55,519 nt of DNA. Source: Abditibacteriaceae bacterium. GTDB lineage: Bacteria; Armatimonadota; Abditibacteriia; Abditibacteriales; Abditibacteriaceae. Numbering within the stretch: position 1 is the stretch's first letter; every line of letters starts with the position of its first letter. Shown piece after piece: positions 1 to 55,519 of the stretch. The stretch covers positions 1 to 55,519 of the forward strand of contig JANMKN010000403.1 in NCBI GenBank assembly GCA_031372065.1. Reading direction: 5' to 3'. The position numbers were made by a program, and so were the translations under genes. The notes below the pieces were generated by a model that saw only the letters and a program-made list of their open reading frames with translations, was not told the origin of the DNA and ran no database searches.

Positions 1-269
1 TGTTGGTGCTGGAAGCGCAAAACTACGACTATCGAAGAGAAACCTGCATTGAGAGATTCATCGGAGTGCTTTCAATCAAGTCCATACAAGTTGTGTGGTT
101 GGTTTTTTCCTGTTTTGGTCATTTACACGCTCCCTTTGGCCTGAAAAATTTCTCATGCGATTGCCCTGTGGTCAGTTCTACCGTGCGCCGCCTTATTGGG
201 GCACGTATTGTAGAATTGCGTGTAGCATCTCGATTGAAATCGCTTTTGAAGTTCTTCGAACTACGGGCT

Positions 270-958
270 ATGAGTGAGAAACCCCTATCTATCCGCGTGC
301 TGCTGGCCGACGACCATCCGGTTGTTCGGGACTCTCTGCGCCTTCTGCTGTGTCGCCACGAGTCTTTGCAGTTAGTGGGCGAAGCGGCAACTTCCGGCGA
401 AGTTTTGGAACTGGCGGCACGCGTGCAGCCGGACATCGTTGTCCTTGATCTCTGCCTGAACTGAAAAGCGTCGCGCCCTCCGCTAAAGTTGTCGCCTTTA
501 CCGATGAAGATGAGACGGATTTGTCGCGTCGCGCCGTTGCCGCCGGAGTGTTGGGCCGGGTCAGCAAGGGCGAAGCGCTCGAAACTTTGTTGCGAGCCAT
601 TGAGTGCGTTCACCGGGGCGAAGTGTGGCTGAGTCGCGTCCTGATGGCCCAGGTGCTGGGACAACTCACAGCGCATCAAACATCAACTTCCAATAGCGTT
701 GCCACAAGCGATGCCGTTTCCCTTGCCAAGATCGCCGCTCTCACGCCACGCGAGCGCGAAATCATTCAGCTCATCGGCCAGGGCCTCAAAAACAAACAGA
801 TGGCGGCGCGGCTGTTTCTCAGTGAAAAAACGATTCATAGCCACTTGGCCTCGATTTTTCAGAAACTCGAAGTCTCCGACCGTCTGGAGTTGGCAGTCTT
901 CGCTCATCGTCACGCTTTGCTGGCCCCTTCGCTAAATTCCTCCGCTATACGCTCCTGA
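270..958 (+). pseudogene. NarL/LuxR-family response regulator, frameshifted by a short internal deletion
   Basis: The REC domain (IRVLLADDHPVVR...PDIVVLDL) starts at ATG 270 and stops at 462-464. The rest of REC (LPELKSVAPSAKVVAFT...VSKG) and the LuxR HTH (LTPREREIIQLIGQGLKNKQMA...SEKTIHSHL) continue in another frame to 958. Confidence 0.85.
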
Positions 959-1052
959 AAATTCGGTAATTTTACCTACTCCGTTTGCGCCAATCTGGAC
1001 TCATTTACCCATGCGCGGCATTCCGCGCGGCGCCATAATCTTGGTGAACGCC

Positions 1053-1388
1053 ATGAATAGCACATTTTTTCCGCAACACGAAGCCGAGCATCGCCGCGCC
1101 CCGCGTGTGCCGGTGGATTTCTTAGCCCTTGTGCGCGGCAGGGACACGCATGGACGCCGCTTCACGGAGCCGGCCTCTTTGCAGAACCTGAGCGCTGGGG
1201 GACTTTATCTGCGCCTGCGCCACCGTGTGGCCGAGGGCGAGCGTCTTTTCATCGCCTTTCGTTTCGCTTCAACGTTAGAAGTGCCCGCTATGGAAGTGGC
1301 GGCAAAAGGCGTAGTGCGACGCAGTGAAGCGCAGTCCGATGGCCGCTGCGGTGTCGGCGTGATGTTTCAACGCTATCGCAGCTTGTAA
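1053..1388 (+). CDS. Single-domain PilZ (c-di-GMP-binding) protein
   Basis: RxxxR motif (RRAPR) and [D/N]xSxxG motif (NLSAGG), followed by beta-strands ending GVGVMF. Confidence 0.85.
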   Translation: MNSTFFPQHEAEHRRAPRVPVDFLALVRGRDTHGRRFTEPASLQNLSAGGLYLRLRHRVAEGERLFIAFRFASTLEVPAMEVAAKGVVRRSEAQSDGRCGVGVMFQRYRSL

Positions 1389-1398
1389 ACAGACCCGG

Positions 1399-1578
1399 CG
1401 GAGTGCTTCGCCGGCATTTTTCACGTCCCAAAAAGGACGGCGACGGGCGTCGCTAACACTTTTCACGTCCTAAAAAAGCCAGCGACGCCCGTCGCTGACA
1501 CTTTTTTCACACTGTGATAACCCCCGACGCCCGTCGCTAAGTTTTTTCACGTCCCAAAAACGACGGCGACGGGCGTCG
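1399..1578. repeat. Array of five palindromic cores with an exact 42-bp period
   Basis: Cores CGACG-GG/CC-CGTCG start at 1441, 1483, 1525 and 1567, with a degenerate core at 1399. They are separated by related 30-bp linkers containing TTTTCAC...AAAAA. Confidence 0.9.
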
Positions 1579-1818
1579 GAACGAATTTTAATGCACGAAA
1601 ATCAGCGGAGACAGCGGTTTTCACGCTTTTAGGTGGTTATTTTTCTTGGGAAGCAATCTCTGGTGACTCTTGGGCAGGAGGCAACACCGCCTCAATCCAG
1701 CCTATCGGGAGGCAAAGCCGTTTTAAATCACATTTTTATCAACCATCGTGGCGCGCAGGCGCCGATTTGATCCACCCGCAAGACGTATTAAAACCCGCAA
1801 GGGAAAAGAGGTTTGACC

Positions 1819-4071
1819 ATGAAGAACTTATTGTTGAAATTCCGGCACACTATGCCGAAGGCGGCGCTCTTAGCCGTTCTGTGTTTGTTCACGTCGTTGG
1901 GCGCATCGCAGGCCGGCGCGGCTACCGGCAGCATCGGCGCAGCGGCCATCGAAATTGATTCCAGCGCGAATCTGTATCCGGCTAACGCGCCTTTTAATCC
2001 GGCGGGCTTTGTCAACGGCTCGATTAAAAACTCCGGCGCGACCGCCGATTGGGTCAAGGACGCCAACGCCAACACGGACGCGGCCAGCCTGACCCAGAGC
2101 ATCGCGACCGGCATTATTCCGGGCGTGACGGGCGCGGCTGGCGGCAAAGGCCACTGGAATGGCGTCCGCATCGTGGACGGCATCGCCGGTAATGACAAAA
2201 ATATCTTCCTGACCGGCGGCAAAGAAAACGATCTCAGCACCTGGAACATCGGCCCCGGCACCGTCGGCTCCTCGAAATACGACATTACGCAAGCCTATCT
2301 CGCCAACAACCGGCAAACGCTTTACTTCGGCATGGAACGTCGCGGCAACAACGGCACGACGGCCTTCGACTTTGAGTTCAACCAGATGGCCCCGAATGCG
2401 GCGACGCCCTTGTTTCCCCGGCGCACCGTCGGCGATGTGCTTTTTACTTTTGAGATGTCGGGTTCAGGCAGCAGCGGCTCGGCGACGCCTCATTATTACA
2501 CCTGGAACGGCAGCAAATATGTTGAACGCATTCCGGCGCCCGCCAGCTTGATTAGCTCGATCAACCTCGCCCCGACCCCGGCGGCGCCGTGGGGCTACGT
2601 GGACAGCGGCGGCGACTGGGTTTTAGGCACCCTGCCGAACTTTGAATTCGCCGAAGCCGCCGTCAACCTCGCCGACGCTTTTCCGAATTTCTCGCCGTGC
2701 AACAACCGCGCGTTCGTGCAGGTTCGCACGCGCGCCTCTTCTACTGATAGCAGCGACCTCAAAGATACCACGGAGGTTTTCGAGTTTCTCTTTGGCGGCC
2801 CAACGGCTGCCGGGAACTTGGTCACCGACTGCAATCAGAGCTTTTCTTACGATGCGTCTGCTTCGCGCGACAGCACCGGCGGCACTGCGCTGACTTATCA
2901 GTGGGCATTTAAGGCGCCATCGGGCGTGACGCTCAGCGGCACCGGCATTACCGGCCCGGATGGCAGCGGCTTCTATCACTCGGCCTCGAAAACCGGCACC
3001 GTCAATGTGAATTTGCCGGGCGGCGTGAACACGGCGGCGATCACGGCCAGCCTCACGGTTGTTGAAGGCGCGGGCTGCACGGCCAGCGCCGCCAATCTGA
3101 ACGTGACCGTTTACCGCGCGTTGGCCGCAACGGCGACGCTTTTGACTCAGTGCAACTTAACGCTCACTTACACGGGCACAGCCAGCGGCGGCAAAGCGCC
3201 TTATTCTTACTCATGGCAGTTCCAGAAGAACAGCGCCGATGACGGCAGCGGCACATGGAGCAACGTCGGCACCAGCAATACGGCCAGTGGTTCCACGACC
3301 GTCGCTGCGGCAGGCGCTTATCGTGCGATTCTTACGGTCACCGACACCGCCGATAGCGCGGCCAACGGCAAGCCGCAGTGCGAGACGCAGGCGATTTCCA
3401 ACACGGTCACTGTTTATCCGGAGGTGGGCGGCTCCGTGCTCCTGACGCCCGACTGCGACGAGACTTTCACCTACTCAGCCAGCGGCAGCGGCGGCTTAGC
3501 GCCCTATACCTTCGATTGGACGATTCAAAAGCTGGTCAACGGCGCGTGGGTGACGGCGAAAACCTTCACCAGCGGCCCGGCTGCCAACAGCAGCGGCACG
3601 CTTGATGTGGACACCTTCGCTGCCGGGGCCAACGGCGACGGACGCTATCGCGCTCTGGTGACGATCACCGACAGCCAGAGTCCCGGCTGCGACAAGACGC
3701 TCGCTTCCACGCCCATTGATGTGCTCCACGCTTTGGCCGTGACTGCGACCAAAACCAGCGCCAACGGCAGCACCCTCACCGTGACGCTGACCGCAACTTC
3801 TGCCACCGGCGCAACCTTCCAGTGGCAGAAACTGGTGAACGGCGTGTGGACGGACATCGCCGGCGCCACATCATCAACTCTGGGCTATTCCAGCTTTGAA
3901 GCCGATAGCACGCCAACCGCGACGACCTTCACATTAGGCACCGACAACTATGTGGGCAAGCTTTACACGGTGCAAATTCGCACCAAAGCGAAGCGCACAC
4001 TCAACGGCATCGTGTGCGAAGCGGTTTCTCCGCCCGAAGCCGTGAAGAAAGTCGTGGCTGTTGACCCGTAA
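1819..4071 (+). CDS. Large secreted/surface protein with PKD/Ig-like repeats
   Basis: Signal peptide, Thr/Gly/Ala-rich composition, repeated ASGG(K/L)APY(S/T)(Y/F)xW...G(A/R)YRAx(L/V)T(V/I)TD modules with paired Cys, and RBS AAGAGG upstream. Confidence 0.75.
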   Translation: MKNLLLKFRHTMPKAALLAVLCLFTSLGASQAGAATGSIGAAAIEIDSSANLYPANAPFNPAGFVNGSIKNSGATADWVKDANANTDAASLTQSIATGIIPGVTGAAGGKGHWNGVRIVDGIAGNDKNIFLTGGKENDLSTWNIGPGTVGSSKYDITQAYLANNRQTLYFGMERRGNNGTTAFDFEFNQMAPNAATPLFPRRTVGDVLFTFEMSGSGSSGSATPHYYTWNGSKYVERIPAPASLISSINLAPTPAAPWGYVDSGGDWVLGTLPNFEFAEAAVNLADAFPNFSPCNNRAFVQVRTRASSTDSSDLKDTTEVFEFLFGGPTAAGNLVTDCNQSFSYDASASRDSTGGTALTYQWAFKAPSGVTLSGTGITGPDGSGFYHSASKTGTVNVNLPGGVNTAAITASLTVVEGAGCTASAANLNVTVYRALAATATLLTQCNLTLTYTGTASGGKAPYSYSWQFQKNSADDGSGTWSNVGTSNTASGSTTVAAAGAYRAILTVTDTADSAANGKPQCETQAISNTVTVYPEVGGSVLLTPDCDETFTYSASGSGGLAPYTFDWTIQKLVNGAWVTAKTFTSGPAANSSGTLDVDTFAAGANGDGRYRALVTITDSQSPGCDKTLASTPIDVLHALAVTATKTSANGSTLTVTLTATSATGATFQWQKLVNGVWTDIAGATSSTLGYSSFEADSTPTATTFTLGTDNYVGKLYTVQIRTKAKRTLNGIVCEAVSPPEAVKKVVAVDP

Positions 4072-4088
4072 ACCCAAGCTGAATTAGG

Positions 4089-4135
4089 AAACGAAATCCC
4101 GCCATAATTCATTGAATTATGGCGGGATTTCGTTT
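4089..4135. terminator. Probable bidirectional intrinsic terminator
   Basis: Perfect 22-bp inverted repeat AAACGAAATCCCGCCATAATTC-att-GAATTATGGCGGGATTTCGTTT between convergent genes. Confidence 0.8.
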
Positions 4136-4349
4136 GACTTTTTAACTGCTGATCTTCCCCGAAAACCATTGCACTTGAAATGTTAGAGTGTCTTAAGATT
4201 CTTGGTCTATGCCCTCTTTGGCCACCTGACCTCTGTGGCCTTGAAGCAACACTATTGGTGAGCGTCCTCTTCCCTGCGCCTCGTGACACCAGAGTCGTTT
4301 TTCGAGTCGGCGGAGACGACCCATTCCGCTCTTTGAAAAGGAGAATATG

Positions 4350-4934
4350 TCATGACTGGGATGGGCTTAAACCCACTTTTGCGGCCATTTCGCCCACTGT
4401 CCAACGCTGCGCCAGTTGGTCGTGGACGCGCCGCCGCAAAGTCCGCAGCGCCGGCAGGTGTTCTGCTTCGGCGGGCGTAAAACGCGCCGCAGGGTCAATC
4501 AGGGCACGCCCCACTTTCAGCAGGAGTTGGCGCACCAGCAAATCTATCGCTTCTTCACAATTGGCTTCGGCCTGATGCTGCTCATGTGTGATCTCTTCGA
4601 AGATGTGCGGCAAAAATCGCGTATCGTCTGGTGCCAGTAATCTATTCAGCGGCAACGAATAATGCGCCGCCATTTCAGCTACGGCTCCACGTTCGAGGTG
4701 CATCCAATCGTTGACCCATGCGCCCGCTCTTCCGCAATACCAGTGCGGGTGACCCGGCGAAAAAAGAGCGCAGCAGCCCGGCTCGGCGAAGACTACGCCC
4801 TGGCCTGTCAGCACTTCCATCGGCGAGTGAAAGCGCACCAGCAAAAAATTACCCAAACCGTAAGGCCGGTCAACGATGAAACCCGCAGTTTCCTCGCGGC
4901 GCAGACCGTGAGCGGAAACATGAATCGTGTTCAT
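4350..4934 (-). pseudogene. AraC-family regulator truncated in its first HTH
   Basis: AraC-type N-terminal cupin (LFSPGHPHWY...WVNDWMH) followed by WTVGEMAAKVGLSPSQ and a stop. The second HTH is missing. Confidence 0.8.
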
Positions 4935-5073
4935 AATAAATGAAAGTTTTCAAGAGAATGAAGCAAAGAAAGTGGTGAAAAATGCAAGTATGTCCGCTGA
5001 AATTAAGAATATACTGCAAATACCACCCAGACAGGAGCACACTGCGCCGGGGCACTGCTCCAGCCGCAAGATC

Positions 5074-5451
5074 ATGCGAACACGCCGTCAATTTATCCGT
5101 GACGCGGCGCTCTCTTCCGCCGCGCTTGGTTTGTCGCTGCGCGCTTTCGCCAACGCCGACGAGGCCAAGCCGGCGAACGATACAGCCTCGTTTTTCTTGG
5201 TAGGCGACACTCACTATTGCGCCGACGAAGCAGTTATTTCGGTCATGGATGCGACTTCTGCCGGTTACAATGCGCGGCTCATTGAGTGGCTTAATAAGCT
5301 GCCCGGAACCGCCATCGCCGCCACCGCAGGAGGCGGAAGCGTGTCGCAACCACATGGCGTGATCCATGCGGGCGATCTGATTAATAACGGCGACAAAGGC
5401 GGGGCAAGGTTGAAGATGGTGCCCACAGAACATGTCTGGAATCACCCATGA
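5074..5451 (+). pseudogene. N-terminal fragment of a Tat-exported metallophosphoesterase
   Basis: Tat motif TRRQFI, DTH and GDLINNG motifs. The later GNH and GHxH motifs are absent before the stop, which overlaps the next ATG. Confidence 0.7.
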
Positions 5452-8450
5452 AATCACTGCTGCACTTCACATTGTTGCTGGCAACTTTGGCCGCGCCGCG
5501 CGCCGCGTGGGCGGCGGACACTGCCAAACTGCCACCGACTGCCGCCGCGCCCGTTGATTTCGCGCGCGACATTCAGCCGCTTTTCGCGCGATGCCTCAGT
5601 TGTCACGGCGCGGCCAGGCAAAAAGGCGATTTGCGCCTCGATTTGAAAGCCTTCGCATTGCGCGGCGGAGAATCGGGCAAAGTCATCGTGCCGGGCAAAA
5701 GCGGGGAGAGCAAGCTGATTCATCTGGTGGCGGGCCTCGAAGCCGATAGCATCATGCCGCCGACGGGCGAAAAGCTGAGCGAGACGCAAATTGGCCTATT
5801 GCGCCGCTGGATTGACGACGGTGCCCTGTGGCCCGACGAAATCAAAACCGCGCACTGGTCGCTGCAAGCTCTGCGCGAACCGGTGCTGCCCGAAACCAAG
5901 CTGCCAACCGGCGGCAATGCCATAGATGCGTTCATTGTGGAGCGTCTGCAAAAACAAGGTCTGCGTCTTTCGCCGCCCGCTGACCGTGCCACGCTGATTC
6001 GTCGCCTGAATTTCGATTTAATCGGTTTGCCGCCCGCGCCCGCCGAAGTGGCCGACTTTGTAAGCAGCAAATCACCCAAAGCCTACGAAGAACTGGTGGA
6101 CAGATTGCTGGCTTCGCCGCAATATGGCGAACGCTGGGGGCGGCACTGGCTGGATGTGGCGCGCTACACCGAAAGCCAAGGCTTTGAATACGACCGCCTG
6201 CGCGACAACGCCTGGCACTACCGCGATTACGTCATCAAGAGCTTCAACGACGACGAGCCGTATGATCGTTTTATGCGCGAGCAAATCGCCGGAGACGCCA
6301 TGCAGCCAGCGACGAGCGAAGGAATGATTGCCGCCAGCCTGCTGGTGTGCGGGCCGTTTGATGCCGCCGGAAACGCGCAGGCCAACGCCACGCAGCGCGC
6401 CATCACGCGCGAAGACGAACTCGAAGATTTGCTGGGTGTGGTTGGGCAGTCGTTTTTAGGTCTCACGCTCAACTGCGCGCGTTGCCACGCGCACAAGTTC
6501 GACTCGATTTCGCACGAAGAATACTATCGTGTCAAAGCGGTTTTCGAGGGCGTGCAACACGGCGAACGCCCCCTCGCCGAACCGAGCGAAATCAAAGTGC
6601 GCGAAGAGCGCATGGCGGCGCTGACCCAAGAAATCGCGGCGGCGCAGGAAAAGGTTTCGCGTATCGAGGCCGAAGGCTGGAAGCTGGCAGCGGCCAAACG
6701 CCCCGCCGGGCAGGCACCTGCCGGGCCAACGGCGCTTTCGCGTTGGAATTTCGCGGATGTCGCCGCGCCGCCCGGCGAATTGAAAGGCGGCGCTGTGGCG
6801 GGCGGCGGGCTTTTGCAATTGCCCAAAGAAGGCGCGTTTTTTCAGTCGGCACCCATCGCGCAGGACATCCGCGAGAAAACTCTCGAAGCATGGGTTTCTC
6901 TGGCGAATTTGGAACAGGGCGGCGGCGCGGCGATTTCTCTGGAAACTGAAGACGGCACTATTTTCGATGCCATCGTATTCGGCGAGCGCCAACCGAAAAA
7001 ATGGGTGGCGGGCAGCGATGGTTTTTCGCGCACGTGCGATGTGGACGCGCCCGAAGAAAGCACCGCGCCGGGCACGCTGCTGCACGTCGCCATTGTCTAT
7101 CAGGCCGATGGCACAATCGCGCTGTTTCGCAACGGACAGCCCTACGGTAAGCCGTATCAGCCAGATAAACCTCTGCAAACCTTCGCGGCGGGCAAGGCGC
7201 ACATCGTTCTGGGTATGCGCCACAAAGGCGGCGGGCGCCCGTGGCTGACCGGCGCGATTAATCAAGCGGCGCTCTACGACCGCGCGCTCAGCACCGAAGA
7301 AATCGCGGCCTCGTTTCGCGCGGCAGGGTTTGCGATTCCTCGCGAAGACATTCTCGCCGCGCTGAGCGACGAACAGCGCGCGGCGCGTGAGGCGGCTCTC
7401 TCCGATGCCAAACGCATAGAGCAAGCACTGGGCGCACTCAAAGTGGTGGCGTCGCCGGTTTCATATGTCGGCACGCGCGTGCAACCGGCGCCGACGCGGC
7501 GTTTGAAGCGCGGCGATGTGCTTTCGCCCGACGAAGTGGTGACGCCCGGCGCGCTGTCGGCCATCGCCGAACTGAACCCCGATCTGGGATTGGCGGCGGA
7601 TGCACCCGAAGCGCAGCGCCGCCTCAAATTCGCCGACTGGGTGGCCGATGCGCGCAATCCTCTCCCGGCGCGCGTGATGGCCAACCGCATCTGGCATCAT
7701 CATTTTGGGCAGGGGCTGGTGGCCACGCCCAACGATTTCGGCGTCAGCGGCGCGCGGCCTTCGCATCCCGAACTGCTCGATTATCTGGCCGCGAAGTTCA
7801 TCGCTGGCGGCTGGAGCGTCAAGAATTTGCATCGTCTCATCGTCAACTCGGCGACGTATAAGCAAGCTTCGGCCTTCGATGCCAAAGCGGCGGTGCTGGA
7901 TGCCGACAACCAGTTGCTCTGGCGCTATGCACCGCATCGCATCGAAGCCGAAGCGCTGCGCGACGCGATGCTGAGTGTCAGCGGCCAACTGAATTTGCAA
8001 ATGGGCGGGCCGAGTTTTCGCGCCTTCGACGCGCTCGGTTTTCCGGCCAACGTTTATGTGCCCGCCGACAAAATCGGGCCAGAGTTCAACCGTCGCACCG
8101 TTTATCGAATGAACGTCAACTCCGGCAAAGACCCACTGCTGGACGCCTTCGATTGCCCCGATCCGTCGGTGAAAACACCGCGTCGCGGCGTCACTACCAC
8201 GCCTTTGCAGGCGCTGGGGCTGATGAACAATTCTTTCGTGCAGCGGCAATCCAAGATTCTGGCCGAGCGTGCCCTCAAAGAAGCCAATAACGACGTTTCC
8301 GGCGCGATTCAAATCGCCTATCGCCATGCTCTGGGCCGCGCCGCCATGCCCGCCGAAGCCGCGCGCGCCCTTGCGGCGGCGCAGGAACGCGGCCTGCCCG
8401 GCGTGTGCTGGGCGCTGCTCAATTCCACGGAGTTCGTTTATGTCCGATAA
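5448..8450 (+). CDS. PSD1 / planctomycete cytochrome c (DUF1549/DUF1553) protein with LamG-like insert
   Basis: VDFARDIQP, CLSCH, YGERWGRHWLDVARY, CARCHAHKFD, PSHPELLDYLA and TTPLQAL motifs. Confidence 0.92.
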   Translation: MKSLLHFTLLLATLAAPRAAWAADTAKLPPTAAAPVDFARDIQPLFARCLSCHGAARQKGDLRLDLKAFALRGGESGKVIVPGKSGESKLIHLVAGLEADSIMPPTGEKLSETQIGLLRRWIDDGALWPDEIKTAHWSLQALREPVLPETKLPTGGNAIDAFIVERLQKQGLRLSPPADRATLIRRLNFDLIGLPPAPAEVADFVSSKSPKAYEELVDRLLASPQYGERWGRHWLDVARYTESQGFEYDRLRDNAWHYRDYVIKSFNDDEPYDRFMREQIAGDAMQPATSEGMIAASLLVCGPFDAAGNAQANATQRAITREDELEDLLGVVGQSFLGLTLNCARCHAHKFDSISHEEYYRVKAVFEGVQHGERPLAEPSEIKVREERMAALTQEIAAAQEKVSRIEAEGWKLAAAKRPAGQAPAGPTALSRWNFADVAAPPGELKGGAVAGGGLLQLPKEGAFFQSAPIAQDIREKTLEAWVSLANLEQGGGAAISLETEDGTIFDAIVFGERQPKKWVAGSDGFSRTCDVDAPEESTAPGTLLHVAIVYQADGTIALFRNGQPYGKPYQPDKPLQTFAAGKAHIVLGMRHKGGGRPWLTGAINQAALYDRALSTEEIAASFRAAGFAIPREDILAALSDEQRAAREAALSDAKRIEQALGALKVVASPVSYVGTRVQPAPTRRLKRGDVLSPDEVVTPGALSAIAELNPDLGLAADAPEAQRRLKFADWVADARNPLPARVMANRIWHHHFGQGLVATPNDFGVSGARPSHPELLDYLAAKFIAGGWSVKNLHRLIVNSATYKQASAFDAKAAVLDADNQLLWRYAPHRIEAEALRDAMLSVSGQLNLQMGGPSFRAFDALGFPANVYVPADKIGPEFNRRTVYRMNVNSGKDPLLDAFDCPDPSVKTPRRGVTTTPLQALGLMNNSFVQRQSKILAERALKEANNDVSGAIQIAYRHALGRAAMPAEAARALAAAQERGLPGVCWALLNSTEFVYVR

Positions 8451-9867
8451 TTTCACGCCGCTCCTTTCGCGCCGCCATTTTCTTTCCAACGCCGCCGGAG
8501 GTCTGGGCGGAGTGGCGCTGGCGTGGTTGATGGCGCGCGACAACGCACGCGCGGCGAGCGCCTCGGCCAAAGCGCCGATGTTTCCCGCGAAGGCCAAGCG
8601 CGTGGTGCAGATTTTCTGCTGCGGCGGCGTCAGTCATCTCGACACCTTCGATTACAAGCCCGAACTGGAAAAGATGCACGGCAAAACGCTCGAAGGCAAA
8701 GGCGAGAATCTGGGCTTTTTCGGGCAACCGGGCAAGGTGATGAAAAGCGTCTACGAGTTCAAACAGCATGGCCAAAGCGCCTCGTGGGTGAGCAGCCTGC
8801 TGCCGCATTTGGCAGGCTGCGTGGATGATGTTTGCTTCATTCACTCGATGTTCGCCAAGAGCAACAACCACACGCCCGCCACGTTTCAGATGAACAGCGG
8901 CTTCACGCTCAACGGCTTTCCCAGCATGGGCGCGTGGCTGAGCTATGGCCTCGGCACCGAAAACGAAAACCTGCCCGCTTTCGTGGTGCTGCCCGACCCG
9001 CGCGGGCTGATCGCGGGCGGCTCGATTAACTGGACAGCGGGGTTTTTGCCGGCCAACCATCAGGGCGTGCCGTTTCGCACGCAGTCGAAAGAACCCATCG
9101 CCGATTTGAACACGCCCGCGACGATTGCGCCGGGTGCGCGCGAATCCGACATGAAACTGCTGGCCGCGATGAACCGCGATTTCGCCGAAGCGCATCCCGG
9201 CGACGGCGCGTTCGCGGCGCGACTGCGTTCGTATGAACTGGCGGCGCATATGCAAAGCAGCATTCCCGAAGCGACCAATCTCGACGCCGAACCCGAAGCG
9301 ATCAAGCAGATGTATGGCTTCGGCGACGCGGCGAACAAAGGCTTCGCGGGCAACTGCCTGATGGCGCGGCGCCTGTTGGAACGCGGCGTGCGCTTCGTGC
9401 AGATTTTCAACGGTGGCGCCTTTGGCAGCCCGCGCATCAACTGGGACGGCCACGAAAACCTCAAGGAAAACCACGACAATCAAGCCGCCACGATGGACAA
9501 ACCTGTCGCCGCGCTGATGCAAGATTTAAAACAGCGCGGTATGTTGGAGGACACGCTGTTCGTATGGAGCACCGAATTCGGGCGCAGCCCGTCCACGCAG
9601 GGCATCAACTCGCCGGGCCGCGACCATCATCCCACGGCGTTCACCTGTTTCTTAGCCGGAGCGGGCGTTAAAAAGGGCTTCCACTACGGCACCAGCGACG
9701 ACGTTGGCTATTTCGTCGGCGAAAGCAAGGTCACAGTTCCCGATTTTCACGCCACGATTTTACATTTGCTGGGCATTGACCACGAGAAGTTGACTTTCTA
9801 TCACAACGGCATCAACCGCCGCCTGACCGACGTGCATGGCCATATCATCAACGACATTTTGACGTAG
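8440..9867 (+). CDS. DUF1501 domain protein (Tat signal)
   Basis: SRRHFL, GGVSHLDTFDYKP, EFGRSP, GRDHH and RLTDVHG motifs; the usual partner of PSD1 genes and overlapping its stop. Confidence 0.92.
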   Translation: MSDNFTPLLSRRHFLSNAAGGLGGVALAWLMARDNARAASASAKAPMFPAKAKRVVQIFCCGGVSHLDTFDYKPELEKMHGKTLEGKGENLGFFGQPGKVMKSVYEFKQHGQSASWVSSLLPHLAGCVDDVCFIHSMFAKSNNHTPATFQMNSGFTLNGFPSMGAWLSYGLGTENENLPAFVVLPDPRGLIAGGSINWTAGFLPANHQGVPFRTQSKEPIADLNTPATIAPGARESDMKLLAAMNRDFAEAHPGDGAFAARLRSYELAAHMQSSIPEATNLDAEPEAIKQMYGFGDAANKGFAGNCLMARRLLERGVRFVQIFNGGAFGSPRINWDGHENLKENHDNQAATMDKPVAALMQDLKQRGMLEDTLFVWSTEFGRSPSTQGINSPGRDHHPTAFTCFLAGAGVKKGFHYGTSDDVGYFVGESKVTVPDFHATILHLLGIDHEKLTFYHNGINRRLTDVHGHIINDILT

Positions 9868-9891
9868 CCTTTTGGGGATTCACGAAATTCC

Positions 9892-10344
9892 ATGCCCGAA
9901 CAAATTCCAGCCAAACCCATTTCGCACACAACTCGCAACATCGAAGGCTGGGCGGTGCGCGTTGACGACCGTTTGTTGCAGCCGGAAAACGAAGCGCAAC
10001 CGCACGGCGTGAGCCATGCGGGTGATCTGATTGATAATGTCGGCAAAAGCGGTCGCCCGATTGTCCTTGTGCATCATGTGGATGTGCATCGCTACTCCGA
10101 AGTCGTGCCGGACAACAAAGTGCTTAACAATGAATGGGATTACGGCGGTGAGCGTGCCTTTTATGGCGTGCCGTTTCTTAATACCGACAACGCCGGCCAT
10201 TTTGTTGGCCCGGCGCAGGCTTTCCTTCACATCGAAATTGATGCGAAGGAATTGCGCGTGCGCGAGTTTGCCACCAGGGACGGCTGGCAAACCGGCGACT
10301 GGACACCGCAACTGTGGAAGTTCGCTTTGAACACAACCGCTTAA
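9892..10344 (+). pseudogene. Mosaic ORF: peptidase-like N-terminal fragment fused to an internally deleted metallophosphoesterase
   Basis: SHTTRNIEGWAVRVDDRLL, then QPHGVSHAGDLIDN (a homolog of 5345-5387), jumping directly to GRPIVLVHHVD and a C-terminal segment. Confidence 0.55.
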
Positions 10345-10390
10345 AAGCTGACGCACCTCAGAAGTTTCAACGTTTCACCGGACAATCTCT

Positions 10391-12994
10391 ATGAAATTCC
10401 CTGTTCTTACGCTGTGTGCCTTAGCTTTGCTTTTATCAAATGCCGCTCCTGATTTTGCCCTCGCACAGGCGCCTTCGGTGGCAATCCGTGTGAATTTGCA
10501 GCAACAAAAAGCGCCGGTTCCGCCCACACTTTACGGCATTTTTCTGGAGGAGATCAGCCATGCCTTCGATGGTGGCCTTTATGGCGAACTGATTCAGAAT
10601 CGCAGCTTTGAAGAAGGCGTGTTGCCGCCCGGTTTAAAGTTGGTCAAAAAAGACGACGGCACGCTCAAAATGGAGCTGGAAAAGCTGCCTCCCGGCGTTC
10701 CCAAGGAAAAATGGGATATGCCGTGGCCCTGGTTCATGGGCATGGGCTGGGATCTCAAACGGGCGCTCCTCGGCTGGTCGCTGCAAAATGAGGGCGGCGC
10801 GCAAGGCGAAATGAACATCACCGATGCTAACCCGATGAACAAAGCATCGAGTCGTTCACTGGCGCTGAGTGTGAACGCTCCGACGGGGCGCGTGGCGCTG
10901 GTCAACAGCGGATATTGGGGCATCAATGTGCAGGCAGGCATGGTTTATCAAGCCGAGTTTCACTTGCGGCCCGGCACCTTCGCGGGCAGCGTGGCGGCGT
11001 CGCTGGAAAGCGAGGACGGGAAAATACTGGCGAGTTTCGACTGCGGCAAAGTGCAGCCGGGCGAAAAATGGAAGCCGATTAAAGCAACGCTTAAGTCCAG
11101 TGGCACCGAAGGGAAGGCGCGTTTTGTGCTGTCGCTCCACGGCAGCGGCGCGTTGCAGGTGGATTGGGTTTCGCTGTTTGGGCCGACCTATAAAAAGCAA
11201 CCGCACGGCCTGCGGCCCGATTTGGCGCAGTATCTGGAAGATTACAAGCCCTCGTTCGTGCGTTACCCCGGAGGGTGCTATGTCGAAGGTTTTTCATGGG
11301 AGCAAGCACCCGACTGGCGCACGATGGTGGCGCCGCCGCGCGAACGTCCCGGCCAGTGGGGTTACTGGGGCTACCGCTCCACCGAGGGTTTTGGATATCA
11401 CGAGTTTTTGCAGTTCTGCGAGGATATTAAGTCTGACGCGATGTATGTGGCGTTCGCGGGCATGACGGTGCATCCCGAAAATAACGTTCCGCTCGGCGAA
11501 ATCGAGCCGGTGATCCAGCAAACTCTGGACGCCATCGAATACGCCATCGGCCCGACGAAGAGCAAATGGGGCGCGGTGCGCGCCAAAATGGGGCATCCTA
11601 AGCCGTTTCCCTTGAAATATGTGGAAATCGGTAACGAACATCCGCCCGCGCTTTACGGCGATTACTACGCGAAGTTTCGCAGCGCGATTAAAGCGAAATA
11701 TCCACACATCACCGTCATAATGAGTATGTTTTGGAGCGGCCTCAATCAAGGCGCGATTGACCGCGCGGGCGATGCCAACATCGACGTGGTGGACGAGCAC
11801 TCCTACAAACCATCTGGCTGGATTCGCAACAACTTCGATTATTTCGACAAATACAAGCGCAACCCATGGAGCATTTACATCGGCGAATACGCGCATCACC
11901 ATAACTCTGGCGATTGGAGCGCGGCGCTGGACGACTCTGTGTATTTAATGATGTTGGAACGCAACGGCGATTTGGTGAAAATGGCCAGCTATGCGCCGCT
12001 TTTTGCCAACGTGAACAAGCGAGATTGGGGCGTGAATCTGATTGAATTCGACAGCGCACGCAGCTTCGCGCACGCTTCGTATTATGTGCAGAAACTTTTC
12101 AACGAAACCCGTCCCGACGTAAACCTTGCGACGGGCGTCGAAGTGCAGCCTAAACCAGACGCGACCCGCCCACTTATGGCCGGCCAGTTCGGTCTTGGCG
12201 CGTGGAACACGCAAACCGAGTTCAAGGAATTGCGCGTTTACGACGAGCAAAACAAGCTGGTTTACAGCGACGATTTTGCGAATCTCGCTAACTGGCAAAC
12301 GCCCGGTATCGGTAAATGGCAGGTGCAGGACGGCGTTTTACGTCAGAGCGAAAACGGTCACAGCCCGGCGATGCTACTTCTCAAAACGCCGGAGTTTAAG
12401 ACCGGAAGAATAACAGTGAAAGCGCGTCGTGTGGGCGGCGGCGAGGGCTTTTTGATGTTTTTCAACGCCACCGACATCAACCGCTTCCTGTTTTGCAACT
12501 ATGGCGCGGCGGGCAACACATTTTCGGCGATTCAAGATCGCGGGCAGCCCGAAGGCGCGGCCTTTCGCGGCGGCAAAAATACGCCCGGCAAAATCGAAGA
12601 CCAGCGCTGGTATGAAATCAGCCTCGTGCTGAGCCGCAACAAAGCTGAAATGTTCCTCGACGGCAAGGCGGTATCGGACGCAAGCGCCGAATATCTGCCG
12701 CAGTTCTTCGCCAACGCCGGCTATCACCACAAAAACGGCACTGTTGTGTTGCGCGCCACCAACTATTCCGCGCAGCCTGTGCGCGCTGAAATCCAACTCG
12801 ATGGTGGCACGATGGGCAGCACGGCGCAACATACGGTTATCAGTTCGGCCACGCCCGATGACGAGAACTCACTCGACAACCCACGCCGTATCGTGCCTCA
12901 GCAACTGCCTCCTATTGCCGTCGCGCCGCAGTTGAGTGTGACGCTGCCGCCTTATTCGGTGAATGTAATAAGGATTCCGGCCAAAATGAAGTGA
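10391..12994 (+). CDS. Alpha-L-arabinofuranosidase, GH51, secreted
   Basis: YGIFLEEISHAFDGGLYGELIQNRSFE, RYPGGC, EIGNE (acid/base), YIGEYA (nucleophile), MASYAPL. Confidence 0.92.
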   Translation: MKFPVLTLCALALLLSNAAPDFALAQAPSVAIRVNLQQQKAPVPPTLYGIFLEEISHAFDGGLYGELIQNRSFEEGVLPPGLKLVKKDDGTLKMELEKLPPGVPKEKWDMPWPWFMGMGWDLKRALLGWSLQNEGGAQGEMNITDANPMNKASSRSLALSVNAPTGRVALVNSGYWGINVQAGMVYQAEFHLRPGTFAGSVAASLESEDGKILASFDCGKVQPGEKWKPIKATLKSSGTEGKARFVLSLHGSGALQVDWVSLFGPTYKKQPHGLRPDLAQYLEDYKPSFVRYPGGCYVEGFSWEQAPDWRTMVAPPRERPGQWGYWGYRSTEGFGYHEFLQFCEDIKSDAMYVAFAGMTVHPENNVPLGEIEPVIQQTLDAIEYAIGPTKSKWGAVRAKMGHPKPFPLKYVEIGNEHPPALYGDYYAKFRSAIKAKYPHITVIMSMFWSGLNQGAIDRAGDANIDVVDEHSYKPSGWIRNNFDYFDKYKRNPWSIYIGEYAHHHNSGDWSAALDDSVYLMMLERNGDLVKMASYAPLFANVNKRDWGVNLIEFDSARSFAHASYYVQKLFNETRPDVNLATGVEVQPKPDATRPLMAGQFGLGAWNTQTEFKELRVYDEQNKLVYSDDFANLANWQTPGIGKWQVQDGVLRQSENGHSPAMLLLKTPEFKTGRITVKARRVGGGEGFLMFFNATDINRFLFCNYGAAGNTFSAIQDRGQPEGAAFRGGKNTPGKIEDQRWYEISLVLSRNKAEMFLDGKAVSDASAEYLPQFFANAGYHHKNGTVVLRATNYSAQPVRAEIQLDGGTMGSTAQHTVISSATPDDENSLDNPRRIVPQQLPPIAVAPQLSVTLPPYSVNVIRIPAKMK

Positions 12995-13020
12995 TTGGAA
13001 GAGAGTTCTAGAGACCGAAT

Positions 13021-16000
13021 ATGAAACGATTTGTTTTATTGGCCCTTTTGTATGCGCTCAGCGGCTTACCGGCCCTGGCGCAGGAAGCGCCGGACGCCAA
13101 TCTTCCCTGGCAGGACAACGAGCGCAAGTTCAAAAGCGACGATCCGCAATATAACTTTCGGCGCTCGGAGCATTTTCGCATCATCTGGGGCAAAGGCGCC
13201 GCGAAAAATGCGAATGAAAACGCCGATTTCGGGCGCGTGACGGAGCAAATCGCGCAAGGCAATCTGCAAATGTTGGAGCGCGTCTGGCACCTTTATCATG
13301 CGCCAGTGGAAAAGGGCGGGTTGGGCATTCCGACGGCAGGCGGTTCGGGCAAAGCCGATGAGAAAGCCATCGGGCAGCGCGTGAACCTGATGATGAATAA
13401 CACCGGCATCTGGGCCGGTGGTGCGTGGGGTTCAATGGATGACTGGGGTTATCCAATTTTCGCCCTCCCGCCAACGTATTTGGCTTTCGATCCACCGTCG
13501 GGCGCTACGCCGCATGAATATGGGCATACGGCGATGATTAACATGGGCGGCTTCAACGATACGCCGTGGGACGGGATGTGGCACGAAGCCAGCGCCAACT
13601 GGGTGCAGCTTCAGTTCATCAATTCGTATTCCGGCCCCGGCGCCGTCGGCACACAGCCGTATCTTTCGGTGCCGCATGGCCGCAATTATTACGATTGCTG
13701 GCAAATCTACGAATACTTCCGCGAAAACCCGGCTTACGGCCCCGGCTTTTACGGCAAGCTGTGGAAAGGCGCCAACGGCAACAAGCAAAAAGGCGGCGAG
13801 TATTTTTGGGACGCAGTAGCGCGACTCGATACCGCGCACGCGCCCGATTCTTACAACGCCACCAAAGATGCCATCGGCAAAATGTCGGCGCGCAATGTGA
13901 TGTGGGATTACGAGCGGCAGGTGTATTTTCAGAAAAACAGCCCCCGCGCGCGCGATCCGCTTAGCGAAACCTATCGCCGTGCCTACACCGAACTGATGCG
14001 CCGTCAGGGCAGCGCGCAGTGGTATCGCGTGCCTTTCGCGCACGCGCCGATGCAGGGCGGCTTCAACGTCCTGCCCATCGCGCTCAACGGCAAAACCGGC
14101 CGCGCTTATCCGGTTTCGGTGAATTTCAAGCCGCTATGGGACGCGCAGCGCCACTCGGATTGGCGCGCCACATTGGTGGCGGTCAACGATAATGGCGAGT
14201 GTCGCTACAGTGCGACGTGGAATGGCGGCGTGAACAGCATCACGCTTTCCTCGGATGAGAATCAGCTTTACCTCTGCGTGGCGGCCACGCCAGATTTCAT
14301 GCCCTACGAAGGCTTTTCGCATCCTCTGATTTCCGATTTGCCGCTGTCGCCGCAGGCTTATGAAGTCGCCTTTATTAACACCAAAGCCGGGCCGTATGAA
14401 TCGAAGCCGGCGCGGCCCAATGTGCCGGGCAAGGCGCATCCCAACGGCGGCGGCTTCGTGGCCGACAGCGCGAAAGTGGCGCCGACAGCTTTCATCGGCC
14501 CGAACGCGATGGTGTTGGGCAACGCGCAAGTGCAAGGCAACGCGCGCCTCGAAGACTTCGCGGCGGCCATTGACAACGCGATTGTCAAAGACAGCGCTAT
14601 TCTCAGCGGACACGCTTTAGTGCGTGAGCGCGCCGAAGTCGGCGGCAACGCCAAAGTGCGCGATTGGGCGATGGTGCAGGGCGGCTGGAAAGTGTCGGAA
14701 AACGCGCGCGTTTTGGAAGACGCCTTTTTGTCGGATAGGGGAGAGTTATCCGGCAACGCGACCATCAAAGGCGTGACGCAGGATTTTGGCAACCCGAAAG
14801 TGAGCGGCTACGCCATCAAGGAAGGCGACTGCTCGAACGGCGCCAACATTGACAAGCAGCTACTAACGTGCTGGGTTTGGGGCACCGACCAGAGTTACGC
14901 CGACAAGCAGCCCGATATCGGCGGCGTTTATTGCAACTTTCGCTTTGACCGTCCCAGCCCGATTTACGCGCGCGACCATTTCGGCGTGCTGCACGGTTAT
15001 CTGATGGGCGCGCCGCGCATCGTGAAACTGGGTGAAAAAGAGCTTCCCGGCGCGCTGCAACTCAACGGCACCGATCAATATATAGAGCTACGGCGCGACG
15101 TGGCCGATTTCAAAGAAACCACTTATGCGCTGTGGGCCAAATGGGATGGCGGCGCAGGTCAGGAGCTTTTGCATTTCGGCGACGGCGCTAAAAAATTTCT
15201 CACGCTGACACCCAAATCCACCGATGGGAAAATGCGGTTCGCAATCTCCGACGGGACGACCACCGAGACGCTCAGCGCGCCTGCACTGCCGCTAAATCGC
15301 TGGACACATGTCGCAGTGACTTTCAAAGGCGATACCGCCACGCTGTTTGTTGATGGCGCGCCGGTTTCGGAAATCAAAAGCACATTGCGCCCCGACGCCG
15401 TGCTGGGGCCAAACGTGCAAAACACCAACGAAGTTACTTTTCTCGGACGCGGCGCACGCGGCGGCTTCTTCAAAGGTTTGATTAGCGATTTTCGCGTCTA
15501 TTCGCTGCCACAGGAAGCGTCAGTTATCACCGCATTAGCAGCAGTGCTGAAAAACCGTGACGCCATGCCGGTTGAAGAGACGCCTCTTGCCAAATCTCCC
15601 GCCGTAATAATGCCAAAGTTTTTGCAGGCGCCGCGCGTGGCGGACGGCGCTGTGCTGATGTCGGCGCTGCGCCCGGCCAACCTCGAAGGCGTGGAATGGC
15701 GTTTTGGCAGGATGGACAATGGCGCCAACAGCGGCTGGATCAGCAGTAATTGCTGGACGGACTGCACCGTCGAGCCGGGCAAAACTTACTCGTATACCTT
15801 CAAAATCCGCGACCAACTCGGCACGGAATCGCGCGCTGCCAAGCCCATTAGCGTTACGATTCCCGCGCTGCCGAAAGCTCCAGCAGCAACCTTTGCCAAC
15901 GCGCCACGCGGCCTAAACGCCACTTCGATTGGCATGACAGCGGCATTGATAGCCGAGCCAAACATGGAATATCGCTTCGCGCGCGATAAAACTGCGCTCG

Positions 16001-16710
16001 GCCCGTGGCAGAGCAGCCGCATTTTCACCGATAAAGCTCTGGCGCAAGGTTCAGCGCATAATTACACGGTGCAGGCGCGCATCGCGGGCGGCTTGCCCGG
16101 CCCCGTTTCGGCGCCGCAAAGTGCGGGGGCGCGCGATGACTCGTCTCCGTCACGCTATCGCATTGGCGAGTGGCAAACCTACCCACTGGCGCTGCTCGAC
16201 AATACGCTGGTGATGAAAGCGCGTGGTCTGCGCGGTGAAAACGACAGCCCGACTATCGAAAGCGAGCCGGTGGAGTATTTCTTCCACTGCGCGCAGGGCG
16301 GCGGCCCCGATAGCGGCTGGATCGCTCAACCATCCTTCAAGACTCCGCCGCTGCCCGATGGCACTTACGTTTATCAATTCAAGACCCGCGACACCTCGCC
16401 GCAGCACAACGAAACCGCTTATTCCGGCGCCGAAACAGTCACGGTTTCTGCTAAAAGCGGCTATCACTCCTTCCAAGTGGCCGATCTGACGGCGCAGGAC
16501 GAAGGCGCGCTTGTCAGCGTCAGCGGCAAAATTACCGCTGTGGCGCCGGATTTTTATACGCTGAGCGATGGCGGCGCACGAATCAAAGTGATGACGCAAG
16601 CCATAGCCGGCGCCACTGATAAACAGTTGCAAGACAAAGACGTGACGGTGCGCGGCTGTCTGTGGATTGTATCGGGCGAAAAGCGTCTGACGTGGTGTGA
16701 GGTGAAATAA
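13021..16710 (+). CDS. Secreted multidomain protein: DUF6055-like zincin, left-handed beta-helix repeats, LamG and FN3-like domains
   Basis: PHEYGH...WHEASANW, HPNGGGFVADSAKVAPTAFIGPNAMVLGNAQV hexapeptide repeats, and WTHVAVT LamG motif. Confidence 0.75.
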   Translation: MKRFVLLALLYALSGLPALAQEAPDANLPWQDNERKFKSDDPQYNFRRSEHFRIIWGKGAAKNANENADFGRVTEQIAQGNLQMLERVWHLYHAPVEKGGLGIPTAGGSGKADEKAIGQRVNLMMNNTGIWAGGAWGSMDDWGYPIFALPPTYLAFDPPSGATPHEYGHTAMINMGGFNDTPWDGMWHEASANWVQLQFINSYSGPGAVGTQPYLSVPHGRNYYDCWQIYEYFRENPAYGPGFYGKLWKGANGNKQKGGEYFWDAVARLDTAHAPDSYNATKDAIGKMSARNVMWDYERQVYFQKNSPRARDPLSETYRRAYTELMRRQGSAQWYRVPFAHAPMQGGFNVLPIALNGKTGRAYPVSVNFKPLWDAQRHSDWRATLVAVNDNGECRYSATWNGGVNSITLSSDENQLYLCVAATPDFMPYEGFSHPLISDLPLSPQAYEVAFINTKAGPYESKPARPNVPGKAHPNGGGFVADSAKVAPTAFIGPNAMVLGNAQVQGNARLEDFAAAIDNAIVKDSAILSGHALVRERAEVGGNAKVRDWAMVQGGWKVSENARVLEDAFLSDRGELSGNATIKGVTQDFGNPKVSGYAIKEGDCSNGANIDKQLLTCWVWGTDQSYADKQPDIGGVYCNFRFDRPSPIYARDHFGVLHGYLMGAPRIVKLGEKELPGALQLNGTDQYIELRRDVADFKETTYALWAKWDGGAGQELLHFGDGAKKFLTLTPKSTDGKMRFAISDGTTTETLSAPALPLNRWTHVAVTFKGDTATLFVDGAPVSEIKSTLRPDAVLGPNVQNTNEVTFLGRGARGGFFKGLISDFRVYSLPQEASVITALAAVLKNRDAMPVEETPLAKSPAVIMPKFLQAPRVADGAVLMSALRPANLEGVEWRFGRMDNGANSGWISSNCWTDCTVEPGKTYSYTFKIRDQLGTESRAAKPISVTIPALPKAPAATFANAPRGLNATSIGMTAALIAEPNMEYRFARDKTALGPWQSSRIFTDKALAQGSAHNYTVQARIAGGLPGPVSAPQSAGARDDSSPSRYRIGEWQTYPLALLDNTLVMKARGLRGENDSPTIESEPVEYFFHCAQGGGPDSGWIAQPSFKTPPLPDGTYVYQFKTRDTSPQHNETAYSGAETVTVSAKSGYHSFQVADLTAQDEGALVSVSGKITAVAPDFYTLSDGGARIKVMTQAIAGATDKQLQDKDVTVRGCLWIVSGEKRLTWCEVK

Positions 16711-16842
16711 CCGGCGCTCGCTTAAAACTGAGCGCAAATACCGAGCGTAACCTTGAAAAACGCAAAGTCTCATACAGTGCAACTCATGCTGTTCCTACGC
16801 TGCACCGCAAACCGCCGATTGGTGATTTTCAAACACACGACC

Positions 16843-18708
16843 ATGAAACACGCTCTTGCCCTTTGTGCCGCTTTGCTAATTTTGCCGACCGGCGCCCTGC
16901 GCGCCCAACAAGCCGCGCCCGCGATTTTGCCCGCGCCCGCCAAAATGACCGTGGAAACCGGCGCTTTCACGCTGAGCGCCGACACGGTGATCGTCGCGGA
17001 TGCGGCCAGCGCCGCCACGGCGCAGCGGCTTGTGGACTACCTGAAACCCGCCACCGGCTTTGCGCTGACGGTAAGTAAGCGCGCGGTTGCCAAAGGCAAA
17101 GGCATCATCGCGCTCACTCAGGACAAGAGTTTGCGATTGGGCGCGGAAGGTTATCGTCTGGTCGTCACGCCGCAAAGCATCAGCATCGCCGCCGCCGAGC
17201 AGGCCGGGGTTTTCTACGGAGTGCAAACTTTGCGGCAGTTGTTGCCCGCGCAGGTTTTCGCTTCCGAAGCGGCCAACGGCGTGACGTGGAGCGTGCCGTG
17301 CGTGACCATCGAAGACCAGCCGCGCTTTGCGTGGCGCGGCCTGATGCTCGATTCGGGGCATGATTTTCAGAATCTCGCGTTTGTTTTTCGCTTCGTGGAT
17401 TTGATGGCGGCGCACAAGTTCAACCTGTTCCACTGGCATCTGACCGATCTGGGCACATGGAGTTGGGAAGTCAAAGGCCGTCCCAAGCTGCTGGAAGCCG
17501 CCACACGCGGGCCGAGCGTCAAACCCGGCTTTTACACGCAGGACGAAATCCGCGAAGTGGTGCGCTATGCGGCGGCGCGGCACATCACCATCATGCCGGA
17601 GATAGATATGCCGGGGCACGAGCCGCCGGCTTTGATTGCCTATCCCGAACTCGACTGCCCGCTGCCGCGCGAGGGCCGTCCGTGGCAGTTTTGCGTGGGC
17701 AACGAAAAGACCTATGAGTTTCTTCAAGAAGTGCTGACGCAGGTGTCGGAACTGTTTCCCGGCAAATATATCCACATCGGCGGCGACGAATGCCCCAAAG
17801 ACCGCTGGCTGAAATGCCCGGTTTGCCTGGGAAAAATGCAAGCCGAAAAGCTGAAGACCGGCGACGAGCTGCAAAGCTACTTCGTGGGGCGCATCGAAAA
17901 GTTTCTGGCGACGAAAAACCGGCGGCTGGTCGGTTGGGACGAAATTCTCGAAGGCGGCCTCACTCCCAACGCCACGGTGATGTCGTGGCGCGGCATGAAA
18001 GGCGGCATTGCCGCCGCCAAAGCCGACCACGACGTGGTGATGGCGCCCACCGAGTGGACGTATTTCGACTATCCCAACACGCCGGTGGAAAAGGTTTACA
18101 GCTTTGAGCCGATTCCGGCGGAGCTAAACGCGGCTCAGACCGCGCACGTTTTGGGCGCGCAGGCGCAAATGTGGACGGATACTCATCCTTCCGAGAGCCA
18201 GATTGACGCTCTGGTTTACCCGCGCGCCGTCGCGCTCTCCGAGGTCGTCTGGTCGCCGGCTTCCGCACGCAACTACGAGGCGTTCGTGGTGCGCCTGCGC
18301 CAGCACCTGCCGCGACTGGCGGCGTTGGGCGTGCGCTACAAGCCGCTGTCGGGCGCGGGCACTTTGATTGGCCGCTGGGGCACGCAGCCCACCACCGAAA
18401 AACCCGGCACCGTGGAATGGCCCATCGAAAAAGGCATCGCCGGGCCGGGCGTCTACGAAGTCACCTTTCAGTATGAAAACGGCAAAAGCCGCCTCGAAAT
18501 GCACAGCGTCGAAATCGTGCAGGACGGCAAAGTGCTGGCCGCCGACAAGCACTTCGGCTTCACCGGCGCGGGCACGCAAAACAACGTCTATCGCGTGGAA
18601 CTACCGCAGCTTTCGACGGCTCCGCTGACGCTGCGCGCCTCAGTCAGCACCGATTGGGGGCCGGATTCGCACGGTCGCGTTACCATCGAAAAAGTTCCGG
18701 TTCCTTAA
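16843..18708 (+). CDS. GH20 beta-N-acetylhexosaminidase-like protein
   Basis: IEDQPRFAWRGLMLD, PEIDMPGH, catalytic HIGGDE, GWDEI, YFDY, YPR; signal peptide. Confidence 0.9.
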   Translation: MKHALALCAALLILPTGALRAQQAAPAILPAPAKMTVETGAFTLSADTVIVADAASAATAQRLVDYLKPATGFALTVSKRAVAKGKGIIALTQDKSLRLGAEGYRLVVTPQSISIAAAEQAGVFYGVQTLRQLLPAQVFASEAANGVTWSVPCVTIEDQPRFAWRGLMLDSGHDFQNLAFVFRFVDLMAAHKFNLFHWHLTDLGTWSWEVKGRPKLLEAATRGPSVKPGFYTQDEIREVVRYAAARHITIMPEIDMPGHEPPALIAYPELDCPLPREGRPWQFCVGNEKTYEFLQEVLTQVSELFPGKYIHIGGDECPKDRWLKCPVCLGKMQAEKLKTGDELQSYFVGRIEKFLATKNRRLVGWDEILEGGLTPNATVMSWRGMKGGIAAAKADHDVVMAPTEWTYFDYPNTPVEKVYSFEPIPAELNAAQTAHVLGAQAQMWTDTHPSESQIDALVYPRAVALSEVVWSPASARNYEAFVVRLRQHLPRLAALGVRYKPLSGAGTLIGRWGTQPTTEKPGTVEWPIEKGIAGPGVYEVTFQYENGKSRLEMHSVEIVQDGKVLAADKHFGFTGAGTQNNVYRVELPQLSTAPLTLRASVSTDWGPDSHGRVTIEKVPVP

Positions 18709-18730
18709 ACCAATCGCTCGGAAAGACAAC

Positions 18731-21274
18731 ATGAAGAACAAACTACGCTTTATCGCAACGGCCTGCGCCTTGTCGGCAACGTGCCACGCTGCAACGGGGC
18801 AGGCTCCAATCCTCGACAAAGACCAACAACTCGCGGCGCAAACCTTTTGGGACAACCGCGATTTCGACTGGTATAAAGCCAATATTCCCTTCTTTGAGTG
18901 CCCGGATGCCGACATCGTCACGACCTACTATTACCGCTGGGAACTCATCACCAAGCACCTGACTTATGGCTCGCCGAACAGCGGCTACAGCTTTACCGAG
19001 TTCATAGACCGGCCCAATTGGAGCGGCGCTTACGGCGCGATTAGCTGTCCGGCGGGGCACCAATTTTACGAGGTGCGCTGGCTGCGCGATGCCACTTATG
19101 CCCGCGATTATGCGCGCTACTGGTTCCGCACGCCCGGAGCGCAGCCGCGCAACTATGGCACCTGGATTTCCGACGGCATCTGGGCCGCGAATTTAGTGCA
19201 TCCCGACGAGGCGCTGGTGAAAAACCTGCTGCCGGACATGAAAAAGAACTACGAAGGCTGGGAAAAGCGCCAATTCGTGCCCGAAGCCGGGTTATTCTGG
19301 CAAAACGGCCACGATGACGGCATGGAATTCAACATCAACAGCCGCCAAACGATGGATATTTTGCGCGGCGCGCCCGGCTATCGTCCCGGTTTCAACGCTT
19401 ATATGTGGGCCGATGCTCTGGCTATTGCCCACGTTGCGCGTCTGGCGGGCGACGCAGAAGCCGCGCGGCTATATGAAAGCAAAGCAGCATCGCTGAAAAA
19501 CAACCTGCAAAAGCTGCTCTGGGACCCGAAGCGGGAGTTCTTTTTCCCGATGTCGCACCGCGAAGAAAAGGACAAAGACGGCAACGTCGTCCAGAAAGGC
19601 ACCCTCACTTATCAAACCGGAAAATATGCCGGCGACCCGCACGGGCGCGAAGAACACGGCTACATTCCATGGCAGTTCAATTTACCGGACGCGGGCTACG
19701 AATCGGCGTGGAAGTTTCTGATGGATCCGAACTATTTCTACGCCCCGTTTGGCCCGACGAGCGTGGAGCGCAACGACCCGCAGTTTTTGCTGGCCAAAGG
19801 TTGCTGCTGGTGGAGCGGCCAATCGTGGCCTTACGCCACCTCGCAAACGCTTAAGGCGCTGGCGAACCTGCTGCAAAACTATCAACAGGGCGTCGTCACG
19901 CGCGCCGATTATTTGAAGCTGCTGCACATCTTCGCGATTTCGCATCGCAAAAACGGTCAGCCGTATCTCGCCGAGGCGCTCAACCCCGACACCGGCTCAT
20001 TCGAGTTTCACGACGCTTACAATCACAGCGAGCATTATTTTCACAGCAGCTTCAACGACTTAGTTATTACGGGCTTGGCCGGATTAAAGCCGCGCGCCGA
20101 CGACGTGTTGGAAATTGATCCTTTAGCGCCTGCGGAGTGGTCGTGGTTTGCTTTAGATGATGTGCCTTATCGCGGCCATCGCCTCAGCATCGTCTGGGAC
20201 AAAGACGGCAGGCGTTACGGCAAAGGCGCGGGCCTAATCGTGCTGGCCGACGGCAAGAAAATCGCCTCGCGCAAGACTTTAGGCAAGCTCATCGCGAAAC
20301 TTTCTGCTTTGCCTCAGCAAAACGCGAATATGGTTCGGATCAACTACGCCGTCAACAACGACGGCGATTATTTTTCGCGTCTTACGGCCTCGTTCACCGG
20401 CCCGAAAACGCCGCTCAACAAAGTCAACGACGGCAACACTTGGTATGCGCTCAATCCGCCGAACCGTTGGACGACGAGCGGTTCGCCGAACCCAAGCGAT
20501 TGGCTGGAAGTGGATTTCGGCACGCCGCGCCGCATTGATAGCGTGAAACTGGCGTTTCTCGACGACGGCAAAGAAATCGTCGCGCCACAAAGCTACGAAT
20601 TGGAGTGGTTCGACGGCACAACATGGCAGCCGATTCCGGGACAGCAACGCACGCCGACGCAGCCGATAGGCCATCGTTTTAATGTCGCGCAGTTTGCGCC
20701 GCGCGAGGTCACCAAACTGCGCGCTGTTTTCACGCACGCGCCGGGCGGCTTTACCGGCCTATCGGAAATCGAGGCGTGGGGCGACGGCGCCTTGCCTTAC
20801 AGCCCGCCCGCGCCGCCGCCCGGCAACATCGCTTTCAAATCCGGCAGCGCGGCATTCCCGAAAGCGACGGCTTCGTTTCATGACATCTACGGCGGCGTGC
20901 CGCAGAGCGCGATTGATGGGAAAATCAATTTCTTGCCGAACCCTGTGAACCGCTGGACAAGTTACGGCTCGCCCAACGCGACCGACTGGCTGGAAGTGGA
21001 TTTCGGAGCGCCCAAAGACGTGTCGCGCGCCGAGCTTTACATCTACGACGACCGGGGCGGCGTGCAGCCACCCGAAAGTTACAACGTGCAAGTCTTCGTC
21101 GAGGGCGAGTGGCGCGATGCCGCCAACCAGATAAAGACGCCCACCACGCCGACCGGCAGCGCGCAAAACAGCGTGCGCTTCGATAAAGTTGTCACCACCA
21201 AGCTGCGCGTAGTTTTCACGCACAAAGGCCAATCCCGCAGCGGCGTGACCGAATTGGAAATCTGGAAGGACTAA
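18731..21274 (+). CDS. MGH1/GH63-like (alpha/alpha)6 glycoside hydrolase with two discoidin (F5/8 type C) domains
   Basis: NIPFFECPD...YYYRW, DDGME, WSGQSWPYATSQTL, HYFHS, and two DWLEVDFG discoidin repeats. Confidence 0.82.
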   Translation: MKNKLRFIATACALSATCHAATGQAPILDKDQQLAAQTFWDNRDFDWYKANIPFFECPDADIVTTYYYRWELITKHLTYGSPNSGYSFTEFIDRPNWSGAYGAISCPAGHQFYEVRWLRDATYARDYARYWFRTPGAQPRNYGTWISDGIWAANLVHPDEALVKNLLPDMKKNYEGWEKRQFVPEAGLFWQNGHDDGMEFNINSRQTMDILRGAPGYRPGFNAYMWADALAIAHVARLAGDAEAARLYESKAASLKNNLQKLLWDPKREFFFPMSHREEKDKDGNVVQKGTLTYQTGKYAGDPHGREEHGYIPWQFNLPDAGYESAWKFLMDPNYFYAPFGPTSVERNDPQFLLAKGCCWWSGQSWPYATSQTLKALANLLQNYQQGVVTRADYLKLLHIFAISHRKNGQPYLAEALNPDTGSFEFHDAYNHSEHYFHSSFNDLVITGLAGLKPRADDVLEIDPLAPAEWSWFALDDVPYRGHRLSIVWDKDGRRYGKGAGLIVLADGKKIASRKTLGKLIAKLSALPQQNANMVRINYAVNNDGDYFSRLTASFTGPKTPLNKVNDGNTWYALNPPNRWTTSGSPNPSDWLEVDFGTPRRIDSVKLAFLDDGKEIVAPQSYELEWFDGTTWQPIPGQQRTPTQPIGHRFNVAQFAPREVTKLRAVFTHAPGGFTGLSEIEAWGDGALPYSPPAPPPGNIAFKSGSAAFPKATASFHDIYGGVPQSAIDGKINFLPNPVNRWTSYGSPNATDWLEVDFGAPKDVSRAELYIYDDRGGVQPPESYNVQVFVEGEWRDAANQIKTPTTPTGSAQNSVRFDKVVTTKLRVVFTHKGQSRSGVTELEIWKD

Positions 21275-21331
21275 GAGTCTGCATTCACCTTACGCGGTGG
21301 AAGCATTTGTAGGCGGGCCAACCAAAGAAGC

Positions 21332-21465
21332 GTTGTCATTCTGAGCGGAGTTTGCGAGTGGAACGAGCTAACGCAGTCGAAGAATCTTGTCTTGGTGGAG
21401 CGACTTGAAAGATTCTTCGACTGCGCTCTGTTCGTACCTCACTCCGCTCCGCTCAGAATGACAAC
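21332..21465. repeat. REP/MITE-like nested palindromic element
   Basis: Outer inverted repeat GTTGTCATTCTGAGCGGAG / CTCCGCTCAGAATGACAAC; inner inverted repeat CGCAGTCGAAGAATCT / AGATTCTTCGACTGCG. Confidence 0.8.
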
Positions 21466-21539
21466 TCCTACTTCTTGGAGTAACCAAAATGTCCTTTATT
21501 TGGGAATTCTAAGGCCGTTTGATAGGAATTTCGAGAGCT

Positions 21540-24500
21540 ATGATTTCATCGCATATTTTGTCCTTGAGCAGGAGCGGCGCTCAGGCTTGCGCTCAGGCAT
21601 CGCTGCTCGTTTTGTTACTCGCTATGACCCGCACTTTAGCCGCCGCGCCCATCGTCAACGCCGTCCCGTATGCTGCCAAACCGCTTCCTCTTTCCGCCGT
21701 GCGCCTGACAGGTGGGCCTCTCAAACGCGCCCAGGATGTTGACGCCGCGTATTTGCTTTCGCTCGAACCCGACCGCATGATGGCGTATTTTCGTCAGCAG
21801 GCCGGTCTGCTTCCTAAAGCCAAAGGCTATGACGGCTGGGACGGCGACGGCAAGAATCTGACTGGCCACATCGCCGGGCATTACTTGTCGGCGGTAAGCC
21901 TGATGTTCGCGGCGACCGGCGATGCGCGCTTCAAAGAGCGCGCCGATATTCTGGTGCGCGAGATGAAGGAAGTGCAGGACAAAAACGGCGATGGTTATTT
22001 GGGCGCACTGGCCGGAGGTCGTGAAAAGTTCGCTGAAGTCGCGCGCGGCGATATTCGTTCGGGCGGCTTCGATTTAAACGGCTTGTGGTCGCCGTGGTAT
22101 GTGCTGCACAAAATCTACGCCGGCTTGCGCGACGCGTATCGCTTTGCCGGCAACCGCGACGCACTGGAAACCGAAATCAAATTCGCGCAATGGGCCGAAG
22201 GCATTTTGTCGCACCTCGACGAGGCGCAAACTCAGAAGATGCTCAACACCGAATTCGGCGGCATGAACGAAGTTTTTGCCGATCTCTACGCCGACACCGG
22301 CGATGCGCGCTGGCTGAACCTTTCGCGTCGTTTCGAGCATCATGCGGTGCTTGATGCGCTCAAGAAGCACGAAGACAAACTGGCCGGATTGCACGGTAAT
22401 ACGCAGGTGCCCAAGCTGATCGGTTCGCTGGCTCGCTATGTTTATAGCGGCGAAACCACCGATGGCGAGGCCGCGAAATTTTTCTGGGAGCGCGTGGCGA
22501 ATCATCACAGCTTCGCTACGGGCGGACACGGCAAGGACGAGTATTTCGGCCCGCCCGACGAACTCAGTGAGCGTTTAGACGGACGCACGGCGGAATCGTG
22601 CAACGTCTATAATATGCTCAAAATGACGCGCACGCTGTTCGCGTTGAGTCCCGATATTCGCTACGCCGAATTTGAAGAACGCGCCTTGTTCAACCACGTT
22701 TTGGCCTCGCTTGACCCCGACAGCGGAAGCACTTGTTACATGGTGCCGGTCGGGCGCGGCGTGCGCCACGAATATCAGGATATGCAGCATAATTTCACTT
22801 GTTGCGTGGGCAGCGGCATGGAAAGTCACGCGCTGCATGGCGACGGCATTTACTACGAGGCGCCGGGCCGTTTGTGGGTGAATTTATTTGCGCCTTCGAC
22901 CTTAAATTGGCAGTCGCAGGGCGCCCATATCACGACGGAAACCGATTTCCCCGAAGGGCAAAACGCGGTGCTGAAAATCGAATTGGCCGCGCCGAAAAAG
23001 CTCACTCTTTCGCTCCGCCGTCCGTCGTGGGCTGGAAACGGCTTTACCGTTCAAGTCAATGGAAAAGCGGTCAAGAATCTTCTGCCTCCCGGCTCCTATA
23101 TAGAATTGAATCGCACCTGGCGAAGCGGCGACCGCATCGCGCTGACGCTGCCCAAAGCGTTGCATCTCGAAGCCGTGCCGGACAATCCGCAGCGCGCGGC
23201 GATTTTGTGGGGGCCGCTGGTTTTGGCCGGCGACCTGGGGCCGGACAGCGACGACGTGCAGCAAAAAATCCATGAGCAGATTCCGGTTTTGGTCGCGGCC
23301 AATCGCGCGCCGGGCGAATGGCTGCAACCTGTGCCGGGCCGTGCGGGCGAGTTTCACAGCGTGGGCGTGGGGCGCGAGCGTGATGTGGATTTGGTGCCGT
23401 TTTATCGTCTGCACCGGCGCACCTATGAGGTTTATTGGGACTTGTTTACGCCTGAAGGCTGGAAACTTGAATCCGCGAAAATCGCCGCCGCGCGCGAACG
23501 CCAGCGCCAACTCGAAGCGGCGACGGTCGGCTTCGCGCAGCCCGGCGAAATGCAGCCGGAGCGCAATTTCAACCAGCAGGGCGAAGAAAGCGAACCGGTG
23601 CGCGTGGCGGGTCGGGCCGGACGGCGCGGCAAAAAGTGGTTCTCCTTCGATATGCCGGTGGACGCAGGGCAACCAATGAAATTGGTGGTGACTTACAACA
23701 GCGACGAGTGGCGCACTCGCACCTTTGACATTCTGCTCGATGGTCAACACCTCGCTTCGCAAAAAGTGGAGCGGCAGCTTCCAGGGCGATTTTACGATGT
23801 GGAATACGACATTCCCACCCTGCGCGTGCAAGGCAAGCAAAAAGTGACGGTGCGCTTTGAGGCGACCGACGGTGGCGAAATCGCGGCCATTTTCGGCATC
23901 CGTATTGTAAGGGCACAACTGACACCGATAACGCAAATTACTCCGCCGGAAAAAGAGTTCTTCAGCAAGAAACTGGACTACGAAGGGATTGTCATCAAAG
24001 CGCACGAAGCCGTGGATGACCAAGCGCTTTTGGAGGCTTACCGCCGCCTGGACATGATGCTGCGCCATTTGCCAATCGTGCGCGCGAATCTAAAGCAGGC
24101 CGGTGCCGAGCTGCACATCATCGGACGAAATCAAGTCACGTCCGATCTGCCCGAACATCAACATCTCAAAGGCAAAAAAATCTATGACGGCAAACTCACC
24201 GTAGATGAACGCACGCGTGGTTTAGGCGGGCTGCTCACCTCGTGCGGCGAAGAAAACCTGCTGCACTTGCCGGAAGATCGCTATAAAGGCCGCGATATTT
24301 GTGTTCACGAGTTCGCTCATAACGTGCAGGACAAAGGAATGTCTGAGGCAGTGCGTGCCAAAGTTCGCGCGCAGTATCGCAGCTCGCTCGACAAAGGTTT
24401 GTGGAAAGGCTCTTACGCTGCTTCTAATGAAAGCGAGTTTTTCGCAGAACTGACCATGTGGTATTTCGGCACGCACGGCGATTTAAATATGACCGGCCCC

Positions 24501-24617
24501 AAACCCGCCGACGGCCCGGACGGACTGCGCGCTTATGACCCGGAAGCCTATCAATTGTTAGATGACTTTTATTCGGGCCGTATTCCCGTTGCTCTCGCCG
24601 GCGCAGAGCAGCCTTAA
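21540..24617 (+). CDS. GH127-like beta-L-arabinofuranosidase fused to a C-terminal zinc-metallopeptidase-like domain
   Basis: GHIAGHYLSA, EFGGMNE, HGNTQVPK, ESCNVYNMLK, FTCCVGSGMESH; C-terminal DICVHEFAH...NESEFFAE. Start codon uncertain. Confidence 0.88.
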   Translation: MISSHILSLSRSGAQACAQASLLVLLLAMTRTLAAAPIVNAVPYAAKPLPLSAVRLTGGPLKRAQDVDAAYLLSLEPDRMMAYFRQQAGLLPKAKGYDGWDGDGKNLTGHIAGHYLSAVSLMFAATGDARFKERADILVREMKEVQDKNGDGYLGALAGGREKFAEVARGDIRSGGFDLNGLWSPWYVLHKIYAGLRDAYRFAGNRDALETEIKFAQWAEGILSHLDEAQTQKMLNTEFGGMNEVFADLYADTGDARWLNLSRRFEHHAVLDALKKHEDKLAGLHGNTQVPKLIGSLARYVYSGETTDGEAAKFFWERVANHHSFATGGHGKDEYFGPPDELSERLDGRTAESCNVYNMLKMTRTLFALSPDIRYAEFEERALFNHVLASLDPDSGSTCYMVPVGRGVRHEYQDMQHNFTCCVGSGMESHALHGDGIYYEAPGRLWVNLFAPSTLNWQSQGAHITTETDFPEGQNAVLKIELAAPKKLTLSLRRPSWAGNGFTVQVNGKAVKNLLPPGSYIELNRTWRSGDRIALTLPKALHLEAVPDNPQRAAILWGPLVLAGDLGPDSDDVQQKIHEQIPVLVAANRAPGEWLQPVPGRAGEFHSVGVGRERDVDLVPFYRLHRRTYEVYWDLFTPEGWKLESAKIAAARERQRQLEAATVGFAQPGEMQPERNFNQQGEESEPVRVAGRAGRRGKKWFSFDMPVDAGQPMKLVVTYNSDEWRTRTFDILLDGQHLASQKVERQLPGRFYDVEYDIPTLRVQGKQKVTVRFEATDGGEIAAIFGIRIVRAQLTPITQITPPEKEFFSKKLDYEGIVIKAHEAVDDQALLEAYRRLDMMLRHLPIVRANLKQAGAELHIIGRNQVTSDLPEHQHLKGKKIYDGKLTVDERTRGLGGLLTSCGEENLLHLPEDRYKGRDICVHEFAHNVQDKGMSEAVRAKVRAQYRSSLDKGLWKGSYAASNESEFFAELTMWYFGTHGDLNMTGPKPADGPDGLRAYDPEAYQLLDDFYSGRIPVALAGAEQP

Positions 24618-24644
24618 AAACGAAGCGGGCCTCAGAAGAAAACC

Positions 24645-25334
24645 ATGAAAACCGAGGCCGGTCGTGGTGCGCTATGCGTATTCGAGGAAATGTTGTCGTA
24701 GATGGCGCATAGCGCGGCATTTGCAGAAAACGAATGGAAAAACGCGGCGCCGTGGAACGCGCCAAGCAGGACGGTTTTAGCGCCCGGAGAAAGCCGCACT
24801 TATGGCTTGAAATTTTTGATGGCGCCGGCCATCCGCGAAATAGAAAGCACCTTAGGGGCGGCGCGCCGTCTGGTGGCTGTCGGCATTCCCGGCTACGCTT
24901 TGCCTCAGGATATCGAAGGCAATCTGTTTTTGCGCTACGCCGCACGCGCGCAATCGTTTGCGATTGAGCCGACAGCCGCACTGAGTTTTGGCATTAGCTT
25001 TGGCCCTGTTACCAAAGAAGCCGATGGCAGCCTGACGCAAAGTTACCGGCACATCGAATTTGGTGGCGGAACGTGGCTGCTTGATCCGAATACTTTGCGC
25101 GCCATTGGCAAAGTGCAAAAGCAAAACACGCCGCCGGAACTCGGCAAAATCGAAGGCAAATTTGAAGGCTTAAAAGTAAAAACAGTGGGCGATCCCGGCG
25201 TAAGCGCCAAACCCGGCCAGCGCTACATTTTGCGCTGGGAAACTCTCGACGCCAATCGCGACCAACCGCGTAAAGGTGCCTTGCCAGAGCCTTCAATGCT
25301 GCGTTTATACGCGGTCAAAACCGAACCGAAATAG
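24645..25334 (+). pseudogene. Mosaic of CAZyme-related fragments (esterase tail, DUF5695-like and BNR-repeat-protein-like pieces)
   Basis: PVVVRYAYS at 24658-24684; FEEMLS*MAHSAAFAENEWK...PGESRTYGLKF...VAVGIPGY; then YILRWETLDANRDQPR...PEPSMLRLY. In-frame TAG at 24699. Confidence 0.55.
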
Positions 25335-25336
25335 CG

Positions 25337-28108
25337 TTACTCCACTTTCAGTTTTTCATCGGCATCGGGCGCGATGGTGAGTCGGTATTTTTGGCCGTTT
25401 ACATCGGCGGCTACTTCGATGCGTTCCTCGTTTTGTGAAAGCGAAAGACCTGAAGCAAAAGTGTTGTTTTCGGGTTTATCGAGGTGAATCAGCCAGCCCG
25501 CAACGGCCTGAGTGCCTTTGATGCGCTGCATAAGCATCGGCACGCGGTCTGTTGTGTTTTTGCCGACGCCAGTGCCCGCGATTAGCTGGCCCATGGGCGC
25601 CGCCGTCGTGTTGATTCTCACATTCAAATTGTCGGCGATAATCGGCGGCACGGTGAGGATTTTTGTGGCGTCCTGAAAATGTTGATAGCCCGGTTTGTTT
25701 GGTAAATTTACCGGCTCGCCGTTGGGTGGCGTCTCCCATTTTCCGGCGTTGTGATAAGCGAAATCGAAGGTGTGTTCCTTGTCCGCTTTCGCTATGTCCA
25801 AAATTAAAATTGTGTCTTCGCCAAACAAGGCCACAGCGCGGCGATAAACCACGCCTTCGTAGATATTTCCGGCCTCGGCAAGGGCGGCGCTCAGGCCGGG
25901 ACGCGAAAGAAACGCCAGAGATTTGCCTTCGGCAGGTTTTTGGTTTTCTTCGTCTACGACCAACGTGTTGTGCGCCAAAGTGGATTTATACCATTCGTTT
26001 TGAATCGGCACGCCATAAGCCGCCGTGCCGGGGTCAACGCCCAAAATTTGGCCGCGCGAATAGAGGACAAAATTCAATTTATCGGGATGCCCGTGACCGC
26101 CACCATGCGGGCCATATTTGAGGCAGAGCCATGTCGCGTTTTCGCCAGTGGAATTGCGTAAAATGGCATAGCCAGTAGCGGCATAATTTTTTGCAGCGCT
26201 GCTTTCAACTGGGGCTTCGGGCAGTGGTTTGGCGCCGAGCAAAAGCGCTTCAAGTGAGTCGCGTTTGCCATATTTCAACACTTCGGCAAAACGCGGGTCG
26301 CCGTAGCGTTCAAAGGCAGTTTCGTAAAGCGCTTGCTGCGGTTTCACATCCACCGTGCCCGAATCGTTGAAGGCAGGCAGCAGTAAATTGGGCATGGCAA
26401 AATTGAGCGGGCCTTCAAATAAATCTTTGTAGCTACGTCCGTTTGGTGCCTTGTATTCGTAAAGTCCAAGACCGCAACGCGCACCCGCTTCAGCGAGCGG
26501 CAGCGTGGCGTTCATGGTGTAAAAATGATAGCCCCACGCGCCTTCATACCATTGCCCATCGGCACTGATGCCTTTTTCGATTTGCTTTTTAAAACCAACT
26601 TCGCCGTTGATCGCTTCGGCCACTAAAGCGGCATCGTCTAACAGCAAACCAACCAATCCCACAGCAGAATTTTTCCAGCATTGGATATTGTGAATACTCA
26701 TCTTATGCTGGCGAATGACTTGGGCGATGGGGCGAAATAAATCGTTGCCGATGTGCGTTTTGTCGGCCTCGGAAAGCGTGTCCCAAATCAGGTCGGCACC
26801 TTGCGCGACAGGGATTGTCCACGTAGATTCATCCAGCGTTTGCGGGCCGATTTTGCCGCCGCCGACATTCGGTTTGCCGTTGATGTCGTGCAGCGGATAC
26901 GACTCGTATTTATCGGCATAAGCCAGCAAAAGTTCGCGCGCTTTGGCGGCATATTTTTTATCGCCGCTCAAGCGATACGCGAGGCCGAGATTCTTCATAT
27001 CGCGCGAATAAGCGTCGTGAATGGTCGAAAGGTAAACATCGTCGTAAGGATAGCCGCTGTAAATCGTGCCGCAGACATCGCATTTGTGCTGCGTCGGTGA
27101 AATTGCTTTTAAGCGATTACCATCTTTTTTGCAGGCATACCAGTGATACCATTGCCCGCCGCGCGACGGCAGATTAAGCGGCTTGGCAAGCGCCGCATCA
27201 GCGTCTTTCAGCAGAGTTTCGTAACGCGCCTTCAATTGCGGCTCCTTCAAGCGCGCTTTGATGCCCCCTAATTCGCCATCCGATAATAGCAAACGCGGAT
27301 GGGGCGGCAAATTGAGTGGTGGCGTGACAGTGGCTTCGATTTGTTTCATGGAATTGGCATCACCCGCGATGAAAACGCGAATTGGTTGCCCCAAAATCTG
27401 CAAAGGTCGTGTGTTTTGTGCCTCAAAGGGCAGCGCGATTTCGTGGTTGTGGCGCGCGCCTGCATCCAATGGAATTTGCTGCCCGTCCACATCCAAAGTC
27501 AAAGGCGCGTTTGAGTTGTTAGCGACTTCGATTTGCGCTTTCCAAATTCCATTTACGATTTGTGACGAGATGATTTTGGCGTCGAATTTTTTAGGCGCCA
27601 ACGTGATTTGATCTAAATCGAGCGTCACTTTATCCGTCGAAGCCTCAGTGCGAAAAATGATTTGCTTGCTGGTTAAATCGGGTTTTTCGCCCCACGACAA
27701 AAACGGCGTGCCCAAATCTACAATGGCGCGATGCCACTGGTTATCGGCCTCGCGTTGCGGCGCGACATTCCACACGGCTTGCATTCCGCCCGCAAGAGGC
27801 GCGGCGACGATTTTTATCATCAAATTGCTGCTGCCGGTGCCGGAAAAGCGATACCAGAAACTCAGTTCGCCGCCTTTGGAAAAATCGGGCGCGTTTTGCA
27901 AATTTACGCTTGGCCCGGCGCTGCCAGCAGGCAAAGAAAAGCGCACGGCGTTTTTACCAACTTGCGCTTCCTGCACCAAAACCGCGCCTTTGCTCCAACC
28001 ATCAGGAGATTCGGCATCGTGCAACACGGTTTGCGCAAAAACAGGCAAAGAAACCAACAACGGCGCGGCAAATAACGTCCATATCACGCGGGAATTCATG
28101 AAATTCAT
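25337..28108 (-). CDS. Heparinase II/III / oligo-alginate-lyase-like polysaccharide lyase
   Basis: HPRLLL, QTLDESTW, HNIQCWKN, EGAWGYHFY, GGGHGHPDKLNF, STLAHNTLVVD; signal peptide. Confidence 0.85.
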   Translation of the reverse strand: MNFMNSRVIWTLFAAPLLVSLPVFAQTVLHDAESPDGWSKGAVLVQEAQVGKNAVRFSLPAGSAGPSVNLQNAPDFSKGGELSFWYRFSGTGSSNLMIKIVAAPLAGGMQAVWNVAPQREADNQWHRAIVDLGTPFLSWGEKPDLTSKQIIFRTEASTDKVTLDLDQITLAPKKFDAKIISSQIVNGIWKAQIEVANNSNAPLTLDVDGQQIPLDAGARHNHEIALPFEAQNTRPLQILGQPIRVFIAGDANSMKQIEATVTPPLNLPPHPRLLLSDGELGGIKARLKEPQLKARYETLLKDADAALAKPLNLPSRGGQWYHWYACKKDGNRLKAISPTQHKCDVCGTIYSGYPYDDVYLSTIHDAYSRDMKNLGLAYRLSGDKKYAAKARELLLAYADKYESYPLHDINGKPNVGGGKIGPQTLDESTWTIPVAQGADLIWDTLSEADKTHIGNDLFRPIAQVIRQHKMSIHNIQCWKNSAVGLVGLLLDDAALVAEAINGEVGFKKQIEKGISADGQWYEGAWGYHFYTMNATLPLAEAGARCGLGLYEYKAPNGRSYKDLFEGPLNFAMPNLLLPAFNDSGTVDVKPQQALYETAFERYGDPRFAEVLKYGKRDSLEALLLGAKPLPEAPVESSAAKNYAATGYAILRNSTGENATWLCLKYGPHGGGHGHPDKLNFVLYSRGQILGVDPGTAAYGVPIQNEWYKSTLAHNTLVVDEENQKPAEGKSLAFLSRPGLSAALAEAGNIYEGVVYRRAVALFGEDTILILDIAKADKEHTFDFAYHNAGKWETPPNGEPVNLPNKPGYQHFQDATKILTVPPIIADNLNVRINTTAAPMGQLIAGTGVGKNTTDRVPMLMQRIKGTQAVAGWLIHLDKPENNTFASGLSLSQNEERIEVAADVNGQKYRLTIAPDADEKLKVE

Positions 28109-28345
28109 AGACAAACAGCAACTCTTAATGCGTCAGTGGACTCCCAAGAATTAGTTCCCAAAGTCGCTTTCTGCGACTTAACCTCCATCCCGTTTCCCCA
28201 AAAGGAGAGGCTGGATGGGGGTTATTCTGACTGTTTTAAACAGCTTCTTGCAATTCAATATAGCCTGTGGGTAATACTATGGTTGCATCTTGCCGAGCGT
28301 GAGATGAATGCTGGATTCGAGTGACGCGCCGCCACTTTTACCTTA

Positions 28346-31300
28346 ATGGATTCAACTCTTAGGGAGCATCTGAACAGTTACGTTCCGCCTGCCATTTTGC
28401 GTTTCGCGATGGCGGATTGCACACCGCGCGCAATGCCTGCCGCCGAATCCTCGGCGGCAGCAATTCTTTTTGCCGATATCTCTGGTTTTACGCCGCTTGC
28501 TGAATCGCTCGCACAGCGCGGCCCAGCGGGCGCCGAGGCCTTAACGCAACTTCTCAACGATTATTTGGGCCAACTGGTCGAATTGATTCATTCGCAGGGT
28601 GGCGAAGTTTTGAGTTTTGCCGGAGATGCTTTGTTAGCGATGTGGTCTGATTCGGTCTGCGGCGAAAATCTTTCGCTTTTGACACAACGTGCGGCCTACT
28701 GCGCTTTGACGATTCAAAAGCAATTCAACAATTACGAGCCGACAGAAAGCCTTCAATTGCAGCTGCGATTAGGTATCAGTGCCGGCGAGGTGACGCTGTT
28801 GCTTGTGGGCGGTATAGAGGGCTGCTGGCAATTTGAATTAGTCGGTGAACCGTTGTCGCAAATATATATTGCGCAAGGTTTGGCAAAGCCCGGTGAGGTC
28901 GTGTTGGATGATGCAGCGTGGCACCATCTGGGAGCATATTTAACTTCAGCGGCGCAAAGCGAAGCATTGGATATTGGTTATCGCCACTTGCAAGATATTC
29001 CGGCCCCGCCAAAGCCGCCTGCGATTTCGCAAACTTTTGATGCAACGCCTGAAATAGCTTCTTTAGTGCGCGGCTATGTGCCTCAGGCGGTCTTGTTTCG
29101 CCTTGAGGCAGGCCAAACCAATTGGATAGCCGAATTGCGCCGCGTCACGGTTTTGTTTGTCAACGTCAAAGGATTGGATTACAACGTGCCGACGATTCTC
29201 GATCAAGTGCAACAAGCCGTTTGTGCCATGCAGACCACGCTGGCGCATTTTGAAGGCAGCATTCGTCAATTGATCGTGGACAATAGCGATACGGTTCTCA
29301 TTGCGGCGTTCGGCTTGCCGCCACGCACTCACGAAGACGACGCTGTCCGCGCCGTGCAGACCGCTGTAGAGATACAAGACCAATTGAAATCGCAAGGCTT
29401 GCTTTGCTCGATTGGCATCACAACAGGCCGTGCCTTTTGCGGGCCTGTCGGCAATGACCGGCGCCGCGAATATGCGATGGTGGGCAGCATTGTCAATTTG
29501 GCCGCGCGTTTGATGCAGGTTTTTCCTGACCAGATTTTATGTGATGCTCCCACTTATCAAGCGGCCAAATCGCGCTTGCAATTTGAGGCTTTGCCACCTG
29601 TCAAAGTCAAAGGCAAAGCCGAACTGGTGCCGATTTTTCTGCCGCGCCGCGAAAGCGTGCAACCGCAGGTTGTAATTGCAGCCGAGCAAAATTCCATGCT
29701 GGGGCGCCACGCCGAGCGAAAAGAATTAACAGAGCGTTTGGATGCGTTGAACGAGGGAATGGGCGGCGTGGTGGTGATTGAAGGCGATCCCGGCATAGGC
29801 AAATCGCGCTTAGTGGCCGACCTGCTTGTTCAAATCAAAAACAAAAACTGCGCGACTTTAATCGGTGCCGGAGATGCCATCGAACCTTTCACGCCCTATC
29901 TGGCATGGCGCCCGATTTTCGCTCGGATTTTAGGCGTGGATTCACTCACCGAATTGCAAGCGCGCCGGACGCAAGTTTTGAATTTATTTGAGAATGAACC
30001 GAAATTAGCGACACCCGAAATCTTGCGGTTAGTGCCGTTATTAAATAGTGTTTTGCCTTTGGATTTTCCTGAAAACGATCTCACCAAAGAAATGGGCGGG
30101 CAGGTGCGCGCCGATAACACGCGCAACTTGCTGGGGCGTCTTTTGCAGGTATTCGCCTCAAAAAAGCCAACGGTTTTAATTATCGAAGACGCACATTGGC
30201 TCGATTCCGCCTCGTGGGTGCTGGCGCTTATCGCTCATAACCGAGTGAAGCCCTTGCTGATAGTTATTGCCACGCGTCCGCTTGCAGAGCCGATTCCGGG
30301 CGAATACAAGCAGCTTTTACAAGCGCCGGGCGCCGAATTATTAAAGTTGGAAGCGCTGCCTGCCGACAATATGTTAGACCTCGTTTGCCAGCGATTAGGC
30401 GTCACCACGCTGGCGCAATCGGTAGCCGATTTAATTCAAAACAAAGGTCAGGGAAACCCCTTTTTCAGCGAAGAATTAGCTTATTCGTTGCGCGAAGCGG
30501 GCACGATTGTCATTAAAGACGGTGAATGTCGCGTGGCGCCGGAAGTCAATCTTGATACCATCACATTGCCCGACAATGTTCAGGGCGTGATCACCAGCCG
30601 TATAGACCGCTTGGCGCCGTCACAGCAATTGCTTTTGAAAACGGCCAGCGTGATTGGCCGTGTCTTTCCTTACAAAGTGCTGCGCGATATTTACCCCGGC
30701 AAAACCGATATTTCACAACTGCCAGATTATTTGGAAGGCCTTGAACGGTTGGATATTACGCCCAAAGACACACCAGAGCCGAATTTAGCGCATATTTTCA
30801 AGCACGTTATCACGCAGGACGTGAGCTACAATTTGATGCTTTTTTCGCAAAGGCGCGAATTGCACCAAACCGTGGCGCGCTGGTATGAGGAAACATACGA
30901 CGAAGATTTGTCTTCGTATTTTCCGTTGCTGGCCCATCACTGGGGCCGTGCTGAGGTGCGGGCCAAAACCATCGAATATTGCGAAAAAGCGGGCAAACAA
31001 GCCTTGCGCAATGCCGCTTATCAGGAAGCAGTCGGCTTTTTTGAGCAAGCGTTGGCGCTGGGTGCCCTCGAAATTCCAGCCTCTGCGAAAACCAAGGAAA
31101 ACTCCTTGCGGCGCGCCCGGTGGGAACGACAACTCGCGGAAGCGTTAATCGGCGTGGGGCGCCTTTTGGAATGCCGGGCGCATCTCGAACAAGCGGCGCT
31201 TTTGCTACACGATGCCGTCCCCGACACGCCCAAGCGGCTTGCTTTAGCCTTGACCTCACAAATTCTGCAAGTGGCAAACCACCGTATGCGACCTGCATTG

Positions 31301-32494
31301 CAAGCGACAAACACCGACGACAAGCACCGCTTTCTTGAAGCCGCGCGCGTCTATGAGCGCTTGGCGCAAAGCTATTTCCATGACAACCAAGTGGCGCGTT
31401 CGCTTTATTGCAGCCTGCATTCGCTCAATTTGGCGGAAGTCGGTGGCCCTTCGCCTGAACTGGCACGCGCCTGTGCCAGTGCCAGCATTACCACTGGCCT
31501 CGTGCCTTTGCGGCGTTTGTCCGATTATTATGACCGGCGCGCCATCGAAATCGCCCATTCAACCGGTGAACTACGCGCCACAGCGTGGGTTATCAACCTT
31601 TCGGGCTTATGTAGCATGAATATCGGGGCTTTAAATCAAGCGCGCCGCTTAATGGAGCAGTCCGTCGTTATGGCCGAAGAATTGGGAGATCGCCGTCAAA
31701 CGATAGAATCTCTGGCTCTTCTCACTTTAAACAACTATTACGCGGGCCGCTTCGCCGAGGCCAATCAGCAAGCTTTTCAGCTTTACGAGGCCGCGCTGCG
31801 AAACGGAGATATTCAAGGTCAGGTGTGGGGATTTTGTTTTCAGTCCATCAACTTGTTAATCATGGATAAAGTCGAACAGGCCGCTATGCTTATGGAAGCG
31901 GCGGAAATAATGCTGAAGGAAAATGTGGGCGCCAGTTTGGGCACGCAGGAGCGCATGGAGGTTTACGGCGCGTTGGCCTTGGTGCGCTTGCGTCAGGGCG
32001 ATTTGCAAGGTGCGCGACAAGCCGCCGACGAATTGTTGCCCATCCTGATGAAACCACCTACCACAGCCGCGATATTTTACAGTTACATCAATGCGGCAGA
32101 GGTCTATTTTAGGTTGTGCGCCAACCCGCAAGGCAAATTCACGAACGATAAGGTCTTAAGGAAGCAAGCCGTGCGCTCATGCGCCGCATTGCGCAAATTC
32201 GCGCGCGTTTTTCCTTTGGGGCAAGCGCGCGCTTTCCTTGCTCAAGGCGAGTTGGCGTGGCTCAAAGGAAAACCCCGCACAGCCTTTGGGATGTGGCACA
32301 AGGCCTTGTTGGCCGCAGAACGCCTTGAAATGCCTTACGAACAAGCCTGCGCGCACTATAAAATCGGAAACCACTTGCCAAACGCCGCTCCGTCACGTTT
32401 GATGCATTTGCAAAAGGCCAGCACCCTTTTTAAAGAATTAAACACTATTTATAATCCCAATCAAGCGCAAGAAGTTTTGCATATAATGGCGTAG
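28346..32494 (+). CDS. Soluble adenylate/guanylate cyclase-like protein (two class III cyclase domains, STAND NTPase, TPR)
   Basis: LFADISGFT, FAGDA, VNLAARLM, Walker A GDPGIGKS, Walker B IIEDAHWLD, GNPFF, helical C-terminus. Confidence 0.9.
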   Translation: MDSTLREHLNSYVPPAILRFAMADCTPRAMPAAESSAAAILFADISGFTPLAESLAQRGPAGAEALTQLLNDYLGQLVELIHSQGGEVLSFAGDALLAMWSDSVCGENLSLLTQRAAYCALTIQKQFNNYEPTESLQLQLRLGISAGEVTLLLVGGIEGCWQFELVGEPLSQIYIAQGLAKPGEVVLDDAAWHHLGAYLTSAAQSEALDIGYRHLQDIPAPPKPPAISQTFDATPEIASLVRGYVPQAVLFRLEAGQTNWIAELRRVTVLFVNVKGLDYNVPTILDQVQQAVCAMQTTLAHFEGSIRQLIVDNSDTVLIAAFGLPPRTHEDDAVRAVQTAVEIQDQLKSQGLLCSIGITTGRAFCGPVGNDRRREYAMVGSIVNLAARLMQVFPDQILCDAPTYQAAKSRLQFEALPPVKVKGKAELVPIFLPRRESVQPQVVIAAEQNSMLGRHAERKELTERLDALNEGMGGVVVIEGDPGIGKSRLVADLLVQIKNKNCATLIGAGDAIEPFTPYLAWRPIFARILGVDSLTELQARRTQVLNLFENEPKLATPEILRLVPLLNSVLPLDFPENDLTKEMGGQVRADNTRNLLGRLLQVFASKKPTVLIIEDAHWLDSASWVLALIAHNRVKPLLIVIATRPLAEPIPGEYKQLLQAPGAELLKLEALPADNMLDLVCQRLGVTTLAQSVADLIQNKGQGNPFFSEELAYSLREAGTIVIKDGECRVAPEVNLDTITLPDNVQGVITSRIDRLAPSQQLLLKTASVIGRVFPYKVLRDIYPGKTDISQLPDYLEGLERLDITPKDTPEPNLAHIFKHVITQDVSYNLMLFSQRRELHQTVARWYEETYDEDLSSYFPLLAHHWGRAEVRAKTIEYCEKAGKQALRNAAYQEAVGFFEQALALGALEIPASAKTKENSLRRARWERQLAEALIGVGRLLECRAHLEQAALLLHDAVPDTPKRLALALTSQILQVANHRMRPALQATNTDDKHRFLEAARVYERLAQSYFHDNQVARSLYCSLHSLNLAEVGGPSPELARACASASITTGLVPLRRLSDYYDRRAIEIAHSTGELRATAWVINLSGLCSMNIGALNQARRLMEQSVVMAEELGDRRQTIESLALLTLNNYYAGRFAEANQQAFQLYEAALRNGDIQGQVWGFCFQSINLLIMDKVEQAAMLMEAAEIMLKENVGASLGTQERMEVYGALALVRLRQGDLQGARQAADELLPILMKPPTTAAIFYSYINAAEVYFRLCANPQGKFTNDKVLRKQAVRSCAALRKFARVFPLGQARAFLAQGELAWLKGKPRTAFGMWHKALLAAERLEMPYEQACAHYKIGNHLPNAAPSRLMHLQKASTLFKELNTIYNPNQAQEVLHIMA

Positions 32495-32603
32495 CCCTTT
32501 CGTAGCGTTTAATTTTGCCGTTTGCTATTCTTCCATCCTCACAAAATTCTTAGTTACCCAAAGTATTGCGGCGCGTCAAAGCGCGCGAATCGGCTTTGAT
32601 TTA

Positions 32604-34052
32604 TTGAAAAATATGCAACAGAATATTCTGGCCGTCCGCCAGTTGCCGCCTTCGGGATTGCGCCGTTTTATCATTGGTTGGGTTGCCGTTTTGGTCGCGG
32701 GTTTTGTCTTATTGGGCAGCGGATTATCGTTTTCCATTGGTCGTTTGCACGCCCAAACCGAGAAAATCTACAAAGACAGCCAAAGTTTACAGGTCAATCA
32801 TCAATTGGAAGCCGACGCGCTCGCTGCCGAGCGGTTGGCGCTGCTTGACAAAAATCAAAACGACACGCGCCGCCTTGCGCAGCGCAACGAGGTCATTGCC
32901 GACGGCCAAAAAACCCTGCTGATATTGAATGATCTGTCGCAAGATGCCATCGAACGCCCGATGGCTGCTGAAATCGCGCGGCGTTTCGAGGCGCTCACGA
33001 GCGGGCTGCAAAATCCGGCCACACACGAAGCACAGCAACAATTATTGCTGGATGATTTATTGAAAACTTTGGGCAAGCATCGCACTTTGCAACGCCAGCA
33101 AATGGCGCAAACCAAAGAGGCCAGTGCGCGCTTGGATCGCCTGACAGATAATTGGGTCATCGCCCTTTTGCTGATCTCGTCGCTAATTTTACTCATGGGC
33201 GTGGCCGAGTTGTGGCAGCGCATTTTCAAGCCAGCGCTCGAATTGGAAACAGCCGCCCGCGCCTTTGGCGGTGGCAATTTAAAAGCGCGCGCCATAGTGC
33301 GTCGGCCCGATGAAATGGGACGCTTGAATGAAACCTTCAACGCGATGGCACAAGCTTTAAGCGACCGCGAAAAAGAGCGCTTGCATTTTGTGGCGACCGT
33401 GGCGCACGACTTGAAAAATCCGCTTGTCGTCATCTGCGGCGCGGCGCATTTGCTGGAAAATAAATCGGAGGTTTTGCCGCCCGAAGAACGCCTGCGCTGG
33501 ACAAAAAGCATCGCGCGCAACGCGCATCAGATGGAAAACCTCATCGGCGATTTAACTGACAGCGTGCAAAACGAAACCGGCCAGTTGAATCTGCATTGTG
33601 CCCCTTTCGACTTGGCTGTTCTCACGCGCGAAGTGATGCAAGACCAAGCTGCCAGCGTGCAAACGCACGCGTTGCGCTGGACTGCCGAAAACCGATGTTT
33701 AATCAACGCCGATAAGCGCCGCATCGAGCGCGTTTTGATGAATCTGGTCTCCAACGCCATCAAATACAGCCCGGCGGGCCGCGAAGTGTGGGTGAGCGTG
33801 ACGACGACGAATAATCATGCCCTTCTCGAAGTGCGCGACGAAGGCGCCGGCATCGCGCCGGACGAGTTGAAAACCTTATTTCGTCCCTTCGCGCGCCTCG
33901 AACGCACCAAAAGCATGGCCCAAGGCACCGGACTGGGCCTGTCGTCGGTCAAAAAGATCGTCGAAGCGCATGGCGGCACCATCGAAGTCGAAAGCCAAGT
34001 CGAAAAAGGCACCACCGTGCGCGTTAAACTGCCGTTAGCTGCCAAAGAATAA
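32604..34052 (+). CDS. Membrane sensor histidine kinase (HAMP, HisKA, HATPase_c)
   Basis: Two transmembrane segments, DEMGRLNETFNAM, AHDLKNPL, NLVSNAIKYS, DEGAGI, GTGLGL. Confidence 0.92.
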   Translation: MKNMQQNILAVRQLPPSGLRRFIIGWVAVLVAGFVLLGSGLSFSIGRLHAQTEKIYKDSQSLQVNHQLEADALAAERLALLDKNQNDTRRLAQRNEVIADGQKTLLILNDLSQDAIERPMAAEIARRFEALTSGLQNPATHEAQQQLLLDDLLKTLGKHRTLQRQQMAQTKEASARLDRLTDNWVIALLLISSLILLMGVAELWQRIFKPALELETAARAFGGGNLKARAIVRRPDEMGRLNETFNAMAQALSDREKERLHFVATVAHDLKNPLVVICGAAHLLENKSEVLPPEERLRWTKSIARNAHQMENLIGDLTDSVQNETGQLNLHCAPFDLAVLTREVMQDQAASVQTHALRWTAENRCLINADKRRIERVLMNLVSNAIKYSPAGREVWVSVTTTNNHALLEVRDEGAGIAPDELKTLFRPFARLERTKSMAQGTGLGLSSVKKIVEAHGGTIEVESQVEKGTTVRVKLPLAAKE

Positions 34053-34704
34053 ATGAAATGCCCCCACTTTTTGAAGACCGCAATTCTGCTTCTCGTGCCG
34101 CTTGCCTTGTTCACTTACATTGCCCATCTTAATTCGTGGCGATCCAAGGTAATTAATATAGGAGTGAGTCCCGATGCGATGAAGTTCTCCTCCGATGGCC
34201 GCTATTTGCTGGTGACCAGCGACAATTGGGATTGCCGTTTTTCGCCCTCCCCCTGTTTTGTGACGTCATCCGATACCAAGGCGTGGGACATCAAAACACT
34301 TCAAGCAAGCGGCACCCTGCCTCTTGAAACTGGCGAAAGTGGGCAAAAGAGTGACCCAAAAGTGGATAATCTACCTTTGTCGCCACTGGAACAACTCTAC
34401 CAACGATTTTTTGTTGTTCTGCCTGACAACAAAACTGTCGTGGTCGAAGAAATTTCCTTAGGTCTGGATGACTTTGGCTATCACAAGATTGAATTTTGGG
34501 ATTTGGTTACGAGAAAGCGCCGGTTCGCCTTAAATGTTCAAGACTACTTTCGGCAGCCTTTTAGCGCGTCGCGAACTGGTTTATGCGTTCTCTGGAACAC
34601 GAAGGGCGCAATAGAAATTTGGAATTATTTTACGGGAAAGAGGGCAATGATAATCAACGGTGGACATTTCAGCGATCCTATCATTTCACCTGATGGGTCA
34701 ACGG
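34053..34704 (+). pseudogene. WD40-like beta-propeller protein truncated by the IS
   Basis: N-terminal TM/signal, FSSDGRYLLV, KAWDIKT, IEFWDLVT, IEIWNY and ISPDGST, which ends at the IS terminal repeat. Confidence 0.75.
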
Positions 34705-34889
34705 CACGGTCATTCAGTTCTCTGAAAACCAATCAAATTCAGTGCTTTCCAAGGTTGGGCAGCACAAGCACGGCACGCTGCCGCGATATTGGTGGTGCCA
34801 TTGCAGCGTAGCAGCCCGATGGCCGTATTGCGCATGGCAGCCAAAACTTGCGGCAGGTGCCCGCTTCGCACACGAGAGCGATCTTCATC

Positions 34890-34945
34890 CCATGTAACGT
34901 CTCTTACCCAGTGCAAGCCATGTAACGTCTCTTACCCAGTGCAAG
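34890..34945. repeat. Perfect 28-bp tandem duplication
   Basis: CCATGTAACGTCTCTTACCCAGTGCAAG x2, which frameshifts the transposase C-terminus. Confidence 0.95.
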
Positions 34946-35644
34946 CCATTCTCAATTTGCCAGTGGGAGCGCACCATTTTTAGTAAAGTCGCTGCATCTG
35001 CTTGCTTCTGGCTCAAACTGGTAATGCCGTAGACCGTTTCGCGTCGCACTCGTCCACTTTTCTTGCAGCGCGTTTCGCGTTGCAGTGAAAACACTTGGCA
35101 GCGCCCTGGCCAAACGAACCAAGTCAAATCCGCTGGCACACTCAGCACACAGAGTTGGCGCACTTCGATGCGACCATGCCCAACTTCACGGGTGGCGGCA
35201 AAGCGCAACGGAGGCCAAATACTCTCATCACCTACAGCTCGCACACGTTGCTTGGTTAAGCTGCTCTGCGCAATTGAGTCATTTGCCCCTCTGTTATTCG
35301 AACCTGTTTCCTTTGTTCCCTTGCGGGCACGCTCCAATAATCGCTGAATATCCGCACGCAAAGTCGGTTGGTTGCCTTTTACGGGCATTATATAGTGCCC
35401 TTTTTATCGATGATTGTTTGTGCCACCTCACGTTGCGTCAACAGAGCATCTACGGTGACAACACGCCCTTCCAGCACCAAACTTCGCAGAACTTCCTGCA
35501 CAGCAGTTATCTCGTTGCTCTTATCCTCAACGGCCTGCTGGTGCAGCGTCAATCCCAAAGCCGGACTCAACGCTGCTAACAAATGGGTGCCCGGCGCTCC
35601 TTGGCGCGCACTGCCACGCAATGTCTTGCCATCAATGGCGACTA

Positions 35645-35680
35645 CGTTTGTCGTGGCGTTTGTCGTGGCGTTTGTCGTGG
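35645..35680. repeat. 12-bp tandem repeat x3 (in-frame ATTN repeats in the transposase)
   Basis: CGTTTGTCGTGG x3. Confidence 0.9.
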
Positions 35681-36040
35681 CATTGGCCGCCAATACCTCC
35701 TGTGCCCACTGGCCCAACGTGGCTTCTAAGGCCTGATGATCCAAGTGGGTCAAGACCGTGTGTAGCGTGCCAACGCAGGGTGTCTTGCCGTTTTTGAAGC
35801 CCAGTGACTTGGCTAACTCGACTTCATAATGTTGACCCCACTCGGCCATCGCACCATAGCTGCGATAGCCGCACAGCGTGGCGGCACAGACCAAAGCCAG
35901 AATGGCAGGTAAAGGATGGCGCTTGCCCTCAGCACGCCGAAAATCCGGCACTGCGCCTAACACTTCAATCAGTGGTTTCACGTTTTCGTTCATCACGAAC
36001 CGAAGTCTACTCTCCTATTCTGGAGAACTGAATGACCCTG

Positions 36041-36553
36041 GTGAATGGGCGTAGCCTCTTGCGGCGGCGCCACGTTAGCCTCGACCAGAACGGCTTTGCC
36101 CGCACTCTGGAAGATGCTGTCGCCGACGCGCTGGATGCCGCGCTCGATTTCATGGAGCGATTGGTCTTGGCGACGCGCCAGCCCATCGGCGATCCCGAAG
36201 CCGCCATCAAGCGGCTGGGACGCTATTGGAACCTGACCGAAGCCACGCAGCAGCAAGTGCAAACTGCGCTGCTGCGCGAGCGAGAAGGTCAGCAGGACTC
36301 GCTTTACGGTTTGGTAAACGCCGTCACATTCGTGGCGCAAAGCCTGCCGGACGACGACCGCTATCACCTCGAAGTGCTGGCCGGGCAACTGGCCGAGCGC
36401 GGCATTCACGCCGCCCCGCGCGGCACGCTGGCCGAAGCGATTGACGATCCGCTGGCCGACGAAAGCGAGGTGATAGACGATGCCCAAAACGGAAGTCCCC
36501 AAAACGGAAGTCTCCAAAACGGAGACGCCACTTTCGCCGCCCTGTCTTTGTGA
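36041..36553 (+). pseudogene. 5'-truncated DUF932-like protein
   Basis: Frame begins abruptly at the IS end: VNGRSLLRRRH...SLYGLVNAVTFVAQ...RYHLEVLAGQL, resembling DUF932 C-termini. Confidence 0.6.
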
Positions 36554-36728
36554 GGAATGTCAGGTGGCGCTATGCGACTGGCTGCGGGCTTATGAAAGGC
36601 AGCAGGAAAGCACAGCGCTTGCCAGAAAGGGACGCAATCCCTTTTTGGCGCGGGCGCTGTGGCATCACGCCGCAACGCATCTGCGTCACATCCGGCGATT
36701 GATGGCGAAAGGAGGTGCTACACCATGA
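36480..36728 (+). CDS. Small hypothetical protein (CLCEEC motif)
   Basis: GAGGTG RBS 7 nt before the ATG; the stop overlaps the nuclease ATG (ATGA). Confidence 0.55.
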   Translation: MPKTEVPKTEVSKTETPLSPPCLCEECQVALCDWLRAYERQQESTALARKGRNPFLARALWHHAATHLRHIRRLMAKGGATP

Positions 36729-37549
36729 AGATCAGCGCGACGCGATTGAAGATGTATCTGACGTGTCCCCGGCAATTCAAATACGCCTACCTTGACGAAT
36801 TGCCCAGGACTATGACAGGTGCGTTGGCTTTCGGGCAAACGATTCACCGCACGTTGCACGAGATTCATCTCAGCAGCGCCGAAAGTGAATCGCCGATGGC
36901 AGTGGATAGCGCGTTTGCGGTGTTTGACCGCCTCTGGCGTGAGACGCTGCAACGCGACAAGCCAGTTTTCAAAACGGCGGAGGAATCCGAAGCCTATTGG
37001 AACTTGGCCGACGACATTTTACGCCGCTATGTGACCGCGCAGTTAGCCAAACCAAGAGACGCTCCGGCACCGTTGGTGTTGGAGTTTCCCTTTGAGATTC
37101 CGTGGTTTGATCCGGCCTGTCAGGAGTATCGAATCTGCGGCATCATTGATCGCGTGGATGAAGGTCGGCAAGGTTTGATTATCGTGGACTTTAAGTCTGG
37201 CAAGCGCAAGCCTAAAGCCGATAGCATCGGCAGCGACCTGCAATTGCTGCTTTATGCCTACGCTCTTGAAAACGTGCTGAATCAACCAGTGGAACAGATT
37301 GCCGTTTTGCATTTGCGCGACGGCACGCTGCTTCAAGCGGAGCCATCGCCCGATGCTCTGCACCGATTGCTCGATGAGGTGCTGCCCAACGTGGTGCAGG
37401 ACATCCAGCAAGAGCGATTCGCACCGCGTTACGGTTATTGGTGCCGCTACTGCGACCATAAAACTGTATGCGATGCCGAAGGCCCGCCCGAACCCGCAGC
37501 GCAAGACTTCGCAGAGGCTCACGAGATGATGCTGGCCGGACAAGGTTGA
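36725..37549 (+). CDS. PD-(D/E)xK RecB/Cas4-like nuclease with Fe-S cysteines
   Basis: SATRLKMYLTCPRQF, GIIDRVD, IVDFKSG, QLLLYA, CRYCDHKTVC; strong RBS AAGGAGGTG. Confidence 0.9.
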   Translation: MKISATRLKMYLTCPRQFKYAYLDELPRTMTGALAFGQTIHRTLHEIHLSSAESESPMAVDSAFAVFDRLWRETLQRDKPVFKTAEESEAYWNLADDILRRYVTAQLAKPRDAPAPLVLEFPFEIPWFDPACQEYRICGIIDRVDEGRQGLIIVDFKSGKRKPKADSIGSDLQLLLYAYALENVLNQPVEQIAVLHLRDGTLLQAEPSPDALHRLLDEVLPNVVQDIQQERFAPRYGYWCRYCDHKTVCDAEGPPEPAAQDFAEAHEMMLAGQG

Positions 37550-37571
37550 TCCAAATTACGAAAGGAGAGAG

Positions 37572-38084
37572 ATGGCTTACCCCACGGAAATCACCATCGG
37601 CACCGGCAGCAAGATGAGCGCGAATTATCAGAGCAACGAATTCCAGGTTTCGCTGACTTACCAACTGGAACGCGACGACGTTGATCTCGCGCAACTGGCC
37701 GAAGAGAAAGCCGCTGAAGTGGAAAACCTGCACAGCCTGATTCGCCGCCGGATGCTGGCCTTGCGCCAGAACGCCGTTGTCGAAAAGCCAGGCAGCGCCA
37801 AAGCCGCATCCAACGGCGCGGCGCGGCAAAACAAACCACCTGAAAAGAGCAGTCCCGGCGACCCGCCAATCACCGAAGCGCAAAAGCGCGTGGTGAGCAA
37901 GCTGGTCGAGCGCAGTGGTTTATAAGACGAAGAATTTCAAAAGCTCCTCGCCTGCCGCTTCGGACGCAGCACGGTGAGCGAAATCACCAACCGTCATGCG
38001 AGGTTGCTCATCGCCGATTTGCAACGCCGCATCCAGCGATTGGATGCGGCAGGCAGTCAACCCGCACCACCCGAAGGAGGTTGA
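37572..38084 (+). pseudogene. Mobile-element hypothetical protein with an internal nonsense codon
   Basis: RBS AAGGAG. PITEAQKRVVSKLVERSGL*DEEFQKLL...SEITNRHARLLIADL stays in frame across TAA 37923-37925 to TGA 38082-38084. Confidence 0.6.
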
Positions 38085-38129
38085 CGAATTATTTCACCGC
38101 GCGCCGTCGTTCGATAGCGCGCGGCTTTT

Positions 38130-39791
38130 TTATCCAAGTGACATTGTTTGGCACCAAGTGCCTATCTTCGGAAATCCAATCTGTAAACGCCCGGCAGCGG
38201 TTCGAGTGTTGTCTACGATGCCACCCCAACTAAGACGAACATCGCGCAAGGCCGCTGATTGTTGGCTTCCAGAGCCACTTTTCAGCGGTTCGAGCGCGCG
38301 ATATTTAGCCTCCAACTCTTGATACTCTTCCAGAAGCGGAACTAATACCGGGTTCGGTTCGATAGTGATTTTTTTCTCTTCCAGAACGAACTTTGTCCCG
38401 ACAGTTTGCGCGATGGCGCGCCGCGCCATCACGTCGCCCGCCGCGAACCAGGCGCGGGCATTGACGGCGAATTCCAGAGCGTTCTCCACCGCTTCACGCG
38501 AGAGATCGCCCTGCTGTTCCACATGATCGGCCTCGAAGTGCAGCGCGTTGCGCTGTGCCGCCAATTCGTCGCGCTTGCGAGTGTAATCTTCATCGCTCAC
38601 CACGTCCTTCAAACGCAAATCCAACAGATTATCCAACTGGCGATTGACTTCGACCAGCGCATTTTGCTTTTGCTGGTAAGCCGTCTGCCGCACGGTTTCT
38701 TCTTCGTTCCGCCAGCGGCGAATTTCCTCAATGCCCCACTCTTTGAACTCCGGTAGAATGGTCAATTTCTCCAGCAATTCATCAATGTTTTTAGCCAAAT
38801 CGTCCTCGCGCACGCCGCGCTTGTGGCAGGTGCCGAAGCTGTCGCTGCAATGGTAATAAACGTAAGAGCGCCGCTCGCCGGTGCCGCGAATGAATTTGGT
38901 TTTCAGATCGGCAGTGACCGCCTGACCGCAATGGCCACAGCGAATCAAGCCGGTGAAAGCGAACTCGTGTTTTTGCGCTCGCCGCTGCGTGCCGCTATTC
39001 AGCCTGTCCTGCGCGCGTTGATAATCATCCAGCGAGATCATTGCCTGATGCGCGCCCCGGTGCAGCATTCCGTTGTGATGAAAGTATCCGGCGTAAAAGA
39101 TGTTGTTGAAAAGGTTATAGAGCGTGCTCCGCGACAGCGGGCCGCCGGCCTCTCCTTTAGTCGCCGGCACGCGAAAGCCCATCTCGTTGTTCAGCTTGTC
39201 TAAAATCGCCGTCACGGAGAAGGTGCCGGACAACAGCAAATCCCACGCTTGCCGCAGCATGGCAAAACGCACCGGGTCGGGTTCGATAGTTTTGTCCAAA
39301 CGGTTGTTGAGATAGCCCAGTGGCGCCTTGTGTGGGAACCAGCCTTTCTCGATTTTGCTGGCCAGACCGCGCAGTGTGCCTTTCCGAAGGTCAATGATGA
39401 ACTGATTGGCGACGGCGGACTCGACGCTGAGTAGCACCACGTTATCACCCGGCAGATACTCTTTGTCCATCGTTTGAATGGAGCGAATTTGTCCCTGTTG
39501 CAGCATCCACGAAACGGTGCCCTGATCAATCGGGTTACGCAGTAAGCGATTGATGCTCCACACCAAAATGCCGTCGGCCTCGCCGGCTACAATGCGCTTC
39601 AGCATGGCGTTGAACAAAGGACGCCCCGGCGCTTTGGCAGAAAACTCTTCGCGGACTTCGTCCACGATCAAAAGTCCCTTGCGTTCGGCCAGGCGATGCA
39701 ATTCCTTGATCTGGTCGCCTATGGATTGGACTTGTCGGTTTTTGTCTTCTTCGAACTTGCGGGCATAGAGGATGTAGCGGATGGCGGACAT
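38130..39791 (-). CDS. Large serine recombinase (resolvase, recombinase and Zn-ribbon domains); catalytic Ser replaced by Phe
   Basis: YARKFEEDKNRQVQSI, SAKAPGRPLFNAML, APLGY, GLIRCGHCG, YYHC, coiled coil. Confidence 0.92.
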   Translation of the reverse strand: MSAIRYILYARKFEEDKNRQVQSIGDQIKELHRLAERKGLLIVDEVREEFSAKAPGRPLFNAMLKRIVAGEADGILVWSINRLLRNPIDQGTVSWMLQQGQIRSIQTMDKEYLPGDNVVLLSVESAVANQFIIDLRKGTLRGLASKIEKGWFPHKAPLGYLNNRLDKTIEPDPVRFAMLRQAWDLLLSGTFSVTAILDKLNNEMGFRVPATKGEAGGPLSRSTLYNLFNNIFYAGYFHHNGMLHRGAHQAMISLDDYQRAQDRLNSGTQRRAQKHEFAFTGLIRCGHCGQAVTADLKTKFIRGTGERRSYVYYHCSDSFGTCHKRGVREDDLAKNIDELLEKLTILPEFKEWGIEEIRRWRNEEETVRQTAYQQKQNALVEVNRQLDNLLDLRLKDVVSDEDYTRKRDELAAQRNALHFEADHVEQQGDLSREAVENALEFAVNARAWFAAGDVMARRAIAQTVGTKFVLEEKKITIEPNPVLVPLLEEYQELEAKYRALEPLKSGSGSQQSAALRDVRLSWGGIVDNTRTAAGRLQIGFPKIGTWCQTMSLG

Positions 39792-39991
39792 GGAGTTAAG
39801 CCATAGCCAATAAGAATCAGCAGGTTGTGAGCTAACGAAGCGGCATCGGGGTCAGCCAACTCGACTCCGAAATGTTGCTTGTAAAGCTCTTTGAATCGCT
39901 TCACGCCTTCCGCGCTGGGCGCGGGCGGCAGAAACGCTGCTGCGGGTTTGCCGGTTTGCGGTTCCGGTTGTGATGATGCAGAATCCTTCAT
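39719..39991 (-). CDS. Small conserved-looking hypothetical protein directly upstream of the recombinase
   Basis: Amphipathic core SAEGVKRFKELYKQHFGVELADPDAASLAHNLLILI; overlaps the recombinase start. Confidence 0.55.
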   Translation of the reverse strand: MKDSASSQPEPQTGKPAAAFLPPAPSAEGVKRFKELYKQHFGVELADPDAASLAHNLLILIGYGLTPCPPSATSSMPASSKKTKTDKSNP

Positions 39992-40052
39992 GCGGGCAAG
40001 TCACGGTTAAGACTTGCCTCACCTTGACGGATTCGGATTTTGCAGGCCAGCC

Positions 40053-40072
40053 GCGTTGCCGATCAGCAACGC
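40053..40072. promoter_or_regulatory. Palindromic operator-like site, copy 1
   Basis: GCGTTGC-CGATCA-GCAACGC in the divergent recombinase/P450 intergenic region; 18 nt identical to 42552-42569. Confidence 0.6.
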
Positions 40073-40147
40073 CAGCGCTGCCGCATCGCCCTTTCATTAC
40101 CGACAGAAAACGCGAAAAAGTCAACCCTTGCGGCAATTTCACCAACG

Positions 40148-41479
40148 ATGCCAGACAGATTTCCCTTACCGGCAAGCGCATGTGGCTCGACATCAAAACT
40201 CTTGAACTGGCTGCTTGCGTCCCAGCCCGGCTGCTACCTGCACTCCGCTGAATGCCCTCTCTACTGGGTCACCGACCCGGCGGACGTTGAAATGATCTTG
40301 TCCAACCCGGATGACTTTCCGAACGCTCCGGCGGCCCCCGAATATCGAGCATTTTTAGGCGACGGCACAGCAGCGACGTTTTATGTGCCGCATGAACACA
40401 ATGGTGATTCCACCTCTGAAAACCACGCCAACTTTCGGCGACATAAACGCCGAGCGATAGCTCCACTCCTCGGCCAGGCGACAAATGCAAATCGCAAAAC
40501 GGCGATGGAGGAAATAACGCACCGCGCCACGGCTGTCTGGATGCCGAGCCAAGTCGTGGACGTTCATGCCGTGCTGCACGAATTATTTTTTCAGATTGCG
40601 TTGCGCTGCCTGTTCCAAATCGAAGTTAGCGATGCGGTTTTGGCCGCCAACGCCACCTTGCGCCAAACCGCAGGTCAAGTCGCCGCTTATGTGCAAAGTT
40701 CTCAAAACCGCTTGCTTCCTTATTTTGACCGGGGTAAGGCCCTCAGTCCCGCATGGGAGACACAGCAAAGCGAGCAATACGCACAACTTCGCGCCCGGCG
40801 CCAAAGCTTGGACTTAATTCTTGACTCCATGCTGGTTGCCGTGGAGCGCGGCTTGAGAAGCCCGCTATTGGAGCAGGTTCGCACCTTGCCTCTGAACGAT
40901 GAGGCCGACTTTCGAGCCGTGCTCGGCGGTTTGCTGATGGCCAGTTACGAAAACAGCGCCGCATGGGGCGCGTGGGTTATGGAGTGTCTGGCTGACCGTG
41001 CCGACTTGCAAAACGAGATCGCCGAGGAAAGCCGCACTTCGCGCGAGAACATGCTGCTTTCTCTTTGCCTCTCTGAGGCCTTGCGGCTCTATCCGCCTGT
41101 CTGGTCTTTCGCCCGGCGGGCAAAACGCGATCTCGTTTTGACAAATGAAAGCATGATTCTAAAGGGCAACATTATTTTGGTTAGCCCCTACGTTCAACAA
41201 CGCCATCCCTTGCTCTGGGAAGGCGCGGCTCAGTTCAATCCTCGGCGCTTTGCAATTGACGATGCACCCGGCATAGGACGCTATTGCCCGTTTGGGCATG
41301 GACTCTACGGTTGCTATGGAGAAGCGTTTGCGCGTGATTCAGTGCGAGCGGTGTTGAGCGCGCTGTTGCGTGAGTGGCGATTTTCTCCAGTCCTCGGCCA
41401 TCCAGCTCCAGAGGTCGCTTTTGGGATCACGCTGTTTCCTTTACATGGCATCTGGCTGCGCGTTGAGCGGCGGGACTGA
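40148..41479 (+). CDS. Cytochrome P450
   Basis: K-helix EALRLYPPVW, FNPRRF (PERF), heme-binding PFGHGLYGCYG, I-helix LMASYENS. Start codon uncertain. Confidence 0.9.
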   Translation: MPDRFPLPASACGSTSKLLNWLLASQPGCYLHSAECPLYWVTDPADVEMILSNPDDFPNAPAAPEYRAFLGDGTAATFYVPHEHNGDSTSENHANFRRHKRRAIAPLLGQATNANRKTAMEEITHRATAVWMPSQVVDVHAVLHELFFQIALRCLFQIEVSDAVLAANATLRQTAGQVAAYVQSSQNRLLPYFDRGKALSPAWETQQSEQYAQLRARRQSLDLILDSMLVAVERGLRSPLLEQVRTLPLNDEADFRAVLGGLLMASYENSAAWGAWVMECLADRADLQNEIAEESRTSRENMLLSLCLSEALRLYPPVWSFARRAKRDLVLTNESMILKGNIILVSPYVQQRHPLLWEGAAQFNPRRFAIDDAPGIGRYCPFGHGLYGCYGEAFARDSVRAVLSALLREWRFSPVLGHPAPEVAFGITLFPLHGIWLRVERRD

Positions 41480-42372
41480 CCACTGACACGGCGCACAGCG
41501 ATGTCGGGATTATCGGCGGCACTCGTTGCCATTTCATTGAGATGCTCTTGCCAGCGTTGTGCCATCGGCGCCGGTAATTCCACCCAGCAGGATTGCCCGT
41601 CGTCATTTTTGACGCGGCACTTTTCGGTATCCGCATACTCCCGCACCGACAGCGCATGAAAAACATCAGAGGCGCGCTGAAGCCTCGCCGCTTGCAGTGG
41701 TGAATATTCGATGGCGATCCAAGCGCCCGGTGCGACGGAAAGACCGATCTCATAAGCCAGTTCACGGCTCTTGATCACGTAACCCATAACATATTCCGCG
41801 AATGATTCCGTCTTCAGCCAACTCTGCAACCGGGAAAAGGCATCTGCCGCCTCGGAGCGTTGATGGAATACGTAGCGAAAATGAACACCCTGCCGCAGAG
41901 CCTGCAAAATCTTCTCTCCCACCGCCCCTCGGTTCGCCTCGTGCAGATAGCCGTTCGAGACGATCCAAACCGCGTTGGCTTCCGCTTCGAGATTCATCAC
42001 ATATTCCAGAGGGCGCACGCCCAAAAAGCGCGTGAGATCGTCGCCCCGGTTGATGGGGTGTGGGCCTGCGGCAATTGAGTTTCGTTGTGTCAGGGCCTGG
42101 AGCTTGAGCACTTGTGCCACACGGGGCGTAATTTTCGCCGTCAGCCAGCGGTTCACCGTTTGCGGCGCCACGCCGATCTCTTGTGCCAGGCGGGGCGGCG
42201 TCAAATCGCACGCCACCAAAAACCGCTCCATCAAGCGAGCCGATAACTCGCGCGAAGATTCAGTCGTTTCACCACGGGACACCACGAAGAGTTGCCGCAC
42301 AACTGTTTCGGCATCGGCGGTTTCAAGTGATTGTAGAACATCGGCAACAGACGTTTTGGACATTGAGAACAT
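41314..42372 (-). CDS. XRE-family HTH regulator with a large C-terminal domain
   Basis: LTPPRLAQEIGVAPQTVNRWLTAKITP HTH, followed by about 200 aa of alpha/beta sequence (AVWIVS...ALRQGVHFRYVF). Start at 42363 or 42372. Confidence 0.78.
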   Translation of the reverse strand: MFSMSKTSVADVLQSLETADAETVVRQLFVVSRGETTESSRELSARLMERFLVACDLTPPRLAQEIGVAPQTVNRWLTAKITPRVAQVLKLQALTQRNSIAAGPHPINRGDDLTRFLGVRPLEYVMNLEAEANAVWIVSNGYLHEANRGAVGEKILQALRQGVHFRYVFHQRSEAADAFSRLQSWLKTESFAEYVMGYVIKSRELAYEIGLSVAPGAWIAIEYSPLQAARLQRASDVFHALSVREYADTEKCRVKNDDGQSCWVELPAPMAQRWQEHLNEMATSAADNPDIAVRRVSGQSRRSTRSQMPCKGNSVIPKATSGAGWPRTGENRHSRNSALNTARTESRANASP

Positions 42373-42469
42373 TGGCGAACATTTGGATTTGGATAATTGC
42401 GCTCTTAAAATAGCGAAAATGTGACGAAAGTCAAGTCCCCAAATCAAAAAATGCTCATTTTTCGCTGTC

Positions 42470-42498
42470 TTGACGATGGCCGCCATTCTCTGTAATCT
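42470..42498 (+). promoter_or_regulatory. Putative sigma70 promoter for the rightward Cro/replication operon
   Basis: TTGACG-N17-TAATCT. A divergent TTGACT-N16-TATTTT (42434-42407) could drive the XRE gene. Confidence 0.4.
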
Positions 42499-42551
42499 GG
42501 CGCCGATTTGCGTTTTTCGTTTGGAATGCACGTTTTGCACGATGGCGCTAG

Positions 42552-42569
42552 GCGTTGCCGATCAGCAAC
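42552..42569. promoter_or_regulatory. Palindromic operator-like site, copy 2
   Basis: GCGTTGCCGATCAGCAAC, identical to 40053-40070, in the divergent XRE/Cro-like intergenic region. Confidence 0.6.
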
Positions 42570-42653
42570 CGCTTTTGAGCGATGTCAAATCATCGCGCAC
42601 TGTGAAAGGGCACCAACCCGAATGTGAAAACTTCATTGCCTTCGATTGATTTC

Positions 42654-43070
42654 ATGTCTCAGCAAAACCACTCCCTATCGCCGATCCTTCACAGCCGCCT
42701 TCGGGCGGTAATGGCGCATACCACACGCTACGCCTTCAAGGGCGAGGCGCGTCTGGCTGCCGATGCCGGCGTGTCCAAATCGGCCATCAACCGGCTGATC
42801 AATGAAAAAGCCAGTTCGTCGTATTGGGTGGTTCTGGCCATCACGCAGGCGCTCGAAAAAGCTTTGAAACGCTCGCTCGACCCGCGCGAACTGGTGTCGC
42901 TGGACGGCGCTTATCCGACCAGCTCGACCTGCAAATTAGTCGGATGCCGGGGCTGCCAACCGTCCGAAGCCTATGATGAAAATGGAACCGTCCGCGCGGA
43001 ATTCCGCCACATGAAACCCGGCGAGTGGGCATTTTATCCATCGTCCAGAGACGGTCCGCGCGGTCGCTAA
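42654..43070 (+). CDS. Cro/XRE-like HTH protein with C-terminal CxxxxCxxC motif
   Basis: EARLAADAGVSKSAINRLIN HTH; CKLVGCRGCQP. Confidence 0.8.
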   Translation: MSQQNHSLSPILHSRLRAVMAHTTRYAFKGEARLAADAGVSKSAINRLINEKASSSYWVVLAITQALEKALKRSLDPRELVSLDGAYPTSSTCKLVGCRGCQPSEAYDENGTVRAEFRHMKPGEWAFYPSSRDGPRGR

Positions 43071-43122
43071 CGGCCACAGAAGCTAACACTCATCTACCTT
43101 AATCGCTCCTAATTCTAAAGCC

Positions 43123-43449
43123 ATGCCTTCGCAACCACTTTCTCGAAAACACCAGATATTGGTCATCAGCCAACTGGCAAAATCTCTCCTCCAAACCTTT
43201 GACGAATTCGACTGGAAGCAACTGACCTTTGAAGAAAAAGCCGACATTAAACCGGTGCTGAAAAATCTGGCGCAACAACTGCGCGCGATTCGCAAACGGC
43301 TCAAGTCCGCACCGATACAAGCGACCGATTTAAAAACGCGAAAGCCGCTTCCCGTTACGGAAGAAGCGGCTCTTCCCGGCCATCCGCATCCGGGCGAGGG
43401 CCGGCACGGAGCCGCCGCACGCCCAGACCGATGCGCCTCCTCAATTTAG
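43123..43449 (+). CDS. Hypothetical protein
   Basis: Co-oriented ORF filling the operon gap, with an amphipathic helical N-terminal half. No family recognised. Confidence 0.4.
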   Translation: MPSQPLSRKHQILVISQLAKSLLQTFDEFDWKQLTFEEKADIKPVLKNLAQQLRAIRKRLKSAPIQATDLKTRKPLPVTEEAALPGHPHPGEGRHGAAARPDRCASSI

Positions 43450-43515
43450 CGGCTGGAGTTAATCAGGCAACTGGCGTCGCTCAGGCGCATTTATTCATCC
43501 ATTAGCAACTGCACC

Positions 43516-44553
43516 ATGGAACACATTTTTCCTCAGCCGTCCGGCTTGCCGCCGCTCGACACCTCCGCTTTGAACAGCACGCAAACTTCGCCGCCCTTCG
43601 TTATTCACATTGAGCATCTCGACATCAAAGATCATGTTTATTGGCGCCCATCGGCGTTTGTAAAGTTCACGCCGGCACTGCGCGAGTCGGGATTTCTGCG
43701 GAGCATCGCGCCGGAGGAATTGAAAAGCATACTCTTTCTGTTGACGTTTCTCACGCCCAACGGCGATTGCTGGCCGTCGCTGGCACAGCTCGCGGAAGCG
43801 ATGGGCGTTTCGACAGGCAAGGCGCGTGAGCGCATGGAGCGTTTGACGGATTGGCGTTGGCAGGACAAAGCAATGGTGGTCACGGCGCAACACGGCAACG
43901 GCGAGCAAGCCTGCGCGCTGGCGCGGGGGATGATTCCCGTGACCGAAGACGCGCAGAAATCATCTTACGACGAGCCAATTCCCATCAAGGCCGCCTCGCG
44001 GGATGCGGTGATCGCCTATTCCCGCGCTCGCTATACCCGTCCCCGCGCCGAAGTCGAGCGTGAGATCGCCGAACTGAACGACTGGGATCTACCAAATGAT
44101 GAAGAGTTTTCTGAGGACGACGCTTATGATGTCGAGCCAGGTCCGCCAGAACCTCCCGAAGATGCCCCCTCGCCGCCAACGGCTTCCAGTGAGTCGGCCC
44201 AGCCCGGTGCATCAGCCGCGCTTGATGCAACTGCCACGCTTGATGTTCAGCAGCGTGATTCGTCGCGCCAACGTAAAATGCGACGGCAGTTGGCCAGAGT
44301 TGGTCTCAACAATGAGGAAGTCCAGTTACTCATGGATCAGTTCGAGCACGGACGCATCCGCCGCCAGTTGCTCTGGCTGCCTTACCGTCACGCCCGCAAT
44401 CCTTCCGCCTACTTGCTGGCTGCCATAGAAGGCAATTATGCGCCGCCGCCGCTTTTGAGAAGGGCGCCAACGCCAACCATCAACTTGCCCCCACCGCCAA
44501 ACCTCGAAACGGAATTACCTCCACACCCGGACGAACCAGCCAGTAATCCTTGA
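43516..44553 (+). CDS. Winged-HTH replication-initiator-like protein
   Basis: ELKSILFLLTFLTPNGDCWPSLAQLAEAMGVS (HTH_36-like); C-terminal ARNPSAYLLAAIEGNY typical of initiator tails. Confidence 0.65.
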   Translation: MEHIFPQPSGLPPLDTSALNSTQTSPPFVIHIEHLDIKDHVYWRPSAFVKFTPALRESGFLRSIAPEELKSILFLLTFLTPNGDCWPSLAQLAEAMGVSTGKARERMERLTDWRWQDKAMVVTAQHGNGEQACALARGMIPVTEDAQKSSYDEPIPIKAASRDAVIAYSRARYTRPRAEVEREIAELNDWDLPNDEEFSEDDAYDVEPGPPEPPEDAPSPPTASSESAQPGASAALDATATLDVQQRDSSRQRKMRRQLARVGLNNEEVQLLMDQFEHGRIRRQLLWLPYRHARNPSAYLLAAIEGNYAPPPLLRRAPTPTINLPPPPNLETELPPHPDEPASNP

Positions 44554-45416
44554 CTCTTATGCAGCGAGGCGCCCACTCCAACTCGCCATCCGGCTTCCTC
44601 TTCACGAAGATGCCCAATCAGTTCGTGGATCGGCTCATGCCGCTGCTCAAAGATACCGAGTGGCGTGTGTTGTGCGTGATCGTGCGCCAGACCATCGGCT
44701 GGCTGGGCACAGACGGTCAGCCGAAAACGAGCGACTGGATCACGCGCCGCCAGTTCATGGAGCGCACCGGGCGCCATGCCGAGGCGATTAGCGAGGCCGT
44801 TGCCGGCCTCATCGAGAAGCGCCTGATTCGCGCTTGCGATGAGGCCGGCAATTTGTTGTCCCAACCGTCACAGCGCCGCAACGCGCGTGGGAGAATCCAA
44901 TATGGGCTACACCCGAACATCTGGAACATTCCCCAGAAAATCCGACACGGCGACCGGAAAAGCGAACTCGACCTTCAGCCTCGCATGGTCGAAAAAGCGA
45001 ACACAACAAAAGAAAATTTAAAAGAAAAATCTGATGAACCCCGTCTCTCGTTGCAGGAAAACGCAGCCATTCGCCTCTTCGAGGCGACCTACGCCCACAA
45101 ATATCGCAGCAAGTTCGCCGTTGATCCAACGCTGTCGGTCTTAACCGAAGACGAGAGGGTTCGCCTGCACGAATTGATTGCTCTGCACGGCGCCAGAGAA
45201 CTCGAAGCAATGCTTGGTAATTTTTTCTCTCGCGACTGGGCGTGGCTCCGAAAGTCCCGTTTTTCGCTTGCGGCGTTCCTCCACAGCCAACATTTGCTGC
45301 GCCTGCTAAAACCATCTGTCGTGGGGAAAAAGAAAAATCATGAGGCACCGGACACTTCGGGGAATGATACTACTGGCGAATTCGCGAACTCTGAGCGATG
45401 GACTTCTGACTTCTAA
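44550..45416 (+). CDS. Phage replication protein O-like initiator
   Basis: FTKMPNQFVD...EWRVLCVIVRQTIGW...DWITRRQFMERTG matches the lambda-O-like N-terminal pattern; start overlaps the upstream stop. Confidence 0.75.
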   Translation: MTLMQRGAHSNSPSGFLFTKMPNQFVDRLMPLLKDTEWRVLCVIVRQTIGWLGTDGQPKTSDWITRRQFMERTGRHAEAISEAVAGLIEKRLIRACDEAGNLLSQPSQRRNARGRIQYGLHPNIWNIPQKIRHGDRKSELDLQPRMVEKANTTKENLKEKSDEPRLSLQENAAIRLFEATYAHKYRSKFAVDPTLSVLTEDERVRLHELIALHGARELEAMLGNFFSRDWAWLRKSRFSLAAFLHSQHLLRLLKPSVVGKKKNHEAPDTSGNDTTGEFANSERWTSDF

Positions 45417-45497
45417 TGGGTGGGAAATTCGATGGCTCACCGGCTTTTGTAGGTTGGCCTATCCGCCAAAAACGTTCTAAGTTTTGCTCAACTCTGA

Positions 45498-45851
45498 ATT
45501 CGCCAGCAGTATCGCTTTCGAGAACGCACCGTCAGCGGCGATGCGCCGCCCATCGCATGGGGACGGGACATGAAGATCGCCCGCGACTTGCTCAAGGCAT
45601 ACTCTTTTGAACGCCTGACCGCCCTGCTGAACCAGTTCTTTGACAGCGAGGACGCTTGGTTTGCGAAGTGTGGCTATTCCTTATCCTGCTTCAAGAATGC
45701 GATCCCCAAGCTACTACTGCGCGAAGGTCGGCGCGGGTTAATAAACGGGCAATCTCCATCCGCCAGACCGTCGGCGAAATCCACGCTGGGGCCGCGCCTC
45801 TACTCTGGCTGGCACCGGGCCGGTAGGAATGATGAAACCCTGCGCGATTAA
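45498..45851 (+). pseudogene. Fragment paralogous to the replication-protein C-terminal domain
   Basis: LTALLNQFFDSEDAWFAKCGYSLSCF aligns by eye with LEAMLGNFFSRDWAWLRKSRFSLAAF upstream; preceded by in-frame stops. Confidence 0.5.
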
Positions 45852-48298
45852 AATTCCAGTCCGTTGAACGTCTGCCTGCCCGCCGCAAGCGGCAAAACGC
45901 CCTGACCTGTCATCAATTCACCGGAAACGCCGTCGGGCAGGGCCATTTCTGCGCGCCACTTGGCACCGATTTTTTCCAGATGAAGCCGAATTTCGCCGCG
46001 CGGGTGCGGCGTGGTAGCGCGAATCCACGTTAGCGCGCCGGGTTGGGGCGCGATTTCCACGTGGGCGAAACCGGACGCCGCCGGGCGAATTCCGGCTAAG
46101 GTCGCATGAAAATGGAAGAGTGGATGCGCGCCCCAGGCATGGCAATCGCTGCGCGTGGGTTCGGGCATTTCGACGGTGGTTTTTAAACCGTTTTCCTCCA
46201 GCCCGAACCACAGCGCGAGGTCTTTCACGAAGGCTTCGGGATATCGCAAAACGCGAAACGCTTCAAAAACGTAGTGCGAAAAATAGATGGTGGCCTGCGC
46301 CAATTCGCGGTCTTCAAGCAACCCGCGCGCGACCTTTTCGCGCTTAGCATCTTCGAGATAACCGCTTAAAATCGCCAGCGCCTGCGAATGCTGTGAGAAG
46401 TGTTTGTGCCCCCAATCGTCGGCGAAGAGGCCGCGCTCGTCGCTCCAGAAATGTTGATGCAAACGCGCCGCGATATGCGTGCTCAAACGGCGGGCGCGTG
46501 CCGCTAATTCCGGTTCGCCCACGCTGTCTTCCAACTCGGCGACCTGCTTCAAAACGAGGGCGAATTGCCAGTTAAGCGCGCCGCTGGGCCGGAGCGAGCC
46601 TTGCGCGCCGTCGGGTGGCGTGCCGTCTTTCCACTCCGGCACCCAATCGAGATAATTCCAACCTCGCGACGCCAAAAGCAATCCCTCGAACTCGCCCTGA
46701 GCCGCGATATGACCTGCGAAATGATCAACCACGCCGCGCACGCCGGGCAGCAGTTGGCGCACGAAACCCTCGTCGTTGCGCCACATCCAGAAATCGTGAA
46801 CCATCGCCGCATACCACAGCGAAAACGGCGCGATTATCTGCCGCACCCGCGATGGGTAACGCGATTGCGTCAGGCCCGAACCCACGCGCGAAGCGTCGAA
46901 CAGGCTCAGCGCCTTGCGCGGCAAACGATGATCGCCGGTGAGAACGTATGTGGTGAGAGCTTCCAATCGGGTGTCGCCGACATACATCAACTGTTCGTAA
47001 AACGGGCAATCCATATAGGTTTCGTGCGAACACATTTGCAGCCCGCGCACCATCATCGGCACGATGCTTCCCAGTCGCTCATCGGACGCGCCAAAGCGCG
47101 ACTCCATTTCCAGAGGATAGCGCGTTTCGTGGAAAGTAATGCCTTCAATTGAAAGCTGCTGAGCGCCGGTTTCGACTAGCACTTCGACGTAGCGTCCGCA
47201 CTGCCACCACAGCGTGTCGAAGCGGCGATGGGCGCCGCCATCGGGCAGAAAGACATCGCCTACGCCATCTTTATCGCACCACGCCGGCACGAAAAACTTG
47301 CCTTCGATTTCGTCGCGGTTGCCTTTGGAAATACTCCCTACTTCCTCATAAAGTGCTTCCTGCCAATGCACGCGAATCCGGCTGCCCGCGCCGCCCGAAA
47401 CCTTCACTTCTGGATAAGCGCAAAAGTAATTTTCCAAGTCGAGCAGCACGCGGCGGCGCGAATTCGGCGGCACTTCGAGCGATGCCGAATCGCCGTCGAA
47501 AAGCGATTGCCAACGCGCTATTTCGCTCACTAAATTGTCCTGCGCGCGAATGGGAATGCGCGCCGTTTCGCCCGCTTCGGGCGCGGAAACCAAACGCACG
47601 CGGCCCGCAGCAACGATTTGGTCAAGCATCGGCGGCAAAGTCGCAGGCCGCAAAAGGTGCTGCGGCGCGAAGTTTTGCGCGTTCTGTGCGCTGAGGCCGT
47701 ATAAACCTGTGACACACTCTTCCCAATCGCCTGCACCGATCTCGAAATTCCACCCGAAGCGTGCGCCGTCCACCCGAACGTTGGCGCCCGTTCCCCAAGC
47801 CGCAAGCGGGTCGAGAAAATCGTAACCGTCTAAAATCCGGCATTGCCACGGCGCCACACCCGTTCCCAGAAGCGGCACCCATTCCGGCTCGTCCGGCGAG
47901 CAGACAAAGCCGGATTTGAGGCTAATTTGCGCGTGAGGCGCCTGCTCGCCCAGTGCCCAAACCCGCGCCACGAGGCAATGTTCGCCTGCTTCGAGCGACA
48001 AATCGTAAGTTTCAAAGGCCCAGTTCTCGCCGTCGCCGCGCTCCGGCCCACGCCCGAACGCTTCGCCATCGAGCCATAATTGATAGCGTTCATCGGCGGA
48101 AATGTGAAGGCGCACCGTAGCCGCACGCGGCATCGAAAACACGCGGCGAAACGCTCCGACAAAAGGCGCGGGCGGCGGCGCGGCGTGGTGAATCCAGTGA
48201 CAGGGCCACAAATCGAGTTCCCAGGGCGCTTTGTCGCCGAAAACCGTTTGCAAATGGTCAAGCGATTCTTCTTCGATCAAAACACGAGTGGCTTTCAT
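45848..48298 (-). CDS. Alpha-L-rhamnosidase, GH78
   Basis: HISADERYQLWLDG, ETYMDCPFYEQLMYVGD, RSDCHAWGAHP, TPHPRGEI. Confidence 0.92.
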   Translation of the reverse strand: MKATRVLIEEESLDHLQTVFGDKAPWELDLWPCHWIHHAAPPPAPFVGAFRRVFSMPRAATVRLHISADERYQLWLDGEAFGRGPERGDGENWAFETYDLSLEAGEHCLVARVWALGEQAPHAQISLKSGFVCSPDEPEWVPLLGTGVAPWQCRILDGYDFLDPLAAWGTGANVRVDGARFGWNFEIGAGDWEECVTGLYGLSAQNAQNFAPQHLLRPATLPPMLDQIVAAGRVRLVSAPEAGETARIPIRAQDNLVSEIARWQSLFDGDSASLEVPPNSRRRVLLDLENYFCAYPEVKVSGGAGSRIRVHWQEALYEEVGSISKGNRDEIEGKFFVPAWCDKDGVGDVFLPDGGAHRRFDTLWWQCGRYVEVLVETGAQQLSIEGITFHETRYPLEMESRFGASDERLGSIVPMMVRGLQMCSHETYMDCPFYEQLMYVGDTRLEALTTYVLTGDHRLPRKALSLFDASRVGSGLTQSRYPSRVRQIIAPFSLWYAAMVHDFWMWRNDEGFVRQLLPGVRGVVDHFAGHIAAQGEFEGLLLASRGWNYLDWVPEWKDGTPPDGAQGSLRPSGALNWQFALVLKQVAELEDSVGEPELAARARRLSTHIAARLHQHFWSDERGLFADDWGHKHFSQHSQALAILSGYLEDAKREKVARGLLEDRELAQATIYFSHYVFEAFRVLRYPEAFVKDLALWFGLEENGLKTTVEMPEPTRSDCHAWGAHPLFHFHATLAGIRPAASGFAHVEIAPQPGALTWIRATTPHPRGEIRLHLEKIGAKWRAEMALPDGVSGELMTGQGVLPLAAGRQTFNGLEF

Positions 48299-48441
48299 AG
48301 CAAAAAATTACCGCCCAAACCCGGCACATGAAAAGAGTCACTGATGTGCGATGAGGGAAGTCAATAAAGTCTGACCGTTGCCATGAACCTCAGCTTGGGG
48401 TGTCCATTCGGTGTTGAGGCCAGGGGTTAAGTCGAGAATTC

Positions 48442-50001
48442 TCACGGCTGAAGGTTCCAATTGTCGCTGCGGAACGGAAACGCGGGCAAACCCGCGCCAT
48501 TGACCAAATTGCCGAGCGGATTGATGTGCCAGGCGTAGCGCACGGAAACAGGCTGGGGCACCTCGCGGCTGGAAAGCACAACGGTGTCGCCGACTATTTT
48601 CGCTTGTGCCCAATGCCATTTTCGGTCGGCACCAGCCAGCGCGAAACCTTTGAGTTCCACGCTTTCTCTGGGCTTCAAGCTCTTGGCGTGTGTGAAATTG
48701 ACGGTTGCCTCGCCGTTTTTAAACGTCGCCGAATTGAAAACCGGGCCGCTCCACGACACGGTGTTGTCACCGTAAACATTGGCCAACGCCGCAAGATACA
48801 GGCGATTTCCGGCCAGTTGCTTGTTCAACGGATGAATGTTCCAAATTGGGCCTTCCTCATCCAAAATATCAATCGCCGAAACACGATAAACATGGGGCAA
48901 ATCGGCGGTTGACCGCTGGGCATCGCGTAGTGCAGGCCACGCATCGTCGCGCACCGGTTCGGTTTGCCGGAAACCGAAGTTCGCCAACTCGACGAACAAA
49001 AACGGCAGTGCGTCGTTGCCCCACAGCTTGCGCCAATCGTCAATCAGAGACGGAAACAACACGCGATACTGCTCAGCACGCTCGGCGTTGTTTTCGCCCT
49101 GCCACCACAGAAAACCTTTGGCGGTAAACGGCGCGGCGGGCGCTATCATACCGTTATAAAGCGTTCCGGGAAAAGCGGCCTCTTCAGGTTTTTGCGGCGC
49201 TTTGGGTTCTTCCGGCACAGGCTTGCCCGCTTTTTCGGCGGCGACTTTTTCGGTTTCCCAAAGCGCGTGAGCGTCCTCAAAAGCCTTTTTGAGGTCGGGA
49301 TAAAACCGTTTTTTCAAATCGGCGAGTTCGACGTTTTGCGGCAGGATCGCGCGAACCGTTGACGGGTTCATGTGCAACTCAATGTCGGTTCCGGGAACGG
49401 CAACATGAACAATGCCGACGGGAACGCCCAGTTTTTTCTGCAAGTCGCGGGCAAAGAAATACGGCACGCCGGGAAAATCAGGCACGTTTTGCGACGTAGC
49501 GGTCTTCCATTGCGCGTTCACGGTGCGCTGCGGTGTCGCGGCGTGATGGCCTCCCTGGACGCGGGATGTCAAAGTCGCATCCCACACGCGAATCGTCGGA
49601 TAATCGCCGTTTCCGGCTTCTTCTGCGGAGTTTTTGCTGTTGCTGACGTGCCACCACATATTGCTTTGTCCGCCCGCGATCCATACCTCGCCAACCGCGA
49701 CGTTTCGGAGCGTCACGCTGTTGCTTCCGGCGACGACAAGAGAAAAATTGACGCCCGCAGCGCCGGTTGCGACGCGCGTTTGGAATCGCCCGTCTTTGTC
49801 GGTTTTGGCCAAGTATGCTTTGTCGCGGAAACGCACTTCAACTGCTGTGTGGGGTGCGTCATAGCCCCAAATGACGGCGTCGGTTTCACGCTGCAACACC
49901 ATGTTGTCTGCGATGACAGAAGGAAGTTGCACTTCGGCCTGAGCCACGCTTGAGATCGCCGCTGCCATCAATATCCCCACTCTAATTGCTGTTTTCTTCA
50001 A
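48442..50001 (-). CDS. Sialate O-acetylesterase (SASA family)
   Basis: DNMVLQR, GEVWIAGGQSNM, LYNGMIAP, WWQGENN, IHPLNK, PVSVRYAW. A TTG start at 50001 with AAAGGA RBS gives a clean signal peptide. Confidence 0.9.
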   Translation of the reverse strand: MKKTAIRVGILMAAAISSVAQAEVQLPSVIADNMVLQRETDAVIWGYDAPHTAVEVRFRDKAYLAKTDKDGRFQTRVATGAAGVNFSLVVAGSNSVTLRNVAVGEVWIAGGQSNMWWHVSNSKNSAEEAGNGDYPTIRVWDATLTSRVQGGHHAATPQRTVNAQWKTATSQNVPDFPGVPYFFARDLQKKLGVPVGIVHVAVPGTDIELHMNPSTVRAILPQNVELADLKKRFYPDLKKAFEDAHALWETEKVAAEKAGKPVPEEPKAPQKPEEAAFPGTLYNGMIAPAAPFTAKGFLWWQGENNAERAEQYRVLFPSLIDDWRKLWGNDALPFLFVELANFGFRQTEPVRDDAWPALRDAQRSTADLPHVYRVSAIDILDEEGPIWNIHPLNKQLAGNRLYLAALANVYGDNTVSWSGPVFNSATFKNGEATVNFTHAKSLKPRESVELKGFALAGADRKWHWAQAKIVGDTVVLSSREVPQPVSVRYAWHINPLGNLVNGAGLPAFPFRSDNWNLQP

Positions 50002-50057
50002 TTTTGCAAATCCTTTGTTCGGCCATTCCGATATTTTATGGCTTCTCCTGTGAATCA

Positions 50058-50097
50058 CAAAAAGTGAGTGCTCAAAGCTTTGAGCACTCACTTTTTG
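50058..50097. terminator. Perfect 40-bp palindrome, probable intrinsic terminator downstream of the GH2 gene
   Basis: CAAAAAGTGAGTGCTCAAAG|CTTTGAGCACTCACTTTTTG, with T-runs on both strands. Confidence 0.7.
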
Positions 50098-50106
50098 CAA
50101 ATACTT

Positions 50107-53100
50107 CTACTTCTCGGATGTTGCCGCCGTGATTGCCAACAACACCGGAACGCCGCGCTTTTGGTCATCGGGGCCGTAGGTGAAGTCCACGCTTTTGATT
50201 TCCACGTCGGGACGTGGATTGTTCCACTGCTTCGAGTAGGCGACCGCCGATTCGTTGGAGTTGGGGAACTTCGATGTCCACGCCAGTTGCGCGCCCGCGA
50301 TGGCTTTGGGCACTTCCTGACGGTATGAATCAACGTCAATCTCGGCGTAAATCGGCAGCGTCACGCTTTGGCCGTCGGTGTAATGAATGGTGTAGCGCGC
50401 CATTTCATACTTCTTGTTGTCGCGCAGTTCGTCGTTGTTGCGGCGATTGTCCATGCGCGCCGTGTGCAGGAAAAACAAAGCGTCCGCTTTCTTGTTGATC
50501 GGAATGTCTTTCACTTCATTCGGCGGATTGTTGGGAATGCCGCCGCCGCCCAGCATGATCGCCGTCGGGACGGGCGAAGTCGCAAAATCGAAGATGCTGT
50601 AAGTCACGCCGCCGAAGGTTTGCTTGCCGGTCGGCAGGCCGTTGAACGTGAAGTTCTTGTCGCCAAACCAGCCGCGCTCGGTGCGGAACTGCGTCAGCTT
50701 TTGCGGAAAAGCGGTGAAGTCAATCGGCGTGTAGGTCACGTTCGCTCCGGCGATGATGGTCTTGCCGCCCGCGAACGGCGCTTGCAGATTGCGCAGCAGC
50801 GTCGAGAAAATCGTGCGCTTCTTTTGCACGTTGGCCGGAACCGCTTCGCTGTCTTTGAACAGCAAGTTGCACAGCACGATTCCCCCATTTCCACGCGGAT
50901 AACGCATCATGCCGCCGATGTTCAGCAGCGGCTTGACCTTGCTGTAGAAATCCGCCGGACGCTCGGCTTTGAGATAAATGTTGTCAATGCCGACGAGCGG
51001 ATTGACGTTGGGCCGCACTTCCCAGCCTTCGATGGCGAGGGCGAGGTCTTTAGCTGGGCGCGGCGCTTTGATGGCCAGCGTTTGCGGCTCATCGTTGGCA
51101 GGCACGTTCCAAACCTGCTTGTCTTTGCCGTCGAAGGTGAGGCTGACTTTGTTCGGAAGCCAGTAATTCTTGTTGCCGATCCAAGTGAATTCTTTGATGG
51201 TTTGCGGCTTGGGGAAGCTGATCGGCACCAAAGCCGGCTTAAAGCCGCCCGCCTCATTTTTTTCCAGCGGGAAGTTGATAATGAGCGGCCAGCCGTCCGA
51301 ACCAACAAAGCCATTGGTGATTTTGTCATAAGCCGAAAATGTGGACTTGGCGAACGGCGCGACTTCATCGTAATCCACGATGTAGGAGAACATATCGGAT
51401 GCGGTATATTCATCGGAAGTCCAGCCGAAGATGCGTTCACCGCTCAGCAGCACCACATCGCCTAAAGTCAGGCCGGCCATCAGCGGGTCTTTGACCGGCG
51501 AAAACAAGATGCGTTCGCGCTGCATTTTGCGAATCATATGGTCGAAGCCGACGATTTTGTTGTAATCGCCCAAACCTTCGGGCGTCAGGCCGTGAAACAC
51601 GATAAAGCCGCCGCGCGCCGTGAACGCATTCACCTTCGCCATGTCGCCGGACAAGGCTTTGAGGTTGGCGGGCGTGGCTTCAATCACGGCTAACTTAATC
51701 TTCGCGTCGCTGATGGACGCCAACGGATCGGTGTTTTCGCTGTATTGCAGGCCAATGGCGGCGGCGGCTTTGACGAGTTGAGCTTCGCCGCCCGAAACGA
51801 GCGTGACGGGCCGAAACTCTTGCTTGTAAACCGCCGCGTAGCCGAGCAGATTGTTCAGCACTTGCTGCGCGACGGCGTTGCTTTTGAGCTTATCGCCCAA
51901 ATCCAACTGCGAAAGCAGCATCAAACCACGTCCGGTCGGCACTTCAATTAAAGCCGACTGCTCCAAGCGCGGCCCGGCTTGAATTAAAGACCGCGCGCCG
52001 CGCGCCGGTTTTTTGTAAGCGTTGCGATAAACCTGACCGTTTTTGCCCCAGCCTTTGAAATCGTTTTCGCGCAGGCCGCGCATCGTCGGATGGCCCAAGT
52101 CTTCGGGAAAGGCAAACTGCCCGTTCGTCGCGGGGGATTCCGTCGCGTTATTGGGAGCCATGCTGATTTCCGCTGTCAATGCTTGAAAGTGCAGCGGGTT
52201 TTTCTGGTCGAGCACAACGACGCTGCGCCCTTCGGAAGCCCATGCCGCCAATGCGCTCGAAGTGCTTTCGCTTTCGCTGAGCGCGTCCGGCCCGATGACC
52301 AGCGTGCGGCCCGCAGCCGGCAGCGCCGCCAAACTTTTCAACGCCGTGAACTTGGTGCCGCGCGCCGTCAAATACGCCGCGACTGCGCCTTTCGGGTCGT
52401 AAACCAGCAGCGAAGACGCCAAAGCCGGACTAAGCTGAGCATTGGCGCGAGTTTCGACGTGCAACTCGGCGCGCGGCTTGAGCTGAGGTGCAGCCGGCGC
52501 CGCCTTCACAGGAACCATTCCGGCGGTTGGCAAAATGGAAAGCGGCTTGACATCGCGGAATACTTCTTTGCCGCCGACGCTGAGCGCCACGATTAATTCG
52601 CCATCGGTGCGCGTGCTAACCATCGGCATCGCAATGGTTTCCTCGAACTTGGCTTCGCCGCCGGGCGCGATTTTGTGAACCGAAGTCTTCGTCCACGCGC
52701 TTTTCTTGTTCACCATCAAAGTGCGCGTGAAGGTGATGGGGTCGGCGTAATGCGTGTCGTTGAACACGCCGAAAGTGCGCGGCACTTGCTGCCCGGCGCC
52801 GAACGTCCAATCGTATTCGCGCACGAAAGCCGCGCGCTCTTTCATCGAGTTCCAGCCATTGACGTTTTCGCCGGTTCCTGCCCAAAAGTGCCACGCACTC
52901 TGACCGGCCCAGCGGTAGCCCTGCATCAGCATATTGAACACAAAGTCCGAGCCGGGACGCGCCGCCGCCTTGCTGAGGAACATGCTTTCGCCGCCCCACT
53001 GCGCGTAGTCGGCGGGGTTGATGCCCGTCGCAAAAAAGTCCTCGCCCATGAAGCGTGGGCGCTTCATGTCCCACGGCCAACGCCCGCGCGAGCCGCCTTC

Positions 53101-55278
53101 GGGGTTCAGCTCATAAGCCAAGTTCGGGTAGCGCGTGTCTTTGGGGTCGAAGACATAATGGTTGCCGTGAATCGGCAGCGTTTGCAGTTTGGTGGCGCCG
53201 CCGCCGTCGCTCATAAAAAAGCGCGTCGGGTCAACTTTGGCCCAGTCAGCCGCCATTTCGGTGAACTTGCGCTCGTATTCGTTCATGAGCGGGCTGTCGC
53301 CGAGCAGATTGATGAGGTTGATGTAAAGAAACTCGTTGTCGAAGCTCCAAATGTTGATCGAAGGATGGTTGCGCTCGGCGCGGATAAGCTGCGCGAACTG
53401 ATCGCGGTAATTGTTCATCAGCGCGACTTTCATTTCGCTGCCGCCCTGCGCCGCTTTGATGTCGGGATCGCCTTCGCTGAAGGCATAGCCGATGACTTGA
53501 CCGTCGAGCAAGCCGTTGCGCCGAATCACGACGCCGTTGCGATCCATGTAATCGAACATCTGTGCTTGCGGCAGGCCAAAGTTGCGCGTGTCGCCGCCCT
53601 GTCCGGGATTCATCACGCGCATCGTGCGCTGATGCTTCGCGTGGTAATCCTTGACCCATTCTTCAATCGTCGCGCCACCGGGCGATAAATCAGCCCACTG
53701 CGGCCAGTTCACGCCGTTCAGCAAAAACTTGGTGCCGCTCGAAGTCCATTCGCGGAAGCCGAAGGGCGTTTCGCTCACGTCCACCGCTTTGCCGCCGACG
53801 TTCAGCGTTGCGCGCAAGCGATACATATTGGGCGTGTCGGGCCACCACAATTTGGCATCGGCCCACGCTTCGCTCATGTTCAGCACTTGCTCTGCATTCG
53901 CTGCAACCGTAAACGCCTTAGGCGCGAAGGTTTTGGCGACCGTGCCGGTTTTTTCGTCAATCGCGGCTAAAGCCACTTCGCCCGCAACGGCGGCATTCGT
54001 CGGGTTATTGAGCGTAATCTCCACGCTCAACTGCTTGTTGGCGACCGAAGGCTTGGCGAACACATCGCTGCTGTAAACCGCGCCAACCGCGTTGAAGGTC
54101 GGCGTTTCCAAGATGCCGGATTTGGCGTTGTTCCAAATCGGATAATCCAAATTTTGAAAGCCCTGCCCGAAAAACGAAAGCGGCAGGTTGAACTGACGCC
54201 TCAAGTCCAGCGGCTTCTTCGGATTAAAGGTGCGGCCATACCACGCATCGCGGATGCCGACCAAGACTTCGTTTTCGCCCGCCTTAACCGCTTTGGAAAC
54301 GTCAATCTGAAACGGCGCGAACGGGTTCTTATTGAAGCCGCACAGTTGGCGATTGACGTAAACCGTTGTGTTGAGACTGTTCATCGGAAAGTGCAGAAAG
54401 AACGAGCGCCCGACTTGATTCGCCGCCACATTGACGCGCGTGCGATACCAAAGGCGGTGCGCGAACACCAAATCGGGGCGCACGGTGTTCTTATCGCTGG
54501 GAACCGCAATCGCTTTCCAAAGGGCTTGCGAAGGCAGTTCCATCGGCACCGCGACGGCTTTAACTTCCTGCTCATCGGCCCGCGCCACTTCCCAGTTGCC
54601 TTCCAGCTTCACGTTCGCCCGCGCGCCAACTGCTCCGGCTGTGGGCAGATCAAAAACCTTCTTCGCGGCTTCTTGGTCGGCGGCTGTCAGCACATAAGCG
54701 CCGGGTTTGTTCGCGCCGTCGGGACGAAACTCGCTGGATGAAATCACAAGCGCATCGCTGGCGTAAAGCACGCGCTGCACTTCGCCCTTCTCGTTTTTGG
54801 TTTGCGTTAAGCGAATATCTAAGGTGTGATCGCCCGCTGCCATTTCGCGTTCGCCGAGTTTCAGCCACGCGACTTCCGTCCACTGGGCAATGTCCATCAG
54901 GTCGGTCGTCAGGTCGGTCGGCAAGGATTTGTTCCACGCACCGCCGTCCACGCGCCACTCGAAGGGCGAGCGCACGAACTCGAAGCCGACGCGATTCCAA
55001 ATTTCATGCTGGCCCGCGCCTTTCAGGTTGAACTTGTAAGACAGCATTCCGCCGCCTTCGGGCAGTTCTTTGGCGAGTTTGTCGGCGTCAATGTTGATGT
55101 TGACCCATTTTTCTTCGGACAAAAACTGCTTGTTTCCCCAGCCGCCCGGCTTGACGGTCAGGTTTGTCGAAGCGGTGTTTTCCGCTTCAATCCACACAGT
55201 GTCCTGCGCCTGCGCCGCCGCACATAATCCCAATGAGGAAAGTGTGATGGCGGCCAACAGATTCTGTTTGATTTTCAT
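50107..55278 (-). CDS. Large secreted GH2-family glycoside hydrolase
   Basis: KLWWPDTPNMY, FGFREW, RNHPSINIWSFDNE (acid/base), FMGEDF (nucleophile); signal peptide. Confidence 0.88.
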   Translation of the reverse strand: MKIKQNLLAAITLSSLGLCAAAQAQDTVWIEAENTASTNLTVKPGGWGNKQFLSEEKWVNINIDADKLAKELPEGGGMLSYKFNLKGAGQHEIWNRVGFEFVRSPFEWRVDGGAWNKSLPTDLTTDLMDIAQWTEVAWLKLGEREMAAGDHTLDIRLTQTKNEKGEVQRVLYASDALVISSSEFRPDGANKPGAYVLTAADQEAAKKVFDLPTAGAVGARANVKLEGNWEVARADEQEVKAVAVPMELPSQALWKAIAVPSDKNTVRPDLVFAHRLWYRTRVNVAANQVGRSFFLHFPMNSLNTTVYVNRQLCGFNKNPFAPFQIDVSKAVKAGENEVLVGIRDAWYGRTFNPKKPLDLRRQFNLPLSFFGQGFQNLDYPIWNNAKSGILETPTFNAVGAVYSSDVFAKPSVANKQLSVEITLNNPTNAAVAGEVALAAIDEKTGTVAKTFAPKAFTVAANAEQVLNMSEAWADAKLWWPDTPNMYRLRATLNVGGKAVDVSETPFGFREWTSSGTKFLLNGVNWPQWADLSPGGATIEEWVKDYHAKHQRTMRVMNPGQGGDTRNFGLPQAQMFDYMDRNGVVIRRNGLLDGQVIGYAFSEGDPDIKAAQGGSEMKVALMNNYRDQFAQLIRAERNHPSINIWSFDNEFLYINLINLLGDSPLMNEYERKFTEMAADWAKVDPTRFFMSDGGGATKLQTLPIHGNHYVFDPKDTRYPNLAYELNPEGGSRGRWPWDMKRPRFMGEDFFATGINPADYAQWGGESMFLSKAAARPGSDFVFNMLMQGYRWAGQSAWHFWAGTGENVNGWNSMKERAAFVREYDWTFGAGQQVPRTFGVFNDTHYADPITFTRTLMVNKKSAWTKTSVHKIAPGGEAKFEETIAMPMVSTRTDGELIVALSVGGKEVFRDVKPLSILPTAGMVPVKAAPAAPQLKPRAELHVETRANAQLSPALASSLLVYDPKGAVAAYLTARGTKFTALKSLAALPAAGRTLVIGPDALSESESTSSALAAWASEGRSVVVLDQKNPLHFQALTAEISMAPNNATESPATNGQFAFPEDLGHPTMRGLRENDFKGWGKNGQVYRNAYKKPARGARSLIQAGPRLEQSALIEVPTGRGLMLLSQLDLGDKLKSNAVAQQVLNNLLGYAAVYKQEFRPVTLVSGGEAQLVKAAAAIGLQYSENTDPLASISDAKIKLAVIEATPANLKALSGDMAKVNAFTARGGFIVFHGLTPEGLGDYNKIVGFDHMIRKMQRERILFSPVKDPLMAGLTLGDVVLLSGERIFGWTSDEYTASDMFSYIVDYDEVAPFAKSTFSAYDKITNGFVGSDGWPLIINFPLEKNEAGGFKPALVPISFPKPQTIKEFTWIGNKNYWLPNKVSLTFDGKDKQVWNVPANDEPQTLAIKAPRPAKDLALAIEGWEVRPNVNPLVGIDNIYLKAERPADFYSKVKPLLNIGGMMRYPRGNGGIVLCNLLFKDSEAVPANVQKKRTIFSTLLRNLQAPFAGGKTIIAGANVTYTPIDFTAFPQKLTQFRTERGWFGDKNFTFNGLPTGKQTFGGVTYSIFDFATSPVPTAIMLGGGGIPNNPPNEVKDIPINKKADALFFLHTARMDNRRNNDELRDNKKYEMARYTIHYTDGQSVTLPIYAEIDVDSYRQEVPKAIAGAQLAWTSKFPNSNESAVAYSKQWNNPRPDVEIKSVDFTYGPDDQKRGVPVLLAITAATSEK

Positions 55279-55318
55279 AAAAGAGGTTCCTTCGTGCCTT
55301 TTGCAAAGCATTTTGCTT

Positions 55319-55519
55319 CTACTTGACTTTCAGTTTGAAACTTTGCTGACGCAGGGCGCCGTCAGCATCGGCGGCGGTCAGCGTAATCCACGACTGGCCT
55401 TTTTGTCCGGCTTGCGGCGTGACCGTCAAACGACGGTTGTAAAGGCCGCCCCACTGATCTTTGAATTCGCCGCTTTCGATTTTGATATTGGCGTCGGGCA
55501 CCAGCGCGGCGTTATCCGA
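55319..55519 (-). CDS. C-terminal end of a protein with an Ig/cadherin-like domain (partial, runs off the window)
   Basis: RRLTVTPQAGQKGQSWITLTAADADG...SFKLKVK*. Confidence 0.6.
   Translation of the reverse strand, partial: SDNAALVPDANIKIESGEFKDQWGGLYNRRLTVTPQAGQKGQSWITLTAADADGALRQQSFKLKVK

Follow-up and report, generated by a model that had tools for sequence, protein, structure and literature searches.

Overall, our analysis of a 55,519-nt stretch of DNA (the window) favors a reading in which a rare cassette, made up of a cytochrome P450 gene and the gene for an XRE-type regulator, lies within the control region of an integrative element of RepO type, and one and the same palindromic operator governs both the P450 and the Cro-like early gene. 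We regard this reading as moderately probable. P450 transcription would then follow the state of the element, being silent with the early promoter shut and on when it is open. As far as the sequence can indicate, the P450 probably lies on the output side of the switch, and we place it there rather than at the input because the operator evidence has the switch acting on the P450. If this coupling is functional, it would provide a rare and tractable P450 whose expression is tied to the switch of a mobile element, with operators defined, and would extend a TrmB-type design to bacterial mobile elements.

The host element

The left edge of the element is both marked and damaged by the insertion of an IS element (34705-36040, reverse strand), the ends of which are 18-nt inverted repeats (34705-34722 and 36023-36040) with 94% complementarity. 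Its IS4-type DDE transposase is split in two (34885-35388 and 35388-35996), with the Pfam domains DDE_Tnp_1_assoc and DDE_Tnp_1 on separate ORFs. Abutting the IS end is a truncated phrog_1362-like ORF (36032-36553, forward strand) that covers only positions 288-388 of the 391 in the profile. This is followed by a PD-(D/E)XK (Cas4-like) exonuclease gene (36659-37549, forward; PF12705 at 133.4 bits, phrog_69 exonuclease) and by an intact gene for a large serine recombinase, or integrase (38130-39791, reverse; phrog_95 at 1e-64), in which the Resolvase, Recombinase and zinc-ribbon (Zn_ribbon_recom) domains all score above their cut-offs.

On the far side of the P450 and regulator lies a gene for a Cro-like HTH protein with a Cys-rich C-terminus and a weak HTH_3 match (42624-43070, forward; likely start 42654), which is divergent from the regulator and is a conserved hallmark of the element family. 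The replication module comes next, with an HTH_36/phrog_12720 DNA-binding protein (43516-44553, forward) and a replication initiator with a phage RepO-like N-terminus (44550-45416, forward; TIGR01610), the latter matching PF04492 at 27.3 bits, just below the cut-off, and phrog_678 at 6e-13. An earlier note on this DNA had described the neighbors of the P450 and regulator as decaying. This is accurate for the IS insertion, the split transposase and the truncated phrog_1362-like ORF, but it does not extend to the recombinase, Cro-like, HTH_36 and RepO genes, all of which align nearly full-length to homologs. The families recognized among the scanned ORFs of 36032-45851 are limited to integrase, regulator, RepO-like and exonuclease types; these ORFs, some small ones of which match nothing, include no recognizable virion, packaging or lysis genes. 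The element is a small RepO-type integrative element and not a complete temperate prophage.

The cytochrome P450

The P450 gene (40148-41479, forward strand) encodes an intact protein of 443 residues that matches PF00067 with 85.9 bits against a cut-off of 22.8 (83.4 bits in the genome-wide search). The start at 40148 is backed by a 67%-identical homolog of 444 residues with the same first residues. The gene positions place the P450 between the recombinase and the XRE-type regulator, as the earlier note had it, and its description of both genes as intact is also borne out.

Specifically, the heme-thiolate loop (FxxGxxxCxG) reads FGHGLYGCYG; within the clade alignment, F382, G383, C389 and G391 are at least conserved, and C389 is invariant. 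The K-helix ExxR motif (E310/R313) is invariant across the clade, as are F363, P365 and R367 of the PERF-like motif, which here is PRRF (FNPRRF). The I-helix acid–alcohol pair (D/E-T), a typical P450 feature for O2 activation that is not strictly required for membership, is absent: the motif reads ASYENS, and N269 takes the place of the I-helix Thr in all seven clade members, with ET kept by three outgroups. An Asn at the position of this Thr is also found in other P450s, among them P450cin and CYP74. The clade is sharply separated by E-value, its matches at 1e-193, 2.5e-55, 1e-41, 2e-37 and 2e-34 being followed by the next at 6e-20.

With respect to substrate, the nearest solved structure, CYP175A1 (E 6e-21), gives no hint. 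The best NCBIfam model, that of the RiPP P450 ApyO, reached 103.6 bits where 525 is the cut-off; the P450 therefore lies outside that family, and no substrate hint follows from it. The absence of a nearby ferredoxin, also remarked upon in the earlier note, holds for the scanned ORFs of the window and for its contig as a whole; across the genome, Fer4_15 gave no match and Fer2 a single match on a different contig. The P450 would be expected to receive electrons from host partners or to run via a shunt. Five further P450 loci are found elsewhere in the genome. Phage records contained no match to the P450 at E ≤ 1e-5.

The regulator

The regulator ORF (41314-42372, reverse strand; 352 residues) overlaps that of the P450 by 166 nt (41314-41479). 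Its ordered part (41473-42372) consists of an HTH head (approximately residues 26-98) and an HKD-less PLD-fold body (residues 113-300), and the AF2 model has a mean pLDDT of 83.9. The C-terminal tail (41314-41472), which is antisense to the 3′ end of the P450, is modeled with a pLDDT of ~40, and homologs of the regulator end earlier, at about residue 300-325; for these reasons, the last ~50 residues are probably antisense read-through and not functional protein. The head scores 18.9 bits with HTH_3, under the 23-bit cut-off, and in fold comparisons it matches Aca10 (7xi5_A; Z 7.5, rmsd 1.6, 57 aligned), C.AhdI (Z 7.0) and P22 c2 (Z 6.0).

In terms of the body, residues 113-300 form an alpha/beta PLD-like fold in the AF2 model, and membership of the PLD fold is indicated by Z scores of 8-10.8 to PPK1 C-domains, NucT, Nuc, Zucchini, PLD and PSS. 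Individual matches include PPK1 (2o8r_B, Z 10.8), TrmB (2f5t_X, Z 10.4, rmsd 3.5, 125 aligned; 3qph_A, Z 10.2), FAM83B (5lzk_A, Z 9.5), Zucchini (4gel_A, Z 9.2), Nuc (1bys_A, Z 9.1), TrmBL2 (5bpd_A, Z 8.5) and BfiI (2c1l_B, Z 8.3), and Foldseek returned Zucchini, TrmBL2, PLD and TrmB at E values of 2.6e-4 to 8e-4. The TrmB/PLD-like character that the earlier note had read into this domain is thus recovered by fold searches, and its statement that no S24 peptidase is present agrees with Pfam, which gave no match in the regulator to Peptidase_S24, the Ser–Lys dyad domain. As this domain is absent, no RecA/SOS input would pass through the regulator, and S24/SOS control by this route was rejected.

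The HxK(x)4D motif is likewise missing from the regulator, and Pfam at E ≤ 1 returned no match for residues 115-300, PLDc included. Because the C-terminal domain has no invariant or near-invariant His or Lys among 19 family members, we would not expect nuclease or phosphodiesterase activity from the regulator. The body is also unnamed by NCBIfam and PADLOC, and the best matches in the protein atlas (0.90-0.91) are unnamed clusters. Phage and plasmid collections contained no match to the regulator. Patterns taken from a four-sequence alignment, which were strict enough to miss the homolog in G273, detected no relative in genome or metagenome contigs and gave HTH-level matches only in viral contigs. 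At E ≤ 0.001, PADLOC had no match for either the P450 or the regulator; a defense system or toxin–antitoxin pair was rejected, there being no model match and the PLD body having no catalytic residues. The combination of an XRE head with a dead PLD-fold body represents an undescribed regulator family, the body of which has no Pfam, NCBIfam or PHROG model.

A homodimer of residues 113-300 was predicted with a score of 0.85 (best of three controls, 0.00), a level attained by 20 of 30 proteins whose solved structures are same-chain pairs, as against 1 of 23 whose structures are of single chains, with the caveat that solved PLD-fold dimers exist and the pass may partly reflect likeness to them. The runs showed contact agreement of at least 95% and a partner pLDDT of at least 90. 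The best-conserved motifs of the C-terminal domain fall in the predicted interface, and the conserved residues K/R201, R244, E245 and Y246 lie at or beside it, in the position of the active-site cleft of PLD enzymes. From this model we infer that the regulator is a dimeric DNA-binding protein acting on palindromic DNA. The same fold is found in FAM83 DUF1669 and MITD1, which are HKD-less, and in Nuc, Zucchini and BfiI, which are single-HKD dimers; the predicted homodimer recalls these proteins, and the regulator differs from them in its HTH fusion.

The archaeal proteins TrmB and TrmBL2 likewise place a DNA-binding head before a domain of PLD-like fold and act as dimeric or oligomeric repressors on palindromes, as is predicted for the regulator. 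The head of the regulator is, however, an XRE-type HTH and not the TrmB winged helix (PF01978, for which Pfam found no match), and the two have no detectable sequence relation (Pfam, E ≤ 1). Moreover, residues 117-299 align to residues 110-247 of TrmB, which is the first, PLD-like subdomain only. The second TrmB subdomain, with the sugar-binding stretch from N305 to E326, is absent from the regulator, where the ordered model ends at approximately residue 300. It is this missing subdomain that, in TrmB, supplies six of the seven sugar contacts, with one coming from the first (PMC4158304).

Conservation of the P450–regulator pair

The P450 lies tail-to-tail with the regulator in all three readable loci that carry an XRE-PLD gene (the window, L012 and L026), and the three P450s belong to the same clade. 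At L012 (G273:C11, also L107), the P450 occupies 3411-4823 (forward), the regulator 4849-5727 (reverse) and the Cro-like gene 5980-6444 (forward); the corresponding positions at L026 are 5968-7287 (forward), 7302-8183 (reverse) and 8374-8862 (forward). The stop codons of the pair do not overlap at these loci, being 25 nt apart in L012 and 14 nt apart in L026. Pairwise identity across the three loci is 28-34% for the P450, 40-44% for the regulator and 54-68% for the Cro-like protein. Co-occurrence of P450 and XRE genes was the test by which the earlier note proposed to judge its idea, and the pairing at three of three readable loci speaks in its favor. A fourth pair is probably present, given that both homologs are on one 8,296-bp contig. 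This sample, of three loci read and one probable, came from searches that used the P450 and regulator as queries, and the count leaves out 17 other members of the regulator family and the clade P450s P0007-P0010. When an HMM of the regulator C-terminal domain was run on 133 P450 loci, it matched only L026 and L107. At a further locus with a clade P450 (L106, on a 1,925-bp contig), the 638 nt downstream contain IS-like sequence instead of an XRE-PLD gene.

The C-terminal domain of the regulator gave 21 matches among 1.84 billion representatives. It is present in 2 of 401 genomes in a sample of the phylum, and at full length in 2 of 27 genomes of the family, and the Cro-like gene is found in 61 of the same 401. 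Within ±1.5 kb of 29 Cro-like loci, the divergent upstream ORF was a serine recombinase in 15 cases (tblastn also gave 15), and neither a P450 nor the regulator was found at any of the 29. In relatives without the cassette, the recombinase normally opposes the Cro-like gene directly. Judged by gene order, the P450 and regulator look like a rare two-gene accessory cassette inserted between these two genes. The left neighbor of the pair differs in all three loci, being the recombinase, a PNP-like gene or a ParB-like gene. Because the P450 and regulator travel together, we would expect them to work together.

Operator-like palindromes

An operator-like site of 18 bp, GCGTTGCCGATCAGCAAC, with the core GTTGC-N6-GCAAC, is found at 40053-40070, 78 nt upstream of the P450 ATG, and again at 42552-42569, in front of the Cro-like gene, where it precedes the GTG at 42624 by 55 nt and the ATG at 42654 by 85 nt. 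The site is an imperfect palindrome, and the two copies form an 18-nt direct repeat with an exact 16-mer that occurs only twice in the 55.5 kb. In shuffled versions of the P450-upstream and switch regions of the window, not even a 12-mer was shared (0 of 50). L026 has a different palindrome, the 12-bp GCAAGTACTTGC, one copy of which precedes the P450 ATG by 17 nt and two of which lie in the switch region. Allowing up to two mismatches, this palindrome has 8 matches against 0.41 expected, a number reached in none of 200 shuffles, and it occurs at six places over the element, one of them just before the ParB-like gene. At L012, comparison of the switch region with the 360 nt preceding the P450 gave no common motif. 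Two of the three loci therefore have a palindrome that recurs upstream of each of these two genes, P450 and Cro-like, and the claim of the earlier note that the P450 is wired into the switch region stands physically and, in view of these palindromes, probably in regulation as well.

Palindromes with GTTGC/GCAAC arms are also enriched in relatives without the cassette. Specifically, their recombinase/Cro-like intergenic regions contain seven in 8,936 nt, spread over 5 of 15 regions, against a mean of 0.124 in shuffled controls (0 of 500 reached seven) and three in 41,779 nt outside those regions. From these patterns we infer that the shared 18-bp sites serve as operators, to which the regulator, the Cro-like protein or both would bind. 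Since copy 1 lies in a divergent region that also faces orf90 and the recombinase, it may serve these genes rather than the P450, and the two copies, as direct repeats exactly flanking the cassette, could be an insertion scar or a duplication. No convincing sigma-70 match was detected ahead of the P450, and the scans for sigma-70 promoters and terminators yielded generic matches only.

Alternative explanations

The earlier note had proposed influence in the other direction, with the P450 making or destroying a molecule bound by the PLD-fold domain and thereby giving chemical, rather than SOS, control of excision and replication. We consider this unlikely. The strict pairing despite P450 identities of only 28-34%, the persistence of the pair as a unit while its left neighbor varies, and the divergent placement of the regulator and Cro-like gene at all three loci are each in keeping with such a loop, as is a regulator that has no S24 domain and whose body folds like the effector domain of TrmB (Z 10.2-10.4). 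The conserved K/R201, R244, E245 and Y246 near the cleft position lend it some substance, yet dimerization accounts for the conserved motifs, and the matching TrmB subdomain contributes one of seven sugar contacts (PMC4158304), the subdomain with the other six being absent. TrmBL2, to which the regulator bears as much resemblance as to TrmB, has the same fold and no known ligand. In addition, the GTTGC-N6-GCAAC operator type is present in relatives that have no regulator, which indicates that the core switch works without it. A more specific version, in which the P450-made or P450-destroyed molecule is read by a repressor dimer of HKD-less PLD fold, seated on the early operator, at what remains of its active-site cleft, appears quite unlikely to us. 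That molecule, which might be a signal of the element's own making, a product of host metabolism or a xenobiotic, would decide excision and replication in place of RecA. If true, such a small-molecule switch, combining an enzyme with a receptor, would be the first in a prokaryotic integrative element, and the PLD fold would gain a new ligand-sensing role in bacteria.

It is similarly improbable that the pair is plain cargo, that is, a substrate-inducible P450 with its own local repressor, carried for the benefit of the host and with no role in the life cycle of the element. The shared palindrome would here be the autoregulatory site of the repressor together with its target site, and an autoregulated repressor acting on its own promoter and one target predicts exactly the two sites found. 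Cargo also commonly sits beside an integrase, related elements hold other cargo-like genes at this position (a PNP_UDP_1 effector-like protein and Mrr_cat proteins), and the five other P450 loci of the genome mean that the host offers both partners and P450 chemistry. Nonetheless, the same operator architecture is enriched in relatives without the cassette, and the six element-wide positions of the L026 palindrome point to an element-wide regulator. Cargo, moreover, usually varies among relatives, whereas this pair has persisted while the P450 diverged to ~30% identity. Were the P450 merely cargo, the result would be a modest gain in annotation. We judge it very unlikely that no functional link exists at all, with the genes being neighbors by descent from one ancestral element and the 18-mer an insertion scar. 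The three loci do have Cro-like, HTH_36 and RepO genes in common, so that synteny is confounded by common descent, and the 18-mers are direct repeats at the cassette edges; against this, the left neighbors all differ while the pair remains intact and tail-to-tail within 25 nt, the independent and different palindrome of L026 has the same distribution between P450 and switch, and the catalytic motifs of the P450 are retained at ~30% identity.

Comparison with known systems

Bm3R1 with CYP102A1 and CamR with P450cam are examples of a P450 with an adjacent substrate-responsive repressor, the repressors being of TetR type and the settings chromosomal or catabolic. The pair described here likewise has a P450 beside an HTH repressor and a repeated palindrome upstream of the P450, but the two genes are convergent, they lie in the control region of a mobile element, and the palindrome is common to the early gene. 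P450s without redox partners have been described in giant viruses, a herpesvirus and the Mycobacterium phage Adler, with host partners presumed to serve them (PMC9405906); the P450 of the window differs from these in being tied to a regulator and a switch region. VqmA-Phi of phage VP882 and arbitrium AimR resemble the present case in that a mobile element has its own receptor-type regulator at the switch. These regulators, however, sense an autoinducer of the host or a peptide of the phage, and in the literature covered no oxidative enzyme is reported as the signal maker. The parts of the lysis–lysogeny literature covered likewise contained no link to cytochrome P450.

With respect to the lambda CI/Cro switch, the window has the same overall layout of two divergent HTH genes around a region of ~250 nt with palindromes, with an integrase alongside and a RepO-like replication module downstream. 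It differs from lambda in having no S24 autocleavage domain and no virion genes found in ~10 kb, and in most relatives of the element it is the recombinase, rather than a second HTH gene, that faces the Cro-like gene. These relatives make up a family of small serine-recombinase/RepO elements that is widespread in the phylum, with an operator type of the form GTTGC-N6-GCAAC and accessory cassettes at the control region.

The P450 gene and its partner

The interval 40148–42372 comprises two genes, as the earlier note had placed them: an intact cytochrome P450 on the + strand (ORF 40040–41479, start 40148) and, on the − strand, a regulator of the XRE HTH type (ORF 41314–42540, start most likely 42372). 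The P450 ORF matches PF00067 (Pfam) at 85.9 bits (cut-off 22.8), and its start was set by a 444-residue homolog that is 67% identical and has the same initial residues. Its clade is small and clearly separated from the remaining P450s, with E-values of 1e-193, 2.5e-55, 1e-41, 2e-37 and 2e-34, the next P450 following at 6e-20. The heme-Cys loop, ExxR and a PERF-like motif are invariant throughout the clade; Asn occupies the conserved I-helix Thr position in seven of seven members, and Glu-Thr is kept in three outgroups. Neither the closest solved structure, CYP175A1 (E 6e-21), nor the top NCBIfam model, the RiPP P450 ApyO (103.6 bits, cut-off 525), allows a substrate to be inferred. The genome contains five further P450 loci, no Fer4_15 ferredoxin and a single Fer2 match, which lies on a contig other than the window's. 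P450s of viruses and phages that lack redox partners of their own are on record, according to passages of PMC9405906.

The regulator matches HTH_3 weakly (18.9 bits, Pfam cut-off 23) and, in agreement with the earlier note, has no Pfam match to an S24 peptidase domain. An AlphaFold2 model built on a 19-sequence alignment had a mean pLDDT of 83.9, with blocks above 90 at residues 20–100 and 120–300. Residues of about 26–98 match XRE-type HTH proteins by fold, specifically Aca10 (Z 7.5, rmsd 1.6, 57 aligned), C.AhdI (Z 7.0) and P22 c2 (Z 6.0). The guess of a TrmB/PLD-fold C-terminal domain was likewise correct, as residues 113–300 matched the phospholipase-D fold both in Foldseek (Zucchini, E 2.6e-4; TrmBL2, 4e-4; PLD, 5.7e-4; TrmB, 8.1e-4) and in a Foldseek-independent aligner, which returned PPK1 (2o8r_B, Z 10.8, rmsd 2.6, 128 aligned), TrmB (2f5t_X, Z 10.4, rmsd 3.5, 125 aligned; 3qph_A, Z 10.2, rmsd 4.2, 129 aligned), Nuc (1bys_A, Z 9.1, rmsd 3.3, 129 aligned) and TrmBL2 (5bpd_A, Z 8.5, rmsd 4.5, 132 aligned). 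This domain has no Pfam match, even at E ≤ 1, and since its 19 aligned family members share no invariant His or Lys, the HKD catalytic motif is absent from it.

A predicted homodimer of residues 113–300 scored 0.85 (best control 0.00), a mark reached by 20 of 30 one-chain-pair structures and 1 of 23 single-chain structures, and one that may partly reflect likeness to the solved PLD-fold dimers that exist. At least 95% of contacts agreed between runs, the partner pLDDT was at least 90, and the motifs that are conserved best, R244-E245-Y246 and the GQxCWxEL stretch among them, fall in the predicted interface. With respect to the C-terminus, the P450 and regulator ORFs overlap by 166 nt. Because homologs stop near residues 300–325, the final ~50 residues are disordered in the model (pLDDT about 40) and in two related loci the genes do not overlap, their stop codons being separated by 25 and 14 nt, this tail is best interpreted as read-through that runs antisense to the 3′ end of the P450 gene.

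Rarity and co-occurrence of the pair

The P450 and the XRE/PLD-fold regulator, both intact and the latter rare, occur together as a pair arranged tail to tail. Co-occurrence in other elements, which the earlier note had named as a check, is indeed found at two further loci. The first, G273:C11, carries the P450 at 3411–4823 (+), the regulator at 4849–5727 (−) and a Cro-like HTH gene at 5980–6444 (+). The second, L026, carries the P450 at 5968–7287 (+), the regulator at 7302–8183 (−) and a Cro-like gene at 8374–8862 (+), followed by HTH_36 and RepO-like genes. A search with the P450 clade alignment gave 133 loci (80 of metagenomic, 48 of genomic and 5 of viral origin), among which an HMM of the regulator C-domain matched only L026 and L107, the latter being the G273:C11 locus again. 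The sample of pairs thus amounts to three loci, found by querying with the very genes concerned. The closest homologs of the regulator (69% identical) and of the P450 (67%) each lie on an 8,296-bp contig, which is probably one contig and a fourth pair. L106 is an exception: IS-like sequence comes after its clade P450 (contig of 1,925 bp), and the regulator is absent from the 638 nt downstream.

Across the three readable loci, pairwise identity is 28–34% for the P450, 40–44% for the regulator, 54–68% for the Cro-like protein, 37–48% for HTH_36 and 34–39% for the RepO-like protein. The left neighbour of the P450 is different in each: in the window it is a serine recombinase, in L026 a ParB-like protein, and in G273 an effector-like protein of the PNP_UDP_1 kind that lies further upstream.

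The full-length regulator has three relatives in a 5.8-billion-protein index (four matches including itself, from 3,639 candidates). Its C-domain gave 21 matches at E ≤ 0.001 among 1.84 billion representatives, six of them at 1e-30 or better, and occurs in 2 of the 401 genomes of the phylum sample. Within the family, full-length matches were found in 2 of 27 genomes, and seven other genomes matched the HTH part only. The body of the regulator has no model in Pfam, NCBIfam, PHROGs or PADLOC (PHROG matches cover just the HTH part), and no phage or plasmid record matches it. At the level of titles and abstracts, literature on P450s with prophage repressors, P450s with lysis–lysogeny and PLD-like HTH regulators yielded no such pair. 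Its components are each of a known kind: a P450, an XRE HTH, a regulator containing a PLD fold, for which TrmB is the precedent, and a gene layout of the CI/Cro type.

The host element

The pair sits in the control region of a common small integrative RepO-type element. The Cro-like protein (42624–43070, +, likely start 42654) belongs to a widespread, often multi-copy family of the phylum, matched in 61 of 401 genomes, often several times per genome (about 100 places); it has a Cys-rich C-terminus (C..GC.GC) and, apart from HTH_3, which it matches weakly, is covered by neither Pfam nor NCBIfam models. Leaving out the locus in the window, we surveyed the 29 best Cro-like loci together with 1.5 kb on either side. 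In 15 of them, the longest ORF running divergently in the 1 kb upstream bore a Resolvase domain; tblastn with the window's recombinase (38130–39791, −) likewise matched 15 (identity up to 52%), and each of these sets had one locus that the other lacked. HTH_36 was present in eight loci, RepO in four, and the P450 and regulator in none of the 29. This survey gives the usual layout as recombinase and Cro-like gene back to back, then replication genes; in the window, the P450–regulator pair is wedged between recombinase and Cro-like gene.

Between 36032 and 45851, PHROG and Pfam matched integrase, regulators, RepO-like and exonuclease families only, and no virion genes were seen. An IS element (34705–36040; 18-nt terminal inverted repeats 34705–34722 and 36023–36040; DDE transposase split into two ORFs) damages the left edge, leaving a truncated phrog_1362-like ORF; on the right, the element borders on a rhamnosidase gene. 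A 90-residue ORF, orf90 (39719–39991, −), precedes the recombinase, overlaps it by 73 nt and has no family match in Pfam or PHROG. It is divergent from the P450 and shares with it an intergenic region bearing an operator-like site; it may encode a directionality factor, unless it is no gene at all.

Operator-like palindromes and the proposed role of the P450

In the window, 18 identical bases, GCGTTGCCGATCAGCAAC, stand upstream of both the P450 and the Cro-like gene: at 40053–40070, 78 nt 5′ of the P450 ATG, and at 42552–42569, 55 nt 5′ of the Cro-like GTG and 85 nt 5′ of its ATG. The 16-bp core, GTTGC-N6-GCAAC, has exactly two copies in the 55.5 kb, and five matches with up to three mismatches against 0.74 expected; none of 50 shuffles of the P450 upstream region shared a 12-mer with the switch region, which separates the divergent regulator and Cro-like genes. 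The first copy also precedes orf90 and the recombinase, which diverge from the P450, and the two copies are direct repeats flanking the cassette, such that duplication at insertion would look alike. The palindrome of L026 is another one, GCAAGTACTTGC; it stands 17 nt 5′ of the P450 ATG, twice in the regulator/Cro-like intergenic region and at four other places, one immediately 5′ of the ParB-like gene (eight matches with up to two mismatches against 0.41 expected; 0 of 200 shuffles reach eight). L012, the G273 locus, has no motif common to the P450 upstream and switch regions, so the P450 upstream region carries the palindrome of its own switch region at two of three loci.

The GTTGC/GCAAC arms are also enriched in recombinase/Cro-like intergenic regions of cassette-free relatives (7 sites over 8,936 nt, distributed among 5 of 15 regions, four of the sites having the same N6 spacing; shuffle mean 0.124, 0 of 500 shuffles reaching 7), compared with 3 sites in 41,779 nt outside such regions, which argues that this operator type belongs to the element family. 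Across related elements in several genomes, GTTGC-N6-GCAAC or GCAAC-N4-GTTGC recurs between the recombinase and Cro-like genes (L164, L168, L172, L175 and L181); it also occurs at 40055 and 42554 in the window and at 2248 and 9419 in L012, and is a candidate family-wide operator. The conserved Cro-like protein may bind this operator type, either alongside the XRE-PLD regulator or in its place. The G273 element has two paralogous Cro-like genes: that at L012 9499–10032 has a GTTGC-N6-GCAAC site about 80 nt upstream, and that at 5980–6444, adjoining the regulator, has a different palindrome, GGTGCATTGCACC.

We rate at slightly better than even the reading in which the P450 is an output of the element's switch; here a dimeric HTH protein would use the palindromes as operators, co-regulation would link the P450 to the early gene and the two cassette genes would act jointly. 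The earlier note had proposed that the P450 makes or removes a ligand sensed by the regulator, giving chemical rather than SOS control. Although the pairing itself and the lack of an SOS-type domain in the regulator speak for that mechanism, the overlap with TrmB is confined to TrmB residues 110–247, the first subdomain of its effector domain. According to passages of PMC4158304, six of seven sugar contacts in TrmB come from the second subdomain, with Ser229 alone from the first, and TrmBL2 lacks the sugar-binding part. The second subdomain is missing in the regulator, whose fold thus does not bring along a known ligand pocket. Moreover, dimerisation would explain the conserved motifs, and most relatives have the core switch without the cassette. 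We consider control through such a ligand unlikely, and much the same holds for plain cargo, that is, a substrate-inducible P450 with its own repressor. Switch output, ligand control and cargo are not fully exclusive.

Other features of the elements and their surroundings

Defence-like cargo is seen in related elements (L012 127–1980 and 10025–11395; L026 2–769), including a 617-residue protein with a PNP_UDP_1 domain that matches PADLOC effector models, as well as restriction-endonuclease domains of the Mrr_cat type, one of which is fused to YdjM. Directly after the RepO-like gene of G273:C11, a 550-residue protein with two PLDc_2 stretches (L159 1593–3245, −) is a candidate true PLD-like enzyme. 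In the window, an 18-nt inverted repeat (45366–45383 and 45496–45513, 94% complementary) spans the RepO-like gene end and the space after it, and may be an origin or terminator element. The IS interior contains an exact 28-nt tandem duplication (34890–34945) and a 12-nt unit present three times (35645–35689), and an exact 15-nt tandem duplication in the truncated phrog_1362-like ORF (36483–36512) gives a repeated PKTEV peptide. Finally, a 1,382-residue protein with adenylate/guanylate cyclase, AAA_16 and TPR domains (28346–32494) adjoins a HAMP histidine kinase (32604–34052).
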